In this document: positions 1 to 64,000 of the stretch, one piece after another
How positions within the stretch are numbered: the stretch's first letter is position 1
Layout: the number at the start of each line of letters is the position of its first letter
Assembly: GCA_041649495.1 (NCBI GenBank)
Contig: JBAZMZ010000003.1
Coordinates: 6,602 to 70,601 of the forward strand
Direction of reading: 5' to 3'
DNA length: 64,000 nt
Source of the DNA: Minisyncoccota bacterium
GTDB taxonomy: Bacteria > Patescibacteriota > Minisyncoccia > Phycocordibacterales > XYD1-FULL-46-19
Notes under the pieces: generated by a model
The model's input: the letters and a program-made list of their open reading frames with translations, nothing else
What the model was told of the DNA's origin: nothing
The model's database searches: none
Made by a program: the position numbers and the translations under genes

Positions 1-332
1 GGTGAGCAATTCGGATCGCCACCTTGGATCATGAAGTCTTTAATGACCCGATGAAAATTGAGGCCGTCATAATAACCGGCTTGAGCTAATTTCACAAAAT
101 TGGCGACGGTGTTGGGGGCGTCGTTGGTATAAGTTTCAAATTGAATTTCGCCGAGCGAAGTGTCTAAAGTGATGATAGGTGACATAATTTTATTTGCTTG
201 TCCCGAGCTTGTCGCGGGGAGTGAATTAGGTTGAGTAATAGGAGGATTTGAACGACTGGCGCCCCAACCGATAATAATAAGAGCAATAACAATCACGACT
301 AAAATGAGACTAATCAAAGTTTTGTTGGACAT
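1..332 (-). CDS. peptidyl-prolyl cis-trans isomerase, cyclophilin type (gene 3' end outside window)
   Basis: Reverse strand translates [13 protein letters not shown](TM)...[47 protein letters not shown], the cyclophilin signature; N-terminal membrane anchor; start codon is the complement of cat at 330-332. Confidence 0.7.
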
Positions 333-382
333 GAAAAAATTGATTAATTGATAATTATAAAAAAGTATAGCAGAATAGGTCA

Positions 383-1387
383 ATGATTGGCAAAAAACCT
401 CCTAATCAGCTAAAGCAGGAGATTGCTTGGCTAAAACGGGAGAAGTATGGCTTGGGAGAAGTCCAACTTCAAGTGAGCCCGAAGTTGGACTTCGCGCAAG
501 CTAGACAATTTAAAAAAGACCTCGAACGGCTCAACGATGGTGAGCCGTTAGATTATGTCATCGGCTGGCGAGATTTTTTGGGTTGTCGGATTGACCTTTC
601 GGCCAAACCGCTCATCCCGCGCGCCGAAACCGAATTTTGGGTCGAGCAGGCGATTAAAGAGCTCGGCGAAATGGGCGAGGCGGTTAGACGAGATCGTTTT
701 TTGTGTAACGAAATGGGATCTCGCAAAACTAAAACCGGAGTACGAAATCATTTCAACTTCGCGAAACCGAACAAAGCTACTTGCGAAGTCGCATTTAGTT
801 CCACAAAAAACGACTTCTCACGACCGCTTCGAGTCCTTGACCTCTTTGCTGGCTCGGGTTGCATCGGTCTCGCGGTGCTCAAACATTGTCCTAATGCTCA
901 CGTGACCTTCGGTGAAAAAGATCCCAAACTTTGCGCGCAAATTAAGAAAAATCTCAAACTGAATCAAATTCCCGCTAGTCGCGCCAAAGTCAGTCAAACC
1001 AACCTATTTAAGCCTTATTTATCGAAGTTCGACTTCGATACCTTACAAAAAGGTGGAAAACTTGATCGGTTTGATGTTGTCTTGGCCAATCCGCCTTATG
1101 TCCCAACCAGAAAGAGTAAAGTGCAAAAATCAGTTAAAGATTGGGAACCAAAAGAAGCACTTTTTGCTGGCAATGATGGTTTGGTTATCATCAAAAAATT
1201 TCTGAAGCAAGCCAGGCTGCATCTTGAGTCAGCCTGCCCTGAGCGTAGTCGAAGGGGTAAAATTTATCTCGAATTTGGCTATGGGCAAAAATTGGCTATC
1301 ACCAAATTACTTAAGCAATTCGGCTATTCAAACTGGCAATTTCACCAAGATCAATTCGGCAAATGGCGCTGGGTAGTGGTAGAATAA
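383..1387 (+). CDS. prmC: release-factor glutamine N5-methyltransferase PrmC/HemK, carrying in-frame repeat inserts
   Basis: [17 protein letters not shown]-binding motif and NPPY catalytic motif ([10 protein letters not shown]); about 45 extra residues sit between the N-domain and the SAM motif and contain palindromic repeats. Confidence 0.8.
458..493. repeat. 36-bp palindromic mini-element GAAGTCCAACTTC-AAGTGAGCCC-GAAGTTGGACTTC, in-frame in prmC
   Basis: Perfect 13-bp inverted arms around a 10-bp spacer; the same architecture recurs at 15604, 18204, 11818 and 41015. Confidence 0.85.
785..817. repeat. 33-bp palindromic mini-element GAAGTCGCATTTAGTTCCACAAAAAACGACTTC, in-frame in prmC
   Basis: Related to GAAGTCGGACTTAGTTACACAAAGTACGACTTC at 9618 and 11751. 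Confidence 0.75.
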
Positions 1388-1395
1388 GTAAAACC

Positions 1396-1998
1396 ATGTT
1401 TAAAAATAAAAATTGGCAAAATCGTTGGATAAACAAAAATCGCTGGCCCGAGAGCCTGTTTGCTAAACGGGTTTGGCTATTTCTCAAAAATAAGAAGGTC
1501 AAAACTCTGCTTGATCTCGGTTGTGGCGGTGGTCGCGATTCGCAGTATTTTTCTCGCCGAGGGCTTAAAGTTGTGGCTCTTGACATCCTTCGGAGTGAGG
1601 ATCAACAAGAAAAATTAAAACAAAATAATATTCCCTTTGTCAAAAGCGACATTAGGAAGCTTAAACTTAAGGGCAATTCTTTTGATGTCATTTATGCCCA
1701 TCTTAGCCTCCACTATTTTAATAATAAAACGACCGACAAAGTTTTTAGTAATTTACACAAAATTCTTAAGCCGGGCGGTTATCTTTTTATAAAATGCAAA
1801 TCGGTTAATGACCCGCTCTATGGCAAAGGCAAGAAAATAGAAGAGAATTTTTACGAAGAAGAACATTTGCGCCACTTCTTTTCTAAAGATTATATGAGAG
1901 AAAAATTAAAGAACTTTAAGATTATCAAGATTACTCAAACCAGCACCTTTAAACGTCCCAGCAAAGCTTCATTTATTGAAGCTTTTGCTCAAAAATAA
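1396..1998 (+). CDS. class I SAM-dependent methyltransferase
   Basis: LLDLGCGGGRDSQYFSRRGLKVVALDI (motif I), FDVIYAHLSLHYF, LKPGGYLFI; ATG at 1396 avoids overlap with prmC. Confidence 0.7.
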   Translation: MFKNKNWQNRWINKNRWPESLFAKRVWLFLKNKKVKTLLDLGCGGGRDSQYFSRRGLKVVALDILRSEDQQEKLKQNNIPFVKSDIRKLKLKGNSFDVIYAHLSLHYFNNKTTDKVFSNLHKILKPGGYLFIKCKSVNDPLYGKGKKIEENFYEEEHLRHFFSKDYMREKLKNFKIIKITQTSTFKRPSKASFIEAFAQK

Positions 1999-1999
1999 A

Positions 2000-3274
2000 A
2001 TGAAAAAAACAGAAAACAATTACGATGTTATCGTTATCGGGGGCGGACCGTCAGGGATGATGGCGGCGGGGGGGGCTGGAGAGCGGGGCAAGAAAGTTTT
2101 GTTGTTGGAGAAAAATGAACGGCTTGGCGACAAGCTCAAGGCAACCGGTGGTGGGCGATGCAATATTACCAACGCCGAGGAGGACAAGGAGGCTCTACTT
2201 CGTCATTATGGTCAGGCCAAAGATTTTCTCCAATCGCCTTTTTCTCAATTTGGTGTCAAAGATACTTTTGCTTTTTTTGAAAACCAAGGACTGCCCTTGG
2301 TGGTTGAGGCACGGAAGCGCGCTTTCCCGGCGACGCAAAAAGCGGGGGATGTTTTTCGAGTTCTTGAGAAATTTATGCGAACTGGCAAAGTTGCCATCAA
2401 AACTGGTGCCCAAGTTGTTAAGTTAATTAAAGATAATGATCAAAAAGTCACTGGGGTGATTCTGGCCAATCACGAGAAGTGTTTTGCCTCCAATTTTATC
2501 TTCGCCACTGGCGGTCTCTCTCATCCCGAACTGGGCGCAACGGGTGATGGCTTCGCGTGGCTTAAGTCGCTGGGCCACACCGTCAAAGAATCTTCGCCCG
2601 ATATTGTGCCCCTCGCGGTTAAAGAAAAATGGGTGAAGGATCTCTCGGGCGTGTCGCTTTCGTTTATGAAAATTACTTTTTTTCTGGACGGCGTGAAAAA
2701 GTTTTCGAAAAAAGGCAAAATTCTTTTTACGCACTTTGGTTTGTCAGGGCCACTTATCTTAAATTCGGCCCGCGAAGTAAAATATTTGATTCAAACTGGA
2801 GGCATAGTCACAGCGCAAATTGACACTTGTCCCGACACCGATATTGGCTCGCTTGAGAAGCAAGTGATTAAAATTTTGGATCAAAACAAAAATAAAAGTT
2901 TGAAAAATGTTCTGCCCGAAATTGCCCCTGACGGTCTGGCTCCCGCTCTGATTAATTTACTAACTAAAAAAACCTGGCCGGTCAGGCTAGATTTAGCTAA
3001 AAAAGTTCACAGCCTCACCAAAGAAGAGCGTCGTGTGATTGTCGATTTGCTCAAAGCTCTCCCCCTCACTATCACTGGTCTCATGGGCTTCGATCGAGCG
3101 GTGGTCTCGGATGGGGGAGTTGATTTGGCTGAAATTGATACCCGCGCCATGCGTTCGCGTCTCCACCCTAATATCTATGTCACGGGCGATCTTCTCAATA
3201 TCTCTCGCCCCTCCGGTGGCTTCTCCCTCCAACTCTGCTGGACGACGGGATATGTCGCGGGGAAGAGTGTGTGA
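2000..3274 (+). CDS. HI0933/BaiN-family NAD(P)/FAD-dependent flavoprotein
   Basis: N-terminal YDVIVIGGGPSGMMAAG dinucleotide-binding motif followed by KATGGGRCNITN, typical of the HI0933-like family; internal ATG at 2000 taken as start. Confidence 0.75.
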   Translation: MKKTENNYDVIVIGGGPSGMMAAGGAGERGKKVLLLEKNERLGDKLKATGGGRCNITNAEEDKEALLRHYGQAKDFLQSPFSQFGVKDTFAFFENQGLPLVVEARKRAFPATQKAGDVFRVLEKFMRTGKVAIKTGAQVVKLIKDNDQKVTGVILANHEKCFASNFIFATGGLSHPELGATGDGFAWLKSLGHTVKESSPDIVPLAVKEKWVKDLSGVSLSFMKITFFLDGVKKFSKKGKILFTHFGLSGPLILNSAREVKYLIQTGGIVTAQIDTCPDTDIGSLEKQVIKILDQNKNKSLKNVLPEIAPDGLAPALINLLTKKTWPVRLDLAKKVHSLTKEERRVIVDLLKALPLTITGLMGFDRAVVSDGGVDLAEIDTRAMRSRLHPNIYVTGDLLNISRPSGGFSLQLCWTTGYVAGKSV

Positions 3275-3286
3275 TAAAATATAATT

Positions 3287-3787
3287 ATGAAAATAGAGAA
3301 TAAATTGCACCTCTGGGGTGAAGTTTTTGATATTTTGTATGAGGATCTCGATGATTTTTCCGTTTTGCCTCGTGAATTATGCACTCAAGTCTATGGAGTT
3401 TGTTTTTGCGACGACAAATTAGTAATTGGTTTCGGCGGGAAGAAAAATGGTTGGGGTTTAATCGGGGGAACGATTGAGCCGACTGAAACCTTCGACGAAA
3501 CGCTTAAACGAGAAATTATCGAAGAGTCAAATATGGAAGTGATAAAGTGGTTGCCGATTGGTTATCAAAAGATTACCGATAAAAATGGACAGGTTAAGTA
3601 TCAGTTAAGAACAGCTTGTCTCGTCCGTAAACTCGGAGAGTTTTTAAGCGATCCTGCTGGCAGTATTAAGGAGGTAAAATTAATTAATCCGGCTACTTAT
3701 AAAGAATATTTTGACTGGGGTGAGATTGGTGACAGAATCATAAATCGCGCCTTAGAATTAAAGATTAAATTAGAAGATGGTATTTAA
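3287..3787 (+). CDS. NUDIX hydrolase
   Basis: Nudix box GGTIEPTETFDETLKREIIEESNMEV (GX5EX7REUXEEXGU). Confidence 0.75.
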   Translation: MKIENKLHLWGEVFDILYEDLDDFSVLPRELCTQVYGVCFCDDKLVIGFGGKKNGWGLIGGTIEPTETFDETLKREIIEESNMEVIKWLPIGYQKITDKNGQVKYQLRTACLVRKLGEFLSDPAGSIKEVKLINPATYKEYFDWGEIGDRIINRALELKIKLEDGI

Positions 3788-3808
3788 ATCATCGTTAGAA
3801 AAAAATAA

Positions 3809-4305
3809 ATGCCAGAACATAAATTAAAAATTCATTCTTATCAAAAAAGTTTTCCGGCCCAATTTGCAAAAATTAAAGCGAAGCTGTCAGAGGTTTTGCC
3901 CGTGTCGGCCGAGATTGAACATATTGGCAGTACGTCTGTCCCCGGTTTGGGCGGTAAGGGCATTATCGATATCTTGATTGCTTTACCAAATTGGCATCAA
4001 GAAAAAGAGATTATTGCGAATTTACAAAAATTGGGTTACGCGCATCTTCACCCGCGTAAGAGGGGTCATATTTTTTTAAGTCCGGTCGCTGAGACAAAAA
4101 AAGGGCGATCCCCATCTTCATATAGTTTTGAAAAAGAGTGCTGGCCACAGGGGTCTATTAAAATTTCGTGATCAATTATGTTGTCGGTCGAAACTTTTAA
4201 AAGAATATCAAGAATTAAAAAATAGATTAACTAAAGAAAACAAAAATCGTACCGAATACGGCAGGCTTAAAGCTGATTTTATTAAAAAAGTGATTAAAAA
4301 ATAAA
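3809..4305 (+). pseudogene. GrpB-family (UPF0157) nucleotidyltransferase-like protein, frameshifted
   Basis: The N-terminal part (IEHIGSTSVPGLGGKGIIDILI) is in one frame to 4171; the typical GrpB C-terminus (KFRDQLCCRSKLLKEYQELKNRLTKENKNRTEYGRLKADFIKKVIKK) continues in another frame over 4160-4305. Confidence 0.5.
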
Positions 4306-4663
4306 GGCTGGGCGTGCGAGGGAAATTTGTGATAAGATAAAATTATGGAAAATTTATCTCAAAGTCAATTCGAGTCGTTTCTTGGTCAGAAAGTAAAAAT
4401 CAAAATTGATCGAGCTTTAGGTACCAACCACCCCAAGCACTGACGACGAAATTCGCCAAGCCACCAATTTTCAAGAGCAATTTTTTAAATCGGTTATAAT
4501 CAGAACCCCTCTTTGATTTTTTGAGTAAATCTGTTATAATTTGATCGGGTGTTGTTTCTTTACAATCAATCACTATCGTCACTGGGATTTGTCATTGAAT
4601 CTCAAAAAGAAAACTACTTTGGCGACGGCGAGCCAAGAGTTATTATGTCGAAAGTTAGATAAG

Positions 4664-4903
4664 ATGAAATTCTATCGAATTAAAATCTATTGCGCCAATT
4701 GTCACACCCATTTGTACGATTATGACAAAGATATGGTGGGGCATTTGATCAAGTGCTACAAGGAACGAATTGTGACTGATTACACCAAGGGCGATTTAAC
4801 TTGTCCCAATTGTGGCGAAGTTTTTGCGCGTGAGGCAATGTATCACGGGATGCTAGCCAATAAGATTATCCAAGGCAAGGTCTACCACAAGGGGCATTGC
4901 TAA
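4664..4903 (+). CDS. small zinc-ribbon protein (CxxC..CxxC), hypothetical
   Basis: MKFYRIKIYCANCHTHL...LTCPNCGEVF; two CxxC pairs; TGTTATAAT box upstream at 4532-4540. Confidence 0.45.
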   Translation: MKFYRIKIYCANCHTHLYDYDKDMVGHLIKCYKERIVTDYTKGDLTCPNCGEVFAREAMYHGMLANKIIQGKVYHKGHC

Positions 4904-4954
4904 AGTTATCCCCTTCAAAGCTAGCTAAAAACGGACAAATCGGTTAAAATATAA

Positions 4955-5232
4955 TTGGTTGTTCTTTTGGTTAGGAATCGAAGCACGTAGGAAGGTGTGG
5001 CCTTCAAGTTTTTCAATCGTTTCCCCTGGAAACGATTCCCCACAAACACCACATTCCTCCTACTCATCTTCTATTCCCAACACCCGCTCACCACCGCCCT
5101 CCTTCCATTTTCGGAAGTCGAGGGCGGTTTTCTTGACAGGTCTGCCCCGTCGCCCATTGTTGTGGCGGAGGGTAGCGGAGTCCGTTTCCCCGCGCGCCTG
5201 GTTTGAGACTAGACGCGCGGGGCTTTTTTTTT
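4955..5232 (+). ncRNA. GC-rich structured intergenic element ending in an intrinsic terminator; candidate small RNA, identity unknown
   Basis: Nested hairpins ATCGTTTCCCCTGGAAACGAT and CCGCCCTCCTTCC..GGAAGTCGAGGGCGG, then CCCCGCGCGCC..GGCGCGCGGGG followed by a T9 run at 5187-5232; no coherent ORF. Confidence 0.3.
5187..5232 (+). terminator. rho-independent terminator
   Basis: CCCCGCGCGCC-loop-GCGCGCGGGG stem followed by TTTTTTTTT. Confidence 0.7.
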
Positions 5233-5267
5233 GTGCAAAATAAGTGATTTAGTAGTAAAATACGAGT

Positions 5268-6044
5268 ATGAAAAAAATAATTATCGTAATCCTTGCTCTT
5301 GTTGTTGTTAGTATTATTGGAATCGGATTTTATTGGTCGCGACAATCAAAGGTAATTCCGGCTGGTGGGGTGATTAATGCGGTCACTTTTAATTGCCAAG
5401 ACGAAAAAGCGATTGACGCCATCTTTTTCAAGAATCGAGTTGAGCTAACTTTGAATGATGGGCGCCATTGGCTTTTAAATCAGACGATTTCGGCCTCAGG
5501 CGCGCGCTATGCGAATGAGGATGAGAGTTTCGTCTTTTGGAACAAGGGTGACACCGCTTTTATTACTGAAAACGGGGTAACGACTTTTGCTAATTGTGTT
5601 TTGGCCGAGAACAATCAAACTGGCATCGCCGAACAGTATTTTAGTCAAAATTTTAAAAAGTTTGTTGACAATAAAACTGGTATCACCTTCGAATATCCTG
5701 ACCAACTTTTGACCAAATATATTTCGGCGGTTAATTGGCCACCGAAGGCTCAAGATCTTAATAAACCTTTTGCTTGTGTCGAAACGGCGAAGCAGATAAT
5801 TAACGGCCAAGATTATTGTGTGACGAAGACGAGCGAGGGGGCAGTGGGCAGTATTTATACAACTTATACTTATGCTTTCCCTTATAATAATACAACCCTA
5901 ACTCTCAATTTTACCTTGCGTCTAGTGCAATGTGGCAATTATGATGACCCCAAGAAGAGCGAGTGCGAGCAAGAGCGAACAATTTTCAATCCCGACAACG
6001 CTCTCGACCAAATCGCTCAAAGCTTAACTTTTCAAATTCAATAA
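5268..6044 (+). CDS. membrane-anchored protein with an MliC-like (lysozyme-inhibitor fold) domain
   Basis: N-terminal TM/signal; FNCQDEK...ISASGARYANEDESFVFWNKGDTAF...FANC, with the SGARY motif and bracketing Cys pair typical of MliC. Confidence 0.5.
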   Translation: MKKIIIVILALVVVSIIGIGFYWSRQSKVIPAGGVINAVTFNCQDEKAIDAIFFKNRVELTLNDGRHWLLNQTISASGARYANEDESFVFWNKGDTAFITENGVTTFANCVLAENNQTGIAEQYFSQNFKKFVDNKTGITFEYPDQLLTKYISAVNWPPKAQDLNKPFACVETAKQIINGQDYCVTKTSEGAVGSIYTTYTYAFPYNNTTLTLNFTLRLVQCGNYDDPKKSECEQERTIFNPDNALDQIAQSLTFQIQ

Positions 6045-6391
6045 TTAGCCAATTAGACAATTAGAATAAATTTATGATGGGAAAAGAAAAAATAGAAATT
6101 AACCCAGGAGAAAAGTACCAGAAGGAGCGACAGATATGGAATCGGCCTTGTTTTGGGCTACCCACATGGATGAACCTTGCGGGGTCGAAGTTGAATCAGG
6201 GAAGGTCAATCTCCGGGATTTTTATCTGCGCGAAGCTCAAGAGGCGCTTGGTCAGATTGTTGAGCCCGACGCCCGACGATTTTTAGAATTGGAAATTAAA
6301 CGACATCAAGAAGCCCATTAACGATTCCAAGGACTACCCTTGGAAAAAATAAAAAATTTGTAAAAGATGGGATTCGTGCTATACTGGGAGT

Positions 6392-6628
6392 GTGAAGAAT
6401 AACTACAAGAAAGAACAAGAGGTTAATTTTGTGGGGATGACGCTAGGAGAATTTATTGATTACTATAATGAAAACACGCCCGCGGCCATGCCTCGAGCAA
6501 CCAAAAACGCGCTTAAAGAATTTCAGACTTCTCACGCCAACATTTTTGACGAAAGTGGCCTCTGGACTATCGACAAACATCGTCGGCGCGTGATGGATTG
6601 GCTCTCCTCGTATCACGCCGAAGCTTAA
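6392..6628 (+). CDS. hypothetical small protein (GTG start)
   Basis: 78-aa ORF preceded by TGCTATACT and a GGGAG RBS; no recognisable domain. Confidence 0.3.
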   Translation: MKNNYKKEQEVNFVGMTLGEFIDYYNENTPAAMPRATKNALKEFQTSHANIFDESGLWTIDKHRRRVMDWLSSYHAEA

Positions 6629-6799
6629 TTTATTTAACTATGAAAAATACCGGCAAAGTGGGCAATAAAAAGGGGGCACCGAAATTTCGGACGCCATCAA
6701 CTTTTATGGCTAATCAGAGTTTAAAAAACAATTTTAAAGTTCAGAATAACTTCAAAAGTCGTCCAACCAAGGTCTTCAATCGCGGGAAATAAGTTAGTT

Positions 6800-7100
6800 C
6801 TAAAACTTTTTAGGCAAAAAGAAAAGCCAAGCTTGTCTTGTCTCATCGAAACCCCGGGGGATAAGGCTCTTTGAGATCGCTTGGCTTTCTGAGAGCCTGT
6901 CTTCTGTGAGGCAGAAGGAAAGGCTCTCTTTCGGGGGGAAGAACAAAAAGAAGGAAGCGAGCGGGGCGTGGATTGCCGCGGGCGAAGCGGGTGAGGCTTA
7001 CTTTTTCTGACACCCTGCCCACTTCCAACTCAAAGAATGTTTAATCTGCTTGGAAGTCTATCAGATTCCCCCAGAATATGCAAGTTTTGTCTATTTTTAT
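6800..7100. other. GC-rich structured intergenic region upstream of ppsA (leader, sRNA or convergent terminators)
   Basis: Long hairpins AAAGCCAAGC..GCTTGGCTTT and GAGAGCCTGTCTTCTG-TGAG-GCAGAAGGAAAGGCTCTC; overlapping ORFs on both strands have no protein character. Confidence 0.3.
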
Positions 7101-7122
7101 TAATCCTGTATAATTAACAGAT

Positions 7123-9555
7123 ATGGAAAAATCTAAAGAATTTATTATTTGGTTCAAGGATCTCGCTATCTCGGATATCCCCCTCGTCGGTGGCAAAAAC
7201 GCGGCGTTGGGTGAGATGTTTAATAATTTAGTGCAAATGGGAGTCAATGTGCCCAACGGTTTTGCCATTACGGCCTACGCCTATTCATATTTTCTTGAGA
7301 AAACGGGTTTGAAAAATAAAATTAAAGAAGTTCTCACCGATCTCGATACCCACAATATTCTTGATTTGCAAAAGCGAGGGCACAAGGTGCGTGAGTTGAT
7401 TATTAACGAAGAATTGCCCGAAGAATTGCGCGTTGAGATTATCTCGGCCTATCAAAAATTGAGTTCGAGTTATCATGCTAAAAATGTGGATGTCGCCGTG
7501 CGTTCCTCGGCCACGGCCGAAGATTTGCCGGGGGCCTCGTTTGCCGGTCAACAAGAAACTTTCCTCAATATCAATAGCGAGAAGGAATTAATGCTGGCCG
7601 TGCGCAAATGTATGGCCTCACTCTTCACCAATCGCGCCATTTCTTATCGCTTTGATAAAGGCTTCTCGATGTTTGATGTTTTGTTGTCGGTGGGGGTGCA
7701 AAAGATGGTGCGGAGTGACTTGGGCTCGTCGGGGGTGATGTTCTCAATTGATACCGAAACCGGTTTTGATAAAGTCGTCATCATCAATGCTTCTTATGGT
7801 TTGGGTGAGATGGTGGTCTTGGGTCGGGTAACACCCGACGAATACACGGTTTTCAAACCATCGCTCGAGCGTGGTTATCACTCAATTTTGTCAAAGACGC
7901 TTGGTCAGAAGGATGTTAAATTAATTTATGACAAGAAGGGGACAAAGCCGGTTAAAGTGTCGGTGGCCGACTTTAATAAATTTGCGTTAACCGATGACGA
8001 AATTACCAAATTGGCGGTTTGGGGAATGACGATCGAGAAATATTTTTCGAACAAACATAATCGCTATCAACCGATGGATATGGAGTGGGCTAAGGATGGC
8101 AAAACTGGCGAACTTTATATTGTTCAAGCTCGACCTGAGACGATTCATGCTGGCACCGACAAAAATGTTTACTCCGAATATGTTTTAGGCAAAAAAAGTA
8201 AAGAAATTCTTCGGGGCACCGCGATTGGCGCCAAGATTGCGTCAGGCCGAGTGCGAATTATTCGCGATGCCAAACAGATGAGCACTTTCAAGAAGGGTGA
8301 AATTTTGGTGACCGAAATTACCGATCCCGACTGGGAACCGATTATGAAGATTGCCTCGGCCATTATTACCGAGAAGGGCGGGCGCACTAGTCACGCGGCG
8401 ATTGTCTCGCGCGAGTTGGGCGTGCCGTGCATTGTGGGCACCGGTCAGGCCACAAAAAAATTAAAAAATAATCAATTGATTACCGTCGATTGTTCCTCGG
8501 GCAAAGATGGTATTGCTTATGAAGGTAAACTTGAATTTGAGGTCAAAGAGCATCATTTGGATCGCTTGCCCAAGACGCGAACGAAGGTGATGGTTAATAT
8601 TGGTTCACCCGAAGATGCTCGGCGCAATTTTCATTTGCCCACGGCGGGGGTGGGCCTGGGTCGGCTGGAATTTATCATCAGCTCGTATATTAAAGTTCAC
8701 CCTAATGCCCTTTTGAATTACAAAGAATTGCAAAGGAGTAAGGACCCGCGCGCCAAGAAGGCGGTGGCCTCAATCAACGAATTAGCTAAGGAATACAAAA
8801 ACAAAACTGATTATTATGTCGGCGAATTAGCCGAGGGCGTGTCGTTAATTGCGGCCGCTTTTTATCCTCACGATGTGATTATCCGTTTTTCGGATTTCAA
8901 AACCAACGAGTATCGCACGCTAATTGGCGGTGATTTGTATGAGCCGGAGGAGGAAAACCCGATGATTGGTTGGCGGGGCGCCTCGCGTTATTATGATCCC
9001 AAATTCCGCAAAGCGTTTGCGTTGGAGTGCAAGGCGCTCTACAAAGTGCGTCAGGAAATGGGCTTTGCCAATATTATCCCGATGATTCCTTTTTGCCGGA
9101 CCGTTGAGGAGGCTAAACAAGTGGTGGCGATTATGGAGGAGGCTGGTCTCGATCGCCAAGCGGATTCGTCACTCAAAATTTATGTGATGTGCGAAATTCC
9201 GTCGAATGTGACGGAGGCCGAAGAATTTCTCGAAATTTTTGACGGGATGTCGATTGGCTCGAATGATTTAACGCAATTAACGCTTGGCCTCGATCGTGAT
9301 TCGAATTTAATCAGCCATATTGCCAACGAGAATCATCCGTCGGTGAAAAAATTAATCGAAGTAGCGATTAGCGCTTGTCGACGAAATCACAAATACATCG
9401 GCATTTGCGGTCAGGCGCCGTCTGATTATCCCGAATATGCCGAGTTCTTGGTCAAAAATGGCATTGAGAGCATTTCGCTTAATCCTGATACTGTGATTAA
9501 AACTCTGCCTATTATCGAAGAAGCGGAGAAAAAATATCCAGCGCCTAATGCTTAA
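7123..9555 (+). CDS. ppsA: phosphoenolpyruvate synthase (pyruvate, water dikinase)
   Basis: N-terminal ATP-grasp (LVGGKNAALGEM), phosphohistidine mobile domain GGRTSHAAIVSRELGVPCIVG, C-terminal PEP-utilising domain; 810 aa. Confidence 0.9.
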   Translation: MEKSKEFIIWFKDLAISDIPLVGGKNAALGEMFNNLVQMGVNVPNGFAITAYAYSYFLEKTGLKNKIKEVLTDLDTHNILDLQKRGHKVRELIINEELPEELRVEIISAYQKLSSSYHAKNVDVAVRSSATAEDLPGASFAGQQETFLNINSEKELMLAVRKCMASLFTNRAISYRFDKGFSMFDVLLSVGVQKMVRSDLGSSGVMFSIDTETGFDKVVIINASYGLGEMVVLGRVTPDEYTVFKPSLERGYHSILSKTLGQKDVKLIYDKKGTKPVKVSVADFNKFALTDDEITKLAVWGMTIEKYFSNKHNRYQPMDMEWAKDGKTGELYIVQARPETIHAGTDKNVYSEYVLGKKSKEILRGTAIGAKIASGRVRIIRDAKQMSTFKKGEILVTEITDPDWEPIMKIASAIITEKGGRTSHAAIVSRELGVPCIVGTGQATKKLKNNQLITVDCSSGKDGIAYEGKLEFEVKEHHLDRLPKTRTKVMVNIGSPEDARRNFHLPTAGVGLGRLEFIISSYIKVHPNALLNYKELQRSKDPRAKKAVASINELAKEYKNKTDYYVGELAEGVSLIAAAFYPHDVIIRFSDFKTNEYRTLIGGDLYEPEEENPMIGWRGASRYYDPKFRKAFALECKALYKVRQEMGFANIIPMIPFCRTVEEAKQVVAIMEEAGLDRQADSSLKIYVMCEIPSNVTEAEEFLEIFDGMSIGSNDLTQLTLGLDRDSNLISHIANENHPSVKKLIEVAISACRRNHKYIGICGQAPSDYPEYAEFLVKNGIESISLNPDTVIKTLPIIEEAEKKYPAPNA

Positions 9556-9558
9556 AAG

Positions 9559-10665
9559 ATGAAAACTTTATTTTTTGAATTAGAAAATTGGGAACGAGAG
9601 TTTATCGAAGCAAGTTCAAAGTCGGACTTAGTTACACAAAGTACGACTTCTAACTTGCCGACCGAACCAGAAGTCGTATCTCGCGTAGCCAGATCCGACT
9701 TCGAGTTCGTTGAAGGAGTTTTGGCTGAGGAGACGATTGCCAAATTAACCGACGAGCAAAAAGAGGCCGAGATTATTTCTATTTTTGTGGATTCGGTGAT
9801 AAATGCGAAAGTTTTAGAGAGCTTCCCGAATTTAAAAATGATTGCGACGCGGTCAACTGGTTATGACCATATTGAACTTGAAGCTTGTCGAGCCAAGGGA
9901 ATAATGGTAGCCAATGTGCCAAGCTATGGCGAAGAAACGGTGGCTGAATATGCTTTTGCTTTAATGCTCACCTTGTCGCGCAAAATTTTTGAGAGTTATG
10001 ACCGGATTAAAGAAACGGGGAGTTTTGACCTTACTGGGATGCGTGGTTTTGATTTGAATGGCAAAACCTTGGGAGTGATTGGCACGGGCAAAATCGGCAA
10101 GAATGTCATTGAAATTGCCAATGGCTTCAACATGAAGGTGATTGCCTATGACAAATTCCCCGATGAAGCTTATCGGCAAAAAATGGGTTATGAGTATCTC
10201 TCGTTTGATGAAGTGCTGGCCCAGTCTGACATTTTGACGCTTCATGTGCCTTTTTTGCCCGAAAATGAACATTTGATTAATGCCGAAACCATCGCCAAGA
10301 TGAAAAAAGGCGTTTATTTAATCAACACCGCGCGCGGAGCTTTAGTTGACACGGATGCTTTGCTTAAAGCTCTCCAATCTGGGCAAATTGCTGGTGCTGG
10401 TCTAGATGTGCTGGAAGAAGAGGGGGTCATTAAAGATGAATTAAATTTTCTCACTCGTCTCTCGTCAGGGCAAGCCAGTGCTCATCAAAATGGTCATAAT
10501 TTTAAAACGATTTTAGAGAACCACGTCTTGGTCGATCTGCCGAATGTTGTGATCACGCCCCACAACGCTTTCAATACTTGGGAAGCGCTCAAACGAATTC
10601 TTAATACCACGCTTGAAAATATCAAAAGCTTCTCCGCCGGCATCCCCCAAAATTTGGTGAAATAA
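9559..10665 (+). CDS. D-isomer-specific 2-hydroxyacid dehydrogenase, carrying in-frame repeat inserts near the N-terminus
   Basis: GVIGTGKIGKNV NAD-binding motif, catalytic-domain signature (R..E..H context); N-terminal region 9617-9704 consists of two palindromic mini-elements. Confidence 0.8.
   Translation: MKTLFFELENWEREFIEASSKSDLVTQSTTSNLPTEPEVVSRVARSDFEFVEGVLAEETIAKLTDEQKEAEIISIFVDSVINAKVLESFPNLKMIATRSTGYDHIELEACRAKGIMVANVPSYGEETVAEYAFALMLTLSRKIFESYDRIKETGSFDLTGMRGFDLNGKTLGVIGTGKIGKNVIEIANGFNMKVIAYDKFPDEAYRQKMGYEYLSFDEVLAQSDILTLHVPFLPENEHLINAETIAKMKKGVYLINTARGALVDTDALLKALQSGQIAGAGLDVLEEEGVIKDELNFLTRLSSGQASAHQNGHNFKTILENHVLVDLPNVVITPHNAFNTWEALKRILNTTLENIKSFSAGIPQNLVK
9618..9704. repeat. 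two adjacent palindromic mini-elements in-frame in the dehydrogenase gene
   Basis: AAGTCGGACTTAGTTACACAAAGTACGACTTC, then GAAGTCGTATCTCGCGTAGCCAGATCCGACTTCGA; the latter recurs at 61565 and 63965. Confidence 0.8.
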
Positions 10666-10774
10666 TTTGGGAGCCGAACTCCCAAACTTGCTTGGCAGGC
10701 AAGGGTGTTTGGGTGTATAATAATAGGTAGAGTGTTCACTAGCTTGCCCCCTAGGAAGGGCGTAGGAGTTTGTT

Positions 10775-10963
10775 ATGCATGTCCTCGATTTAACACATCT
10801 CTTGGTTGCGCGGGCTTTCGGTCTAGAGGAGGCACGGAAGCGTCGCTTAAAAAGACGTCTCGATGGTCTCCAGGACCAGGAGAAGCTCAATGATGCCCTC
10901 AACCGTCAACGGGAGTGGCAGTCTTACGCCGAAAAGACTGCTTTTGACGACGATCGCGATTGA
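10775..10963 (+). CDS. hypothetical small protein
   Basis: 62-aa ORF with a good RBS (TAGGAG) in a relatively GC-rich spacer, followed by hairpin CCCGCCCC..GGGCGGG plus T-rich tail. Confidence 0.3.
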   Translation: MHVLDLTHLLVARAFGLEEARKRRLKRRLDGLQDQEKLNDALNRQREWQSYAEKTAFDDDRD

Positions 10964-11085
10964 CGACCCGCCCCGATTTGCGTTGCAGAAGCCACGCCGA
11001 TCGAGGGCGGGCTTTCTGTTTATGAAAGAAATAAAATTCCGCCCTAAATTTTATAAAAATCAAGAATTTTGCTAGCATTAAGCTC

Positions 11086-12423
11086 GTGAGCGATTTTAGT
11101 TTTAAAATTGAGAAGAAGATGAAGACTGGCCTCGGGCGGGCTGGGGTGATTCACACGGCGCATGGCGATATTGAAACGCCAGCTTTTGTGACGGTGGGTA
11201 CCAAGGCGACGGTTAAAGCGCTGACGCCAGAAATGGTTAATAGTTTGGGTGCATCCGTAGTTTTGGCTAATACTTATCATCTCTATTTGGAACCCGGCGA
11301 TGAATTGGTGAAAAAGGCGGGCGGACTTCATCGTTTTATGAATTATGATGGGCCAATGATGACCGACTCGGGCGGGTTTCAAGTTTTTTCGCTTGGGGCA
11401 GCGTTCGGCGAAGGGGGAATTAGTAAGCTGATAAATGGCTTAACATCGGAAGTCGAACTTCGGAACATTAGTAAAATGGGGATAAATGGAGAGGGTGTTG
11501 CTAAACTAGCTAAGATTGATGAGGATGGCGTCACTTTCAAATCAGTGATTGATGGGTCGGAACATCGCTTCACACCCGAGCGCTCGATGCAAATCCAGCA
11601 TAATCTGGGCGCTGATATTATTTTTGCGTTTGATGAATGCACTTCGCCCTTGGCCGATTATGATTATCAGAAAGAGGCGATGGCGCGAACGCATCGTTGG
11701 GCGGAACGGTCGTTAAAAGAGCATCAAAGACTGATTCGCGAGGCAAATTCGAAGTCGGACTTAGTTACACAAAGTACGACTTCGAATCACCCCTCGCTCG
11801 ACGAGTCGGGTGAGCCCGAAGTCCAACTTCTGGGCACCTCGAAGTTGGACTTCAAGCCGACTACTCGACGATCCACTCTCCCGGCTTTGTTCGGTATTGT
11901 TCAGGGGGGTCGGCATCAGGATTTACGCGAAGAAAGTGCACGAATGATTGGGGCGATGGACTTTGCTGGGTTTGGTATTGGCGGGTCGTTTAATAAAGAA
12001 GATATGGGCACGGCCGTTGGTTGGGTCAGTGAAATTTTGCCGGAAGATAAGCCCAGACATTTGCTTGGGATTGGTGAGCCGGCGGATATTATTGAAGGCA
12101 TCAAGAATGGCGCCGATACTTTTGATTGTGTGACACCGACGCGGATGGCGCGCAATGGGACTTTGATGGTTAAAAATGGCAGGTTAAATATTCTTAACGC
12201 TCAATATCGCGAAGATTTGGGTCCAATTGAAAAAGGTTGTGGTTGCTATGTTTGCCAACTTAACTCTGACGGTACCGCCAAATATTCACGCGCTTATCTC
12301 GCCCACCTCTTTCGCGCCAAAGAAATCTTGGCTTCGACTCTGGCTTCGATTCATAACCTCTATTTCTTGATTCATTTGACCAAGCAGATTCGCCAAGACA
12401 TTTTAGCTGAAAAATTTAAATAA
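11086..12423 (+). CDS. tgt: queuine tRNA-ribosyltransferase with a ~45-aa in-frame repeat insert
   Basis: LGRAGVIHTAHGDIETPAFVTVGTKATVKALTPE, LANTYHLYLEPG, FGIVQGG, zinc site CGCYVC; region 11745-11880 (SKSDLVTQSTTSNHPSLDESGEPEVQLLGTSKLDFKPTTRR) is built from two mini-elements. Confidence 0.85.
   Translation: MSDFSFKIEKKMKTGLGRAGVIHTAHGDIETPAFVTVGTKATVKALTPEMVNSLGASVVLANTYHLYLEPGDELVKKAGGLHRFMNYDGPMMTDSGGFQVFSLGAAFGEGGISKLINGLTSEVELRNISKMGINGEGVAKLAKIDEDGVTFKSVIDGSEHRFTPERSMQIQHNLGADIIFAFDECTSPLADYDYQKEAMARTHRWAERSLKEHQRLIREANSKSDLVTQSTTSNHPSLDESGEPEVQLLGTSKLDFKPTTRRSTLPALFGIVQGGRHQDLREESARMIGAMDFAGFGIGGSFNKEDMGTAVGWVSEILPEDKPRHLLGIGEPADIIEGIKNGADTFDCVTPTRMARNGTLMVKNGRLNILNAQYREDLGPIEKGCGCYVCQLNSDGTAKYSRAYLAHLFRAKEILASTLASIHNLYFLIHLTKQIRQDILAEKFK
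11750..11853. repeat. tandem palindromic mini-elements in-frame in tgt
   Basis: CGAAGTCGGACTTAGTTACACAAAGTACGACTTCG at 11750-11784 and GAAGTCCAACTTCTGGGCACCTCGAAGTTGGACTTC at 11818-11853. Confidence 0.85.
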
Positions 12424-12424
12424 A

Positions 12425-14434
12425 ATGAACAAAAAAATATTCAACTTAAAATCAAAATTTGCTCCAGCCGGGGATCAGCCTAAGGCAATTAAGACGTTGG
12501 TCGCGGGGTTGAAGAAGGGTCGAGAACATCAGACCTTATTAGGCGTGACTGGTTCAGGCAAGACCTTTGCTATGGCTAATGTAATTGCCGAATACAATAA
12601 ACCAACTTTAGTCATTGCCCACAATAAAACGTTGGCGGCTCAACTGGCGCAAGAATACCGCGATTTTTTCCCCGATCACGCGGTGCATTATTTTGTCTCT
12701 TATTACGATTACTATCAGCCCGAGGCCTATATTGCTCACTCCGATACTTATATTGAGAAGGATGCAAGTATTAATGAGGAGATTGAGCGATTAAGACATG
12801 CCTCAACCCAAGCGTTATTGACGAGGTCGGATGTAATTATCGTCGCCTCGGTCTCGTGTATTTATGGCCTCGGTTCACCCGAGGAATATGCCAAGAGTTT
12901 TGTCAGATTGTTGGTGGGCGATAAATATACTCGCCAAGAAATAATTGAGAAATTGATTAGTGTTTATTATGAACGCACTAATGCTGATCTTACCCCGGGC
13001 ACTTTTCGCGCCATCGGTAACTCGGTGGAGATTATGCCACCGGGCGAAAGGGAGATTGTAAACTTAAAAATGGCGGGCGACTCGATTAGCCAGATTCTAA
13101 TTATTGACGCTATTTCGCGCCAGATAATTAATGAGCCAAACGAGACTTATCTTTACCCCGCCAAACATTTTATTACGACCGATAAGGAACGCGATCGGGC
13201 GATTGCTTCGATCCAGGCCGAGCTTGAAGAGAGATTGAAAGAGCTAAATAAAGAGGGCAAATTGCTTGAAGCCGAGAGATTAAAGCGTCGCACTAATTAT
13301 GATCTCGCGATGATCAAAGAGATTGGTTATTGTAATGGGATTGAGAATTACTCGCGTCATTTGTCGGGCCGAAAAAAGGGGGAAGCGCCCGCGACGCTCT
13401 TAGACTATTTTCCTCATCAGGCCAATGGCTCGGCCGACTTTTTGACAATTATTGATGAATCTCATGTGGCCGTGCCTCAAATTCGTGGGATGTTTGCTGG
13501 TGACGAGAGTCGCAAAAAGAATTTGGTGGCATACGGTTTTCGGCTTCCCTCCGCGCTTGATAATCGCCCTTTACGCTTCCCGGAATTTGAAGAACGGGTT
13601 GGACCGGTAATTTATACGAGCGCGACGCCGGGGGAATATGAATTGGAAAAAAGTGGCAAGAAAGGGGTTGTTGAACAAATTATTCGTCCGACCGGTTTGA
13701 TTGATCCAGAGATTGAGGTGAGGCCTATTCTTAATAACCAAATAAAAGACTTTATTAAAGAAGCCCAAAAAGAAATTAAAAATGGTCATCGCGTCATCGC
13801 GACCACCTTAACCAAGAAGATGGCCGAGGATTTGGCCGAGTTTTTGAAAAAGGAGGGGGTGAAGTCTGAATATCTACATAGTGAAGTGAAGACGATGGAG
13901 CGGATCAAAATTTTGACGGATTTTCGTCGCGGGGTTTTTGATTGTCTGGCTGGCGTTAACTTATTGCGCGAAGGTTTGGATTTGCCCGAAGTTTCGTTTA
14001 TCGGGATTTTGGATGCCGACAAAGAAGGCTTTTTGCGTTCGGAGGTCTCGCTGATTCAAACTATTGGTCGCGCGGCCCGCAATTTGGCCGGCCGAGTGAT
14101 CCTTTACGCCGATGTCATGACGGGTTCGATGCAGAAGGCGATTGATGAAACTAATCGTCGGCGAGCTATCCAATTGGCTTATAACAAGAAGCACCACATC
14201 ACGCCGGTTTCGATTACCAAAAAGATTCATGATATCACCGATTCGTTGGCGGGTGAGCGTCATAAAGCAGTGGCCAATTTGTTAGCGATCGAAATGCCCG
14301 GTCTCGATCGGAAGGGTTTGAGGAAATTAATCAAAGAAAAAAACAAACAAATGACCGAAGCCGTCAAAAATCTCGACTTCGAAACCGCGGCCATTTTAAG
14401 GGATGAGATTCGCGAATTGGAGAAAAATCGATAA
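12425..14434 (+). CDS. uvrB: excinuclease ABC subunit B
   Basis: GVTGSGKTFAMANVI Walker A, helicase motifs, C-terminal UVR domain (ILRDEIRELEKN). Confidence 0.9.
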   Translation: MNKKIFNLKSKFAPAGDQPKAIKTLVAGLKKGREHQTLLGVTGSGKTFAMANVIAEYNKPTLVIAHNKTLAAQLAQEYRDFFPDHAVHYFVSYYDYYQPEAYIAHSDTYIEKDASINEEIERLRHASTQALLTRSDVIIVASVSCIYGLGSPEEYAKSFVRLLVGDKYTRQEIIEKLISVYYERTNADLTPGTFRAIGNSVEIMPPGEREIVNLKMAGDSISQILIIDAISRQIINEPNETYLYPAKHFITTDKERDRAIASIQAELEERLKELNKEGKLLEAERLKRRTNYDLAMIKEIGYCNGIENYSRHLSGRKKGEAPATLLDYFPHQANGSADFLTIIDESHVAVPQIRGMFAGDESRKKNLVAYGFRLPSALDNRPLRFPEFEERVGPVIYTSATPGEYELEKSGKKGVVEQIIRPTGLIDPEIEVRPILNNQIKDFIKEAQKEIKNGHRVIATTLTKKMAEDLAEFLKKEGVKSEYLHSEVKTMERIKILTDFRRGVFDCLAGVNLLREGLDLPEVSFIGILDADKEGFLRSEVSLIQTIGRAARNLAGRVILYADVMTGSMQKAIDETNRRRAIQLAYNKKHHITPVSITKKIHDITDSLAGERHKAVANLLAIEMPGLDRKGLRKLIKEKNKQMTEAVKNLDFETAAILRDEIRELEKNR

Positions 14435-14452
14435 TAGCTTTATAATCTAAAC

Positions 14453-15013
14453 ATGAAATTAATTATTCTAAGAGGCCTGCTCGGTTCGGGGAAAACAGAA
14501 TTAGCCAATAAATTAGCTGCCGATCTGGGCGCTGAGGTCTTGCATATTGATAATTTTAAAACTCAAATCCGAAAGGATTTCCCTGGCCAATATTCTTGGA
14601 CAGAGATTAAAGCAAAAGCCTATGACTCAGCCCTTGAATATTTAGCAAAGGCCGAAACTAACGAAGTACCAGTACTTGTTTGTGAGGAGCTACTACAAGA
14701 CAAGGCTTTTGTCCGTCGACTTATCGACTTTTGTCAGGAAAAGGGGGTTGAGACAAGCTGGTTTAGGGTTGAGAGAAGTTTAGAAAAACTTTTGGAGTTA
14801 GAGCAAACGCCAGAGAGGGCCAAGAGGCCCGTTCATAATTCGAAGGAAGATTTTGAGAACTTGGATAGAGAAATTAGGGAAATTGTCATCCCTGACGAAA
14901 AAATAATTGATAATAATGGTAGTTTAAGCGAAGCCTTGTTGGAAATAGAAAATTTGTTGGGAGGAGAAAATCTGTCCCGAGAGTTATCGATTGAAACCCA
15001 AAAAATTAGGTAA
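14453..15013 (+). CDS. P-loop NTPase / predicted kinase (AAA_33-like)
   Basis: MKLIILRGLLGSGKTELANKLA Walker A at the N-terminus; TTTATAAT 6 nt upstream of the ATG. Confidence 0.5.
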   Translation: MKLIILRGLLGSGKTELANKLAADLGAEVLHIDNFKTQIRKDFPGQYSWTEIKAKAYDSALEYLAKAETNEVPVLVCEELLQDKAFVRRLIDFCQEKGVETSWFRVERSLEKLLELEQTPERAKRPVHNSKEDFENLDREIREIVIPDEKIIDNNGSLSEALLEIENLLGGENLSRELSIETQKIR

Positions 15014-15156
15014 TTCTAAATTGACAAATTTGTGAAATAGGCAAAAATTAAACCCTGTGTTATAATCACCCCATCACCCTATGGGCCAACCAGAGGGCCA
15101 TTAATGGTGCGATGCCAATTTACGAAGGCATGTTAATGATACGAATATATTAAAAA

Positions 15157-17817
15157 ATGGAAGAACATAAAATCAAAATTAAGGGGGCGCGAACGCATAA
15201 CCTTAAAAATATTAATTTAGAAATACCGCGCAATAAGCTAGTGGTTTTTACGGGTTTGTCGGGGTCGGGGAAATCAAGCCTGGCGTTTGATACGATTTTT
15301 GCCGAGGGTCAAAGACGCTATGTCGAATCCTTGTCGGCTTACGCGCGACAATTTTTGAAGCAATTGCCTAAGCCTGACGTGGACGAAATTTCGGGTTTGT
15401 CGCCAGCGATTTCGATTGATCAAAAATCTCGTTCGCATAACCCACGCTCAACGGTGGCCACGATTACCGAAATTTATGATTATTTGCGCGTGCTTTATGC
15501 CCGCATTGGTCAACCCCATTGTCCGGTTTGTGGCACGCGGATTGAGAAATTGTCGCACGAGGAAATTGTGAATTTTGTGAAAGCTAAGATGGATGAGGCT
15601 ACCGAAGTTGGACTTCGGGCTCATCGAAGTCCAACTTCTTCCGCCTTAGCCGCCTCTGTTACTTTACTTGCGCCGGTTGTGAGGGGCCGAAAAGGCGAGT
15701 ATTATCAATTGCTTTATGATTTAATCGAAAAAGGTTACTCCGAAGTTTTGATTGATGGCAAAAAGCACAAATTGCGCGAACGAATCATTCTGACTAAAAC
15801 CAAAAAGCACGATATCGATGTGGTAATCGATGAGATACCTTTAGCGGACTTTAATCAAAAGGTCACCAAGAACTCCCCTTTAAAAACTTCTCAAGGGAAG
15901 TCCTTGGCGACGATTGTGGCTTCAGCTAAATCTGACTCGGCTAATGAAAGATTGACTGAAGGGGTTGAGCGAGCGCTTAAAGAAGCCGATGGTTTGGTTA
16001 AAATTGTTATCAATGGCGAGATCTCTTTGTTGTCTTCAAAATTCGCTTGCCCCAACGACGGCTTCTCCTTCCCCGAAATTGAACCACGTCTTTTTTCGTT
16101 CAACTCGCCTTATGGCGCTTGCCCAGAGTGTCACGGTTTGGGCACCAAACATATGTGGGGCAATGAGATTTGCGAGGTTTGCCAAGGCGCGCGTTTGCGA
16201 CCGGAGGCCTTGCAGGTTAAAATCCCTTCGGCCAGCTCAGGGCAAGCTCTTAACATTGTCGAGACAGTTAACCTGTCAATTGGCGAAGCCAAAAAACTTT
16301 TCGAGACACTTAAACTTACGCCGAAAGAAAAAGCGATCTCCGAAGTTTTATTAAAAGAAATTGGCGCGCGATTAAAATTCTTAAATGATGTTGGCTTAGA
16401 TTATGTTGAGTTAAGCCGACGAGCCGACACGCTTAGTGGTGGTGAGGCTCAACGAATTCGTCTTGCTTCGCAACTTGGTTCGCGTTTGGTGGGCACGCTC
16501 TATGTGCTTGATGAACCAACAATTGGTTTGCACGCGCGTGACAATGATAAATTGATTAAGACCTTACTCGAGTTGCGTGATTTGGGCAACTCTATTGTGG
16601 TGGTTGAGCACGACGAGGACACGATTTTCGCTTCGGATTATTTAGTTGATATTGGACCTGGCGCCGGTGTGCATGGTGGGCATATTGTAGTGGCTGACGA
16701 GACTGACAAACTTTTAACCTCCAAGAAAAATGATTATCACTCACTAACCGTCGATTATCTGCGGGGTGATCTTGAAATCCCCGTACCGGAAAATCGGCGG
16801 ATTAAAGATAAGGGGACGATCAAAATTCGCGGTGGCAATATCTTTAATATCAAAAATCTCAATGTTGATATCCCTTTGGGGAGATTGGTGGCAATTACGG
16901 GCGTTTCGGGTTCGGGCAAATCGTCATTGATTTATGAAATTTTACACAAAAATTTACAGGGTCGGCTTGAACGACGTTATCGCACTAACGAGCTCTTTAA
17001 TTGTCACGAGTTTAGCGGGAGCGAATATTTAAGCCGAGTGGTAATGATTGACCAGTCACCAATTGGTCGCACCCCACGTTCGAATCCGGCCACTTATACT
17101 GGGGCCTTTACCTTTATTCGCGAATTATTGGCGGAGACGGCGCTGGCCCGAGCTCGGGGTTGGAAGGCGTCCCGCTTCTCCTTCAACGTGGCGGGGGGTC
17201 GGTGTGAGGCTTGTCAGGGCAATGGCGAAGTCGCGGTCGAAATGCATTTTTTGCCAACCATCTATGTCCCCTGCGATATTTGTCACGGAACAAGGTATGA
17301 AAAAGATACGCTTGAGGTGCAGTACAAGAAAAAAAATATCAGTCAGATTTTGCACCTGACGGTGGAAGAGGCGCTCGAATTTTTTAATGACATTCCCGCC
17401 ATTCATGATCGATTAAAAACGCTTAATGAAGTGGGGCTTGGCTATTTAGAATTAGGTCAATCGGCTACCGATTTGTCTGGGGGTGAAGCGCAACGGGTTA
17501 AGATTTCATCCGAACTTTATCGTCCTCATACTGAACGGACCTTGTATATATTAGATGAGCCGACTATTGGTCTCCATTACGAAGATGTTAAAAAGTTAAA
17601 TGAGATTTTGCAAAAATTAGTGGAGAAGGGGAATACGGTGGTGGTCATTGAGCATAATATGGAGGTAATTAAATGTGCCGATTATATTATTGATTTGGGG
17701 CCCGAAGGTGGGCTCGGTGGTGGAAATTTGGTGGCCAAGGGCACACCCGAAGAAGTGGCTTACGCGCCCGGGTCTCACACCGCCAAATATTTGAAGAGAG
17801 CCTTGCGGAAAAAATAA
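15157..17817 (+). CDS. uvrA: excinuclease ABC subunit A, with in-frame repeat inserts
   Basis: Two ABC ATPase modules ([14 protein letters not shown]; [11 protein letters not shown]; LSGGEAQR twice) and Zn-finger Cys clusters; inserts at 15604-15638 and 16227-16247. Confidence 0.9.
15604..15638. repeat. palindromic mini-element GAAGTTGGACTTC-GGGCTCATC-GAAGTCCAACTTC, in-frame in uvrA
   Basis: Same arms as the prmC copy at 458-493, in reversed order. Confidence 0.85.
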
Positions 17818-17821
17818 AAAA

Positions 17822-19207
17822 ATGAAGTCTCAAGACTTAAAAAAATACAAATTACCTGATTTGCCAGGGGTCTATTTTTTTCAACGGGATCGAGAAATTC
17901 TTTATGTTGGCAAAGCCACTTCACTCAAAGATCGCGTGAAGAGTTATTTTGCGGGTGATTTGGGAGAGACGAGAGGCCCCAAGATTACCCAGATGCTTAC
18001 TCTCGCCAATAAAATAAAGTGGCAAGAGACCGATTCTGTTCTCGAGGCTTTATTGTTGGAGACTGAATTAATTAAAAAGCATCAACCAGTTTATAATACC
18101 CGAGAAAAAGACGACAAGAGTTATTGGTTTGTTATTATCACCGATGAAGATTTTCCTCGGGTTCTCCCGATCCGTGGTCGTGAGCTAGAAGGGCGAGCTT
18201 TGGGAAGTCGTACTTCAAGTGAGCCCGAAGTCCGACTTCAAAAAACGAAGCCCGAATTTGTTTTTGGGCCATTTCCTTATGGTGGGGAATTGAAAGAGGC
18301 TCTTAAAATAATTAGGAAAATTTTTCCGTATCGAGACAAATGCTTGCCTTGCGTCGCTTCAGCGAAGCAGGGTGTGCCTTGTCGGTTGAGAGGTGAGTCC
18401 TCAAGTGAGCCCGAGGTCTCTCCTCGTAACCGATGCCGACCTTGCTTCAACCGGCAAATTGGTCTTTGCCCTGGTGTTTGCACGGGTGAAATTTCAAAAA
18501 TTAATTATCGAAAAATTGTGCGAAATATTGAGTTGCTTTTTAGGGGTAAGAAAAAAGAGATAGTAAAAAAATTAGAGCAAGAGATGAAGTCGCTGGCGAA
18601 AAAACGAGAATTTGAGAAAGCGAGTGAGGTGAGAGATCAAATTTTCGCCCTGAATCATATTCGAGATGTGTCTTTATTAAAAAAGAGAAGTTCGATTGGG
18701 CGAGATCGTCCAATAAGCCCTTACTCAATCCGTCTTGAGGCCTATGACATCGCTCATTTGGCGGGGACAAATACGACGGGGGCAATGGTGGTGTGGCAAA
18801 ATGGCGAATTAGATAAGCATGAATATAAAAAATTTAAATTAAGGGGGGTCAAAGCTGGCTCGCCTGACGATCTGGCTAATCTTCACGAGATTTTGGAACG
18901 ACGCTTTAATCACCCTGAGTGGCCTCAACCAGATATTATTGTGGTGGATGGCAATCAGGTGCAGGTTGAGGTGGCAAAAAAAGTAATTAAGAGTCAGGTG
19001 CGAAAAATGACTTCGGGCTCACCTGAAGTCGCGTTTCGCACCCCACAAGTCATTGCCGTGACTAAAGATGATAAACATCGAGCCTCAAGATTAATTGGCG
19101 ATCCGGCCATCATCCGCGATTATCGTCAGGCCATTATTGAGGTTAATGCTGAGGCTCATCGTTTTGCACTGGCCTACCATAGAAAATTACGCCGGCGATT
19201 GGTATAA
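17822..19207 (+). CDS. uvrC: excinuclease ABC subunit C, short form (GIY-YIG, UVR and RNase H-like domains; no C-terminal HhH), with two in-frame repeat inserts
   Basis: GIY-YIG N-terminus (LPGVYFFQRDREILYVGKATSLKDRVKSY), UVR motif, endoV/RNaseH-like region (EAYDIAHLAGTNTTGAMVV..DIIVVDGNQVQV); only 461 aa; inserts at 18204-18239 and 18389-18427. Confidence 0.8.
   Translation: MKSQDLKKYKLPDLPGVYFFQRDREILYVGKATSLKDRVKSYFAGDLGETRGPKITQMLTLANKIKWQETDSVLEALLLETELIKKHQPVYNTREKDDKSYWFVIITDEDFPRVLPIRGRELEGRALGSRTSSEPEVRLQKTKPEFVFGPFPYGGELKEALKIIRKIFPYRDKCLPCVASAKQGVPCRLRGESSSEPEVSPRNRCRPCFNRQIGLCPGVCTGEISKINYRKIVRNIELLFRGKKKEIVKKLEQEMKSLAKKREFEKASEVRDQIFALNHIRDVSLLKKRSSIGRDRPISPYSIRLEAYDIAHLAGTNTTGAMVVWQNGELDKHEYKKFKLRGVKAGSPDDLANLHEILERRFNHPEWPQPDIIVVDGNQVQVEVAKKVIKSQVRKMTSGSPEVAFRTPQVIAVTKDDKHRASRLIGDPAIIRDYRQAIIEVNAEAHRFALAYHRKLRRRLV
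18204..18239. repeat. palindromic mini-element with AAGTGAGCCC spacer, in-frame in uvrC
   Basis: GAAGTCGTACTTC-AAGTGAGCCC-GAAGTCCGACTTC. Confidence 0.8.
18389..18427. repeat. variant mini-element GAGGTGAGTCCTC-AAGTGAGCCC-GAGGTCTCTCCTCG, in-frame in uvrC
   Basis: Identical 39-bp copy in leuS at 41068-41106. Confidence 0.8.
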
Positions 19208-19214
19208 TAAAGGG

Positions 19215-20213
19215 GTGTTAATTCTTGATCCGTTTTTGAATTTTTCGTTTATTAATTATCCGAGTTTTTGGGTGATTTTGCTGGTCTTTTTTATCGCCGT
19301 GTTTTATCTTGGGCGTTTTTGGCAGAGTCGCGAAAGTCGTTTGCAATTATTGATCGACGAAGCGAATCTTAAGACTCAACAAATTCAAGAATTAGAGAAA
19401 GTTAATCGAGAACTCGAAGTTAAAAATCGTGAACTTTATTCGAAAGAGCTTGGTTTAACTTTAGCTAACAAGAAACTGCAAACACTGGAGGAAGCCAAAT
19501 CCAAGTTTATTTCGGTGACCACTCATCAACTCCGCACCCCTTTGGCCGCGATTAAATGGACACTTGACATGACGGCCAAGGGGCAATTAGGGCCAGTCAA
19601 TGACGATCAGAAGAAATTTTTGCTTCAAGGGTTAACTAGTACCAATCGGGTGATTTCCATCGTTAACGATTTGCTTAAAGTGGACTCAATTGACGCTGAC
19701 CAAGCTGATTATAATTTTGCTCCGACTGATTTGGTTAAATTGATTTCTAATTTAATTTTCGAATTTAATAGCCAAGCGGCGCTTAAAAAGATTAACTTTG
19801 TTTTTCTTAAGCCGCAAACAGCCGTCCCACTAGTCGAGATTGATGCCGATAAAATTCGAATGGTTGTTGAAAATCTTATTAATAACGCCGTCAAATATAC
19901 ACCCGAAAATGGTCAGGTAACGGTCAAAATTTCGGACGAGCAACTTAACCGGGCTGAAGGATCTCTAGTGGTCAGCGTGACCGACTCGGGGATTGGCATC
20001 CCGGCCAGCGAAACTGACAAAATTTTTCATAAATTCTTTCGCGCTTCAAACGCAATCAAGGCCGAGCCAGATGGTTCTGGTTTAGGCTTATTTATTGCTC
20101 GAGACATTATTGAGAAGCACGGGGGAGCGATTTGGTTTGAAAATCAGTCAGGGTCGGGTCCACAAGGCACGGTTTTCTCTTTCACTTTACCTTTACATCA
20201 AAAAAAAGTATAA
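19215..20213 (+). CDS. sensor histidine kinase (start uncertain)
   Basis: TM segment, coiled coil, HisKA H-box FISVTTHQLRTPLAAI, HATPase_c N/G boxes (NLINNAVKYT, DSGIGIP, GSGLGL); GTG at 19215 is the first plausible start after the uvrC stop. Confidence 0.7.
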   Translation: MLILDPFLNFSFINYPSFWVILLVFFIAVFYLGRFWQSRESRLQLLIDEANLKTQQIQELEKVNRELEVKNRELYSKELGLTLANKKLQTLEEAKSKFISVTTHQLRTPLAAIKWTLDMTAKGQLGPVNDDQKKFLLQGLTSTNRVISIVNDLLKVDSIDADQADYNFAPTDLVKLISNLIFEFNSQAALKKINFVFLKPQTAVPLVEIDADKIRMVVENLINNAVKYTPENGQVTVKISDEQLNRAEGSLVVSVTDSGIGIPASETDKIFHKFFRASNAIKAEPDGSGLGLFIARDIIEKHGGAIWFENQSGSGPQGTVFSFTLPLHQKKV

Positions 20214-20273
20214 TCGAGACAGGTAGTAAGTAATAAGTAGTAAGTGAAAAATTAATAGTTTTAATAAAAAATT

Positions 20274-20654
20274 ATGGACAACACAGAACCAAAGAAAATT
20301 TTAATTGTCGAGGATGACGAGTTTTTGCGCTCGTTGAATGCCAAACGCTTAGAAACAGAGGGCTTCAAGGTCTCGGTGGCGGTGGACGGCCAGAGTGCGC
20401 TCGACCTGATTCCGAAAGAATTACCCGACCTCATTTTTCTCGATTTATTATTGCCGGGCGTTGACGGTTTTGAGGTGTTAAAAAAGATTAAGGCCGATGA
20501 AAAAACCAAAGCGATCCCGGTGATTGTTTTCTCCAATTTAGGTCAAAAAGAGGATATTGAGAAGGCCCATAATCTTGGCGCGCAGGATTTTCTCGTTAAA
20601 GCCAATTTTACTCTTGATGACGTCGTGCTTAAGATTAAAGAGGTTTTAAAATAA
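20274..20654 (+). CDS. single-domain response regulator (CheY-like receiver)
   Basis: KILIVEDDEFLR...DLIFLDLLLPGVDGFEVLKKIK...IPVIVFSN; phospho-acceptor Asp context. Confidence 0.85.
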   Translation: MDNTEPKKILIVEDDEFLRSLNAKRLETEGFKVSVAVDGQSALDLIPKELPDLIFLDLLLPGVDGFEVLKKIKADEKTKAIPVIVFSNLGQKEDIEKAHNLGAQDFLVKANFTLDDVVLKIKEVLK

Positions 20655-20707
20655 AACATGCGATGCTAATCTGTGAATACATGCGAATCTACGAATAACA
20701 AATAGGT

Positions 20708-21694
20708 ATGATTAAGGTGGGAATTTTACGTGGCGGGGTAGGGCACGAATATGAAGTGTCGCTCAAAACGGGCGCCAATGTGCTCAAAAACTTGCCGAGC
20801 GACAAATATCAGCCGGTCGACATGCTCTTATCGCGGGATGGCACTTGGCATGTCAACGGTTTGCCAGTCTCACCAGAACGCGCCGTGCGCAGTGTTGATG
20901 TCATTTTTAACGCTCTTCATGGCGAATTTGGCGAGGATGGTCAAGTTCAACAGATTTTGGACCTTTTACAGACCCCTTATACTGGTTCAGGCACGGTGGC
21001 CTCGGCTTTGGGGATGGATAAACCGCGGGCTAAGGAAATTTTCAAAAAAGCCGGATTAAAAGTGCCAAATGGGGTGGTTTTAAAGCGAGGAGATCAGACC
21101 CTTCGACAAGACTCAGGGCAAGCAGAAACCGAAGCAGTGGCGTACGATGCCTTTCAGAAAATTTCACCGCCGTGGATTATCAAGCCAGCCGGCAGTGGCT
21201 CCTCGGTTGGTCTTTATTTAGCACGCACTTTTCCTGAATTGGTTCAGGCGATTGAAAGTTGTTTCAAATTTAGCGATGCCGTTTTAGTTGAAGAATATAT
21301 TCGCGGTAAAGAGGCGACTTGCGGGGTAGTTGATAGCCTGCGCGGACAAGATTATTATTCACTTTTGCCCATCGAAATCGTCACCCCCGATAACAAAAAT
21401 CTTTTTGATTATGAGGCTAAATATACTGGCATTACGTCCGAAATTTGTCCCGGTCGTTTTACTAAAGACGAAAAAAAGGAACTCGAGAGTCTCTCGGCCC
21501 AAATTCACCGAGCTCTTGGCCTGCGTCATTACTCTCGCTCCGACTTTATCTTATCGCCAAGGGGCATTTATGTGCTCGAAGTCAATACTTTGCCCGGTTT
21601 GACCGAAGAATCGCTCATCCCTAAATCTCTGCGGGCTAGCGGTATCCCTTACGGCCAATTTTTGGACCATATTGTCACTTTGGCCTTAAATTAA
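20708..21694 (+). CDS. ddl: D-alanine--D-alanine ligase
   Basis: KVGILRGGVGHEYEVSLKTGANV N-terminal domain and ATP-grasp C-terminus (EEYIRGKEATCGV, EVNTLPGLT). Confidence 0.85.
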   Translation: MIKVGILRGGVGHEYEVSLKTGANVLKNLPSDKYQPVDMLLSRDGTWHVNGLPVSPERAVRSVDVIFNALHGEFGEDGQVQQILDLLQTPYTGSGTVASALGMDKPRAKEIFKKAGLKVPNGVVLKRGDQTLRQDSGQAETEAVAYDAFQKISPPWIIKPAGSGSSVGLYLARTFPELVQAIESCFKFSDAVLVEEYIRGKEATCGVVDSLRGQDYYSLLPIEIVTPDNKNLFDYEAKYTGITSEICPGRFTKDEKKELESLSAQIHRALGLRHYSRSDFILSPRGIYVLEVNTLPGLTEESLIPKSLRASGIPYGQFLDHIVTLALN

Positions 21695-21794
21695 GGTAAA
21701 AACGGGTTATCCACTTTTTTGTAGGCTTTGGTGGTTTTTGATAAAAAGGCATTTTTGCTAGTAATTAGAGTAATTACTAGTTTTATTTTTAATT

Positions 21795-23189
21795 ATGAAT
21801 AAAAAGATTCTTACCTTTTTGTTATTATTAGCCCCCGTTGTAACTCTGGCTTCACCAACGGCCACCTTGGACGTTTATACGATTGATAATTTAATTATTT
21901 CTCCCAAAGATACTTCTGGTCTTTTTGCGACGACCTCTAGCATTGACTTGGGTTTTTCGGACCCAGTTTCGGTCAATTTAGATATTCTTGATTCGCTCGG
22001 TTCTCAAGTTAAACATATCTATAACAACTCAAGTGTGACGAATCCTGATCCCAAAATTTGGTACGGGAAAGATAATGGCAGTAATTTTGTCGCTGACGGG
22101 ACCTATACGGTTCAAGTCGTTTATTCTGACGCTGGTGGGGTAGCGACCAATACCTCCGAAACTATTATCGTTGATAATGATGTTCCGATTGTGGGAGCGA
22201 TAACAATTACTCCGAGCTATGTGTCTGGCCCAACCACTTATATTGCTACCACCTCAAGCTTTAGTGTGCCGGTTGATGACGAAGGAACTGGAGTTCGAGA
22301 TTGCAATTTTGGCTATGATAATGGCTCGGTTAAATATTGGCTTACGACGATCACTCCGACGGCTGGTTATTGCGTTTTTGACGATGTTGATACTTCTGAT
22401 CAGACAATGACGAGAATTGTTGCTCAAGCTTACGATAACGCTTTGCACTCTCAAGGCACCGAGTTGGCTGTGGTGGTTGATGTTGAGGCTCCAGTCATTA
22501 CTCTGGTTGGTGATTCAACCGTTAATCTCGAGGTTGGGACTTCTTATACTGACGCTGGGGCCACGGCCAATGACAGTGTCGAGGGAGATTTAACTTCTCA
22601 AATTGTTTCGGCTGGAACAGTTGATACTTCAACCGTTGGCACTTATGCAATAACTTATAACGTCACTGATAGTTTGGGTAATATCGCTACCGAAGTGACT
22701 AGAACCGTAAATGTTGTCCTGACTCCAACCTCAACTCCACCCCCAAGTTCTGGTAGTCACAGCTCTGGTTATGTTCTCGGTTGGGGACCAAATGGGCCGA
22801 TTAATCCGGTTTTGGGGCAAGTGTTGGGCACTTCGACGAGCCGAGCTCTAGGTGCTTCAACGAGCAAAGCACCAGGGGTAACTCGTGAAAGAAAATTGCT
22901 CATTATTCAGAAAAGATTGAATTTCTTGCGTCGAGACTTCTTAACTTTGAGGCGCCAACAATTACAAAAACTCTCAAAACAATTACAGACTCTCCAACAG
23001 CAACTAGATAATCTTAAAAATCCGAAGGCGGAAGTGAAGGCTAAAGCTAAACCAGTGGCGACTCAAGCCGTTACTATTGAAGGACCAGCCGGAATAGGAG
23101 AAGTTATCACTCCGGTTGACGAAACAGAGTCAACGGCGACCACCACGGCTCCAGTGACGCCGACCAAACCTTGGTGGAAATTCTGGTAG
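21795..23189 (+). CDS. secreted surface protein with Ig-like (DUF5011-type) domain, Pro-rich linker and coiled-coil tail
   Basis: Signal peptide; VEAPVITLVGDSTVNLEVGTSYTDAGATANDSVEGDLTSQIV..GTYAITYNVTDSLGN typical of DUF5011/Ig-like; TPTSTPPPSSG linker; Q/L-rich heptads. Confidence 0.5.
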   Translation: MNKKILTFLLLLAPVVTLASPTATLDVYTIDNLIISPKDTSGLFATTSSIDLGFSDPVSVNLDILDSLGSQVKHIYNNSSVTNPDPKIWYGKDNGSNFVADGTYTVQVVYSDAGGVATNTSETIIVDNDVPIVGAITITPSYVSGPTTYIATTSSFSVPVDDEGTGVRDCNFGYDNGSVKYWLTTITPTAGYCVFDDVDTSDQTMTRIVAQAYDNALHSQGTELAVVVDVEAPVITLVGDSTVNLEVGTSYTDAGATANDSVEGDLTSQIVSAGTVDTSTVGTYAITYNVTDSLGNIATEVTRTVNVVLTPTSTPPPSSGSHSSGYVLGWGPNGPINPVLGQVLGTSTSRALGASTSKAPGVTRERKLLIIQKRLNFLRRDFLTLRRQQLQKLSKQLQTLQQQLDNLKNPKAEVKAKAKPVATQAVTIEGPAGIGEVITPVDETESTATTTAPVTPTKPWWKFW

Positions 23190-23194
23190 AAAAT

Positions 23195-23450
23195 TATTGA
23201 GGTAAAATATTAAGAGCGAGAGCCCGCGTTATGTCAAATGTGACACCGCAAGGCCCCCGCTCTTCTTGGAGGGAATACCGTCCTTCCCCGGACATGTTGC
23301 TGGTAGCTTGCCGACCACTAGCAGGAAGGAGATGGGGAAGGACAGTTCCGCTTTCTAGTCTAGCAAGCCCCTTTTTATTGTCAAGCTCAGAGAGGGCGAA
23401 TGGAGATGAGGAACATCTTGCACGTTGATAATCTCCTTGGTACAATTAAA
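23195..23450. other. GC-rich structured intergenic region (candidate ncRNA, unidentified)
   Basis: 11/12-bp helix CCGTCCTTCCCC..GGGGAAGGACAG encloses an inner hairpin; overlapping ORFs on both strands lack protein character. Confidence 0.25.
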
Positions 23451-23452
23451 CA

Positions 23453-24130
23453 ATGAGATCGAATTTTGCCCTCCTGAAACCCCAAGCCCTTTCTCTTCGG
23501 AAACAAGGGAAAAGCTACGGGGAAATTAGACAGATTTTGAAATCCCCAATACCTAAGAGCACCTTGTCATATTGGTGTAAAAATCTTCCTCTATCAAAAA
23601 CTCAACAGGTTAAGATTGAAATTTTAGCGAAAAAAGGGTCAAAAAAGGGGTTAGCTTTGGCCTGGATTGCTAATGACGTCAAAAAGAAAGAACGGCTAAA
23701 AGAAGTAAGGAGTCAAATTTCTCATTTGCCTGATAAACTGAAAGATAAAAATGTCGCCAAAATTGCTCTCGCCATGCTTTATCTTGGCGAGGGATCCAAG
23801 AACCAGAGTTCTCTAGTATTTGGAAATTCTAATCCATTTGTGATATCCTTATTTTTGAAACTATTAAGGTTTTGTTATCCCCTAAATGAGCAAAAGTTTC
23901 GATGCACGGTTCAGTGTCGTGCTGATCAGAACGTTAAAAATCTAGGAATGTTTTGGTCTAAGGTTACTGGAATATCTAATCAGCTCTTTTATAAACCCCA
24001 GATAGACAAAAGAACTATTGGATTAAAAACCAAAAAAGTTGATTATCAAGGTGTTTGCCGAATTGATTATTTTTCAGCAGACATTTTTACAGAGTTAATG
24101 CAGATTATAGATTTAATATGTAGAAAATAA
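23453..24130 (+). CDS. hypothetical protein with N-terminal HTH and a LAGLIDADG-like motif (possible homing-endonuclease-like)
   Basis: KSYGEIRQILKSPIPKSTLSYWCKNL (HTH); IALAMLYLGEGSKNQSSLVFGNSN resembles a single LAGLIDADG motif; lies immediately upstream of tRNA-Ala. Confidence 0.3.
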   Translation: MRSNFALLKPQALSLRKQGKSYGEIRQILKSPIPKSTLSYWCKNLPLSKTQQVKIEILAKKGSKKGLALAWIANDVKKKERLKEVRSQISHLPDKLKDKNVAKIALAMLYLGEGSKNQSSLVFGNSNPFVISLFLKLLRFCYPLNEQKFRCTVQCRADQNVKNLGMFWSKVTGISNQLFYKPQIDKRTIGLKTKKVDYQGVCRIDYFSADIFTELMQIIDLICRK

Positions 24131-24206
24131 GGGCTTGTAGCTCAGCTGGTAGAGCACTGCTATGGCATAGCAGGGGTCAGGGGTTCGAGCCCCCTCAAGT
24201 CCACCA
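24131..24206 (+). tRNA. tRNA-Ala (anticodon GGC), CCA encoded
   Basis: Cloverleaf GGGCTTG-TA-GCTC-AGCTGGTA-GAGC-A-CTGCT-ATGGCAT-AGCAG-GGGTC-AGGGG-TTCGAGC-CCCCT-CAAGTCC-A-CCA; G3:U70 Ala identity pair. Confidence 0.85.
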
Positions 24207-24214
24207 TTCCGAAT

Positions 24215-24328
24215 TTGTTAAAGAAGTTGCGAACAAAACTTGGTCTTTCTCAAGATGATTTTGCTCGCAAGGCGGATGTTCCCTATACAACGCTTACCAA
24301 TGTTAATATTGAGGAATTGATAAAATAA
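24215..24328 (+). pseudogene. truncated XRE-family HTH gene fragment directly abutting the tRNA 3' end
   Basis: Translates LLKKLRTKLGLSQDDFARKADVPYTTLTNVNIEELIK*; helix 1 and the start codon are missing because the frame runs into the tRNA 9 nt upstream. Confidence 0.35.
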
Positions 24329-24331
24329 TTT

Positions 24332-25318
24332 ATGAACACTTATTCCATTACAGTATCAAACCTAACAAAGAAATTTTCTTTCTCCGCAAGAAACGCTTCT
24401 TCAGGTTGGTTAAAAAATTTGTTTTCGCCAGAGACTAAAGAAATTGTGGCGGTTAATGATATTTCTTTTTCGGTCAAACACGGCGAACGCATAGCTTTCA
24501 TCGGTCCAAACGGGGCGGGTAAATCTACTACGATTAAAATGCTTACAGGCATACTTTTTCCAACCTCGGGTAAAGTAAATATTCTTGGTTTTGACCCGAC
24601 AAAAGACCGAAAGAAACTTGCTTACCAAATCGGTACGGTTTTTGGTCAGCGTTCGCAACTTTTGCCTAATCTACCTCTAACGGATTCACTCGAATTTTTT
24701 GGAGTAATGTATGATATGCCCGAAAAAGAAATCAAAAGAAGAATTGCTGAACTTGTAGAACTTTTTGATCTCGGCTCATTTATTACCCAACCAGTCCGTA
24801 AGCTTTCGCTCGGTCAGCGTATGCGAGCAGAAGTTGCTGCTTCCTTAATTCATAAACCAAAAATCATACTTCTCGATGAGCCGACAATCGGGCTTGATGT
24901 TGTCGCAAAAAAATCTCTTCGCGATTTGTTGCTCAAAATAAACAAGGATAAAAATACTACAATATTTTTGACTTCTCACGATGTCGGAGATATCGAATCT
25001 CTATGCGACAGAACAATTGTTATCAATCACGGAACAATTATCAAAGATTTACCTACGCAAGATTTGGCAAAAACTTTTGTTTATGAAAAATATATTGATC
25101 TTGTCGCATTAAGCAATTTTAATAATTTTCCTGAACTTCCAGAAGGTATTCGATATTCCTCGAAAGATAAAAATAAAATTACTGTCGTTGTTGATATTAA
25201 CAAAATCAATGTTCAAGAATCTTTGAAAAAATTGCTTGATTTGTTTGAAGTCGAGGATATTGATGTGTATAACGCTGACCTCGAAACAGTAATCAGGCAT
25301 ATTTATGAAAGAGATTAG
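24332..25318 (+). CDS. ABC transporter ATP-binding protein (ABC-2 type exporter ATPase)
   Basis: Walker A GPNGAGKSTTIKML, signature LSLGQRMRAEVA, Walker [13 protein letters not shown]. Confidence 0.85.
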   Translation: MNTYSITVSNLTKKFSFSARNASSGWLKNLFSPETKEIVAVNDISFSVKHGERIAFIGPNGAGKSTTIKMLTGILFPTSGKVNILGFDPTKDRKKLAYQIGTVFGQRSQLLPNLPLTDSLEFFGVMYDMPEKEIKRRIAELVELFDLGSFITQPVRKLSLGQRMRAEVAASLIHKPKIILLDEPTIGLDVVAKKSLRDLLLKINKDKNTTIFLTSHDVGDIESLCDRTIVINHGTIIKDLPTQDLAKTFVYEKYIDLVALSNFNNFPELPEGIRYSSKDKNKITVVVDINKINVQESLKKLLDLFEVEDIDVYNADLETVIRHIYERD

Positions 25319-26104
25319 ACTAACAACTAAAATACTAAAAACGCTCGTCAAAGATCGGATTCAATATCCCGATAGACTATTTGTTGATACTATCGGCGTT
25401 ATCGCACGATGTGGAATACTTTTGATTTTATATTGGTATGTTTTCAAGTTAAATAATGGAGTTATAAACGGCACAACATTTCTTTTTGCTGCGTGGAGTA
25501 TTTTTTTCTATTTCTCATTTTCAGTATTGAGATTGCGTGATATTTCTAGAGAAATTATGAAAGATATCCAAACTGGAAATGTTGAAGTGTTATTTAGTAA
25601 ACCGATTTCTTATCTATCGTATCGAATGTGGTGGCAGGTTGGCTCTGGCATATATTCTTTTGTTGTTATAACACTATTGACGGTAGTCGCTTTGATTTTT
25701 ATTATTGGTCTTCCGCCAACAATGACAATTGGTATTTTTATTCCGACATTAATTTTAACTTTTCTTTGCGGAGCAATACTTTCACTTTTTTATATACGAT
25801 CGTTGGTCTTTTGTCTTTTTGGATAGAGGACATAAACCCAGTGTTTTGGATTGTAGATAAAGCAGTTATGATTCTTGGTGGTTCATATCTTCCTGTTGCA
25901 TTATTTCCAGCGTTCATGTTTAAGATTGCTTTATGGAGTCCCTTTGGAGCTTCACAGTTTGTAACGCATACAGTTTACGAAACTTGGCAGGCAAATTGGT
26001 ATCAACTTCTTGGTATTCAATTATTTTGGATTGTTTTACTTGGATTGATCGTTTATTTTATGTTTGAAAAAGCAAAGCAAAAAGTCTCTGTAAACGGAGG
26101 ATAA
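25305..26104 (+). pseudogene. ABC-2 family permease, frameshifted in a T6 run (or programmed frameshift)
   Basis: Two overlapping ORFs (25305-25826 and 25628-26104) read as one multi-TM permease if a +/-1 shift occurs at CTTTCACTTTTTTATATACG (~25785). Confidence 0.5.
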
Positions 26105-26108
26105 TTTT

Positions 26109-26903
26109 ATGATGAAAGAATTATATTTTGCGTTATACGCAATAAAAAAGAATATCCAAAGCAGTGCGGAACTTCGCACAAGTTTTTTGATGAATATTTT
26201 TGGAATGGCTGTAAATAATACTGCTTTTATAATTTTATGGGGATTTTTTGTAAAATCGGTTGGAGTTATTGGGGGTTGGACAGTCGCCGACATAATAGGT
26301 TTGCAAGGCTTCGTTGCTCTCTGTTTTGGTATTGTATTTTCTACGGCAGCTGGAATCAGAAAACTTGCCGATTATACAGCTTCTGGATCATTTGATCGAT
26401 TTATGCTTTCGCCAAAAAATCTGCTTGTCAGAATTGCAACATCATCATTCGGTGTTTCAGCTCTCGGTGATATAGTTTTTGGAATTGTATGTTTGGGTAT
26501 TTTTGCTTTTCTAATCCATGCAACAATTTACCAAATTCTATTGATAATATTACTTGTTATTATTTCAACGATTGTATTTTTAGCGGCAGCGATAGCGATT
26601 TATTCAACAAGTTTTTACTTTACGGACTCAAGTTCCGTAACGGGCAGTCTTTTTGAATTATTTTTAACCCCCTCACTATTTCACGGGGGTGCTTTTCAAG
26701 GAGTAATGAGGTTTATTTTTACATTTGCAATTCCGTCACTTTTGATTGGTGCTTTGCCAGTTGAAATAGTGAGGGATATTTCTTTAGGGAAACTTTTATT
26801 GGTTGGCGTTCTCGCTATATTTTGGTTTGTCGTTTCAATCAATATATTTAACCGAGCAGTTAAGAAATATGAAAGTTCAAATTTTATGACTTTTGGGAAT
26901 TAA
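26109..26903 (+). CDS. ABC-2 family transporter permease
   Basis: Six predicted TM helices, ABC-2-like topology, co-oriented with the ATPase at 24332. Confidence 0.7.
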   Translation: MMKELYFALYAIKKNIQSSAELRTSFLMNIFGMAVNNTAFIILWGFFVKSVGVIGGWTVADIIGLQGFVALCFGIVFSTAAGIRKLADYTASGSFDRFMLSPKNLLVRIATSSFGVSALGDIVFGIVCLGIFAFLIHATIYQILLIILLVIISTIVFLAAAIAIYSTSFYFTDSSSVTGSLFELFLTPSLFHGGAFQGVMRFIFTFAIPSLLIGALPVEIVRDISLGKLLLVGVLAIFWFVVSINIFNRAVKKYESSNFMTFGN

Positions 26904-27054
26904 TAGCCACCGAATTTCCGAAAACCCCCAGTCCGAAACCCGTCCGCATTCCTCCCCAGACCCCTCCTCCTCCGCTTGCGAAATCCGAAGAGATTAGTCA
27001 GTATCAGGATTTTGTTCGTAAAAAGTTCGGACTTTGTTAATGACACACCACCCG

Positions 27055-27077
27055 ATTGAAGATTTGTTCAAAAAATA
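27055..27077. repeat. 23-bp direct repeat ATTGAAGATTTGTTCAAAAAATA (copy 1)
   Basis: Identical copy at 27710-27732; the two bracket the minus-strand GlcG-like gene. Confidence 0.8.
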
Positions 27078-27149
27078 ATAACGATTGAAAACAACAATCC
27101 TGCCCCGCGACGACAACGGAATTGTTGCCTATCGGGGGCGGGGTTCGCC

Positions 27150-27650
27150 TTAAACAGAGATGAGTTGGTTTTCGCTGTGAGATGCGATTGCTTCAGCTGT
27201 CGACCCAGACAACATCCCAAGTTTGAAAGCCGCATTGACGAGGATGGCCTCGTCGGCCTTTTCGGTCAAGCCTGAGAAGCTGATGATGAAATCTTTCGTT
27301 CGGATGGCCCCTCCACACAGTTCTCTCTCGACCTCTCGTGTTTGCCAACTGCTCAGATGGTTCTGGTGAGCCATCAAACGTAAGGCTTTCTCCTGACACA
27401 AGTTGAAGTACTTGGCCTCTTTGCCAATAGTTGGGCCACCGACCCTAATCACAAGGATCGGTACAAGTTTGTCTTGGTCCGGCGAGTCGCGAAACACACA
27501 AAGATACCCGCCAAAGCGCTGATCCCCTTGGGAGAGCCGACGATTGCAATTCGTAATCTCTCTCAGTAACTCGGTGACCAGATCAAACAATAATTTTCTC
27601 AATGGTTCATCCTCCTGTCGCGGGAGCTGTATCCAAGTACTTTCTAGCAT
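27150..27650 (-). CDS. GlcG/DUF336 (HbpS-like) family protein, high-GC, flanked by 23-bp direct repeats
   Basis: LCGGAIRTKDFIISFSGLTEKADEAILVNAAFKLG resembles the DUF336 GGA..G.I.VSG...DE motif; GC clearly above neighbours; sits between ATTGAAGATTTGTTCAAAAAATA copies at 27055 and 27710. Confidence 0.4.
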   Translation of the reverse strand: MLESTWIQLPRQEDEPLRKLLFDLVTELLREITNCNRRLSQGDQRFGGYLCVFRDSPDQDKLVPILVIRVGGPTIGKEAKYFNLCQEKALRLMAHQNHLSSWQTREVERELCGGAIRTKDFIISFSGLTEKADEAILVNAAFKLGMLSGSTAEAIASHSENQLISV

Positions 27651-27709
27651 AAAAGAGAAAATCTGTAAACCTTTTTGTAATGAAATAACGCTAACCCCCT
27701 CTTTCCATT

Positions 27710-27732
27710 ATTGAAGATTTGTTCAAAAAATA
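27710..27732. repeat. 23-bp direct repeat ATTGAAGATTTGTTCAAAAAATA (copy 2)
   Basis: See copy 1. Confidence 0.8.
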
Positions 27733-27752
27733 GTAGTATTGGCTAACCTAAG

Positions 27753-27989
27753 ATGTTTACCGTTTATGTTCTAAAAGATATTTCTGGTAAACTTTATAAA
27801 GGGATGACCAATAATCTTGAACGAAGATTAAAAGAACATCGTTCTGGTCATACAATTACCACGAGCAAGATGAAGGAATTTTCAGTTGTATATACTGAAA
27901 ATTATGATAATTTTGCCGAAGCGAGGGAAAAGGAGGTATATTTAAAAAGCGCCGCGGGTAGGAGATTTTTGAAGGATAAGATTAATTAA
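27753..27989 (+). CDS. GIY-YIG nuclease-superfamily small protein (YhbQ/UPF0213-like)
   Basis: MFTVYVLKDISGKLYKGMTNNLERRLKEH..R..E..LK, the GIY-YIG core. Confidence 0.7.
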   Translation: MFTVYVLKDISGKLYKGMTNNLERRLKEHRSGHTITTSKMKEFSVVYTENYDNFAEAREKEVYLKSAAGRRFLKDKIN

Positions 27990-27994
27990 TAAAT

Positions 27995-28067
27995 GGGCCC
28001 TTAGCTTAGTTGGTAGAGCGCCTGCTTTGCAAGCAGGAGGTCAGGAGTTCGAATCTCCTAGGGTCCA
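27995..28067 (+). tRNA. tRNA-Ala (anticodon UGC)
   Basis: GGGCCCT-TA-GCTT-AGTTGGTA-GAGC-G-CCTGC-TTTGCAA-GCAGG-AGGTC-AGGAG-TTCGAAT-CTCCT-AGGGTCC-A; G3:U70; no encoded CCA. Confidence 0.85.
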
Positions 28068-28069
28068 CT

Positions 28070-28297
28070 ATGTTAAAAGAATTTTTTGTAAAAAAACAAT
28101 TGAAAGCACTTGGGGTTAATGACTCGCAATTAGAAGCGATGATGAAGGTGGTTAAGGCCAACCCGGGCTTATTCCAAAAACTTGGTCAAGAAATCGAAAC
28201 TAAAGTTAGTCAAGATAAAATGGGCTACCAAGAAGCGACTCTGGCCGTGACGCAAAAATATCAAAAAGAATTAGCTCAGATTTTCGGGCAGAAATAA
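28070..28297 (+). CDS. hypothetical small protein
   Basis: 75-aa ORF from the ATG right after the tRNA (MLKEFFVKKQ...); the 5' extension of ORF 28010 overlaps the tRNA and is rejected. Confidence 0.35.
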   Translation: MLKEFFVKKQLKALGVNDSQLEAMMKVVKANPGLFQKLGQEIETKVSQDKMGYQEATLAVTQKYQKELAQIFGQK

Positions 28298-28369
28298 ACC
28301 ATTACTTTACACAATTACATTATCCACCGTTAAGTTGTAAACTAGCTGGTGTTATGATATCCTTATATT

Positions 28370-29104
28370 ATGACGACTTGGCTACAAAATAAGCGCAAAT
28401 TATCAGGCCTTTCCCAGACCGAAGTGGCCAAAAGTTTGGGAATTTCTCGGCCCACTTATAATAAGCTCGAACAAGGGATAGCTAAATCGACTGAGCAACA
28501 AAAAGCTATTTTAGCCCAGCTTTTGAGTGTCTCCGGGAACACTTTTGAAAAAAATAGCGAGGAGAAGGAAATTAAAACTGACACGGTTTATATTAGGGAA
28601 GTTCCTAAGGAGAATGTCGCTAAATTTAAGCAGGTCTTACTTTATATCGTTGGCAAAGTTGGCAGTCGTCCCAATATCGGCCAGACGGCGCTTTATAAAT
28701 TACTCTATTTTATTGATTTTGATTATTACGAGAAATACCAAAAGTTTTTAGTTGGAGCCACTTATCTTAGGAACACTCACGGCCCAAGTCCTGTTTCGTT
28801 TGCTAAAATTGTTCGAGAATTAGAAAATGAAGGCGAATTGGTTGAGGTGACTAATAAATATTTTGGTTATGATCAGAAGAAATATTTAATAACCTCTGAG
28901 CCAGAAGTTACGTCTCTTTCGGCCCGAGAACTTAAACATATTGACGACGAGTTAGAACGCTTAGCTTCAAAAAGTGCCAGGGAGCTTTCTAACCTTTCTC
29001 ATGTCGACACTCCTTGGCGAGTCGCCAAAGAAAAAGGAGTTTTGAATTATCGGCATGTTTTTTATCGACCGGATGAGACTTCGGTAGCCATCGCTGATGA
29101 ATAA
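28370..29104 (+). CDS. XRE-family HTH fused to DUF4065 (Panacea/SocA-like) domain; putative antitoxin
   Basis: N-terminal LSGLSQTEVAKSLGISRPTYNKLEQG (HTH_XRE); C-terminal ALYKLLYFIDFDYYEKYQKFLVGATYLRNTHGPSPV characteristic of DUF4065. Confidence 0.65.
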   Translation: MTTWLQNKRKLSGLSQTEVAKSLGISRPTYNKLEQGIAKSTEQQKAILAQLLSVSGNTFEKNSEEKEIKTDTVYIREVPKENVAKFKQVLLYIVGKVGSRPNIGQTALYKLLYFIDFDYYEKYQKFLVGATYLRNTHGPSPVSFAKIVRELENEGELVEVTNKYFGYDQKKYLITSEPEVTSLSARELKHIDDELERLASKSARELSNLSHVDTPWRVAKEKGVLNYRHVFYRPDETSVAIADE

Positions 29105-29435
29105 GTTTTCCTGCTTACCAGAGTTTGAAAAAGAGCTAAAGAAGCTGTCTAAGAAATATTCTAGTCTGGCTCAAGATGTTGAAGATATTAAGCCCATTCT
29201 TTTGGCTTCGCCGACCGGGATTGGGAAAAACTTTACCATCATTAACATCACTAAAAGGGTTAAAATTGTAAAAGTGCGAATCCAGTGTGAATCGCTTCGG
29301 TCTCGGACAATTAGACTAATCTATGCTTGTCATGAAGATAAAATTGAGTTTATCTTCATCGAACTCTATTTTAAGGGCGATAAGGCAAATGAAGACAAAA
29401 ATCGAGTTAGTCAATATCTAAAAACGGTGGTATAG
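29097..29435 (+). CDS. RelE/ParE-superfamily toxin-like protein; putative TA partner
   Basis: KVRIQCESLRSRTIRLIYACHEDKIEFIFIELYFKGDK fits the RelE core (K.R....YR.IY.......V.F......K); 8-nt overlap with the upstream gene. Confidence 0.5.
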   Translation: MNKFSCLPEFEKELKKLSKKYSSLAQDVEDIKPILLASPTGIGKNFTIINITKRVKIVKVRIQCESLRSRTIRLIYACHEDKIEFIFIELYFKGDKANEDKNRVSQYLKTVV

Positions 29436-29463
29436 TCTGGTAAAATCTGCTATATTTTAGAGC

Positions 29464-30546
29464 ATGAGTTTAAGTATTGGCATTGTGGGGTTACCAAACG
29501 TCGGGAAATCGACGTTGTTTAACGCGTTGACGCAAAAAGGGGTGCCGGCGGAGAATTATCCGTTTTGCACGATTGATCCAGCGGTCGGGATTGTGGCCGT
29601 GCCGGACGAACGAGTGGATATTTTGGCCGATTTTTCGCAGTCAGCGAAAAAAATTCCGGCGGCGATTGAATTCGTAGATATCGCCGGCTTGGTTAAGGGT
29701 GCCTCGGCGGGCGAAGGTTTAGGTAATCAATTTCTCTCGCATATTCGCGAGGTGGACGCGATTGCGGAAGTGGTGCGCGTTTACGAAGATTCTAATATTA
29801 CTCATGTTTCAAGTAAAATAGACCCGATTGATGATATTGAGACGATTAATCTCGAATTGATTTTGGCGGACGAGCAAACCGTGAGTAAACGCTTGGCGAA
29901 TTTAGCGCATGATGTTAAGCGGGGAGACAAAATTGCTCTGGCCGAAGAAGCGGTTTTACAAAAAGTTGAAGCCGTTTTGAAACGAGGGCAAATGGCGAAT
30001 TCTGTTTCTCTAATCAAAGAAGAGGAAGAGATTTTGAAAGGGATGCATCTTTTGTCGGCCAAGCCGATTTTGTATGTTTTAAACGCCAAAAATTCACTGA
30101 GAGGCGAGGCCTCTCAGTGGCCAGTCATTGAATATTTGGCGAAACTGGGGGCGAATCATGTGGTGGTTGACGCGAAAATTGAAGGGGAATTGTCCGAATT
30201 GGAAAAAGCGGATAAGGAAGTTTTCAAAAAAGAATTAGGGGTTGAGGATGATGGGATTAATGATTTGATTAAAGAGAGTTACCAGATGCTGGGCTTAATG
30301 ACTTTTCTGACAACCGGCGCCGACGAAACGCGGGCTTGGACGATTAAAAAAGATTCGACCGCGCCGGTAGCGGGCACCGCTATCCATACGGACTTTTTCG
30401 ATAAATTTATTAAAGCGGAAGTCATAAATTGGCAAGATCTGGTCAAAGCCGGCTCTTATGGTCTCGCCCGCGAAAAAGGTTTGGTGCGGACTGAAGGCAA
30501 GGACTACCTCGTCAAAGACGGTGATGTCATTGAATTCAAGATATGA
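29464..30546 (+). CDS. ychF: ribosome-binding ATPase YchF
   Basis: IGIVGLPNVGKSTLFNALT G1 motif, TGS domain at the C-terminus (YLVKDGDVIEFK). Confidence 0.9.
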   Translation: MSLSIGIVGLPNVGKSTLFNALTQKGVPAENYPFCTIDPAVGIVAVPDERVDILADFSQSAKKIPAAIEFVDIAGLVKGASAGEGLGNQFLSHIREVDAIAEVVRVYEDSNITHVSSKIDPIDDIETINLELILADEQTVSKRLANLAHDVKRGDKIALAEEAVLQKVEAVLKRGQMANSVSLIKEEEEILKGMHLLSAKPILYVLNAKNSLRGEASQWPVIEYLAKLGANHVVVDAKIEGELSELEKADKEVFKKELGVEDDGINDLIKESYQMLGLMTFLTTGADETRAWTIKKDSTAPVAGTAIHTDFFDKFIKAEVINWQDLVKAGSYGLAREKGLVRTEGKDYLVKDGDVIEFKI

Positions 30547-30621
30547 TATTATAAAGTAGAAATGGGGATGCCTGCCCGTCCATAGCTTTAGCGAAGGAGG
30601 GTGATAGAATTTAAGATATAA

Positions 30622-31878
30622 GTGAATTCAAAATCTAAAATAATTTTTGGACTAGCGACTCTGACCCTGATTATCTGTTTGGGTCTACGTTTTTCTAGTC
30701 AAATTAATCAAGAGTTATTAGCTGTTGAACGGGCCAGCCATCAATTGGCCACGGTAATCTTAACGCATAGTTTCAAATCAGTGGGCGATCTTAAGACTCG
30801 CTATGATTTGGCTCTCGCTAATCCCGCCAATAAAAAAGTGCGCGTTTTGATTGTGCCTGGCCATGAACCCAATTATGGGGGCGCCGAATACGGTAATTTG
30901 AAAGAGCGAGTCTTGGTCGAGCAATTAGCCCAAGATCTTAAACGGTTTTTACAAAACAACCCGCATTTTGAAGTTTTTGTGACGCGCGATAGCCAAACTT
31001 GGAGTCCTGATCTAGCTAATTATTTTCAAAACCATTGGGCCGAGATTGTTGAGTGGCGCCAAGCTTCGCGCAACGAGACGAATCAATTGATTGCCCTGGG
31101 CAGCATGCCTCCACTCCAGGCTCAAGTTTCTCATTCTCGAGCCAAAGCTGATGTCGCCACTCGGCTTTGGGGTATTACCAAATGGGCCAATGAAAATAAT
31201 ATTGATGTGACGATTCATCTTCATCTTAACGACTACGCCCGTCCCGCGACAGGTCAACCGGGCCGATACTCTGGTTTGGCAATTTATGTGCCAACCAGCC
31301 AATACGGTAATAGTCCAACAACCAAAGCGGTGGCACAAAATATTTTTAATCGATTAGCCAAATATAATTCGGTGAGTGACTTGTCGGGCGAACGAACTGG
31401 TTTGGTCGAAGAACCCGACCTGATTGCTATTGGCGCTAAAAATTCTTCGAACGCGGCCAGTTTATTGATTGAATATGGTTACATCTACGAACCACAATTT
31501 ACTAATCCGCAACTTCGCGAGTTAGCGCTCAAAGATTTGGCCTATCAAACCTATCTTGGTTTGCAAGATTTTTTTGAGCCCAATAGCGCTGTGAGATTAA
31601 CCAAAACTGATGATACCTTACTCTTACCTCACGACTGGCAACCAACAAAAAGCGGTAATGAGACGCCCACGAAAGATATTTTTGCGCTTCAGACAGCCTT
31701 GATGCTTGAGGGCGAATATCCGCCGGCCGGGAAAAATAAAAATGATTGTCCGCGCACTGGCGTTTTGGGCCCTTGTACTAAGTCAGCCTTGCTCGCTTTC
31801 CAAACTAAAAAGGGGATTAATGGCGAAAATGGTTTAGTTGGGGAAAAAACCCTGACAGTTTTGAAACAATTATATTAA
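30622..31878 (+). CDS. N-acetylmuramoyl-L-alanine amidase (Amidase_3) with C-terminal peptidoglycan-binding domain
   Basis: VLIVPGHEPNYGGAEYGNLKERV..FVTRD..IHLHLND (Amidase_3-like); C-terminal GVLGPCTKSALLAFQTKKGI..GLVGEKTL (PG_binding_1); N-terminal TM. Confidence 0.6.
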   Translation: MNSKSKIIFGLATLTLIICLGLRFSSQINQELLAVERASHQLATVILTHSFKSVGDLKTRYDLALANPANKKVRVLIVPGHEPNYGGAEYGNLKERVLVEQLAQDLKRFLQNNPHFEVFVTRDSQTWSPDLANYFQNHWAEIVEWRQASRNETNQLIALGSMPPLQAQVSHSRAKADVATRLWGITKWANENNIDVTIHLHLNDYARPATGQPGRYSGLAIYVPTSQYGNSPTTKAVAQNIFNRLAKYNSVSDLSGERTGLVEEPDLIAIGAKNSSNAASLLIEYGYIYEPQFTNPQLRELALKDLAYQTYLGLQDFFEPNSAVRLTKTDDTLLLPHDWQPTKSGNETPTKDIFALQTALMLEGEYPPAGKNKNDCPRTGVLGPCTKSALLAFQTKKGINGENGLVGEKTLTVLKQLY

Positions 31879-31920
31879 GTTTACCGAAAAGCTAAAATGT
31901 GTTAAGCTAGGACTACTTTT

Positions 31921-33465
31921 ATGTTAAAAAAACTCGTTATTAAAGCGAAGCAATATTGGCTAATTACAATCATCGTGGCGATTGCTTGTTTGGGAGCAAT
32001 CTATTTTTTCGGTTTTAGGGGTAACAATTATCAGCCAGAAATTTTGACCGTCCAACCAGCTGATTTTACGCAAACCGTTTCCGTCTCGGGCAAAGTCGTG
32101 CCAGCGGAAAGCGCTGAGCTTGGCTTCAATCAAAGTGGTAAGGTGACAGCTATTAACGCTACCGTCGGACAAAAGGTTGGAGCTGGCCAAATTATTGCTC
32201 AAATCGACTCTCGAAGCGCCGTTTTAGATTTACAGAACGCTGAAGTGGCTCTGGCCAAACTAATTAAGCCGGCCGACAAATTGGAGGTGGTTCAAGCCGA
32301 AAATGCTCTGGCCTTGGCCCTTGATACTAAAAACAAAGCTTATAGCGACAGCTTCAATGCGCTGGACGCCACTTTTTTAGATTTACCAGTCGTAATGACG
32401 GGCTTAGACACCTTGTTTAATAATTATAATGTTTCTACTTATTTCTCAAACGAATCGTCTCTAAGCAATACGGCCAGGGGTTATCGCCAAACCGCTTCAA
32501 CCGCTTATTATCGTGCCCTTACCGCTTATGAAAAAAATCGAGCGGATTATCGTGGTCTCGGGCTGGCCTCAGCCAGTTCGACTGTCCAAGCCCTAGTGAG
32601 TGAGACTTACCAAACAACTAAATTAATCGCTCAGGCGCTCAAAGAAACGAACACTGCCCTGTCTTTTATTATTGACCAAATTGATATTCAAAATCGAACA
32701 GCAATCATGACCACCGATATTGCCAATATCGACACTTGGTCAAATAGTGTTAATTCCCAGGTTGAGAGTCTTAATTTGATCGCTGATACCATCAATAACG
32801 CCGATCGCGAAATTGCCGACAAACAAGAAGCGCTAACCAAATTACGAGATGGCGCTGACGCCCTTGATATCAAAACCCAAGAATTAGTGGTGGAGCAAAA
32901 ACAAACGGCGCTTAACGATTATTATGTGCGGGCCCCTTTTGCTGGACTCGTGACTCGATTGGATATTAAGGTGGGCGAACAAGTTACGGCCGGCCAAGCC
33001 GAGATCTCAATGATTAATTCGGGCCTCTTCCAAATTGAGAGCTTCGTCCCCGAAATTAATATTGCCGGCCTCGCCGTCGGCAACCCGGCCGAGGTAACCC
33101 TTGACGCTTACGGCGCCGACACCCCCTTCTTGGCCAAAATTATTTCGATTGATCCAGCCGAAACCATCCACGACGGTGTTTCCACTTATAAAGTCAAATT
33201 GCAATTTTCGGCGATTGATTCGCGTATTAAGTCAGGGATGACCGCCAATCTCTTGATCACCTCATTTGAAAAGCCTAATGTCTTGGCCGTCCCCGCTGGC
33301 GCCATCTTCACTCAAGCGGGACAGAAATTTGTTAAAGTAATGACCCAAAATCAGCCAACAGATCGAGTTGTCACAACCGGCAAAATTGGCATCTTGGGTC
33401 AAACCGAGATCTTAAGTGGGCTTAATTCGAGCGATCAAGTGATTCTTAACCCGCAAGTAAATTAA
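31921..33465 (+). CDS. HlyD-family periplasmic adaptor (membrane fusion protein)
   Basis: N-terminal TM, biotinyl/lipoyl-like hairpins (GQIIAQIDSRSAVLDLQNAEVALA; YYVRAPFAGLVTRLDIKVGEQV), long coiled coil, beta-barrel tail. Confidence 0.7.
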   Translation: MLKKLVIKAKQYWLITIIVAIACLGAIYFFGFRGNNYQPEILTVQPADFTQTVSVSGKVVPAESAELGFNQSGKVTAINATVGQKVGAGQIIAQIDSRSAVLDLQNAEVALAKLIKPADKLEVVQAENALALALDTKNKAYSDSFNALDATFLDLPVVMTGLDTLFNNYNVSTYFSNESSLSNTARGYRQTASTAYYRALTAYEKNRADYRGLGLASASSTVQALVSETYQTTKLIAQALKETNTALSFIIDQIDIQNRTAIMTTDIANIDTWSNSVNSQVESLNLIADTINNADREIADKQEALTKLRDGADALDIKTQELVVEQKQTALNDYYVRAPFAGLVTRLDIKVGEQVTAGQAEISMINSGLFQIESFVPEINIAGLAVGNPAEVTLDAYGADTPFLAKIISIDPAETIHDGVSTYKVKLQFSAIDSRIKSGMTANLLITSFEKPNVLAVPAGAIFTQAGQKFVKVMTQNQPTDRVVTTGKIGILGQTEILSGLNSSDQVILNPQVN

Positions 33466-33466
33466 C

Positions 33467-34723
33467 ATGTTTTCGATGCTCAATTATCGAATTGGTTTAT
33501 TTCTGGCCAAGCGGCAAATCCGGCGTTCCAGTCTTTGGACAAACGTGCTGATTATCTCGGTGATGGTGCTTACTTTTCTTAACCTAGTTGTCGTCTCGGG
33601 CATTCTGGTGGGGTTAATTCAGGGTGCGGTTGACGCCGTTCGTCTTCATTACACCAGCGACATCATTATTTCGGTGCCCAACAATAAAACTTATATCGAA
33701 AATAGCCCGGCCGTAATCGCCGTTTTGAACCAAGAACCGCGGATCCAATCTTTCAGTGCCCGCTACTTAAGTGGGGGAACGATTGAGGCTAATTATAAGG
33801 AGCAACGCAAAGACACTGACAAAGCGAACACGGCCTCGGCCGGAGTGGCGGGGATTGATCCCCAAGCCGAAGATCGCGTCACGGGTTTGTCAAAATTTAT
33901 TGTTGAGGGCGATTATCTAGCGCCAGGCGATTATGATCAAGTGCTCATTGGCGCTTATCTGACAAAAAAATATTTACCTATCGACAGCCCCGGTTTTGCC
34001 GCCTTAGATAATATCGCGCCCGGCACCAAGATTCGCCTAACTCTGGGTAATATTCAACGCGAAGTGACGATTAAGGGCATCATCAAGAGTAAGGTGGACG
34101 AAATTAATATGCGTGTGTTTATGACTGACGCGCAATTGCGTAGTTTGACGGGTCGGAGCGATTATAACGTCAACGAAATTGCCATTAGATTAAAACCGGG
34201 AGTCGATCCAAACACGGTTCGTGACGCATTAATCGGACAAGGGATTAGTCGGGTGGCTAAGGTCCAGACTTATGCCGACGCCGAACCCAAATTTATTAAG
34301 GATATGATTGACACTTTCGCTTTGCTCGGCAATTTAATCAGTTCGATTGGTTTGGTCGTGGCCTCGATTACCATTTTCATCGTCATTTTTATCAATGCTA
34401 TCACCCGGCGAAAATTTATTGGTATCTTGAAGGGGATTGGCATTTCAGGCGAGGCGATTGAGATTTCTTATATCTTCCAATCTTTTTTCTATGCTCTGAC
34501 TGGTTCAATTATCGGAATAATTACTGTCTATGCAGTGCTCGAGCCTCTGATTACCGCTCACCCAATTAATTTCCCCTTCAGTGATGGCATTTTGGTGGCT
34601 CCTCTTCTCTCAACCTTGATGAGAATGAGCCTTTTGATTATTGCCACCATTTTTGCCGGTTATATTCCAGCCCGAATGATTGTTCGCAAGAATACTCTCG
34701 ATTCAATTTTGGGGCGAAATTAA
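33467..34723 (+). CDS. ABC transporter permease, FtsX/MacB-like
   Basis: N-terminal TM, large periplasmic domain, C-terminal FtsX 3-TM bundle (FIGILKGIGISGEAI..). Confidence 0.75.
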   Translation: MFSMLNYRIGLFLAKRQIRRSSLWTNVLIISVMVLTFLNLVVVSGILVGLIQGAVDAVRLHYTSDIIISVPNNKTYIENSPAVIAVLNQEPRIQSFSARYLSGGTIEANYKEQRKDTDKANTASAGVAGIDPQAEDRVTGLSKFIVEGDYLAPGDYDQVLIGAYLTKKYLPIDSPGFAALDNIAPGTKIRLTLGNIQREVTIKGIIKSKVDEINMRVFMTDAQLRSLTGRSDYNVNEIAIRLKPGVDPNTVRDALIGQGISRVAKVQTYADAEPKFIKDMIDTFALLGNLISSIGLVVASITIFIVIFINAITRRKFIGILKGIGISGEAIEISYIFQSFFYALTGSIIGIITVYAVLEPLITAHPINFPFSDGILVAPLLSTLMRMSLLIIATIFAGYIPARMIVRKNTLDSILGRN

Positions 34724-34732
34724 AATAAAAAT

Positions 34733-35407
34733 ATGATTGAAACTAAAAATTTAAAAAGATCCTTCATTGATGGCGAAGTGGAGACGCCCGTGCTTAAAGG
34801 TGTTGACCTCAAAATCGAAACTGGCGAGTTTGTCGCGATTATGGGTCGTTCGGGCGCAGGCAAAAGCACCTTAATGTATCAAATGAGCCTCCTCGACGAA
34901 CCCAGCTCGGGCGAAATAATTATCGACGGTCAAAATACTCACTTAATGTCACCCGTGCAAAAAACTAAATTTCGACTTGAAAAATTAGGTTATGTTTTTC
35001 AAGATTACGCTTTAATTCCCGAATTAACGGCAGTCGAAAATGTTGTTTTGCCCTTATTAATGAACGGGGTAAACAAAAAAGAGACTTATAAGATAGCCGG
35101 CGAGTCACTGGTCAAAGTGGGATTAGAAAAACATCTCCACCAATTACCCAGCCAACTCTCGGGCGGAGAACAGCAACGCGCCAGTATTGCTCGAGCGATT
35201 GCTCATCAACCAAATATTTTATTCGCCGATGAGCCAACGGCCAACTTAGACAACGAATCGTCGCGAACAATTATGAAAATTTTTACCGATTTGCATCGTG
35301 ATGGCCAAACCATCATCATGGTCACGCACGAAGAAGAATATGGTCGTCTAGCCGAAAAAATCGTTCGGATCGATGATGGCCGAATTATTGGAATTGAAAA
35401 AGATTAA
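34733..35407 (+). CDS. ABC transporter ATP-binding protein (MacB/LolD-like)
   Basis: GRSGAGKSTLMYQM, LSGGEQQRASIARAIA, ILFADEPTANLD. Confidence 0.85.
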   Translation: MIETKNLKRSFIDGEVETPVLKGVDLKIETGEFVAIMGRSGAGKSTLMYQMSLLDEPSSGEIIIDGQNTHLMSPVQKTKFRLEKLGYVFQDYALIPELTAVENVVLPLLMNGVNKKETYKIAGESLVKVGLEKHLHQLPSQLSGGEQQRASIARAIAHQPNILFADEPTANLDNESSRTIMKIFTDLHRDGQTIIMVTHEEEYGRLAEKIVRIDDGRIIGIEKD

Positions 35408-35433
35408 AACATTATTAATTAATTATAAAAAAT

Positions 35434-35988
35434 ATGAACAATAAACATATCTTGAAGTGGGCGCTAATTATCGGGATAATTATCGTCCTTAATTTATTCT
35501 TTCATTTCGCGACCAGCTTAGTTTATAAAGCGCCGAAATTTGAGAATTTTTGTCAAAACAAACAGGTTAATATCCAACCAAGCACCCAAGAAACCTGCCT
35601 CAAAATGGGCGGGGCGTGGAACGAGGGACCAATGGGTAAACCCGTCCCGGCCGCCATTGATGTTGAGGGCCGAACCGTGCCCGCGTCAGCCAATTCTTAT
35701 TGCGACACTCAATTTACTTGTCAAAAAGATTTCGAAACGGCCAATAATCTCTACCGGCGAAATGTTTTTGTGGTGATGGTTGTGCTCGGCCTGCTCTCAC
35801 TCTTGCTCGGTTTCGCTTTAGCGACCAATGAAGTGATTTCCCTCGGTTTATCTTACGGCGGAATTTTGTCCTTCATTATCGCCTCAATTCAATACTGGTC
35901 AGCGATGGATGATTACTTGCGCGTCATCATCCTCGGCCTAGCCCTCGCTGTTCTGATCTATCTCGGTTACAAAAAGTTTAAAGATTAA
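35434..35988 (+). CDS. hypothetical membrane protein
   Basis: N-terminal TM, Cys-rich extracytoplasmic segment, three C-terminal TM helices. Confidence 0.4.
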   Translation: MNNKHILKWALIIGIIIVLNLFFHFATSLVYKAPKFENFCQNKQVNIQPSTQETCLKMGGAWNEGPMGKPVPAAIDVEGRTVPASANSYCDTQFTCQKDFETANNLYRRNVFVVMVVLGLLSLLLGFALATNEVISLGLSYGGILSFIIASIQYWSAMDDYLRVIILGLALAVLIYLGYKKFKD

Positions 35989-36039
35989 AAACAAAAGAGT
36001 CTCTCCTCCGATTTTGAACCGATAACTTACCAGTCAAAA

Positions 36040-37077
36040 TCAAAAAAGAAACTCGTTTTCGTCATTGGTATTTTCCTCGGCCGAAGGAAGTGACAAGGTC
36101 AATTGCAAATTTGCCCTCTTTCGGTCCTCTCTCGCTTTCACCGCCTCCGAAGCCAAAATCTCGACCACCAGATAGCCCTTCTCCGGCCTGGTGTGGTCGA
36201 CTTTTAGCTGGATCGGACCAAGGCGCTTTCTGGCTCCGAGGTAAGCTTGTTGAGCGAGTGTCTCCTCTGGCGTAGCCGAGAGGTCCCAATCAACCAGTCG
36301 GGCAAGGTGGTAAATGTGCGGATTGTTCAAGCCGTGAGGCAAGAACTTAAACGTTTCGACCAAGAGATGATGGGGTAAGGAATTTCTAGCCAAAACCTCA
36401 ACCAACGGTCGAACTTGGGATAGCTGGCACCAACGGTTAAACGAATAACCGTTATGCCGGTAAGGCGCCAGACACAGGGCGATAAACCGCGCGAGCCCGA
36501 TCATTTGACGTTGCCGCTGCCGACTCACGTTAATCTCGGCCCAATAAGCATCGGCAATCAACGCCTGATCTTGGAGCGAGAAGCTGAAATGAACTCCTTT
36601 CTCCCACCAACGATAAGCACTTGAGCGGTCCAATTGGCCAACCCGACGAACATAATAAGCTCGCGGGCTCAATAACTTTGTCTGTCCGCCCGACTTCCAA
36701 CCGCTGATTTTCTGGTCAGCCAGTTGCTGAAGTGTTGCGAACAACCTGGGAGCAATCAGCAAGTATTGCTCTTCTGTTAGAGCAAAGTACTTGTGTCTTT
36801 GGGCAATCCACCCTCGCTCGGAGCTGTAAGCTGGACGATACGGTCGCGTTCGGCCAATGCCAATCTCGGCGAGCAAAACCTCTGGCTGATGAGTCACTCG
36901 GTCCCCAAGCGGTTTCTGCCCTTCGCCAATGATGGCGATGACATTTAACTCGGCCCGAGGATTAACCTTCTCCACGACCACCTCGTTGGGCGTTAGACGC
37001 CAGACGAAAGCGGCCTTTTCTCGAACCGCCCTTAAGTTTTCGGCCACAATGGCTGGCGAAAATCTTGGCTTTATCAT
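36040..37077 (-). CDS. hypothetical protein, high-GC island gene 1
   Basis: 345-aa ORF at ~55% GC versus ~40% flanking DNA; no motif recognised by eye; opposite strand to all neighbours. Confidence 0.5.
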   Translation of the reverse strand: MIKPRFSPAIVAENLRAVREKAAFVWRLTPNEVVVEKVNPRAELNVIAIIGEGQKPLGDRVTHQPEVLLAEIGIGRTRPYRPAYSSERGWIAQRHKYFALTEEQYLLIAPRLFATLQQLADQKISGWKSGGQTKLLSPRAYYVRRVGQLDRSSAYRWWEKGVHFSFSLQDQALIADAYWAEINVSRQRQRQMIGLARFIALCLAPYRHNGYSFNRWCQLSQVRPLVEVLARNSLPHHLLVETFKFLPHGLNNPHIYHLARLVDWDLSATPEETLAQQAYLGARKRLGPIQLKVDHTRPEKGYLVVEILASEAVKAREDRKRANLQLTLSLPSAEENTNDENEFLF

Positions 37078-37195
37078 TGCACTTCACCTCCTCTCCATTC
37101 TTCCAGTTAAGGGAAAATATCCCTGACAAGGTTCACCTGTTCAATCTGGCCTCATCTTAGGATTATCTCGGAAGTAAAGCAAGGGAAAAAGAAAA

Positions 37196-37226
37196 GGACG
37201 TCGGGGCTTTGGGCCGAACGACGTCC
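37196..37226. terminator. palindromic hairpin GGACGTCGGGGCTTTGGGCCGAACGACGTCC between the two island genes
   Basis: Perfect 9-bp stem immediately 3' of the stop of the 37228-38337 gene. Confidence 0.4.
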
Positions 37227-37227
37227 G

Positions 37228-38337
37228 TTAGAACAAGCAATCGGTTCTCGGGATTGGACAATCTACCCGTTCGATCCTGGCAAGTTGCCCGTACCCGTAA
37301 TAAGGGGAAGACGGGGCAATAAAACGACAGAATTTCTCGACCGGACAATGATGGCAAGGGTCGTCATAATTGGCTGGCCAGAGCGACGGATGCTCTTTTA
37401 GCGCTTGAGGCAGAGCGATCGGCTCGCCGACTCGTTGCCGAGTTTCTTTTCGGCCCCGAGTCCGATTCTGGAACTGATTAGCGCATCGCTCTCGAGACAA
37501 GACCCAAAGAGCCGGGTTAATTTGCCTAGTCTCGAAGCCGTTCAAAACCATGAACCACTGTGACCAACGCGCAATCGCGTCCGTGATATTCGAACCGATG
37601 CGGGTCATTTCAATCTCGTGCCAAGCCAGAAATTCAGGCTTAGTGACCTCACACGGGCGCATCTTCTTGAGAGTCACCACTCCCGTTCCTTGAAGCACGC
37701 GCAAAGCATGGAAGTCCACCGGGATGGGAGTAGGGAAGTCGGGCAAAATCTGATATTGTTGGAGAAAAATCACGAACAACGAAAAGATCTTCCGCCGAAT
37801 ACCGATTAACCCCTCTCCCTTAGACCCTTGCCGGTTCACTCGAGCAAAAGCTTGCTCAAATTCGAACACCCCATCAAAAACTCGCAGGATATTACCGTCC
37901 CAACGATTGACAAGGTAATTCGCATTGGCAATCCAAGCCCGAGCGTGTTCCTCGTCCTGATAGCCCATCACTCCTGTTCCCTTTTGGCCAGTCCCGTTAC
38001 CGCCCAAAAGTTGTTGAGTTGCTTCACGAAAGGCGCCGAGAATCTTCTCGACCGTCCACCCGCGAGCAACTTGTCGAGGGTCAAACAAGTCGGGATGACG
38101 CTCGAACAATGAGTGGAACCAACGAAAAGGATCGTCCGAGTTCACTGGTCCTCGCATCAAAAGTGAGGCAAAGATCAGGTAATTCGCTCTCGCGACCGGC
38201 TCGTCGGGCATCGGATAGCGATCTTGAGGATAAACCACTTCGGCGAAAACGCCTTCCTTACCTGCTATCGCTCGAGTCAGGGCCGTAAATACCTCAAACG
38301 CACGGCCCTCGTTTAATGTCACTGGGGATTCTTTCAT
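37228..38337 (-). CDS. HhH-GPD-superfamily DNA-glycosylase-like protein with C-terminal Cys cluster, high-GC island gene 2
   Basis: LIGIRRKIFSLFVIFL then PVDFHALRVLQGTGVV resemble the HhH motif plus Gly/Pro-rich loop and catalytic Asp of EndoIII/MutY-like enzymes; C-terminal CHHCPVEKFC (C-x2-C-x5-C) resembles a truncated FeS cluster loop; ~55% GC. Confidence 0.45.
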   Translation of the reverse strand: MKESPVTLNEGRAFEVFTALTRAIAGKEGVFAEVVYPQDRYPMPDEPVARANYLIFASLLMRGPVNSDDPFRWFHSLFERHPDLFDPRQVARGWTVEKILGAFREATQQLLGGNGTGQKGTGVMGYQDEEHARAWIANANYLVNRWDGNILRVFDGVFEFEQAFARVNRQGSKGEGLIGIRRKIFSLFVIFLQQYQILPDFPTPIPVDFHALRVLQGTGVVTLKKMRPCEVTKPEFLAWHEIEMTRIGSNITDAIARWSQWFMVLNGFETRQINPALWVLSRERCANQFQNRTRGRKETRQRVGEPIALPQALKEHPSLWPANYDDPCHHCPVEKFCRFIAPSSPYYGYGQLARIERVDCPIPRTDCLF

Positions 38338-38472
38338 TGAGGGCCACCTTTCTGCCAGAACTGCTTAACGGTTCGATTAAAAATGTTCAGACTCTGTTTC
38401 CAATCTTATTACTAACAGAGATTAGGAGCTTTGCCAAATTGAATTATTTAGGTTTCGTGTTAAAGTATTAGC

Positions 38473-41400
38473 ATGGGAAAAAAATCTAAGGGGAGCAAAT
38501 ACGATCATTTAAAAATAGAGTCTAAATGGCAACGTGAGTGGAGTCGTTCCAAAACTTATCAAACTACCGAAACGACCGGTTCGACAAGCTCACGGCAAGA
38601 ATCTAAACCCAAAGCTTATGTTTTAGATATGTTCCCGTATCCGTCGGGGGAGGGTTTGCATGTCGGCCACCCCAAGGGTTATATCGCCACGGATGTTTAT
38701 TCGCGCTTTAAACGAATGAGTGGTTTTAATGTCTTGCACCCCATGGGTTGGGATGCTTTTGGTTTACCGGCCGAGAATTATGCGATTAAAAATAAAATTA
38801 ATCCGGCCGTGGCGGTGAAGAAGAATATCAAACATTTTAAATCACAGATGGAAAAGATTGGGCTCGATTATGATTGGTCTCGCGAAATCAACACCACCGA
38901 CCCCAAATATTACAAATGGACCCAATGGATTTTCTTACAATTGTTCAAGCGGGGATTGGCTTACCAATCGAATGAGCCGATTAATTGGTGCCCGTCTTGT
39001 CAAACTGGTTTAGCCAATGAAGATTTGGAGACCCGTTCGACAAGCTCAGGGCAAGCGGCCGTCTGTGAGCGTTGTGGTTCGCTCGTGATCAAAAAACCGA
39101 TCCGCCAATGGGTGCTCAAAATTACTAATTACGCTGAACGGTTATTGACTGATTTGGACGGCTTAAATTGGCCCGAATCAATCAAAGAATCACAAAGAAA
39201 TTGGATTGGCCGAAGCGAAGGGGCTGAAATTGATTTTCCCCTTCAAACTGGACCCCTTAAGTTTGTCATCCTGCACGGATGGAAAAGTAATAGCCGGCGT
39301 TGTTTTATTCCCTGGCTCAAGCGCGAGCTCGAAGAACGAGGCCACGAAGTAGTCGCCTTGGATCTTCCTCATCCCGTCGTGCCCAATATTGCAGAGCAAG
39401 TTGATTACGTTTTATCTAAAGTGACGTTTGACGCCAACACCATAATTATCGCTCATTCACTGGGCTCAATCGCGGCTTATCGAATTCTCGAAAAATTAAA
39501 AACGCCCATCAAGAAATTAGTCATTGTCGCTGGCTTAATTGAGCCAAAATTTCGAGACAAGGCCCGACCCGAAGCCAAATATCTCTTAAGTTGGAAATTT
39601 AATTTGGCTAAAATTAAAAAGAATGCTGGCCAAATTGTCATTCTTGAAGATCAAAATGACAATATTATCCCCAAAGGCGAATCACGGGTGATCCAACAAG
39701 CCTTAGGGGGCGAGGTTTACCAACTCGAAGCCCAAACGGCTCACTTCTGCGGGTCCGTTGAGCCGTTAGTCCTAGGGCATAGCCTAGACCGAGTCAAGAT
39801 CTTCACCACCCGCGCCGACACCCTTTTTGGTGCCACTTATTTAGTCCTCGCGCCAGAACATAAATTGATTTCTCAATTAAAAAAAGAAATTAGCAATTGG
39901 GTTGAGGTCACAAAATATATTAAACAAGCAGAAAAAAGAACCGAGATCGAGAGATCGACTGAAGGCCGAGAAAAAACAGGGGTCAAACTCGAAGGCGTGA
40001 GAGCGATTAATCCGATCAATAATGAAGAAATCCCAATTTTTATTGCCGATTATGTCTTACCTGGTTATGGCACGGGCGCAATTATGGCCGTACCGGCCCA
40101 CGACGAACGCGACCATCAATTTGCCAAGAAATTTGATTTGCCAATTGTGCCGGTAATTATCAAGGATTTGCCGACCACTCTTGATCATGTCGCCGAGGCT
40201 TATACTGGTTCAGGAAAAATGGTTAACTCCGGCCGATGGAATGGCCTTGATAATGAGCAAGTGGTCGATCCAATGATTAAATTTGTCCGCGGGAAAAAAG
40301 TGATTCGCTACAAATTACGCGATTGGGTTTTTTCACGCCAACGTTATTGGGGCGAACCGATTCCAATTGTCCACTGTGCTAAGTGTGGTCCAATGCCTGT
40401 GCCCGAAAAAGATTTGCCGGTCAAATTGCCGGCAGTTAAAAGTTACGCCCCCACCGGCACCGGCGAATCGCCTCTGGCCAACATTAAAAGCTGGGTCAAT
40501 ACCAAATGTCCGGCTTGTGGCGGGCCAGCCCAACGCGAGACCAATACCATGCCCCAATGGGCGGGTTCGTCTTGGTATTATTTGCGCTATATCGACCCTA
40601 AGAACGACAAGGCTCTCGCTGATCCTAAGAAATTAAATTATTGGTCACCAGTCGATATGTATGTGGGAGGCACCGAGCATGCGACTCGTCACTTAATCTA
40701 CGCGCGATTTTGGCATAAGTTTTTGCAGGATATCGGCATCGTCAAAAATTCCGAGCCATTTGCCCAACTTAAAAATCAAGGTTTAATTTCTGGTTCTGAT
40801 GGGAGGAAGATGAGCAAGCGTTGGGGTAATGTCATTAACCCCGACGATATTATTAAGAGTCATGGCGCCGATACCTTGCGGGTTTATGAGATGTTTATGG
40901 GTCCGTTTGAACAAGGAGTGTCGTGGAGCACCGACAACCTAATGGGCGCGCGCCGTTTTGTGGAGAAAATTTGGCGGTTGAACGGGAAAGTCGTTCCCGA
41001 GGCTAAGGTTGTGCGAAGTACGACTTCGGGCTCACTTGAAGTCGGACTTCTCACGACTGAATCAGCTTCCGAGGTGAGTCCTCAAGTGAGCCCGAGGTCT
41101 CTCCTCGGAAACAATGACTTCCTTTTGCACAAAACCATCAAACAAGTGACCGACGATATCAATCGCTTCAATTTTAACACCGCGATTTCGGCCTTAATGA
41201 TTCTCGCCAACGATTGGGACAAACTCAAGCAAATTTCAATCACTGATTTCAAAATCTTGCTTAAATTATTGGCCCCGTTGGCCCCACATTTGAGCGAAGA
41301 ATTATGGCATAATTTGGGCGAGAAAAAATCAATTCATCTCTCAACCTGGCCCGTGGCCGATCCACAAAAATTGATAACGAAAGAGGTCAAAATCGTGGTC

Positions 41401-41568
41401 CAAATTAACGGCAAGGTCCGCGCAACCCTCGATTTGCCCGTCGGCCAGATTGAGGAAGAAGTCATTAATCTCGCCTTAGCCAACCCGATGGTACAAAAAT
41501 GGTTACCCGCTGGTCAATACAAAAAAACTATATTTATCAAGGATAAATTACTCAACTTTGTGTTATAA
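38473..41568 (+). CDS. leuS: leucine--tRNA ligase with an inserted YdeN/RBBP9-type alpha/beta-hydrolase domain and several in-frame repeat inserts
   Basis: HVGHPKGY (HIGH), KMSKRWGN (KMSKS), editing-domain and anticodon-binding regions; 1031 aa; hydrolase domain at 39241-39780; repeats at 38580, 39036 and 41015-41106. Confidence 0.9.
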   Translation: MGKKSKGSKYDHLKIESKWQREWSRSKTYQTTETTGSTSSRQESKPKAYVLDMFPYPSGEGLHVGHPKGYIATDVYSRFKRMSGFNVLHPMGWDAFGLPAENYAIKNKINPAVAVKKNIKHFKSQMEKIGLDYDWSREINTTDPKYYKWTQWIFLQLFKRGLAYQSNEPINWCPSCQTGLANEDLETRSTSSGQAAVCERCGSLVIKKPIRQWVLKITNYAERLLTDLDGLNWPESIKESQRNWIGRSEGAEIDFPLQTGPLKFVILHGWKSNSRRCFIPWLKRELEERGHEVVALDLPHPVVPNIAEQVDYVLSKVTFDANTIIIAHSLGSIAAYRILEKLKTPIKKLVIVAGLIEPKFRDKARPEAKYLLSWKFNLAKIKKNAGQIVILEDQNDNIIPKGESRVIQQALGGEVYQLEAQTAHFCGSVEPLVLGHSLDRVKIFTTRADTLFGATYLVLAPEHKLISQLKKEISNWVEVTKYIKQAEKRTEIERSTEGREKTGVKLEGVRAINPINNEEIPIFIADYVLPGYGTGAIMAVPAHDERDHQFAKKFDLPIVPVIIKDLPTTLDHVAEAYTGSGKMVNSGRWNGLDNEQVVDPMIKFVRGKKVIRYKLRDWVFSRQRYWGEPIPIVHCAKCGPMPVPEKDLPVKLPAVKSYAPTGTGESPLANIKSWVNTKCPACGGPAQRETNTMPQWAGSSWYYLRYIDPKNDKALADPKKLNYWSPVDMYVGGTEHATRHLIYARFWHKFLQDIGIVKNSEPFAQLKNQGLISGSDGRKMSKRWGNVINPDDIIKSHGADTLRVYEMFMGPFEQGVSWSTDNLMGARRFVEKIWRLNGKVVPEAKVVRSTTSGSLEVGLLTTESASEVSPQVSPRSLLGNNDFLLHKTIKQVTDDINRFNFNTAISALMILANDWDKLKQISITDFKILLKLLAPLAPHLSEELWHNLGEKKSIHLSTWPVADPQKLITKEVKIVVQINGKVRATLDLPVGQIEEEVINLALANPMVQKWLPAGQYKKTIFIKDKLLNFVL
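39241..39780 (+). other. inserted serine-hydrolase (YdeN/RBBP9, PF06821-like) domain within leuS
   Basis: LKFVILHGWKSNSRRCFIPWLKRELEERGHEVVALDLPHPVVP...IIIAHSLGSIAAYRILEK...VIVAGLIEP...IVILEDQNDNIIP...VYQLEAQTAHF parallels B. subtilis YdeN (IIHGY..HWFPWLKK..LVAHSLG..VSGF..VIASKDDQIVP..LYEV..GHF), including the GxSxG nucleophile and Asp/His positions. Confidence 0.7.
41015..41106. repeat. two mini-elements in-frame near the leuS C-terminal region
   Basis: GAAGTACGACTTC-GGGCTCACTT-GAAGTCGGACTTC (spacer is the reverse complement of AAGTGAGCCC) then GAGGTGAGTCCTCAAGTGAGCCCGAGGTCTCTCCTCGG, identical to uvrC 18389. Confidence 0.85.
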
Positions 41569-41616
41569 TTGTCCACAGTTGACTTTATGAGCATTTAGTG
41601 ATAGAAATAAGAGTAT

Positions 41617-42642
41617 ATGAATATCAAAGTTAAGGACATCACTAAGCACTTACTCGAGGAGTTACCAAAAAGAAGTCAGGATATTTTGACCAAACGTTAT
41701 GGTTTGGGCAAGGTCGTTAAGCGTGAGACTTTAGAGGGTATCGGCCAAGAATACAAAATCACGCGCGAACGAGTTCGCCAGATAGAGGCTTTTGCTCTGA
41801 ACTTGATTAGAAAGTCCAAGGCTTATGCCGACAGCCAATCGGCTTTCGATCAACTCAAAAAAACGGTTGACGATTTTGGCGGGATTGTTCACGAGCAAAT
41901 TTTTTTGGATACTCAAGCCAAAGATCGAGCCACTCAAAATCAAATTCATTTTTTGCTTGTCGTTTCTGATGCCTTCACTAAATTACGAGAAGATGACGAC
42001 TTTCATCACCGCTGGACCACGAGCGAAGAACTGGCCACCAAAGTTCATCAATCGCTCAAGAGTCTCTGCACCAATTTTTCTGAAGGTGATTTGGTTTCTG
42101 AACCAGAATTAGTTGAGAGATTCTTGAAAGAATTAAAAGGGATTTCGACTGATCCCAAAGTGGCCGAATTTGCCGAAAAATGGTTACTCTTGAGCAAATC
42201 TTTGGCCAAGAACCCGCTTGGCGAATGGGGTTTGGCTTCCTCGCCCAATATCCGCATGCGCGGAATTCGTGATTATGCCTATTTAGTTTTGCGTAAGGCT
42301 AAGAAACCACTTCATTTTAGCGAAGTAGCTAAAGAAATCCAAAAAACTTTCGGCCGCGAGGCTCATCCCGCCACTTGCCATAACGAATTAATCAAAGACA
42401 ATCGTTTCGTCCTCGTCGGTCGTGGTCTCTACGCTTTAACCGAATGGGGTTATACCAAGGGCACCGTGATTGAGGTCATTCAAAAATTAATCAAAGAAAA
42501 GGGGCCGTTGACTCGCCCCGAAGTTATCGACTTGGTTTCTAAACAACGCCAAGTTAAACTCAACACCATTATCGTCAACCTCCAAAATCCCAAATTCTTT
42601 AAACGAATCGGCGACGGACGTTTTGCGATCGCTAAAGTCTAG
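41617..42642 (+). CDS. DNA-binding protein with sigma-70 region-4-like HTH and C-terminal HARE-HTH domain
   Basis: LEGIGQEYKITRERVRQIEAFAL (sigma70_r4-like); C-terminal HFSEVAKEIQKTFG...NRFVLVGRGLYALTEWGY (HARE-HTH pattern). Confidence 0.45.
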   Translation: MNIKVKDITKHLLEELPKRSQDILTKRYGLGKVVKRETLEGIGQEYKITRERVRQIEAFALNLIRKSKAYADSQSAFDQLKKTVDDFGGIVHEQIFLDTQAKDRATQNQIHFLLVVSDAFTKLREDDDFHHRWTTSEELATKVHQSLKSLCTNFSEGDLVSEPELVERFLKELKGISTDPKVAEFAEKWLLLSKSLAKNPLGEWGLASSPNIRMRGIRDYAYLVLRKAKKPLHFSEVAKEIQKTFGREAHPATCHNELIKDNRFVLVGRGLYALTEWGYTKGTVIEVIQKLIKEKGPLTRPEVIDLVSKQRQVKLNTIIVNLQNPKFFKRIGDGRFAIAKV

Positions 42643-42677
42643 TTTTTTATTTCGATTAGTTTTATAATGAAAGGGCC

Positions 42678-43922
42678 ATGTCTTGGTTAGGGCCTTTCCA
42701 ATTTTTTAATAATATTCTCTGGCAAGCTAAACCGGCGCTTTTTCAGGGTTTAACTTATGCTATTTATGTTTCGCCATTTTTGTTGGCGGTTTTGTTGTGG
42801 CAAACTTATTTAATTTATATTCGATCTAATTATATTAAAAAAGAAGAACGGATTTTGCTGGAAGTGAAGATCCCGAAAGAAATCACTAAGTCACCCCGCG
42901 CGATGGAATTATTGTTAGAAGTCTTTTACCAAACTTATGAGGGAGAATTAATTGATCGTTTTATCAAGGGGAGTATTCGGGGTTGGTTCTCGCTTGAATT
43001 GGTTTCGATTGGGGGCAAAATTAATTTTTATCTTAATATCCCCAAATTTTTCAAAAATGTTGTCGAGGCCCGTATCTATTCGCAATATCCCGAAGTCGAG
43101 ATTTCTGAGGCTGAAGACTACGTCAAGGAAGTGACTTTTGGCCAACCCAATTCGCCCTGGGATATTAAAGGTTGGGAATATAATTTAGACAAAGCCGATG
43201 CTTACCCGATCAAGACTTATATCGACTACGAGATGGAAAAAGATCCAAAAGAAGAATTTAAGATTGACCCCATGACCCCCCTCCTCGAATTTTTATCTTC
43301 CATCAAACCAACCGAGCGAATTTGGATTCAAATTATGATTATGGCCGGCAAAAAGAGATTTGATGAAGTCAAAAAAGGCAAAAAAACTGGTAAAAAGGTT
43401 GACTGGAAGAAGGGGGGCAAAGCCCTCGTCGACGAATTGATGAACCGCAATATTGACGCCAAAGATATGAGTGTTTGGCTCAAGGTTAATCCAACCAGCG
43501 TTGAGCGAGATGTAATTACCGCCATTGAACGCAATTTGGGCAAACTTGGTTTTGATGTGGGGATTCGATCACTTTATGCCGCCACCGAGGGAATTAAGCC
43601 AGCGGTTGGAGTCGGTCTTAATTCCGCTTTTAAACAATTTGGCTCCGACAAACTCAATTCTTTCAAGCCAGCACACCAGACCGGCTTCAATAACCCTTGG
43701 GAAGATCCTTTTGGCTGGCGAACCAGAAGACGCAAAAATGATCATTTTCAATATTATTGTAATCGTTCCTTCTTTTATCCACCCGCCAGCAAAAAACCGA
43801 TTGGTCTAACCACCGAGGAGTTGGCCACGATTTATCATTTTCCGGGTCAGGTCGCAACGACACCAAGTTTGGATCGCATCCCGTCAAAGCGCGGGGAACC
43901 ACCAGCCAATTTGCCAATTTAA
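42678..43922 (+). CDS. hypothetical membrane-anchored protein
   Basis: 414-aa ORF, N-terminal TM; no recognised domain. Confidence 0.4.
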   Translation: MSWLGPFQFFNNILWQAKPALFQGLTYAIYVSPFLLAVLLWQTYLIYIRSNYIKKEERILLEVKIPKEITKSPRAMELLLEVFYQTYEGELIDRFIKGSIRGWFSLELVSIGGKINFYLNIPKFFKNVVEARIYSQYPEVEISEAEDYVKEVTFGQPNSPWDIKGWEYNLDKADAYPIKTYIDYEMEKDPKEEFKIDPMTPLLEFLSSIKPTERIWIQIMIMAGKKRFDEVKKGKKTGKKVDWKKGGKALVDELMNRNIDAKDMSVWLKVNPTSVERDVITAIERNLGKLGFDVGIRSLYAATEGIKPAVGVGLNSAFKQFGSDKLNSFKPAHQTGFNNPWEDPFGWRTRRRKNDHFQYYCNRSFFYPPASKKPIGLTTEELATIYHFPGQVATTPSLDRIPSKRGEPPANLPI

Positions 43923-43931
43923 TTAGCGGTT

Positions 43932-44816
43932 ATGTTTTTAAAACACTGGAAAATTATTCTCTTAGTGACAGTTTTTGTTTTGTTTTTTGTCATCACCATC
44001 AAAACGGTCTTTCCGCCAGCTAATTTTCCGACCAACCCGTTTTATCATGTCGATCGAGGCAAATCAGTGGCCCAAGTCGCAGGGGAACTCAAGGCAAAAA
44101 ATTTTATTCAATCACCCCTAGCTTTTAAAATTTTTGTTCGCTTGCTCGGCGGTGAAAAACGGATGCAAGTCGGCACCTATTTCTTCAAACAGCCCATCTC
44201 GTCAATTAATATCGCTCTAAAATTAACCCATCATTTCTTGGGCGAAAAGCCAATCACGGTCACTATTTACGAAGGAATGACCAATGCGAAGATTGCTAAA
44301 TTATTAGCCCAAAAACTACCCCCAATTAAAGCTGATGATTTTATTGCTCAAGCCAAAAATCTTCAGGGTCGGCTTTTCCCCGACACTTATTTCTTTTCAC
44401 CCTACGATACGGTTGAGGACATTATTTATGAATTAAATCAAAATTTTGACGAGCAAATCGCTAAATTAAAGATTGACGTGGTTTTATCTGGCCAAACTCT
44501 TAATCAAATTTTAGTCATGGCTTCCATTATCGAAGGCGAGGCCAATAAAGATGTTGACCGTCATCTCATTTCCGGCATTCTCTGGAAGCGTTTGTCGATT
44601 GAAATGCCCTTGCAAGTTGACGTGGCCAAAGAAACTTACAAACAGCAAGGTCTGCCAGATGCGCCGATTAATAACCCGGGGTTAGAGGCGATTGAAGCGG
44701 CCATTTATCCCGAGACTTCGGATTATCTTTATTATCTTACTGGTCGCGATGGCCAAATGTATTACGCCGAAGATTTCGCTGGACACAAAAAGAATCGGCG
44801 TCTTTACCTAGATTAG
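43932..44816 (+). CDS. mltG: endolytic murein transglycosylase MltG (YceG family)
   Basis: N-terminal TM then YceG signature (LQVDVAKETYKQQGLPDAPINNPGLEAIEAAIYPETSDYLYYLTGRDGQMYYA). Confidence 0.8.
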   Translation: MFLKHWKIILLVTVFVLFFVITIKTVFPPANFPTNPFYHVDRGKSVAQVAGELKAKNFIQSPLAFKIFVRLLGGEKRMQVGTYFFKQPISSINIALKLTHHFLGEKPITVTIYEGMTNAKIAKLLAQKLPPIKADDFIAQAKNLQGRLFPDTYFFSPYDTVEDIIYELNQNFDEQIAKLKIDVVLSGQTLNQILVMASIIEGEANKDVDRHLISGILWKRLSIEMPLQVDVAKETYKQQGLPDAPINNPGLEAIEAAIYPETSDYLYYLTGRDGQMYYAEDFAGHKKNRRLYLD

Positions 44817-44831
44817 AATTTACGATATAAC

Positions 44832-46067
44832 TTGAGAGTGACTAGGAAGAAAAAACGAGTTTTCGTCGGTATGAGTGGGGGAGTTGATAGCTCGGTTTCG
44901 GCCGCTTTATTAAAAAGGGCCGGTTTTGAGGTAATCGGGGTATTTATTCGAGTCTGGGAGCCCAGTGGTTTTGTTTGTCGCTGGCGTGAAGAGAGGCGAG
45001 AAGCCAGACGAGCCGCCGCTCATTTAGATATTCCACTCTCAACTCTCGATTTAAGTCGTGAATATAAGAAAAGGGTGGTTGATTATTTCATTGCTGAATA
45101 TAAGTCTGGCCGAACCCCCAACCCCGACGTGATGTGCAATAAACATATTAAGTTTGGCGTATTTTATGATTGGGCCATGAAAAATGGCGCGGACTTTGTC
45201 GCCACGGGGCACTACGCACAAATTTGCAACAAATTTGTGCCAAAATTTCAAACCATAAATTCTAAACTCGAAACAAGTATTAAATTCCAAAGTTTAAAAT
45301 TTAAAAAATTAAATATTGTTTCGGATTTAGAAATTAATATTTCGAATTTGCCAAGTTTTTGCCAGAGTAAAGACTTGGCCAAGGATCAAACTTATTTCTT
45401 GTGGAATCTTAAAGCCGAGCAACTTGCCAAAATTCTTTTTCCCGTGGGCCAATACACCAAACCGCAAGTTCGCGCTTTAGCCAAGAAATTTGGCTTGCCC
45501 AATGCTGAGAAAAAAGACAGTCAGGGTTTATGCTTTATCGGTAAAATTGATTTTAAAGATTTTCTCAAGCGGGAAATTTATGGAAAAAGGGGGACTTGCC
45601 CCGAGCGGAGTCGAGGGGGTGTTTTAAACGAGCAGGGAAAAGTAATCGGCCAACATGACGGCGCGATGTTTTTCACTTTAGGCGAACGCCACGGTTTCGA
45701 AATTTTCTCGCAGACATCAGACTCCAAACCCTATTACATCGTCGCTAAAGATATTAAGAAAAACACGCTCACTGTTTCTCCTAATTTTAATCAAGGGCAG
45801 GCCTTGACTTCTGAAGTCAAAATTGAAAAAACTAATTGGATCAACCAGTCAAGCGACCTGGAGGTTAAACCTCTGGGCGCCTCGAGGTTTAACCTCCAAG
45901 CCAGAGTCCGTTACCGTCAACCGCTTCAAGCTTGCCACTTGACGCAGGTCGACAATAAAAAAAGCACCGCTACCATAAGCTTCTCTAAACCACAACTCGC
46001 CGTCTCGGGCCAATCACTGGTCCTCTACGACCAAAATATCTGTCTCGGTGGGGGAATTATTGTTTAA
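44832..46067 (+). CDS. mnmA: tRNA 2-thiouridylase MnmA, with a low-complexity insert and a CPERSRGG repeat
   Basis: PP-loop VGMSGGVDSSVSA, KDQTYFL, catalytic Cys context; ~50-aa AT-rich insert (~45230-45380) before KDQTYFL; repeat at 45597-45619. Confidence 0.85.
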   Translation: MRVTRKKKRVFVGMSGGVDSSVSAALLKRAGFEVIGVFIRVWEPSGFVCRWREERREARRAAAHLDIPLSTLDLSREYKKRVVDYFIAEYKSGRTPNPDVMCNKHIKFGVFYDWAMKNGADFVATGHYAQICNKFVPKFQTINSKLETSIKFQSLKFKKLNIVSDLEINISNLPSFCQSKDLAKDQTYFLWNLKAEQLAKILFPVGQYTKPQVRALAKKFGLPNAEKKDSQGLCFIGKIDFKDFLKREIYGKRGTCPERSRGGVLNEQGKVIGQHDGAMFFTLGERHGFEIFSQTSDSKPYYIVAKDIKKNTLTVSPNFNQGQALTSEVKIEKTNWINQSSDLEVKPLGASRFNLQARVRYRQPLQACHLTQVDNKKSTATISFSKPQLAVSGQSLVLYDQNICLGGGIIV

Positions 46068-46099
46068 AAACAAGTATTTTTCGATATCCAATCTCGTAA

Positions 46100-46425
46100 A
46101 CTGTTTTATTTTTGAAAGTTTTTTGCTAAACTTAATTAGGAGGTGATGTGAAAATGTCAGGCTTAGGTCCAATACCTACCGGGCAACCGGTGGGGGACGA
46201 ACCAGGTCCAGTGCCCGAGACCGACGACTGGCCAGATACTTTGGAGGTCCTAGGCTGCCACCCAGATGGACCCCTGCCAGAGCCAGGGAGAGAACCTGTC
46301 TTCCTGGAACATGATGGGTGTTTCGCCGACCATCAACAACATAAGTGATCCATTGATGGTCGACACCGGGGCTTTCCTGTTGGAAGGCCCCTTAGTGCTT
46401 ATCGTAAAATATGATAGAATAGTTC
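46100..46425. other. GC-rich leader/intergenic region upstream of alaS (possible regulatory RNA; unidentified)
   Basis: ~60% GC block between mnmA and alaS; overlapping ORFs on both strands are Pro/Gly-rich translations of GC-rich DNA. Confidence 0.25.
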
Positions 46426-46429
46426 TACA

Positions 46430-48235
46430 ATGACTTCTGAAGAAATCCGGCAAAAGTTTTTAAAGTTTTTTGAAGAAAGGGGACATCAGGTGATCCCCTC
46501 GGCCTCGCTCGTGCCCAGCGAATATGGCGACAATGGCACCCTCTTCACCACCGCTGGGATGCAACCATTAATTCCCTATTTATTGGGTAAACCACACCCG
46601 GCTGGCCAGAGAATTGTTGATATTCAAAAATGTGTGCGTACCGGCGATATTGACGAGGTGGGCGATAATCGGCACCTCACCTTTTTTGAAATGATGGGCA
46701 ATTGGAGTTTGGGCGATTATTTTAAAAAAGAATCGATCCCGTGGAGCTTCGATTTTTTAACTAATAAAGACTACGGTCTCGGCCTTGATCCGGCTCGTTT
46801 TTATGTGACGGTTTTCGCGGGCACCCCTTCGACAAGCTCAGGGCAAGCTAGTATTCCTCGCGACGAAGAATCAATCAAAATCTGGCAAGAAGTTTTTGCT
46901 AAATATGGCTTATCTAATGATGTCGCGGATAAAGATGGAGTAATAAAAAAAGACACAAGAATTATCCCACTTGGAGTTGACGACAATTTTTGGATTGCCG
47001 GTGCCACTGGGCCGTGTGGCGGTGATACGGAAATTTTTTATGATACCAAACCCAACGATGGCCCCCTTGATGGCAAATTTAGCGAGTTAGTTGATTCTTT
47101 TCGTTTGATTGAGGTCTGGAATAATGTCTTTATGGAGTTTAACAAGACTCCAGATGGTAAATACGAACCATTAGCGACAAAAAATGTCGACACCGGGATG
47201 GGTTTGGAGCGAATTACCGCGGTAATCAACAAATCAAATATTTTTGAAACCGACTTGTTTACCCCAATTATTAGCGAAATCCGGCAACAATCAATCAAGC
47301 TCAGCGAAAAAGGCATACGGATTGTCGCTGACCACGTGCGAACCGCGGTTTTTATGATTGCCGATGACGTCACTCCGTCTAATACCGACCGAGGCTATGT
47401 TCTCCGTCGAGTAATTCGTCGCGCCGTGCGTTATGCTGACCAAATGCAAGCCGATACTGATATTATGCGCCAAGTCGCCGAAGTGGTGATCGAAAAATAT
47501 AAGACAGCTTATCCCGCCCTCGACCAAAATCGCGAAAAAATTTTTGCTGAATTAAGTAAGGAGGAAGAAAAATTTAGAAAAACACTCGCCAACGGTCTCA
47601 AAGAATTTGAAAAAGGTCACGACCCATTTGATCTTTATCAAACCTACGGTTTCCCAATTGAATTGACCGAGGAATTAGCTCAAGAAAAAGGAATTAAAAT
47701 TGATCGCTCTACTTTTGACGAAAAAATGAAGCAACATCAAGAAATTTCCAAAGCTGGTGCGGACCAAAAATTCAAAGGCGGATTAGCAAGCACGGGCGAG
47801 ATGGAAACAAAATATCACACAGCTACGCACTTACTTTTAGCCTCCTTGCGACAAGTTTTGGGACAAGACATCACGCAAAAAGGGAGTAATATAACAACAG
47901 AGCGCTTGCGTTTTGACTTTAATTGGCCCGAAAAACTTTCGCCCGAACAAATTAAAGCGGTTGAAGATTTGGTTAATCAAAAAATTACCGAGAAAATTCC
48001 CGTCGAAAGGCTCGAATTACCCAAAGACGAGGCCAAAAAACTGGTCACCGTTCTTTCTTTTGACGAATCAAAATATGGCGACACGGTTAAGGTTTATAAA
48101 ATTGGTTCTTTCAGCACCGAATTCTGCGGTGGCCCCCATGTCACCAACACTGGCGATCTTGCTTCGACATTTAAAATTTTGAAAGAAGAAGCCATCTCCG
48201 CCGGCGTGAGACGAATTAAAGCAGTGTTGGAATAA
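46430..48235 (+). CDS. alaS: alanine--tRNA ligase, short form (catalytic plus editing domains, no C-Ala domain), with an SSGQA repeat insert
   Basis: Class II AlaRS N-terminus (FTTAGMQPLIPYLLG, NWSLGDYFK), editing-domain HxxxH (HTATHLL) and CGGPHV; 601 aa versus ~870 typical. Confidence 0.85.
   Translation: MTSEEIRQKFLKFFEERGHQVIPSASLVPSEYGDNGTLFTTAGMQPLIPYLLGKPHPAGQRIVDIQKCVRTGDIDEVGDNRHLTFFEMMGNWSLGDYFKKESIPWSFDFLTNKDYGLGLDPARFYVTVFAGTPSTSSGQASIPRDEESIKIWQEVFAKYGLSNDVADKDGVIKKDTRIIPLGVDDNFWIAGATGPCGGDTEIFYDTKPNDGPLDGKFSELVDSFRLIEVWNNVFMEFNKTPDGKYEPLATKNVDTGMGLERITAVINKSNIFETDLFTPIISEIRQQSIKLSEKGIRIVADHVRTAVFMIADDVTPSNTDRGYVLRRVIRRAVRYADQMQADTDIMRQVAEVVIEKYKTAYPALDQNREKIFAELSKEEEKFRKTLANGLKEFEKGHDPFDLYQTYGFPIELTEELAQEKGIKIDRSTFDEKMKQHQEISKAGADQKFKGGLASTGEMETKYHTATHLLLASLRQVLGQDITQKGSNITTERLRFDFNWPEKLSPEQIKAVEDLVNQKITEKIPVERLELPKDEAKKLVTVLSFDESKYGDTVKVYKIGSFSTEFCGGPHVTNTGDLASTFKILKEEAISAGVRRIKAVLE
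48183..48234. repeat. 52-bp direct repeat, copy 1 (native alaS 3' end)
   Basis: AAGAAGAAGCCATCTCCGCCGGCGTGAGACGAATTAAAGCAGTGTTGGAATAA; near-identical copy at 49283-49334 with 4 mismatches. Confidence 0.85.
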
Positions 48236-48239
48236 AAAA

Positions 48240-48509
48240 ATGCCCACTCTTGAAGAATTACAGCTAGAAGTTGAAGAAATAAAGAAGCGCAATGAACGCG
48301 TAGCAGGCGATAAGACGTGGGAAACAAGTTGGACCAGGAAATTTATCGTCCTGATTTTAACTTATATTGTTATTGTTATCTTTTTCTTGTTCGCCAATTT
48401 GCCCGAACCCTTTCTCAACGCGACTGTCCCAGCTCTCGCCTTTGTCCTCTCCACCCTGACCATCCCACTTTTCAAAAAATGGTGGCTAAAGCGATTTTGT
48501 AAAAAATAA
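48240..48509 (+). CDS. hypothetical small membrane protein (inside the alaS-flanked insertion)
   Basis: 89 aa, two TM helices. Confidence 0.35.
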   Translation: MPTLEELQLEVEEIKKRNERVAGDKTWETSWTRKFIVLILTYIVIVIFFLFANLPEPFLNATVPALAFVLSTLTIPLFKKWWLKRFCKK

Positions 48510-48616
48510 CCTCCATGGTAACATCCCTGATCGTCAGGGATGTTACCAGTTGAGACTTTTTCATTTTTCCACTTATTACTTAACACTTAATACTTATTAC
48601 TGTTATAATATCCTCA

Positions 48617-49092
48617 ATGTCCTCTTCTGGTAAAAAAGATGAGAGTAATGAAAGAATTCGTAACCAAGCCATTGAATTTGCTAAGCGTAACAAAAATAAA
48701 GTAGCTAAAGATTTTACCGATTTAAACAAATATCAACCAGATGAAGCGCCGATTGCCGTTTTTATGGCCGGGTCTCCGGGCGCAGGAAAAACAGAATTTT
48801 CGAAAAACCTAATCAATAACCTGAAGTTGCTTGGAGATTTACCCTTGCCAGAGAAATGGCCGAGGGTCGCAATATACCAAAATCTTCATTTATTGAACAA
48901 TTTTTAGGATCTCGAGATACGACAGAAAGGATCTCTAGAGAATTTGGCAACAAAGTGACCATTTTTCTAGTAAAAAAAGACTTTGAGAAAAACACAGTAG
49001 AAGACATCGTAGAGATAGGCGTTAATAAAGCAAAAATTGACGATCATATTGAAAAAAGATATACTAAAGAAGACTTAGAAAAGTATTTATGA
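48617..49092 (+). pseudogene. truncated/frameshifted P-loop protein (zeta-toxin/AAA-like)
   Basis: IAVFMAGSPGAGKTEFSKNL Walker A; the reading frame switches at ~48860-48905 (ORFs 48617-48907 and 48856-49092); the first 7 codons and promoter are duplicated from gene 51038. Confidence 0.4.
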
Positions 49093-49282
49093 AGCTCCTA
49101 AATTTATTTAAAAAACCCGAACAAAATAAAAAAACTGGCAAGTTTGCTGAGTTTTTTCTGTATGCACCAGAAATAGAAAAGAAAAAAGTAATCAGGGCTG
49201 CAGCCCAACGAGCTAATGAGGAACAACGAGAACTAATTGCAAAGTCAGCACACTAACCTCGGCCACTTTTTTCACATCACCA

Positions 49283-49334
49283 AAGAAGAAGCCATCTCCG
49301 CCGGCGTGAGACGAATTAAGGCGATTTTGGAATA
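49283..49334. repeat. 52-bp direct repeat, copy 2 (duplicated alaS 3' end)
   Basis: See 48183-48234. Confidence 0.85.
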
Positions 49335-49421
49335 AATAAGGTCGGATATTATATATAACATCTAAAATAATAGTCTTATCAATCAAACAGAAATTATTAT
49401 TTAATTCTTATTAAAACAACT

Positions 49422-49673
49422 ATGAAAAAACAATATCCCTTAGTTTTAATTTTATTGACGATTCTTATTTTAGGAAGTGCATTTTATTGGTATGAACTCC
49501 GTCCTGCTTCAATAAAAAAGGAATGTTATGGTAAGGCCAATGAAGCTAAAAATAATTTAAATAGCACATACAATGGTCTATTGCAAGACGGTGTGGGCGT
49601 GGCGGAACTAGATTTTGATAAATATTTAAAAGATGAATACGAAAAATGCTTAATGGAGAATGGAATTAAATAA
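49422..49673 (+). CDS. hypothetical small secreted protein
   Basis: 83 aa, N-terminal TM/signal. Confidence 0.35.
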   Translation: MKKQYPLVLILLTILILGSAFYWYELRPASIKKECYGKANEAKNNLNSTYNGLLQDGVGVAELDFDKYLKDEYEKCLMENGIK

Positions 49674-49775
49674 TAATTTTTGCTCTCGTTCCACTACAGC
49701 AAACTCAGTAATTTTTAGGCTAAAAAGAATAAGGGCGAGAAAACTTTATCTAAACCTATTAACTTCTTAACTCAC

Positions 49776-50321
49776 ATGTCAAAAAAGGATAAAAATTGGC
49801 AAAATAACGTTTTTATATACACTATTGTTGGTGTTATTATCCTATTAATAGGAGGATGTATTTCACATAATTTGTGGGAAAATAAAATTGATAAAAATAT
49901 AGAGGAACCAAAAATAAATGTCGAGGATGGTAATCTCGTCGTAGATTCTCCTAATTCTGTGAATGTTGCGGGAAATAATAATGTAGTAAATAAATTGAAT
50001 CTTCCTCCCCCTGAATTTAAGGCGACCATATTATCGCGAACCAAGACATACGAAGAAGGGGCATATCAAACTACTGTACGATTAGACATAATTTCCCGGT
50101 TTCCACTTCAAAGAATAGAGGTCGGTATTATTGATGATAATATTTTATCGATAGACGCTAGAAAAGATTCTGTAATTTCATCAATGCCAATAATGCAACA
50201 AATGCAAAGTGGGCAAGCACTTGTAAGTTTTGAAAATGCTATGGGTTCATATCTTTTAATTATAAAAACAAAAAACCAAGATACCGACCTATTATCAAAA
50301 ATCAAAATAAAATATCAATAG
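49776..50321 (+). CDS. hypothetical membrane-anchored protein
   Basis: 181 aa, N-terminal TM. Confidence 0.35.
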   Translation: MSKKDKNWQNNVFIYTIVGVIILLIGGCISHNLWENKIDKNIEEPKINVEDGNLVVDSPNSVNVAGNNNVVNKLNLPPPEFKATILSRTKTYEEGAYQTTVRLDIISRFPLQRIEVGIIDDNILSIDARKDSVISSMPIMQQMQSGQALVSFENAMGSYLLIIKTKNQDTDLLSKIKIKYQ

Positions 50322-50354
50322 TAGTTTTATCGCTTTTTCAAAAGCTTATCCCCA

Positions 50355-50865
50355 GCTTGTTTCAATAGCGGGTCGGGAGGTTCAACCTCCTCGCGGAAAG
50401 TAAATGTGTTGTAATTTAAATGTTAACCAAAATTTGCGATCGTTGGGAATGGTTAACATTTTTGGGAAAGCTTATCGCCAACTTAATTCTCGTTAACCAA
50501 AAGCTCCGCCGAGGTGATAAAACCTGGCGGAGCGTGAAGACAAACAATCTTGGAGAGAAGGAAGCTAGACGATGTTCCCATATCAACGGTGGCACAACAA
50601 GACCCCTCAGGGATTCCACGGTCCGTGAACCAAACGGGGTAGGCCCTTTTCCCCTCGCGACGATTCCCGTCTTTATCAAAAGTGGGAAAGAGCAATCCCT
50701 CGACAAGGTCTTCGTGGCCAGGTACACGGCTAGCACCAAGGGGAAGATCTCCCCCATACAGAGTTTGGTGGCTCAGAAACAATGACTGAGCCGAGATTCT
50801 TGAACGGACCAGAATATGGTCCACAAGATAACCCCTCCCCGCTATGGCATCTTCTCTCAAACACC
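50355..50865 (+). ncRNA. rnpB: candidate RNase P RNA (bacterial type A-like) with an AT-rich P3 expansion
   Basis: ~510 nt with no coherent ORF; 8-bp closing helix AUAGCGGG(50362)/CCCGCUAU(50852); GGAAAG near the 5' end; CGGUCCGUGAACCAAACGGGGUAGGC resembles the E. coli P15 region CGGCCCGUACUGAACCCGGGUAGGC; 3' UGGUCCACAAGAUAACCCC resembles UGUCCACGACAGAACCCGG (P18/P4 3' strand). Confidence 0.4.
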
Positions 50866-51037
50866 ACTGGATAAACCAGCAAATACCAGGATGTCCAGTC
50901 GACAATTTCGCTCACCTCCTTCCAGCTGTCAGTTAAGAACCCAAAAACAAAAAGAACACTTTTTGAAAAACTAATCCGAGCTTAGCTTTTTAATTTTAGA
51001 TTGTCAATAAAATTATTTCTTTGTTATAATATCCTCA

Positions 51038-52228
51038 ATGTCCTCTTCTAGTAAAAAAGACGAGTCTGAGGTTATTGGGATTATTGATTTGGGTAGCGCG
51101 CAAGTGAGCGGGGCGATTATTAAGTTGCAGAAAGATCGCGAGATTGAAAGTGTTTTGGCGCAAACTGATGAAAAAATCACTTACCAGGAATTGCCGGATT
51201 TCCCTCATTTTTGGGAAAAGACCAAACAGGCGATTCAAACAGTTTTGCGAGAGTTACGAGAGGGAACAAAAAATGTCAACACTGGTCAAAGTGGCAAACC
51301 AGAAAATCAGACAATCCGACTCGAGAAAATTTTCATTTTTTTGTCGTCACCTTTTTTCCAATCGCAAACTAAGGTAATTAAAGTCGATAATCCCACTCCG
51401 ATTAAAATTACTAAGAATTATCTGGCTGACTTAATCAAGCAGGCTGATAGTCAAAACAATTTGGGCGAAAATATCGTTATTCTAGAGGACAAAGTGATGC
51501 AGATCAAATTAGACGGCTATCTCACAACCTGGCCAATTGGCCAGAAGGCTAGGGAAGTGGTTTTGAATCGTTTTTTGAGCTGGGCTAACAAAGATTTATT
51601 GATTAATTTGCGCGATTTACTAAAAGCCGAATACGCCGAGGCCTCCGTCATTTTTAATTCCTTTTCTTTTGCGACTTACGATATTTTTAAAGATTTTTTG
51701 CCAGACAAAGATTTTATCTTGCTCGATACCGGCAACGAGATAACCGATGTTTTAGTTATCAAAGATCATGTTCTGGCGGAGCATTTCTCTTTCCCGAAAG
51801 GCAAAAATTATTTGATCCGCGAAGTCACCAAGGCCTTGGGCACGGTTTTGACCGAAGCCGAAACCTCTTTAACCCTTTACGCCACGGGCCAAGCCAATCC
51901 CCAGCTTAAGGTACGGCTTGAACCAGTCTTAACTCAAATTGCCCAATTTTGGCAAGCTGATTTCAAAAAAACTCTAACCCAAACCATCGAGACCACTTTT
52001 TTACCCGAAACGATTTACTTGATTGGCGACGATCCGACCGATAATATCTTCGCTCAATTTATTGACCAAGCCGATTTGAGCGAAGTGACCTTAAGCAACC
52101 ACAAATTAACAGCTATTTTCGTTGAAAAACTCTTAGCCGACGGCTTAACCCACTTGACGGGCCAAGCCCAACCACTTACCAACAGCTGGTTATTGGCTGA
52201 GGCCCTATTCTGTGCTAAACTAATTTAG
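51038..52228 (+). CDS. actin-like ATPase-fold protein (PilM/FtsA-like), hypothetical
   Basis: VIGIIDLGSAQVSGAII N-terminal phosphate-1-like motif and ILLDTGNEITDVLVIKD phosphate-2-like motif. Confidence 0.4.
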   Translation: MSSSSKKDESEVIGIIDLGSAQVSGAIIKLQKDREIESVLAQTDEKITYQELPDFPHFWEKTKQAIQTVLRELREGTKNVNTGQSGKPENQTIRLEKIFIFLSSPFFQSQTKVIKVDNPTPIKITKNYLADLIKQADSQNNLGENIVILEDKVMQIKLDGYLTTWPIGQKAREVVLNRFLSWANKDLLINLRDLLKAEYAEASVIFNSFSFATYDIFKDFLPDKDFILLDTGNEITDVLVIKDHVLAEHFSFPKGKNYLIREVTKALGTVLTEAETSLTLYATGQANPQLKVRLEPVLTQIAQFWQADFKKTLTQTIETTFLPETIYLIGDDPTDNIFAQFIDQADLSEVTLSNHKLTAIFVEKLLADGLTHLTGQAQPLTNSWLLAEALFCAKLI

Positions 52229-52269
52229 CCATTATTAATCTTTTCACCTTATTAATTTAATTTTTTATT

Positions 52270-53565
52270 ATGTCAGAAATTAAACCCAAAAAAAGTTTGC
52301 GTGATATTTTTCCCGAGAGTAACCATAGCGACAAACAAGACGAGATTGTGACTAATTATTACACCCCCAACTCTACCGGTGGGGGACGAAGTGGGGCCAA
52401 ATTCCAAGGCTGGTCTCTTAAAATTGTCGGTTTGATTGTAATTCTTTTGATTATTGCGGGCATTGGCTATGGCATTAGTACTCGATTTGCCCATGTTGTA
52501 GTTGAAGTTACCCCCAAACAAGGGCGCTTGCTCATCAGTAACGTTTATGAAGCGACCAGGGGCGGTCAGGCTGGTCTCAAATTTGTTTTGGCTTCCAATC
52601 TGCAAGACGAAGCCACGCTTTCCGTTACGACCACCGGCAAGGAGCAGGTTCAAGACAAAGCTCAGGGTCAGATTATCGTTTATAACAATAATAGCACTCA
52701 GGCCCAACCCCTCGTCGCCACGACTCGCTTCCAAACCTCGGCCGGGCTCGTTTACCGCACTCCCGTCGCCATTACTGTCCCGGGAATGACTAAGGATAGC
52801 TCTGGTCAAATGGTTCCTGGTCAAGTTGAGATTACTGTCGTCGCTGACAAAGCTGGTTCTGAATACAATGTTGGGCCAAGCGATTTCACCATCCCCGGTT
52901 TCAAAGGGAGTCCGAAATTTGATAAATTTTACGCCCGATCGAAGACGGCGATGACCGGTGGTTTCATTGGCGAGCGAGGCAAAGTGTCAGAAACAGACAA
53001 AGCCAAAGCCGAAGTGGATTTGAAAAAGCTCCTCACAACCAAAATTACTCAAAAGCTCAAGCCCCAGATCCCCGACGATTATGTGCTTTTTGACGATGCC
53101 ATTATTATGGATTTCACCGAGAGTATTTTGCCTACGACCGACACGCCAGACAAGGCCACTTTCAAAATGACGGTTAACGCCACGGGGATCCTCCTCAACA
53201 AAGGGGAATTGAGCCAATACCTGGCCAAGCAACAGGTTCCCGATTATCAAGACGAGCCGGTCAACATTACCAATTGGTCCCAACTCAAATTTACGCTCCA
53301 AAATAAGGATGATTTGAACCTCGGCAATCTCGAGAAAATTAGCTTCAAGCTTGAGGGTAATGGCCATTTGGTTTGGTCTTTCGACGAAAATAGCCTGAAA
53401 AATAAGCTCCGTTTAGCCACTGACGACAATTATCAAGCCATTTTTGACAAGGATTTTCCCACTATTCAGACCGCCAGCCTCGTCTTCTCGCCACCCTGGA
53501 TTAGGAGTATCCCCACCGACGAGTCGAAAATCGCAATTAAGGTTGAGGTGACAGAATCTCAATAA
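52270..53565 (+). CDS. hypothetical membrane protein
   Basis: 431 aa, single N-terminal TM then a large Thr/Gln-rich extracytoplasmic domain. Confidence 0.35.
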   Translation: MSEIKPKKSLRDIFPESNHSDKQDEIVTNYYTPNSTGGGRSGAKFQGWSLKIVGLIVILLIIAGIGYGISTRFAHVVVEVTPKQGRLLISNVYEATRGGQAGLKFVLASNLQDEATLSVTTTGKEQVQDKAQGQIIVYNNNSTQAQPLVATTRFQTSAGLVYRTPVAITVPGMTKDSSGQMVPGQVEITVVADKAGSEYNVGPSDFTIPGFKGSPKFDKFYARSKTAMTGGFIGERGKVSETDKAKAEVDLKKLLTTKITQKLKPQIPDDYVLFDDAIIMDFTESILPTTDTPDKATFKMTVNATGILLNKGELSQYLAKQQVPDYQDEPVNITNWSQLKFTLQNKDDLNLGNLEKISFKLEGNGHLVWSFDENSLKNKLRLATDDNYQAIFDKDFPTIQTASLVFSPPWIRSIPTDESKIAIKVEVTESQ

Positions 53566-53622
53566 AAGTCTTAAGTGGCTTGACTTGTGACCGATTAATT
53601 TGCTAGGATAAACAGGTCAGAA

Positions 53623-53844
53623 TTGGCAATGGATAAAGTTGAAAAAAAAGAAACGATCAACGGTGTAGTAACCGAGGCTTTGCCTAATGCCCAATTTCGA
53701 GTCAATATCGGCGAAGGAGGAGAAGTGCTGGCTTATTTAGCTGGCCGAATGCGCCTTCATCGCATCCGTGTCCTAGTGGGTGACAAAGTAGAGCTCGTCC
53801 TTGACGACTACGGCGGTCGAGGTCGGATCACTCGGCGTTCCTAA
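53623..53844 (+). CDS. infA: translation initiation factor IF-1
   Basis: S1-like fold sequence GVVTEALPNAQFRVNIGEGGEVLAYLAGRMRLHRIRVLVGDKVELVLDDY. Confidence 0.85.
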   Translation: MAMDKVEKKETINGVVTEALPNAQFRVNIGEGGEVLAYLAGRMRLHRIRVLVGDKVELVLDDYGGRGRITRRS

Positions 53845-53859
53845 GTTAGAAAATTTTTT

Positions 53860-53976
53860 ATGAAAATCAGATCAACCATCAAAAAAAGATGCGCTAAATG
53901 CAAAATGGTCAAACGCCGAGGCCATCTTTATATTATTTGCCCCAGTAAACCCCGCCACAAGCAAAAACAAGCTTAA
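53860..53976 (+). CDS. rpmJ: 50S ribosomal protein L36
   Basis: MKIRSTIKKRCAKCKMVKRRGHLYIICPSKPRHKQKQA (38 aa, C-x2-C..C..H zinc ribbon); too short for the supplied ORF track. Confidence 0.8.
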   Translation: MKIRSTIKKRCAKCKMVKRRGHLYIICPSKPRHKQKQA

Positions 53977-53982
53977 ATCGTT

Positions 53983-54363
53983 ATGCGTATTGCCGGTATC
54001 AACATCCCCGATAATAAACGTCTCGAATACGCCCTAACGGCGATTTATGGTATTGGTTTGGTGCGTGCTCGCCGAATTTTGGCCGAAGCTAAGGTCGCCG
54101 TTGACAAACGCGGACCCGACGTAACCGCCGAAGAAGAAAATCGCATCCGTAAAGTTGTTGACAGCTACAAGATTGAGGGCGACTTAAAACGTGAAATCTC
54201 GGGCAATATCAAACGACTTAAAGATATCAAGAGTTATCGTGGCTCCCGCCATGCGCGTGGTTTACCTAGTCGAGGTCAACGAACCAAGACTAATTCGCGA
54301 ACACGTCGGGGCAACGTCCGCAAGACCATAGGTTCAGGTAAGCGCAAGGTAGATAAAAAATAG
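53983..54363 (+). CDS. rpsM: 30S ribosomal protein S13
   Basis: MRIAGINIPDNKRLEYALTAIYGIGLVRARRIL. Confidence 0.9.
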   Translation: MRIAGINIPDNKRLEYALTAIYGIGLVRARRILAEAKVAVDKRGPDVTAEEENRIRKVVDSYKIEGDLKREISGNIKRLKDIKSYRGSRHARGLPSRGQRTKTNSRTRRGNVRKTIGSGKRKVDKK

Positions 54364-54387
54364 TATTTAGTATTTTGTATATAGCAT

Positions 54388-54816
54388 ATGGGAAAGAAAA
54401 GAATTATCAAAAAATCAGGCCAAACATCAACCGGCAAAACCGCAGGGAGTTCTCGCGTACCCAAGAAAAAGTTGGAACGAGCGATTTTGCATATCGAGGC
54501 CACCTACAATAACACCAAATTGAATTTAACTGATCCCGAAGGTGGTTCGCTGGTCTGGTCTTCGAGCGGATCGCTTGGCTATTCCGGCTCCAAGAAGGGG
54601 ACACCATTTGCCGCCGGCAAGGTGGGCGACTTGATTGCTGACAAAGCCATCAGTATGGGGGTTAAAGATATTGAGGTGATAATTCGAGGGGTTGGTGCTG
54701 GTCGTGAGGGCGCGATGCGCGCGGTCGCGGCCAAAGGCCTTAATATTGCCTCGATTAAAGATCGAACCCCGGTTCCGTTTAATGGCCCCAAGGCGCCTAA
54801 GCCAAGACGAGTCTAA
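54388..54816 (+). CDS. rpsK: 30S ribosomal protein S11
   Basis: HIEATYNNTKLNLTDPEGGSLVWSSSGSLGYSGSKKGTPFAA. Confidence 0.9.
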   Translation: MGKKRIIKKSGQTSTGKTAGSSRVPKKKLERAILHIEATYNNTKLNLTDPEGGSLVWSSSGSLGYSGSKKGTPFAAGKVGDLIADKAISMGVKDIEVIIRGVGAGREGAMRAVAAKGLNIASIKDRTPVPFNGPKAPKPRRV

Positions 54817-54825
54817 AAAAATATT

Positions 54826-55440
54826 ATGAAACTAGGACCAAAATTTAAAATTTGTCGACGGGTAGGTGATCGCGTGTTTGGTAAATGCCAAGGCACTAAA
54901 TTTACCGTCTCTGGGACCGAAGCGGTTCGTCGTGGTGGCAAACATCCCAAGCGTCAACCGTCCGAATACGCGATGCAACTTTTGGAGAAACAAAAAGCTC
55001 GTTATACTTATGGTTTAACCGAGCGACAATTCGGCAATTATGCCCGCGCCGTCCGTCTCAAACATGGAGGCGACCACGTCACGTTATTGTTCAAAAAACT
55101 TGAGTCTCGTTTAGACAACATTGTTTATCGTCTGGGTTTGACCAATTCCCGCCAAGCTTCCCGTCAAGCCGTCGCCCATGGCCATTTCTTGGTCAATGGT
55201 CGCAAAGTTCGAGTCCCTTCGATTTTATTGAAAACCGGCGACAAGATTGCGATTCGACCGGCCAGTCAAAACAAAGGTATTTTTGCCAATCTCGGCGAAA
55301 AAATTCAGGGCCATCAAACCCCTGAATGGCTATCGTTTGATGTCGAAACCTTAACCGGCCTCGTCAAGGGCGAACCGGTCAAAGGTCAAAGCGATGCCAC
55401 CATCGATTTTAGTTCCATTTTGGAATTTTATAGTCGTTAA
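54826..55440 (+). CDS. rpsD: 30S ribosomal protein S4
   Basis: LESRLDNIVYRLGLTNSRQASRQAVAHGHFLVNGRKV (S4 domain). Confidence 0.9.
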   Translation: MKLGPKFKICRRVGDRVFGKCQGTKFTVSGTEAVRRGGKHPKRQPSEYAMQLLEKQKARYTYGLTERQFGNYARAVRLKHGGDHVTLLFKKLESRLDNIVYRLGLTNSRQASRQAVAHGHFLVNGRKVRVPSILLKTGDKIAIRPASQNKGIFANLGEKIQGHQTPEWLSFDVETLTGLVKGEPVKGQSDATIDFSSILEFYSR

Positions 55441-55494
55441 AAAGTTTATCCATATTACCAATAGGTCATTTAGTTTGAATAAACAATAAATATT

Positions 55495-56454
55495 ATGATA
55501 GATTTCAACATCATCTTCCCATCCAAGCCTCGCATTGTTAGCGAATCCGCCGAGGGCGGTATTTACGAGATCGAGGGTCTCTACCCTGGCTATGGTCACA
55601 CCTTGGGTAATTCTTTGCGCCGAATTATCTTATCGTCTTTGCCGGGTTGGGCGATCACCTCAATCAAAATCGACGGGGTTAATCATGAGTTTTCCTCAAT
55701 TGCTGGCGTTAAAGAGGACATGATCAATGTTATTTTAAATCTAAAAAAAGTCCGTTTCAACGTCGTCGGTGACGAAAGCCAAGTAATTAAATTCCATTTC
55801 AAGGGTGGCAAGGAGGCCACCGCCAAGGATCTCGAGGTCCCCGGCCAAGTTGAAGTTATTAATCCTGAACAATATATTGCTAATGTCTCCGACAAAAGTG
55901 CTTCGCTCGACGGAGAACTAACAATTGAAAAAGGGATCGGTTATATTCCCAGCGAAACCCTCAAGAAAGACAAGGTGGAGATTGGTTCAATCGTTTTAGA
56001 TGCCGCCTTCACCCCAATCAAGAAAGCTAATTACGAGGTTGAAAATATGCGCGTTGGCAATCGAACTGATTTCAACAAATTGATTCTTCATATCGAAACT
56101 GATGGCACCATTTCGCCCCACGAAGCGTTAGAAAAGAGTATTTACATTATGATTGAACAACTCAAGGCGATTGTTGGCTTCAAAGAAGAGGCGGTTGAAG
56201 AAATCAAAACCAAAGACGATAAAAAAGTGACCGAAACCGACAAAGAAGAGGAGGCCGACATTTTGAAAACCAAGATTGAGGACCTCGGACTCTCGGTTCG
56301 CACCCAAAAAGCCCTTACTAATGCCGGCGTTCGAACCGTCGGGGGCCTCGGTCGTAAGAAGGAGGCCGATGTTAAAGAAATTGAAGGTTTGGGCGATAAA
56401 GGTTTACAAGAAATCAAAAAAGTGTTAGAAGAGTATGGTCTAACCCTAAAATAA
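55495..56454 (+). CDS. rpoA: DNA-directed RNA polymerase subunit alpha
   Basis: [44 protein letters not shown] and C-terminal HhH domain ([19 protein letters not shown]). Confidence 0.9.
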   Translation: [319 protein letters not shown]

Positions 56455-56460
56455 GTTATT

Positions 56461-56814
56461 ATGCGTCACCAAGTTAAAGGCCGAAAATTCAATCGTGTTA
56501 AGAAGGTTCGCACCGCTTTAGTGCGTTCTTTGGCGAGTAGCTTAATTTTACGCGAGAAGATCAGGACCACTGAGCCCAAAGCCAAAGAAATTCGACCTTA
56601 CGTTGAAAAATTGGTGACCAAAGCCAAGAAAGACACCCTGACCAATCGTCGTAATGTGATCGAGAAAATCGGCCAGAACAAAGAAGTTATCACTAAATTG
56701 TTCGGCGAATTAGGCCCTCGTTTTGAGAAAAAGGCTGGCGGTTATACCCGAATTACTAAACTTGGTCGACGAATTAGCGATGGGAGCGCCATGGCGGTAA
56801 TTGAATTTATTTAG
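56461..56814 (+). CDS. rplQ: 50S ribosomal protein L17
   Basis: MRHQVKGRKFNRVKKVRTALVRSLASSLILREKIRTTEPKAKE. Confidence 0.9.
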   Translation: MRHQVKGRKFNRVKKVRTALVRSLASSLILREKIRTTEPKAKEIRPYVEKLVTKAKKDTLTNRRNVIEKIGQNKEVITKLFGELGPRFEKKAGGYTRITKLGRRISDGSAMAVIEFI

Positions 56815-56851
56815 CCGATGCGAATTTACGAATAATGCGAATGATACGAAT

Positions 56852-57217
56852 ATGAAAAAAGAAGTAGAGAAAAAAGAATACACCATAGATGCCACTGGCA
56901 AAGCGCTGGGGAGGGTCGCGACGGAAGCGGCCAATCTTTTGCGGGGCAAAAATACGACCTCGTTTGTTAAAAATCTTGCACCCAAAGTGACAGTCAAGAT
57001 TACCAACGCGAGCAAATTAGATGTGACCCAAAAGAAAATGCGCGAGAAGATTTATACTCATTATACTGGCCATCCAGGTGGCTTACGAAAGACCTCCTTA
57101 ACTCGAATGGTTGAAAACAAGGGTTGGGCCGAACCAATCAAAAAAGCCGTTTTTGGCATGTTGCCCGCTAATCGTCTGCGTGCCGTAATTATAAAAAACT
57201 TAATCATTACTGATTAG
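56852..57217 (+). CDS. rplM: 50S ribosomal protein L13
   Basis: KEYTIDATGKALGRVATEAANLLRGK...GHPGGL; ATG at 56852 avoids overlap with rplQ. Confidence 0.85.
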   Translation: MKKEVEKKEYTIDATGKALGRVATEAANLLRGKNTTSFVKNLAPKVTVKITNASKLDVTQKKMREKIYTHYTGHPGGLRKTSLTRMVENKGWAEPIKKAVFGMLPANRLRAVIIKNLIITD

Positions 57218-57244
57218 CGCAATCCGAATCCACAAATAAAAAAT

Positions 57245-57655
57245 ATGCCAACTAAAGAAAACAAGGAGAAATACTATGAGGGAGTGGGCCGACGCAAAAC
57301 GGCGACCGCGCGGGTTCGAATTACTCCGGCGAACAAAGACAGTTTTGAAATCAACGACCAAAAGCTCGAGGCCTATTTCCCAACTATCGAAATGCGCGAA
57401 CGAGTCAAAAAAGCGTTAGCCAAAATTGGTGAACATGGCACTTTTGCCGTTACGGTTAAGTCCAACGGTGGGGGAATTAGTGGCCAAACCGATGCGGTAA
57501 TTATGGGCCTCGGCCGAGCCATCATCGCTCATAAGCCAGAAACTAAGCCGGAGATGAAGAAGGAGGGGATGACTACCCGCGACGACCGCGCCAAAGAACG
57601 TCGCAAATTCGGCCTCAAAAAAGCCCGCAAATCTCCACAGTGGAGCAAACGTTAA
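57245..57655 (+). CDS. rpsI: 30S ribosomal protein S9
   Basis: YEGVGRRKTATARVRI...GGGISGQTDAVIMGLGRAI...ERRKFGLKKARKSPQWSKR. Confidence 0.9.
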   Translation: MPTKENKEKYYEGVGRRKTATARVRITPANKDSFEINDQKLEAYFPTIEMRERVKKALAKIGEHGTFAVTVKSNGGGISGQTDAVIMGLGRAIIAHKPETKPEMKKEGMTTRDDRAKERRKFGLKKARKSPQWSKR

Positions 57656-57699
57656 ACCCGAATTTCCCCAAAAAACTCTTCCGCAAAAATCTCCAAACT

Positions 57700-57949
57700 C
57701 TTGGGGGTTTTTGCTTTTTATCCAATCTATGCAATAATACTGTTAGACAACTCCTGCTTTCTGCCTCAAGTCTTCGGACAGAAACCCACCTTTTTGTGGG
57801 TAGGTTGGGCGAGAAAAGGGCCCCTTTGTGGATGCCCCCCTCGCCACAGGCGGATCGTATTCCACGTCCCGTTTCTGCACGATTCGCGCCGGGGATGTAA
57901 AAAAGGGAGTTGTTTAGGGGGTGTGCCGTTCGCGGCCCCCCGTTTTTTT
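57700..57949 (+). ncRNA. GC-rich ~250-nt intergenic element ending in an intrinsic terminator; candidate sRNA (SRP/6S-type not confirmed) or IS-proximal structure
   Basis: ~55% GC block between rpsI and the transposon; hairpins CCCACCTTTTTGTGGG and GGGGGTGTGCCGTTCGCGGCCCCCC followed by T7 at 57916-57949; no ORF with protein character. Confidence 0.3.
57916..57949 (+). terminator. rho-independent terminator
   Basis: GGGGGTGTGCCG-TTCG-CGGCCCCCC then GTTTTTTT. Confidence 0.6.
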
Positions 57950-57988
57950 ATCCCCAGCAAACCACACTTACCCCCACATTACCAATGT

Positions 57989-58860
57989 ATCGAAGTCGAA
58001 CTTCGGAAGTATGGTAAAAAGTGGATAATTAGAAAAAGTCTTAAGATCTATTATCAAACCCGAGGCTATTCAAACGACAAATGGCCAAGATCCGAAAAGT
58101 CTAAATCTTTTAACCACCTTATCAAATCTTCTTCTGAAAAATCAATGTCAAAACTTGGAAGAAATTCTTTGTTGAGAGTCTTAGAATAATAATTTTGGCC
58201 ACAATAATCAGCCAAGCTGGACCATCGATAACTTAGCAGAAAGTGAGCTGCTCGTTCCCAATCAGAAATCTCCCTTTCCTTCCAATTACTTTCTATCAAA
58301 TCCAAAGGATTAAAATGGATATAAAAAGGCAAATAAGTTAAATATTCCTCATCTTCGATCAACACCGATTTAAATTTACCCTGAAAAAGCGGGCCCACAC
58401 GCTCATGTTTGATATTAAAATAATTAGTATAGCCAGTGCCCATTTTTCGCATGAATTCCGTTAAACCATTTTCAACCAAGGGTCGGACAATCAGATGGAA
58501 ATGGTTAGGCATCATAACAAAAGCCAAAATATCAACCATGCGATCTCGATTGTCTTTATCCTCCAAACGAGTTTGTCCACAAACACGGCTATTCTCAACT
58601 GGTCTAGCATCGTTATACAAAAAAAGACTGTCGGCAAAACGAGAGCGATCAACATTATCAACAAAAATATCCCTTTTTTCCACCCCTCGGTTGAAGACAT
58701 GAAAAATGCCACCAAAATCAGTTTCCTCCATTTTAACCTCCATATGACCTATATAATGTCTTGAAATACTATCGAAGTCGAACTTCGGAAGTATGGTAAA
58801 AAGTGGATAAGTCAGCAAAAAGACTAAAAAACCCTTATTTATCGGAAGTCGAACTTCGAT
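57989..58860 (-). mobile_element. IS200/IS605-family-like element (tnpA only) bounded by same-orientation subterminal hairpins
   Basis: 40-bp direct copies ATCGAAGTCGAACTTCGGAAGTATGGTAAAAAGTGGATAA at 57989-58028 and 58771-58810, plus a third hairpin CGGAAGTCGAACTTCGAT at 58843-58860; the interior encodes a Y1 HUH transposase; hairpin core matches the genome-wide GAAGTC..GACTTC mini-elements. Confidence 0.6.
58066..58743 (-). CDS. tnpA: Y1 (HUH) tyrosine transposase, IS200-like / REP-associated (RAYT-like)
   Basis: HUH motif MMPNHFHLIV and Tyr region GTGYTNYFNIKHERVGPLFQGKF (Y..Q); start taken at MEVKMEETDF because the upstream in-frame codons are the terminal hairpin itself. Confidence 0.65.
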   Translation of the reverse strand: MEVKMEETDFGGIFHVFNRGVEKRDIFVDNVDRSRFADSLFLYNDARPVENSRVCGQTRLEDKDNRDRMVDILAFVMMPNHFHLIVRPLVENGLTEFMRKMGTGYTNYFNIKHERVGPLFQGKFKSVLIEDEEYLTYLPFYIHFNPLDLIESNWKEREISDWERAAHFLLSYRWSSLADYCGQNYYSKTLNKEFLPSFDIDFSEEDLIRWLKDLDFSDLGHLSFE

Positions 58861-58896
58861 ATTGCAAGGTAAAATTATGGTGGTATAATAACCACC

Positions 58897-59460
58897 ATGG
58901 ACAAAAAATCTGACGTTGACATTGAATTTGAGGAGAATACTGAAGATCGAGCGCCAGAAGGGGCAGATTTGGCCGAAAAATTGAAGAGATTAAGAGCTGA
59001 GGTCAAAACCTGCCACACTGAACGCGCCGAATATCTAGCTGGCTGGCAGAGAGCCAAGGCGGACTATCTGAACCTTAAAAAAGAGCAGGAGGAGAATCGC
59101 CACGAGATTGGCCGTTGGGCTAAGGAAGGGGTACTAACTGACCTTTTCATCATCGCCGACAGTTTCGAAATGGCTTTTGGCAACAAAGAGGCTTGGGAGC
59201 AGGCACCAGAGAATTGGCGCAAAGGCATTGAGTACATCTACAATCAACTCCAAACCATTTTCCGCGATCACGGTGTCGAAGAGATCAGTCCGAAGATTGG
59301 TGACAAATTTAATCACGCCGAGCAAGAACCAATTGGCACGGTCCCAACCGAAAGCGAAGCTGAAGATGACGAGATTGCCGAGGTAATTAAAAAAGGTTAC
59401 AAATTGCACGGCAAGATCGTAAGACCAGCTAGTGTTAGGGTAAAACACTTCTCAAAATAA
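58897..59460 (+). CDS. grpE: nucleotide exchange factor GrpE
   Basis: Coiled-coil region (LKRLRAEV..RAEYLAGWQRAKADYLNLKKEQEE) and GrpE beta-domain (EVIKKGYKLHGKIVRPASVRV). Confidence 0.85.
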   Translation: MDKKSDVDIEFEENTEDRAPEGADLAEKLKRLRAEVKTCHTERAEYLAGWQRAKADYLNLKKEQEENRHEIGRWAKEGVLTDLFIIADSFEMAFGNKEAWEQAPENWRKGIEYIYNQLQTIFRDHGVEEISPKIGDKFNHAEQEPIGTVPTESEAEDDEIAEVIKKGYKLHGKIVRPASVRVKHFSK

Positions 59461-59589
59461 ATTCGAAATTACAAACACTAAATCCAAAACAAATATTAAA
59501 TATGAAATCGCAAATTATAAACGAAAAGTTTCAAATTTGAAAATTTGTTTAGAGTTTAGAAATTATTATTTATAATTTAAATTAATATT

Positions 59590-61536
59590 ATGGCAAAAAT
59601 TTTAGGCATTGATTTAGGCACAACGAACTCGGCGATGGCCGTGGTTGAGGGCGGTTCACCCCGAATTGTCGAAAATGTGGAGGGGATGCGGACGACGCCC
59701 TCAATTGTCGCGGTCTCCAAAGCTGGTGAGCGATTAGTGGGTCAATTGGCCAAGCGCCAAGCGATTACCAACCCGAAAAATACCATCTCGGGCGTGAAGC
59801 GCTTGATGGGCCATAAATTTAACGACCCGAATATTCAAAAAGATAAGGGGCTCGTGTCGTTCGCAATGGAGCAATCGGCTGATGGTGGCGTACAAGTGAA
59901 GATGGGCGACAAATCATTAAGACCAGAAGAAGTTTCGTCCCAAATTTTACAAAAATTAAAGCATGACGCCGAGGCCAAGTTGGGTGAAAAAATTGACGAA
60001 GCGGTCATCACTGTGCCGGCCTACTTCGACGACTCACAACGCAAGGCGACAAAAGACGCGGGCGAAATTGCCGGCTTCAAGGTGCGACGCATCATCAACG
60101 AGCCAACGGCCGCCGCTCTCGCCTATGGTCTCGACAAAAAGAAAGATGAGAAAATTGTGGTGTACGACTTTGGTGGCGGAACTTTCGACGTTTCGGTGCT
60201 CGAAATTATCGGTGGCGAAGAAGAGCAAAGCATCTCCGTTAAATCCACCGACGGCGACTCGCATATGGGCGGTGAAGATATTGATCAAAAAATCATTAAG
60301 TGGATTGGCGACGAATTTAAAAAGCAAACCGGCCTTGATATTACCCACGACGAGCTTGCTCTCCAACGCTTGAAGGAGGCCGCCGAAAAAGCCAAACATG
60401 AACTCTCGACGATGAATCAAACCGAGATTAATATTCCGTTTATCAGCTCCGATGCCTCGGGCCCCGTCCATCTCAATATGAGTATGACTCGCGCCACACT
60501 CGAAGATTTGGCTCGTGAGTTTATTGACCGTTCAATCGAAATTACCAAACGCGCCATGACCGCTTCTGGTTTCGGCATGAACGAAATTAACGAGATTATT
60601 ATGGTGGGCGGTCAGACCCGCATGCCCGCTATCCATGACGCCGTGAAAAACCTGTTTGGCAAAGAACCTAATCACACCATTAACCCTGACGAGGTGGTGG
60701 CCATCGGGGCCGCGATTCAAGGTGGAATTTTCCAAGGTGATGTGAAGGATGTGCTCTTGCTCGATGTCACTCCGCTCTCGCTCGGCATTGAAACGATGGG
60801 TGGCGTCGCGACTAAAATTATTGAGCGCAATACGACTATCCCAACCTCCCGTTCGCAAATCTTCTCGACCGCGGCGGACAATCAAACCTCCGTCGAAATT
60901 CATATTGTTCAAGGCGAACGCGAGCTCGTGGCTGATAACAAAACGCTTGGACGCTTTATCCTCGATGGCATCCCGCCCTCACCGCGAGGCTTACCGCAAG
61001 TGGAAGTGACTTTTGACCTTGACGCCAACGGCATTCTCTCGGTCAAGGCCAAAGACAAGGCGACCAACAAAGAGCAATCAATTCGCATTGAGGCCAAAAC
61101 CAGCTTGAGCAAAGAGGACATCGAGAAGATGAAAAAAGATGCCGAACTTCACGCCGAAGAGGATAAAAAGAAACGCGAAGTAATTGACACCCGCAACATG
61201 GCCGACCAATTGATTTACACGGCCGAAAAAAGTTTGAAAGACGCCGACGGTGTACCCGAAGGCGAAAAGAAAATTCCTGAAGAGATTAAAAGGGGAGTGG
61301 AAGATAAAATTACCGCTTTGAAAGGTGTCAAAGATGGTGAGGATATCGAAGCGATCAAAACTGCCACCTCCGCCCTCTCGACCGAAATGTCAAAAATTGG
61401 TGAAGCGATGATGAAAAATGCTAACCCCGCCGATGGCGCTAATCCCAATCCCGCCTCCGCTGACGCTCCGGCGGGCGACAACCCCTCCGACACCTCCACC
61501 GGCGAAGGCAACGTCCGCGACGCGGAAACAAAGTAG
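59590..61536 (+). CDS. dnaK: molecular chaperone DnaK (Hsp70)
   Basis: [36 protein letters not shown]; 648 aa. Confidence 0.95.
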
Positions 61537-61564
61537 CTTTTAGGTTTTAGCTGGTAGCTTGTAG

Positions 61565-61599
61565 GTTTAGAAGTCGTATCTCGCGTAGCCAGATCCGAC
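61565..61599. repeat. palindromic mini-element GAAGTCGTATCTCGCGTAGCCAGATCCGACTTCGA, intergenic copy 3' of dnaK
   Basis: Identical to the in-frame copy at 9670-9704. Confidence 0.85.
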
Positions 61600-61698
61600 T
61601 TCGAAACCGGCTCATTAAAAAAATTGAATAGGAAAACCCGCCGGCGATGAACGTCAACGGATAATCCGTTTTCGTCTCGCGCGACGGGTTGTTATGAG

Positions 61699-62130
61699 TC
61701 ACACGTCCCAAACGTCCGTCTCCTCGCCCAAGTACTTGCCTTCGGCAACACGAGGACGGCCAAGGAAGAGGGTGAGGAAATCGGCCAAGAATTCGCGGTC
61801 GCTCGTCCTCATGTCCAACAAGAGCTTGGACTTGGCCGAACCGGCATCAGCGTGGCCACGAGTCAGCCTCCCAAACTCCCGCCCTTCCCAAACACGGAGT
61901 TCGAAAAGTGGCAAGTTGTGATCGCGATCAAAGTCGATCGCTTCACGGGGGAGAGTAACGGTTACCTCCCGAGATTCTTTTCGCAAAAGGTCAATGAAAC
62001 GACCAAGCGAACCACCATTATACTCCCGAATGCGACTATCCATGGAACATCTCCTTTTCAATGACCACCGGCCTAAGACGGGATCGTTACTATCTGCTTC
62101 TAGTATAGCATACCCATATTTTTTTGTCAA
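61699..62130 (-). CDS. hypothetical protein on the opposite strand between dnaK and dnaJ (higher GC)
   Basis: 143-aa ORF, ~55% GC, no recognised motif; interrupts the normally contiguous dnaK-dnaJ pair and is flanked by a mini-element. Confidence 0.3.
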   Translation of the reverse strand: MTKKYGYAILEADSNDPVLGRWSLKRRCSMDSRIREYNGGSLGRFIDLLRKESREVTVTLPREAIDFDRDHNLPLFELRVWEGREFGRLTRGHADAGSAKSKLLLDMRTSDREFLADFLTLFLGRPRVAEGKYLGEETDVWDV

Positions 62131-62318
62131 CCCACATCTTGTCCCTCTCTAAAAACGTAGTATAATGGCAAAGAAAGCACGAAATCTTAAATCCGAAATT
62201 CTAAACAAATCCCAATACTTAAATTCCAAAAAATAAACGGGTTTGTTTGAGGTTTATGATTTAGATTTTGGAATTTGTTTCGAATTTAGTGCTTATAATT
62301 TAGAATTTTAGAAAATTT

Positions 62319-63467
62319 ATGTCCAAAGACTATTACAAAACCCTAGGCGTGGAGAAGAAAGCCTCGAAGGAGGAGGTCAAGAAGGCCTTTCATAAACTTG
62401 CTCACAAATATCACCCCGACAAGCAAGGCGGTGATGAGCAAAAGTTTAAGGAAATCAACGAGGCCTATCAAATTCTCTCAGATGATAATAAGCGCGCGCA
62501 ATATGATCAATTTGGGAGTGGTGCTTTTAATGGTGCAGGTCCGGGACCGGGTGCTGGTGGGTTTGGAGGACAGGGGGGCTGGGGTGGCTTTGATTTTAGT
62601 GGCTTTCAAAATGGTGGAGGTTTTTCCGCCCAAGGCGGACCAGCCTCGGGCTGGGAATTCGACTTAGGCGATATTTTCGGCGACTTTTTTGGTGGACAAG
62701 GCCGAGGGCAAACACAAGCCAGGCGCGGGCGCGACATCTCCGTTGACATTCAAATCAGTTTTAAAGAAGCCGTTTTTGGCACCGAGCGAAATATTTTGAT
62801 CACCAAGGTTAGCCAATGCGAGAGTTGTCATGGCAGTGGCGCCGAAGCCGGTTCGCAAATGAAGAAATGCCCTACTTGTGGTGGTAAGGGCAAAGTCAAC
62901 GAAACTCGTCGTTCAATTTTTGGCGTTTTCCAATCTTCTAGAATTTGCGATACCTGTCTTGGCCGAGGCGAAGTGCCCGAGAAAAAATGCCCAACCTGCA
63001 AGGGCGCTGGCGTTTTAAACAAACAAGAAAGTATTAAGGTCACAATCCCATCCGGTCTTGATAATGGCGAGATGATCCGTCTGACTGGTCAAGGTGAAGC
63101 CACCCCGGGTGGCCAAAACGGCGATTTGTATGTAAAAATCCATGTTGAGAAAGATATCAATTTCAAACGCGTCGGCAACGACCTCACGACCGAGCTGAAA
63201 GTCAAATTGACTGATGCCATTTTAGGAGGCGAAAAACAGCTCGAGACCCTCGATGGCCCCCTGACCCTCAAAATACCGTCTGGCCTCGCCTACGGCGAAA
63301 TTTTGCGCGTCAAGGGCAAAGGGGTGCCTATCGGTTCGACTTCGCTCACCACAAGCCACCATGGCCGTCGGGGAGACCTTCTCGTTCGCGTCACTTTCCC
63401 CACTCCTGCCAAACTCTCCCGTTCCGCCAAAAAGGCGATCGAAGACTTACGCGAAGAGGGGATATAA
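62319..63467 (+). CDS. dnaJ: molecular chaperone DnaJ
   Basis: J domain DYYKTLGV..HKLAHKYHPDK, Gly/Phe-rich region, four CxxCxGxG zinc-finger repeats. Confidence 0.9.
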   Translation: MSKDYYKTLGVEKKASKEEVKKAFHKLAHKYHPDKQGGDEQKFKEINEAYQILSDDNKRAQYDQFGSGAFNGAGPGPGAGGFGGQGGWGGFDFSGFQNGGGFSAQGGPASGWEFDLGDIFGDFFGGQGRGQTQARRGRDISVDIQISFKEAVFGTERNILITKVSQCESCHGSGAEAGSQMKKCPTCGGKGKVNETRRSIFGVFQSSRICDTCLGRGEVPEKKCPTCKGAGVLNKQESIKVTIPSGLDNGEMIRLTGQGEATPGGQNGDLYVKIHVEKDINFKRVGNDLTTELKVKLTDAILGGEKQLETLDGPLTLKIPSGLAYGEILRVKGKGVPIGSTSLTTSHHGRRGDLLVRVTFPTPAKLSRSAKKAIEDLREEGI

Positions 63468-63485
63468 TCGCTAAAAACCCTTATT

Positions 63486-63530
63486 GTGCGATATCCAATC
63501 TCGCACAGTATGGTAAAAAGGGGATAAGTT
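63486..63530. repeat. solo IS-end-like sequence (GTGCGATATCCAATCTCGCAC hairpin plus AGTATGGTAAAAAGGGGATAAGTT)
   Basis: Tail matches the transposon ends at 58005 and 58787; TCGATATCCAATCTCG also occurs at 46081 after mnmA. Confidence 0.6.
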
Positions 63531-63545
63531 AAAAATATTATCAAA

Positions 63546-64000
63546 TGGAAACTTGGATTAAAGTGCGGAACAAAATTATCTCGTGGAAATATCGGTGGAT
63601 TTTGAAACCGATTTTGTTTAAGTTTGATCCGGAAAATGTGCATAATTGGTTTATCGAGATTGGCAAATTTTTGGGGAAATTTAGAGCGACTAATTGGCTA
63701 ACGAAAATTTGCTTTGACTATGAGAATCCAACTCTTGAGCAAGAAATTTTAGGCATCAAATTTAAAAATCCAATTGGGCTCGCGGCCGGCTTCGACAAAA
63801 ACGCCGAGATGATTGATATTATGCCAGCGGTCGGGTTTGGGTTTACCGAAGTGGGATCCGTGACTGGGCGAGCGTGTGAGGGGAACGCGCGACCGCGACT
63901 TTGGCGTCTGCCAAAGTCGCGGGGTTTAATTGTTTATTATGGGCTGAAGAATAATGGGGCGGAGGAAGTCGTACTTCACGTAGCCAAGTCCGACTTCCGA
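63546..64000 (+). CDS. pyrD: dihydroorotate dehydrogenase (N-terminal part; continues beyond window) with an in-frame mini-element at the window edge
   Basis: LGIKFKNPIGLAAGFDKNAE, GFGFTEVGSVT, RPRLWRL; the last 36 bp (GAAGTCGTACTTCACGTAGCCAAGTCCGACTTCCGA) are a mini-element read in-frame. Confidence 0.7.

Follow-up and report, generated by a model that had tools for sequence, protein, structure and literature searches.

The gene between rpsI and grpE in the 64-kb stretch of patescibacterial (CPR) DNA analysed here (the window) is a long-resident RAYT-type gene, single-copy in these 64 kb, not a freshly inserted IS200 element. Its product is probably a RAYT-type HUH single-strand DNA endonuclease in a REPtron-like arrangement, in which a vertically inherited gene is flanked by copies of its cognate hairpin, TATCGAAGT-N3-ACTTCGATA. 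The locus comprises the following features.

57945–57987: degenerate inverted tail copy (TTATCCCCA...CATTACCAATG) beside the left hairpin, towards rpsI
57988–58028, plus strand: left 41-nt hairpin-plus-tail copy, 100% identical to the right copy
58066–58743, minus strand: predicted RAYT-like class-2 TnpA_Y1 HUH endonuclease gene, from motifs, profiles and an AF2 model
58572–58585: weak internal palindrome GTTTGTCCACAAAC, coding for RVCGQTR (about residues 53–59)
58770–58810, plus strand: right 41-nt hairpin-plus-tail copy, 100% identical to the left copy
58826–58861, plus strand: AAAAAACCCTTATT module and third hairpin, TATCGGAAGT-CGA-ACTTCGATA, from sequence reading and comparison with relatives
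58862–58889, plus strand: grpE promoter-like site, TTGCAA, a 16-nt spacer and TATAAT preceded by TG, conserved in the nearest relative, L002

A class-2 TnpA_Y1 protein

The minus-strand open reading frame spans 225 codons plus stop and, as the first-pass annotation had stated, contains an HUH motif within MPNHFHLIV. The start codon is probably the ATG at 58731, with GGAGG five nucleotides upstream, which gives a 221-amino-acid product (P0001). His81 and His83 form the HUH motif (PNHFHL), and Tyr141 lies in YIHFNP; LFQGKF and YRWSS, the latter containing the WSS of the C-terminal domain, are further motifs. In an alignment of 33 family members, PNHFHL and Tyr141 are invariant, as are the Y, I, H and N of the tyrosine motif, and all 38 residues invariant in the family are found in the window protein. 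The annotation had described a Y..Q tyrosine region typical of IS200. This does not hold: the conserved motif is Y---NP, and the sole Y..Q string, YCGQ (residues 180–183), has a Q that is not conserved. The Y---NP signature defines class 2 TnpA_Y1 (Quentin et al. 2018, PMC6006769), and the window protein is a class-2, RAYT-like TnpA_Y1 of the HUH/Y1 superfamily. Members of that superfamily have an RRM-like fold in which a beta-strand bears the metal-binding HUH motif and a later helix the single catalytic tyrosine, features that the window protein shows.

Profile and fold searches agree with the annotation's placement of the protein in the IS200/RAYT superfamily. The Pfam Y1_Tnp profile (PF01797), which had been proposed as a check, does match (E = 1.7e-4, profile positions 38–119 of 121), at 22.1 bits just under the gathering threshold of 23; most homologues have a precomputed match to it, and the profile aligns with class 2 proteins only in part (PMC6006769). 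The NCBIfam equivalog NF047646 (REP_Tyr_transpos) scores 40.9 bits (E = 1.8e-10) against a cut-off of 80, so the window protein is not an equivalog of the proteobacterial RAYT. Because a family-profile sequence search of the PDB gave marginal matches only (E 0.13–0.59), a fold search was needed. The AF2 model (pLDDT 81) has its best PDB match in 4er8, the complex of E. coli TnpA_REP with a REP hairpin (E = 6.8e-5, probability 1.0), followed by the TnpA proteins of IS608 and ISDra2, with probabilities of 0.99–1.0 for all three. An HMM alignment onto 4er8 places PNHYH on PEHMH, LFQGKF on IWQPRF and YIHLNP on YIYINP. The modelled fold and the aligned catalytic motifs are those of a RAYT-like protein, which by analogy would be catalytically active. 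The C-terminus of the window protein gave no Pfam match to Bac_DnaA_C or to an HTH domain.

The relatives form a large clade of Patescibacteria, with 1,419 clusters at 50% identity (E ≤ 1e-30). A literature search for REP or RAYT in CPR, Patescibacteria or Parcubacteria, with most subscription journals outside its coverage, returned nothing relevant. The gene occurs once in the 64 kb, and no tnpB is present. Gene and hairpins recur in the same arrangement in two independent assemblies, L203 (99.8% identical, 4,868 nt) and L001 (100%), and so are not an assembly artefact.

Hairpins around the gene

A direct repeat of 41 nt, TATCGAAGTCGAACTTCGGAAGTATGGTAAAAAGTGGATAA, stands on either side of the gene, its two copies identical and spaced 782 nt apart; the two same-orientation copies reported earlier are thus borne out. 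The left copy sits 37 nt past the stop codon and consists of a hairpin, TATCGAAGT-CGA-ACTTCGGA (57988–58007), followed by the tail AGTATGGTAAAAAGTGGATAA. The right copy lies 26–38 nt upstream of the start of the reading frame, on the opposite strand, with its tail towards grpE. The further hairpin that had been noted is likewise present: TATCGGAAGTCGAACTTCGATA, at 58840–58861, lies 29 nt beyond the right copy and directly abuts the −35 element of the grpE promoter-like site. The order of the module containing it is kept in L002, L204, L207, L209 and L210, where the hairpin type follows the local RAYT. The promoter-like site itself ends 7 nt before the grpE ATG (58897) and is part of that neighbouring gene, adjoining the element. 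On the other side, the degenerate tail copy matches the reverse complement of the tail at about 14 of 20 positions by eye, and its counterpart in L002 and L210 is TTATCCCCACTTTTGTATAGTT.

The hairpins have perfect, AT-containing stems and a loop of 3 nt; their foot lacks GTAG. Rfam scans of the whole window at gathering thresholds, and of 57600–58900 at E values as high as 10, gave no credible match close to the element; the only matches were tRNAs in other places. The rpsI–RAYT spacer also contains a GC-rich stretch (57744–57950) without a credible Rfam match. The perfection of the 41-nt repeat could reflect ordinary gene conversion instead of enzyme action. A simple inversion between flanking inverted repeats was rejected, as it leaves the direct repeat unexplained, and so was a single clean inversion at the locus, which the module order does not fit.

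The internal palindrome at 58572–58585 lies where the orthologues of L204, L209 and L210 have an intact internal hairpin, GTGCGATATCCAATCTCGCAC (RVCDIQSR), and is probably a decayed internal hairpin.

Dispersed hairpins and insertions in coding genes

As the annotation had observed, the hairpin core recurs as the motif that forms the arms of the palindromes dispersed over the window and lying within genes. GAAGT-N3-ACTTC occurs at 16 sites in the 64 kb against 0.04 expected, a count reached by none of 100 shuffles; three of the sites are the flanking hairpins and 13 lie elsewhere. Copies outside the locus include the following.

458–493: paired-hairpin mini-element of 13 + 10 + 13 nt, GAAGTCCAACTTC-AAGTGAGCCC-GAAGTTGGACTTC, inside prmC
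1020–1062, plus strand: hairpin TATCGAAGT-TCG-ACTTCGATA with tail-like sequence, preceded by CCTTATT, in frame in prmC/hemK
11443–11490, plus strand: hairpin-plus-tail copy (ATCGGAAGTCGAACTTCGGAAC ATTAGTAAAATGGGGATAAATGG), in frame inside tgt
11818–11853: hairpin pair in tgt
15604–15638: hairpin pair in uvrA
18204–18239: hairpin pair in uvrC
41015–41050: hairpin pair in leuS
63473–63530, plus strand: AAAAACCCTTATT, second-type hairpin GTGCGA-TATCCAATC-TCGCAC and tail AGTATGGTAAAAAGGGGATAAGTT, downstream of dnaJ
63965–64000: hairpin pair in a pyrD-like gene, cut by the window end

Compared with their homologues, the in-gene palindromes are true insertions in UvrA, Tgt and PrmC. The tgt hairpin-plus-tail copy falls within a 34-residue insertion relative to solved TGT structures and the tgt pair within one of 50 residues; the prmC/hemK hairpin forms a 9-residue insertion relative to E. 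coli HemK, and the uvrA pair is inserted where a homologue has a 17-residue gap. The tail is missing from most dispersed copies, which are bare hairpins or inverted pairs; solo units of hairpin plus tail occur in tgt, in prmC and in L098.

Of the two tail-only copies claimed earlier, the one after dnaJ stands (63509–63527), next to a second-type hairpin; in L204 and L210 an identical hairpin lies both beside and inside the orthologous RAYT gene. The one after mnmA (46081) has no tail match even at three mismatches; this site shares CGATATCCAATCTCG with the other hairpin family, GTGCGA-TATCCAATC-TCGCAC. From these copies, the hairpins are dispersed in the genome.

Association of gene and hairpin across the family

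In the majority of 80 loci, the gene has the same perfect palindrome on both sides, with a loop of 3 nt and a sequence specific to the lineage. At 51 of 82 loci the gene has at least two copies of one palindrome with a 7-bp stem and 3-nt loop, whose sequence depends on the lineage, and the family-wide top of the hairpin is GA[AG]GT-N3-AC[CT]TC. The similarity of stems correlates with that of the proteins (rho 0.27, a value reached by none of 500 permutations). Where one genome has two RAYTs, these are 40–53% identical and each has its own hairpin; in L026, gene and hairpins are duplicated in tandem with 100% identity. By these comparisons, gene and hairpin are very strongly associated across the family and co-vary. 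The cognate hairpin is also found inside the reading frame of 42 of 85 family genes, with hot spots before the HUH motif (about residues 55–65) and after the Y motif (about residues 155–165).

Away from the gene, further copies (more than 300 nt distant, with roughly 12 kb sampled) were found in only 13 of 82 genome loci, so the abundance of hairpins may be modest in many lineages. A 21-nt palindrome recurs in more than 120 metagenome stretches, adjoined by a RAYT in only 12 and located in long reading frames in about a third. Hairpins within coding sequences occur in all three frames, and a hand tally of in-gene loop orientation against the coding strand gave no bias (CGG 7 versus CCG 8; TGA 2 versus TCA 4), so that no strand targeting is inferred. 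Across the family, the loops of flanking hairpins are identical about as often as they are reverse-complementary.

A DnaA-box-like motif, TTATCC[AC]C, shows an enrichment of about 8-fold in the 45 nt next to flanking hairpins (1.37 versus 0.16 per kb) and is seen near hairpins in roughly a dozen of about 80 loci. A role of the tail as a DnaA box or origin signal was rejected, the enrichment being confined to those loci.

Residence at the rpsI–grpE site

The order rpsI–RAYT–grpE is found in six lineages (the window with L203, L002, L204, L207, L209 and L210) whose GrpE proteins are 76–88% identical and whose RAYTs are down to 50% identical. Among 86 family members, the RAYTs of these lineages form an exclusive clade, within which both gene orientations and two hairpin types occur and the hairpin beside the grpE promoter switches type along with the RAYT. 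In L002 the flanks are inverted, forming 43-nt terminal inverted repeats of 81% identity, each with tail and hairpin. L208 and L211 have empty junctions, with grpE directly after rpsI and no hairpin in the grpE promoter region, and in L206 the site is replaced.

The empty sites mean that the gene was once inserted here, and the shared site in diverged lineages, together with the exclusive clade, places that insertion far back, with no recent hop. The insertion event proposed by the annotation is therefore upheld, as an old one. The displacement of hrcA, said to sit normally at this place, is not supported, since relatives without the RAYT gene have rpsI directly before grpE. The suggested search for empty sites and additional full copies yielded the two empty junctions, and only one copy in the window. 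Comparison of the lineages thus shows long residence with change of orientation and of hairpin type, and we infer one old acquisition followed by vertical descent and hairpin co-evolution, as in a REPtron-like system. The synteny is limited to this close clade: that it is conserved family-wide was rejected, as only L003 and L042 among 80 genome loci (at most 50% identity) have dnaK nearby.

Alternative explanations

Read as an autonomous IS200/IS605 insertion sequence, as in the first-pass annotation, the locus would have subterminal hairpin ends in its 41-nt repeats and would have entered the rpsI–grpE spacer by recent single-strand DNA transposition. The HUH/Y1 fold common to IS608 and ISDra2 TnpA, the hairpins close to each end of the gene (both in one orientation in the window), the empty junctions of L208 and L211 and the tandem duplicate of L026 all speak for this, and IS200/IS605 elements, through PATEs, also have hairpin-based non-autonomous derivatives. 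However, these elements (TnpA subclass 1.1) have Y---Q, a core-only protein of about 150 residues, often tnpB and multiple copies about 99% identical (PMC6006769, Table 1), and none of this is found here: the motif is Y---NP, the protein has 225 residues and a C-terminal WSS domain, tnpB is absent, the 64 kb hold one copy, and paralogues within a genome are 40–53% identical. Moreover, six lineages have the gene at the same site, as an exclusive clade with RAYT identity down to 50%, and the flanks of L002 are inverted, not direct. Synteny and motifs largely refute the IS200/IS605 reading on sequence grounds, and we regard it as extremely improbable.

The gene might instead belong, or have belonged, to a TIRYT-like mobile unit, a subclass-2.1 Y1 gene moving with terminal inverted repeats made of hairpin plus tail. 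There would have been one ancestral insertion at rpsI–grpE, and the dispersed hairpins would be solo ends or MITE- or PATE-like derivatives, not REPs of a domesticated enzyme. By its motifs, the window protein looks most like subclass 2.1 (Bertels group 1; length about 238 residues): NH[YF]H, FQ, Y[IV]HLNP and a C-terminal SS are the second motif set of this subclass, which holds most TIRYTs (PMC6006769). The terminal inverted repeats of L002, the empty and replaced sites, the solo hairpin-plus-tail copies of tgt, prmC and L098, and a resemblance by eye of the tail to the 3′ end of the reading frame in plus-oriented orthologues (TATACAAATCTGTGGATAG) fit as well. Yet subclass 2.1 is reported to be TIR-associated and without REP-like hairpins, whereas hairpins here, REP-like in kind, flank nearly every member; its TIR consensus, GGGG[AT][CG]A[CG] (PMC6006769), is unrelated to the window hairpins, and its C-terminal HTH or DnaA_C-like domain has no Pfam match in the window protein. 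There is, further, no sign of recent gene movement, the copies being monophyletic and syntenic; the 41-nt repeats are direct, not inverted; and dispersed copies mostly lack the tail. We consider a TIRYT-like unit unlikely. Host cis-elements (a grpE operator, sites bearing DnaA boxes or transcript-stabilizing structures), with the Y1-like protein a domesticated binding or regulatory protein and palindrome dispersal unrelated, are a very improbable account. The third hairpin does abut the −35 of a strong grpE promoter, in a position kept in five relatives; HrcA/CIRCE-type control is not evident at the grpE operon, and the DnaA-box-like motif is enriched near flanking hairpins. But that motif occurs in a minority of lineages only, the many hairpins in coding sequences in three frames suit mobile insertion and not an operator, and the two catalytic His and the Tyr do not vary within the family. 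The hairpin as a grpE operator in place of HrcA/CIRCE was rejected, as the promoter regions of the empty-site relatives are hairpin-free.

Comparison with known systems

The RAYT-type arrangement shares with REPtrons (E. coli YafM/RayT, PDB 4er8; Pseudomonas RAYTs; class 2, PMC6006769) the HUH and Y---NP signature and the best fold match, a lone gene, inherited vertically, with its own family of hairpins both beside it and scattered over the genome, a separate hairpin for each paralogue with co-variation of protein and hairpin, and inverted hairpin pairs resembling REPINs. It differs in its hairpins, which form short, perfect palindromes, have a loop of 3 nt and the conserved top GA[AG]GT/AC[CT]TC, are not GC-rich and in many cases lie in frame within genes; the protein has 225 residues, a C-terminal WSS domain and an NCBIfam RAYT score of 40.9 versus 80 bits, and the host belongs to the Patescibacteria/CPR. 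In-frame REPs inside the tnpA_REP gene and unrelated genes are shared with TnpA_Y1 subclass 2.4 (Bertels group 4; Cyanobacteria and Bacteroidetes), which differs in having WQ and YIxNNP where the window protein has FQ and YIHxNP (PMC6006769), in its long or ‘double-foot’ REPs with GT[AG]G, and with respect to the in-gene hot spots before HUH and after the Y motif seen here. Canonical REPs have a 5′ GT[AG]G foot, an imperfect GC-rich stem and an extragenic position, none of which applies to these hairpins.

In Rickettsia, which has a reduced genome, palindromic elements of about 100–150 bp insert in frame into coding genes, and the proteins tolerate the additional peptide segments; no cognate Y1 enzyme is known for these elements. 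The hairpins described here are likewise palindromic mini-elements in frame inside coding genes, but their units are 13–40 nt long and a cognate RAYT-like gene is present.

Proposed mechanism and implications

If it acts as E. coli TnpA_REP and IS608 TnpA do, the enzyme would bind its hairpin in single-stranded DNA, for example at a replication fork, cleave through Tyr141 with a metal held by His81 and His83, and rejoin the strands; the strand and the cleavage positions are likewise predicted. Cleavage and rejoining would copy, move or homogenize the mini-elements, which would comprise single hairpins carrying a tail of roughly 22 nt and REPIN-like inverted pairs. These may spread genome-wide; some would land in frame where housekeeping proteins have surface loops, and the RAYT gene itself may be entered in many relatives. 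Mobilization of the mini-elements by the RAYT-like protein, not by host recombination or replication slippage, is plausible.

Most known REP/RAYT systems come from Proteobacteria, Cyanobacteria and Bacteroidetes, and REPs are usually viewed as extragenic ‘replicators’ living with a domesticated transposase. The present locus would extend this logic to reduced CPR genomes, with very short perfect hairpins tolerated inside essential proteins. It is an evenly balanced proposition that the Patescibacteria harbour a large clade of RAYT-type nucleases, undescribed so far and comprising over 1,400 clusters at 50% identity, whose cognate mini-hairpins, with the top GA[AG]GT-N3-AC[CT]TC, routinely enter coding sequence in frame, both in essential genes (uvrA, uvrC, tgt, leuS, prmC and mnmA) and in two fixed loops of the nuclease gene; they would then be a major source of odd peptide insertions in CPR proteins, and enzyme and hairpin would co-evolve in place, changing hairpin type and orientation at one site. 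For annotation, such genes are better not called ‘IS200 transposase’, and it would be wrong to take the locus for a recent insertion. The occupied, inverted, hairpin-switched and empty states of the rpsI–RAYT–grpE locus offer a natural series for studying the co-evolution of enzyme and hairpin, and the short hairpins and 225-residue enzyme are predicted to form a compact, testable pair for single-strand DNA recognition. A defined enzyme family may thereby be tied to hitherto unexplained insertions in CPR proteins.

Architecture of the rpsI–grpE region

Between rpsI and grpE, the window carries a gene resembling those of REP-associated tyrosine transposases (RAYTs), bracketed by short hairpins:

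57655, end of rpsI; 57683–57714, rpsI terminator
57918–57950, second terminator-like hairpin, closing a GC-rich stretch of roughly 200 nt
57988–58028, plus strand, left 41-nt unit TATCGAAGTCGAACTTCGGAAGTATGGTAAAAAGTGGATAA
58066–58743, minus strand, RAYT-like ORF of 225 aa
58770–58810, plus strand, right 41-nt unit, 100% identical to the left copy
58826–58861, plus strand, motif AAAAAACCCTTATT, then third hairpin TATCGGAAGTCGAACTTCGATA
58862–58897, immediately following the third hairpin, strong promoter-like site with TTGCAA and TATAAT 16 nt apart, whose end is 7 nt short of the grpE start (58897)

This arrangement, with two identical units and a third hairpin, bears out the first-pass annotation, which had described a Y1/RAYT-like protein bracketed by hairpins. 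Translation of the RAYT probably starts at an ATG (58731) with GGAGG before it, giving a product of 221 aa, as called in public data. The arrangement recurs in two further assemblies, JGI contig L203 from the same strain (99.8% identical over 4,868 nt) and Logan contig L001 (100% identical), which excludes an assembly artefact.

In relative L002 the two flanks are inverted copies of one another over 43 nt (81% identity), and the tails, the sequences of about 22 nt that follow the hairpins, point outward at both sides. In the window, the left flank of the gene holds a degenerate outward tail (57945–57987) plus a perfect inward copy, yielding the 41-nt direct repeat. That this repeat is perfect, against 81% in the sister lineage, implies a recent copying or conversion event, due either to the enzyme or to ordinary recombination. 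Hairpin-plus-tail units also lie inside tgt (11443–11490), inside prmC (1020–1062) and, intergenically, in relative L098 (93% identical over 41 nt).

Several other features of the region were observed. The grpE promoter-like site, which is kept in L002 (1894–1925, minus strand), ends so close to the ATG, with no Shine–Dalgarno sequence, that it suggests a leaderless or near-leaderless grpE mRNA. The GC-rich stretch that separates the left hairpin from the rpsI terminator (57744–57950) has a 12-bp closing helix (TAGACAACTCC / GGAGTTGTTTA), its own terminator-like hairpin with a T-run (57918–57950) and a folding z-score of −3.1; it has no Rfam match, is missing from the shorter spacer of L002 and may represent the gene of a small RNA or an inserted structured segment. 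DnaA-box-like motifs occur within tails and some hairpin stems, as a perfect TGTGGATAA in L002 (1973–1981), L098 (12300–12308) and the hairpin stems of two other loci (L029 and L044), and as GTGGATAA / GGGGATAA in the window (58008–58030, 58790–58812, 63507–63530 and 11466–11490). Within 45 nt of the hairpins that flank RAYTs, TTATCC[AC]C reaches 1.37 per kb against 0.16, an enrichment of about 8-fold confined to roughly a dozen of about 80 loci.

The RAYT-like protein

Profile evidence for a Y1/RAYT protein is positive and lies under the curated cut-offs: the proposed Pfam Y1_Tnp search did return a match, at 22.1 bits against a cut-off of 23, and the NCBIfam REP-associated tyrosine transposase model scored 40.9 bits against 80. 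More than 1,178 proteins of about 225 aa are homologous to this one, almost all labelled ‘transposase’ and found in Patescibacteria MAGs; when 1.84 billion cluster representatives were searched with a profile, 1,419 reached E ≤ 1e-30 and 15,193 reached E ≤ 1e-10. A 33-member alignment contains the invariant motifs YH.xNRGVxKRxIF, MxNHxH (HUH), GxGYxxxFNxxxxRxGxLFQ, YIHxNP and YxWSS. The AlphaFold model (mean pLDDT 81, pTM 0.82) best matches E. coli TnpA_REP bound to a REP hairpin (4er8, E 6.8e-5), with the transposases of IS608, ISDra2 and IS200 next in rank. When the profile is aligned to 4er8, the HUH, W/F-Q and catalytic-tyrosine (YIYINP/YIHLNP) motifs of the two coincide. In this predicted structure, the HUH/Tyr catalytic core is intact within a RAYT-like fold.

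The IS200-type Y---Q motif named in the first-pass annotation is absent; the conserved tyrosine motif is YIHFNP. Y---NP marks class 2 (RAYT-like) and Y---Q the IS200 subclass, and subclass 2.1 is listed with NH[YF]H / FQ / Y[IV]HLNP / SS and about 238 aa (Quentin et al. 2018, PMC6006769). Under this scheme, the sequence motifs identify a RAYT-like class-2 protein rather than an IS200 TnpA, with a likeness to subclass 2.1 by the listed motifs.

Gene–hairpin pairing across the family

We compared 80 family loci taken from one-genome-per-species contigs. At most of them the gene is flanked on both sides by an identical perfect palindrome with a 3-nt loop, which varies by lineage; in 51 of 82 loci, one palindrome with a 7-bp stem is present at the gene twice or more. 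Across the family the hairpin keeps the same top, GA[AG]GT-N3-AC[CT]TC, the lower stem is lineage-specific, and stem similarity follows protein similarity (Spearman 0.27, reached in 0 of 500 permutations), showing a tight, co-varying association. Paralogues in genomes with two members are only 40–53% identical, each with its own hairpin. Flanking, co-varying, paralogue-specific hairpins are hallmarks described for RAYT/REP pairs, the opposite of the behaviour of IS200, which is multi-copy with copies about 99% identical (PMC6006769).

A cognate hairpin also lies inside the ORF in 42 of 85 family genes, in any reading frame, at one of two hot spots (around residue 55–65 or 155–165). The gene in the window shows just a weak palindrome (58572–58585) at the first of these spots; its alignment with the hairpin that orthologues carry intact inside the ORF makes it look like a decayed copy. 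The self-inserted hairpins in L003–L082 (for example, L008 6144, L014 6178, L025 4685 and L041 6454) are lineage-specific and occupy all three frames, with stems of up to 16 bp encoding peptides such as EVGLP or RGSTS. One locus (L026, 1284–2990) has a tandem, 100% identical duplicate of the hairpin–gene–hairpin unit with a period of 925 nt, the sole IS-like duplication among about 85 genes; it could be real or an assembly artefact.

History of the locus and hairpin switching

The rpsI–grpE junctions of relatives were fetched, with GrpE identity as the ruler of divergence.

Table. Junctions between rpsI and grpE (locus; GrpE identity; content)
Window and L203; same strain; RAYT, minus strand
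L204; 88%; RAYT, plus strand
L002; 84%; RAYT, minus strand
L206; 83%; two unrelated genes in place of RAYT
L208; 81%; empty, 65-nt spacer without hairpin
L207; 80%; RAYT, plus strand
L209; 77%; RAYT, plus strand
L210; 76%; RAYT, plus strand
L211; 64%; empty

In a neighbour-joining tree of 86 family members, the six syntenic RAYTs group together to the exclusion of all others. The minus-strand pair (window and L002) is 68% identical in the family alignment (63% by tblastn), and the four plus-strand genes are 71–83% identical to one another and 52–56% to that pair. These data show long vertical residence at rpsI–grpE, most simply read as one old acquisition, vertical descent, one orientation change and later losses. 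The insertion event suggested in the first-pass annotation is thus real, and ancient rather than fresh; the proposed search for empty sites found them in L208 and L211. The accompanying argument, that hrcA normally occupies this position, fails because grpE directly follows rpsI in the empty-site relatives.

The hairpin is TATCGAAGT-CGA/TCG-ACTTCGATA in the window and L002, GAAGT-TGG/CCA-ACTTC in L207, and, in L204, L209 and L210, a quite different GTGCGA-TATCCAATC-TCGCAC that lies upstream of the gene, inside it and downstream. All syntenic RAYT loci keep the module AAAAACCCTTATT-hairpin-TTGCA (the −35 of grpE), and its hairpin is always of the local RAYT's type, direct sequence evidence that gene-adjacent hairpins are kept matched to the enzyme. 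One perfect second-type hairpin remains in the window after dnaJ (63486–63506), between the same AAAAACCCTTATT and tail modules.

This second type, with a 9-nt loop, is cognate to the RAYTs of L204 (4197–4217, 4403–4423 and 4939–4959), L209 and L210 (3141–3161 and 3887–3907), not to that of the window, where two degenerate loop-like copies also occur (46081–46100 and 57716–57736). The site at 46081, which the first-pass annotation took for a tail copy, is not one; the sequence it has in common is with this other hairpin family. In L098 the stem varies, with compensatory changes (GTTCGA...TCGAAC), and the upstream hairpin of L209 (3130–3177) nests a GC-rich palindrome in its loop (GTGCGA GACCCGCCTGCCTAGGCATTTCGGGCAGG TTGGATA TCGCAC), a hairpin within a hairpin.

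Dispersed mini-elements and insertions into genes

GAAGT-N3-ACTTC occurs at 16 sites in the 64-kb window against 0.04 expected, confirming that the hairpin core matches the dispersed motif; the related GAGGT-N3-ACCTC occurs at 3. Aligned to solved homologues, the palindrome in uvrA lies within a 17-aa insertion, those in tgt within 34-aa and 50-aa insertions, and prmC has a 9-aa insertion exactly at the hairpin. The family is dispersed, true insertions into genes included. In-gene pairs comprise 13 + 10 + 13 nt, two inverted hairpins and a spacer, a layout resembling that of REPINs. A metagenome scan found the 21-nt palindrome in at least 120 stretches; among the matches listed, 12 adjoin a RAYT homologue and roughly one third lie inside long open frames. 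Palindromes with 3-nt loops and stems of at least 6 bp number 40 in the window against about 16 in shuffles.

Further elements accompany these. A perfect 36-nt repeat AGAAGTCGTATCTCGCGTAGCCAGATCCGACTTCGA (9669–9704 and 61569–61604) is a degenerate paired-hairpin element missed by the strict count, which thus underestimates mini-element number; its neighbour CACAAAGTACGACTTC recurs (9634 and about 11775). GAGGT-type hairpins form a pair inside mnmA (45861–45896) and a single GGAGGTTCAACCTCC (50377–50389), and RAYTs of other lineages (for example, L031, L034 and L058) are flanked by this type, a hint that the genome has, or once had, a second RAYT/hairpin system. A further set of long, perfect palindromes (48516–48548, 30095–30119, 45216–45240, 5015–5037 and 21758–21780), such as TGGTAACATCCCTGA-TCG-TCAGGGATGTTACCA, combines 10–15-bp stems with 3-nt loops and shows no sequence relationship to the GAAGT family. 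Compared with solved homologues, several housekeeping proteins have long additional segments (50 aa in PrmC, 34 and 50 aa in Tgt, 17 aa in UvrA), often rich in Ser, Thr and Pro and containing one or more mini-elements; genes with such segments are prmC (383–1387), tgt (11086–12423), uvrA (15157–17817), uvrC (17822–19207) and leuS (38473–41568), and in uvrC and leuS a further type shares the spacer AAGTGAGCCC (GAGGTGAGTCCTC-AAGTGAGCCC-GAGGTCTCTCCTC). In a pyrD-like (DHO_dh) gene, one and the same loop is occupied by a GAAGT-type pair in the window (63965–64000) and by a different palindrome, GACCTGCCTGCCGGCAGGCAGGTC, in L098 (3916–3975), as if the spot attracted insertions or one element had replaced the other.

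Mechanism and relation to known systems

The locus is probably akin to a REPtron, in which a RAYT gene is accompanied by its own REP hairpins. By analogy with E. coli TnpA_REP and IS608 (PMC3479197, PMC3333891 and PMC6006769), the protein would recognise the folded hairpin on single-stranded DNA, cleave it via Tyr141 and religate it, and hairpin units might thereby be copied or homogenised. The subclass-2.1-like motifs and the terminal repeats of L002 lend some weight to a TIRYT-like mobile unit, a Y1 gene with terminal inverted repeats, which we nevertheless consider unlikely. A purely regulatory role seems quite improbable, and a true IS200/IS605 element more improbable still, given a tyrosine motif of Y---NP rather than Y---Q and divergent paralogues with their own hairpins where IS200 copies would be nearly identical.

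This kind of system, RAYT plus REP/REPIN with in-frame gene insertion included, is already known. The literature searched, which lacked most subscription journals, contained no relevant report of REP/RAYT in CPR/Patescibacteria. Within it, the host group and the size of the clade appear new, as do a hairpin type that is short and perfect, has a 3-nt loop and lacks the GTAG foot, the frequent occupation of coding sequence, the two fixed hot spots of self-insertion, the pairing of REP-like hairpins with a protein of subclass-2.1-like motifs (a subclass reportedly REP-less; PMC6006769) and the in situ exchange of one hairpin type for another at a single syntenic locus.
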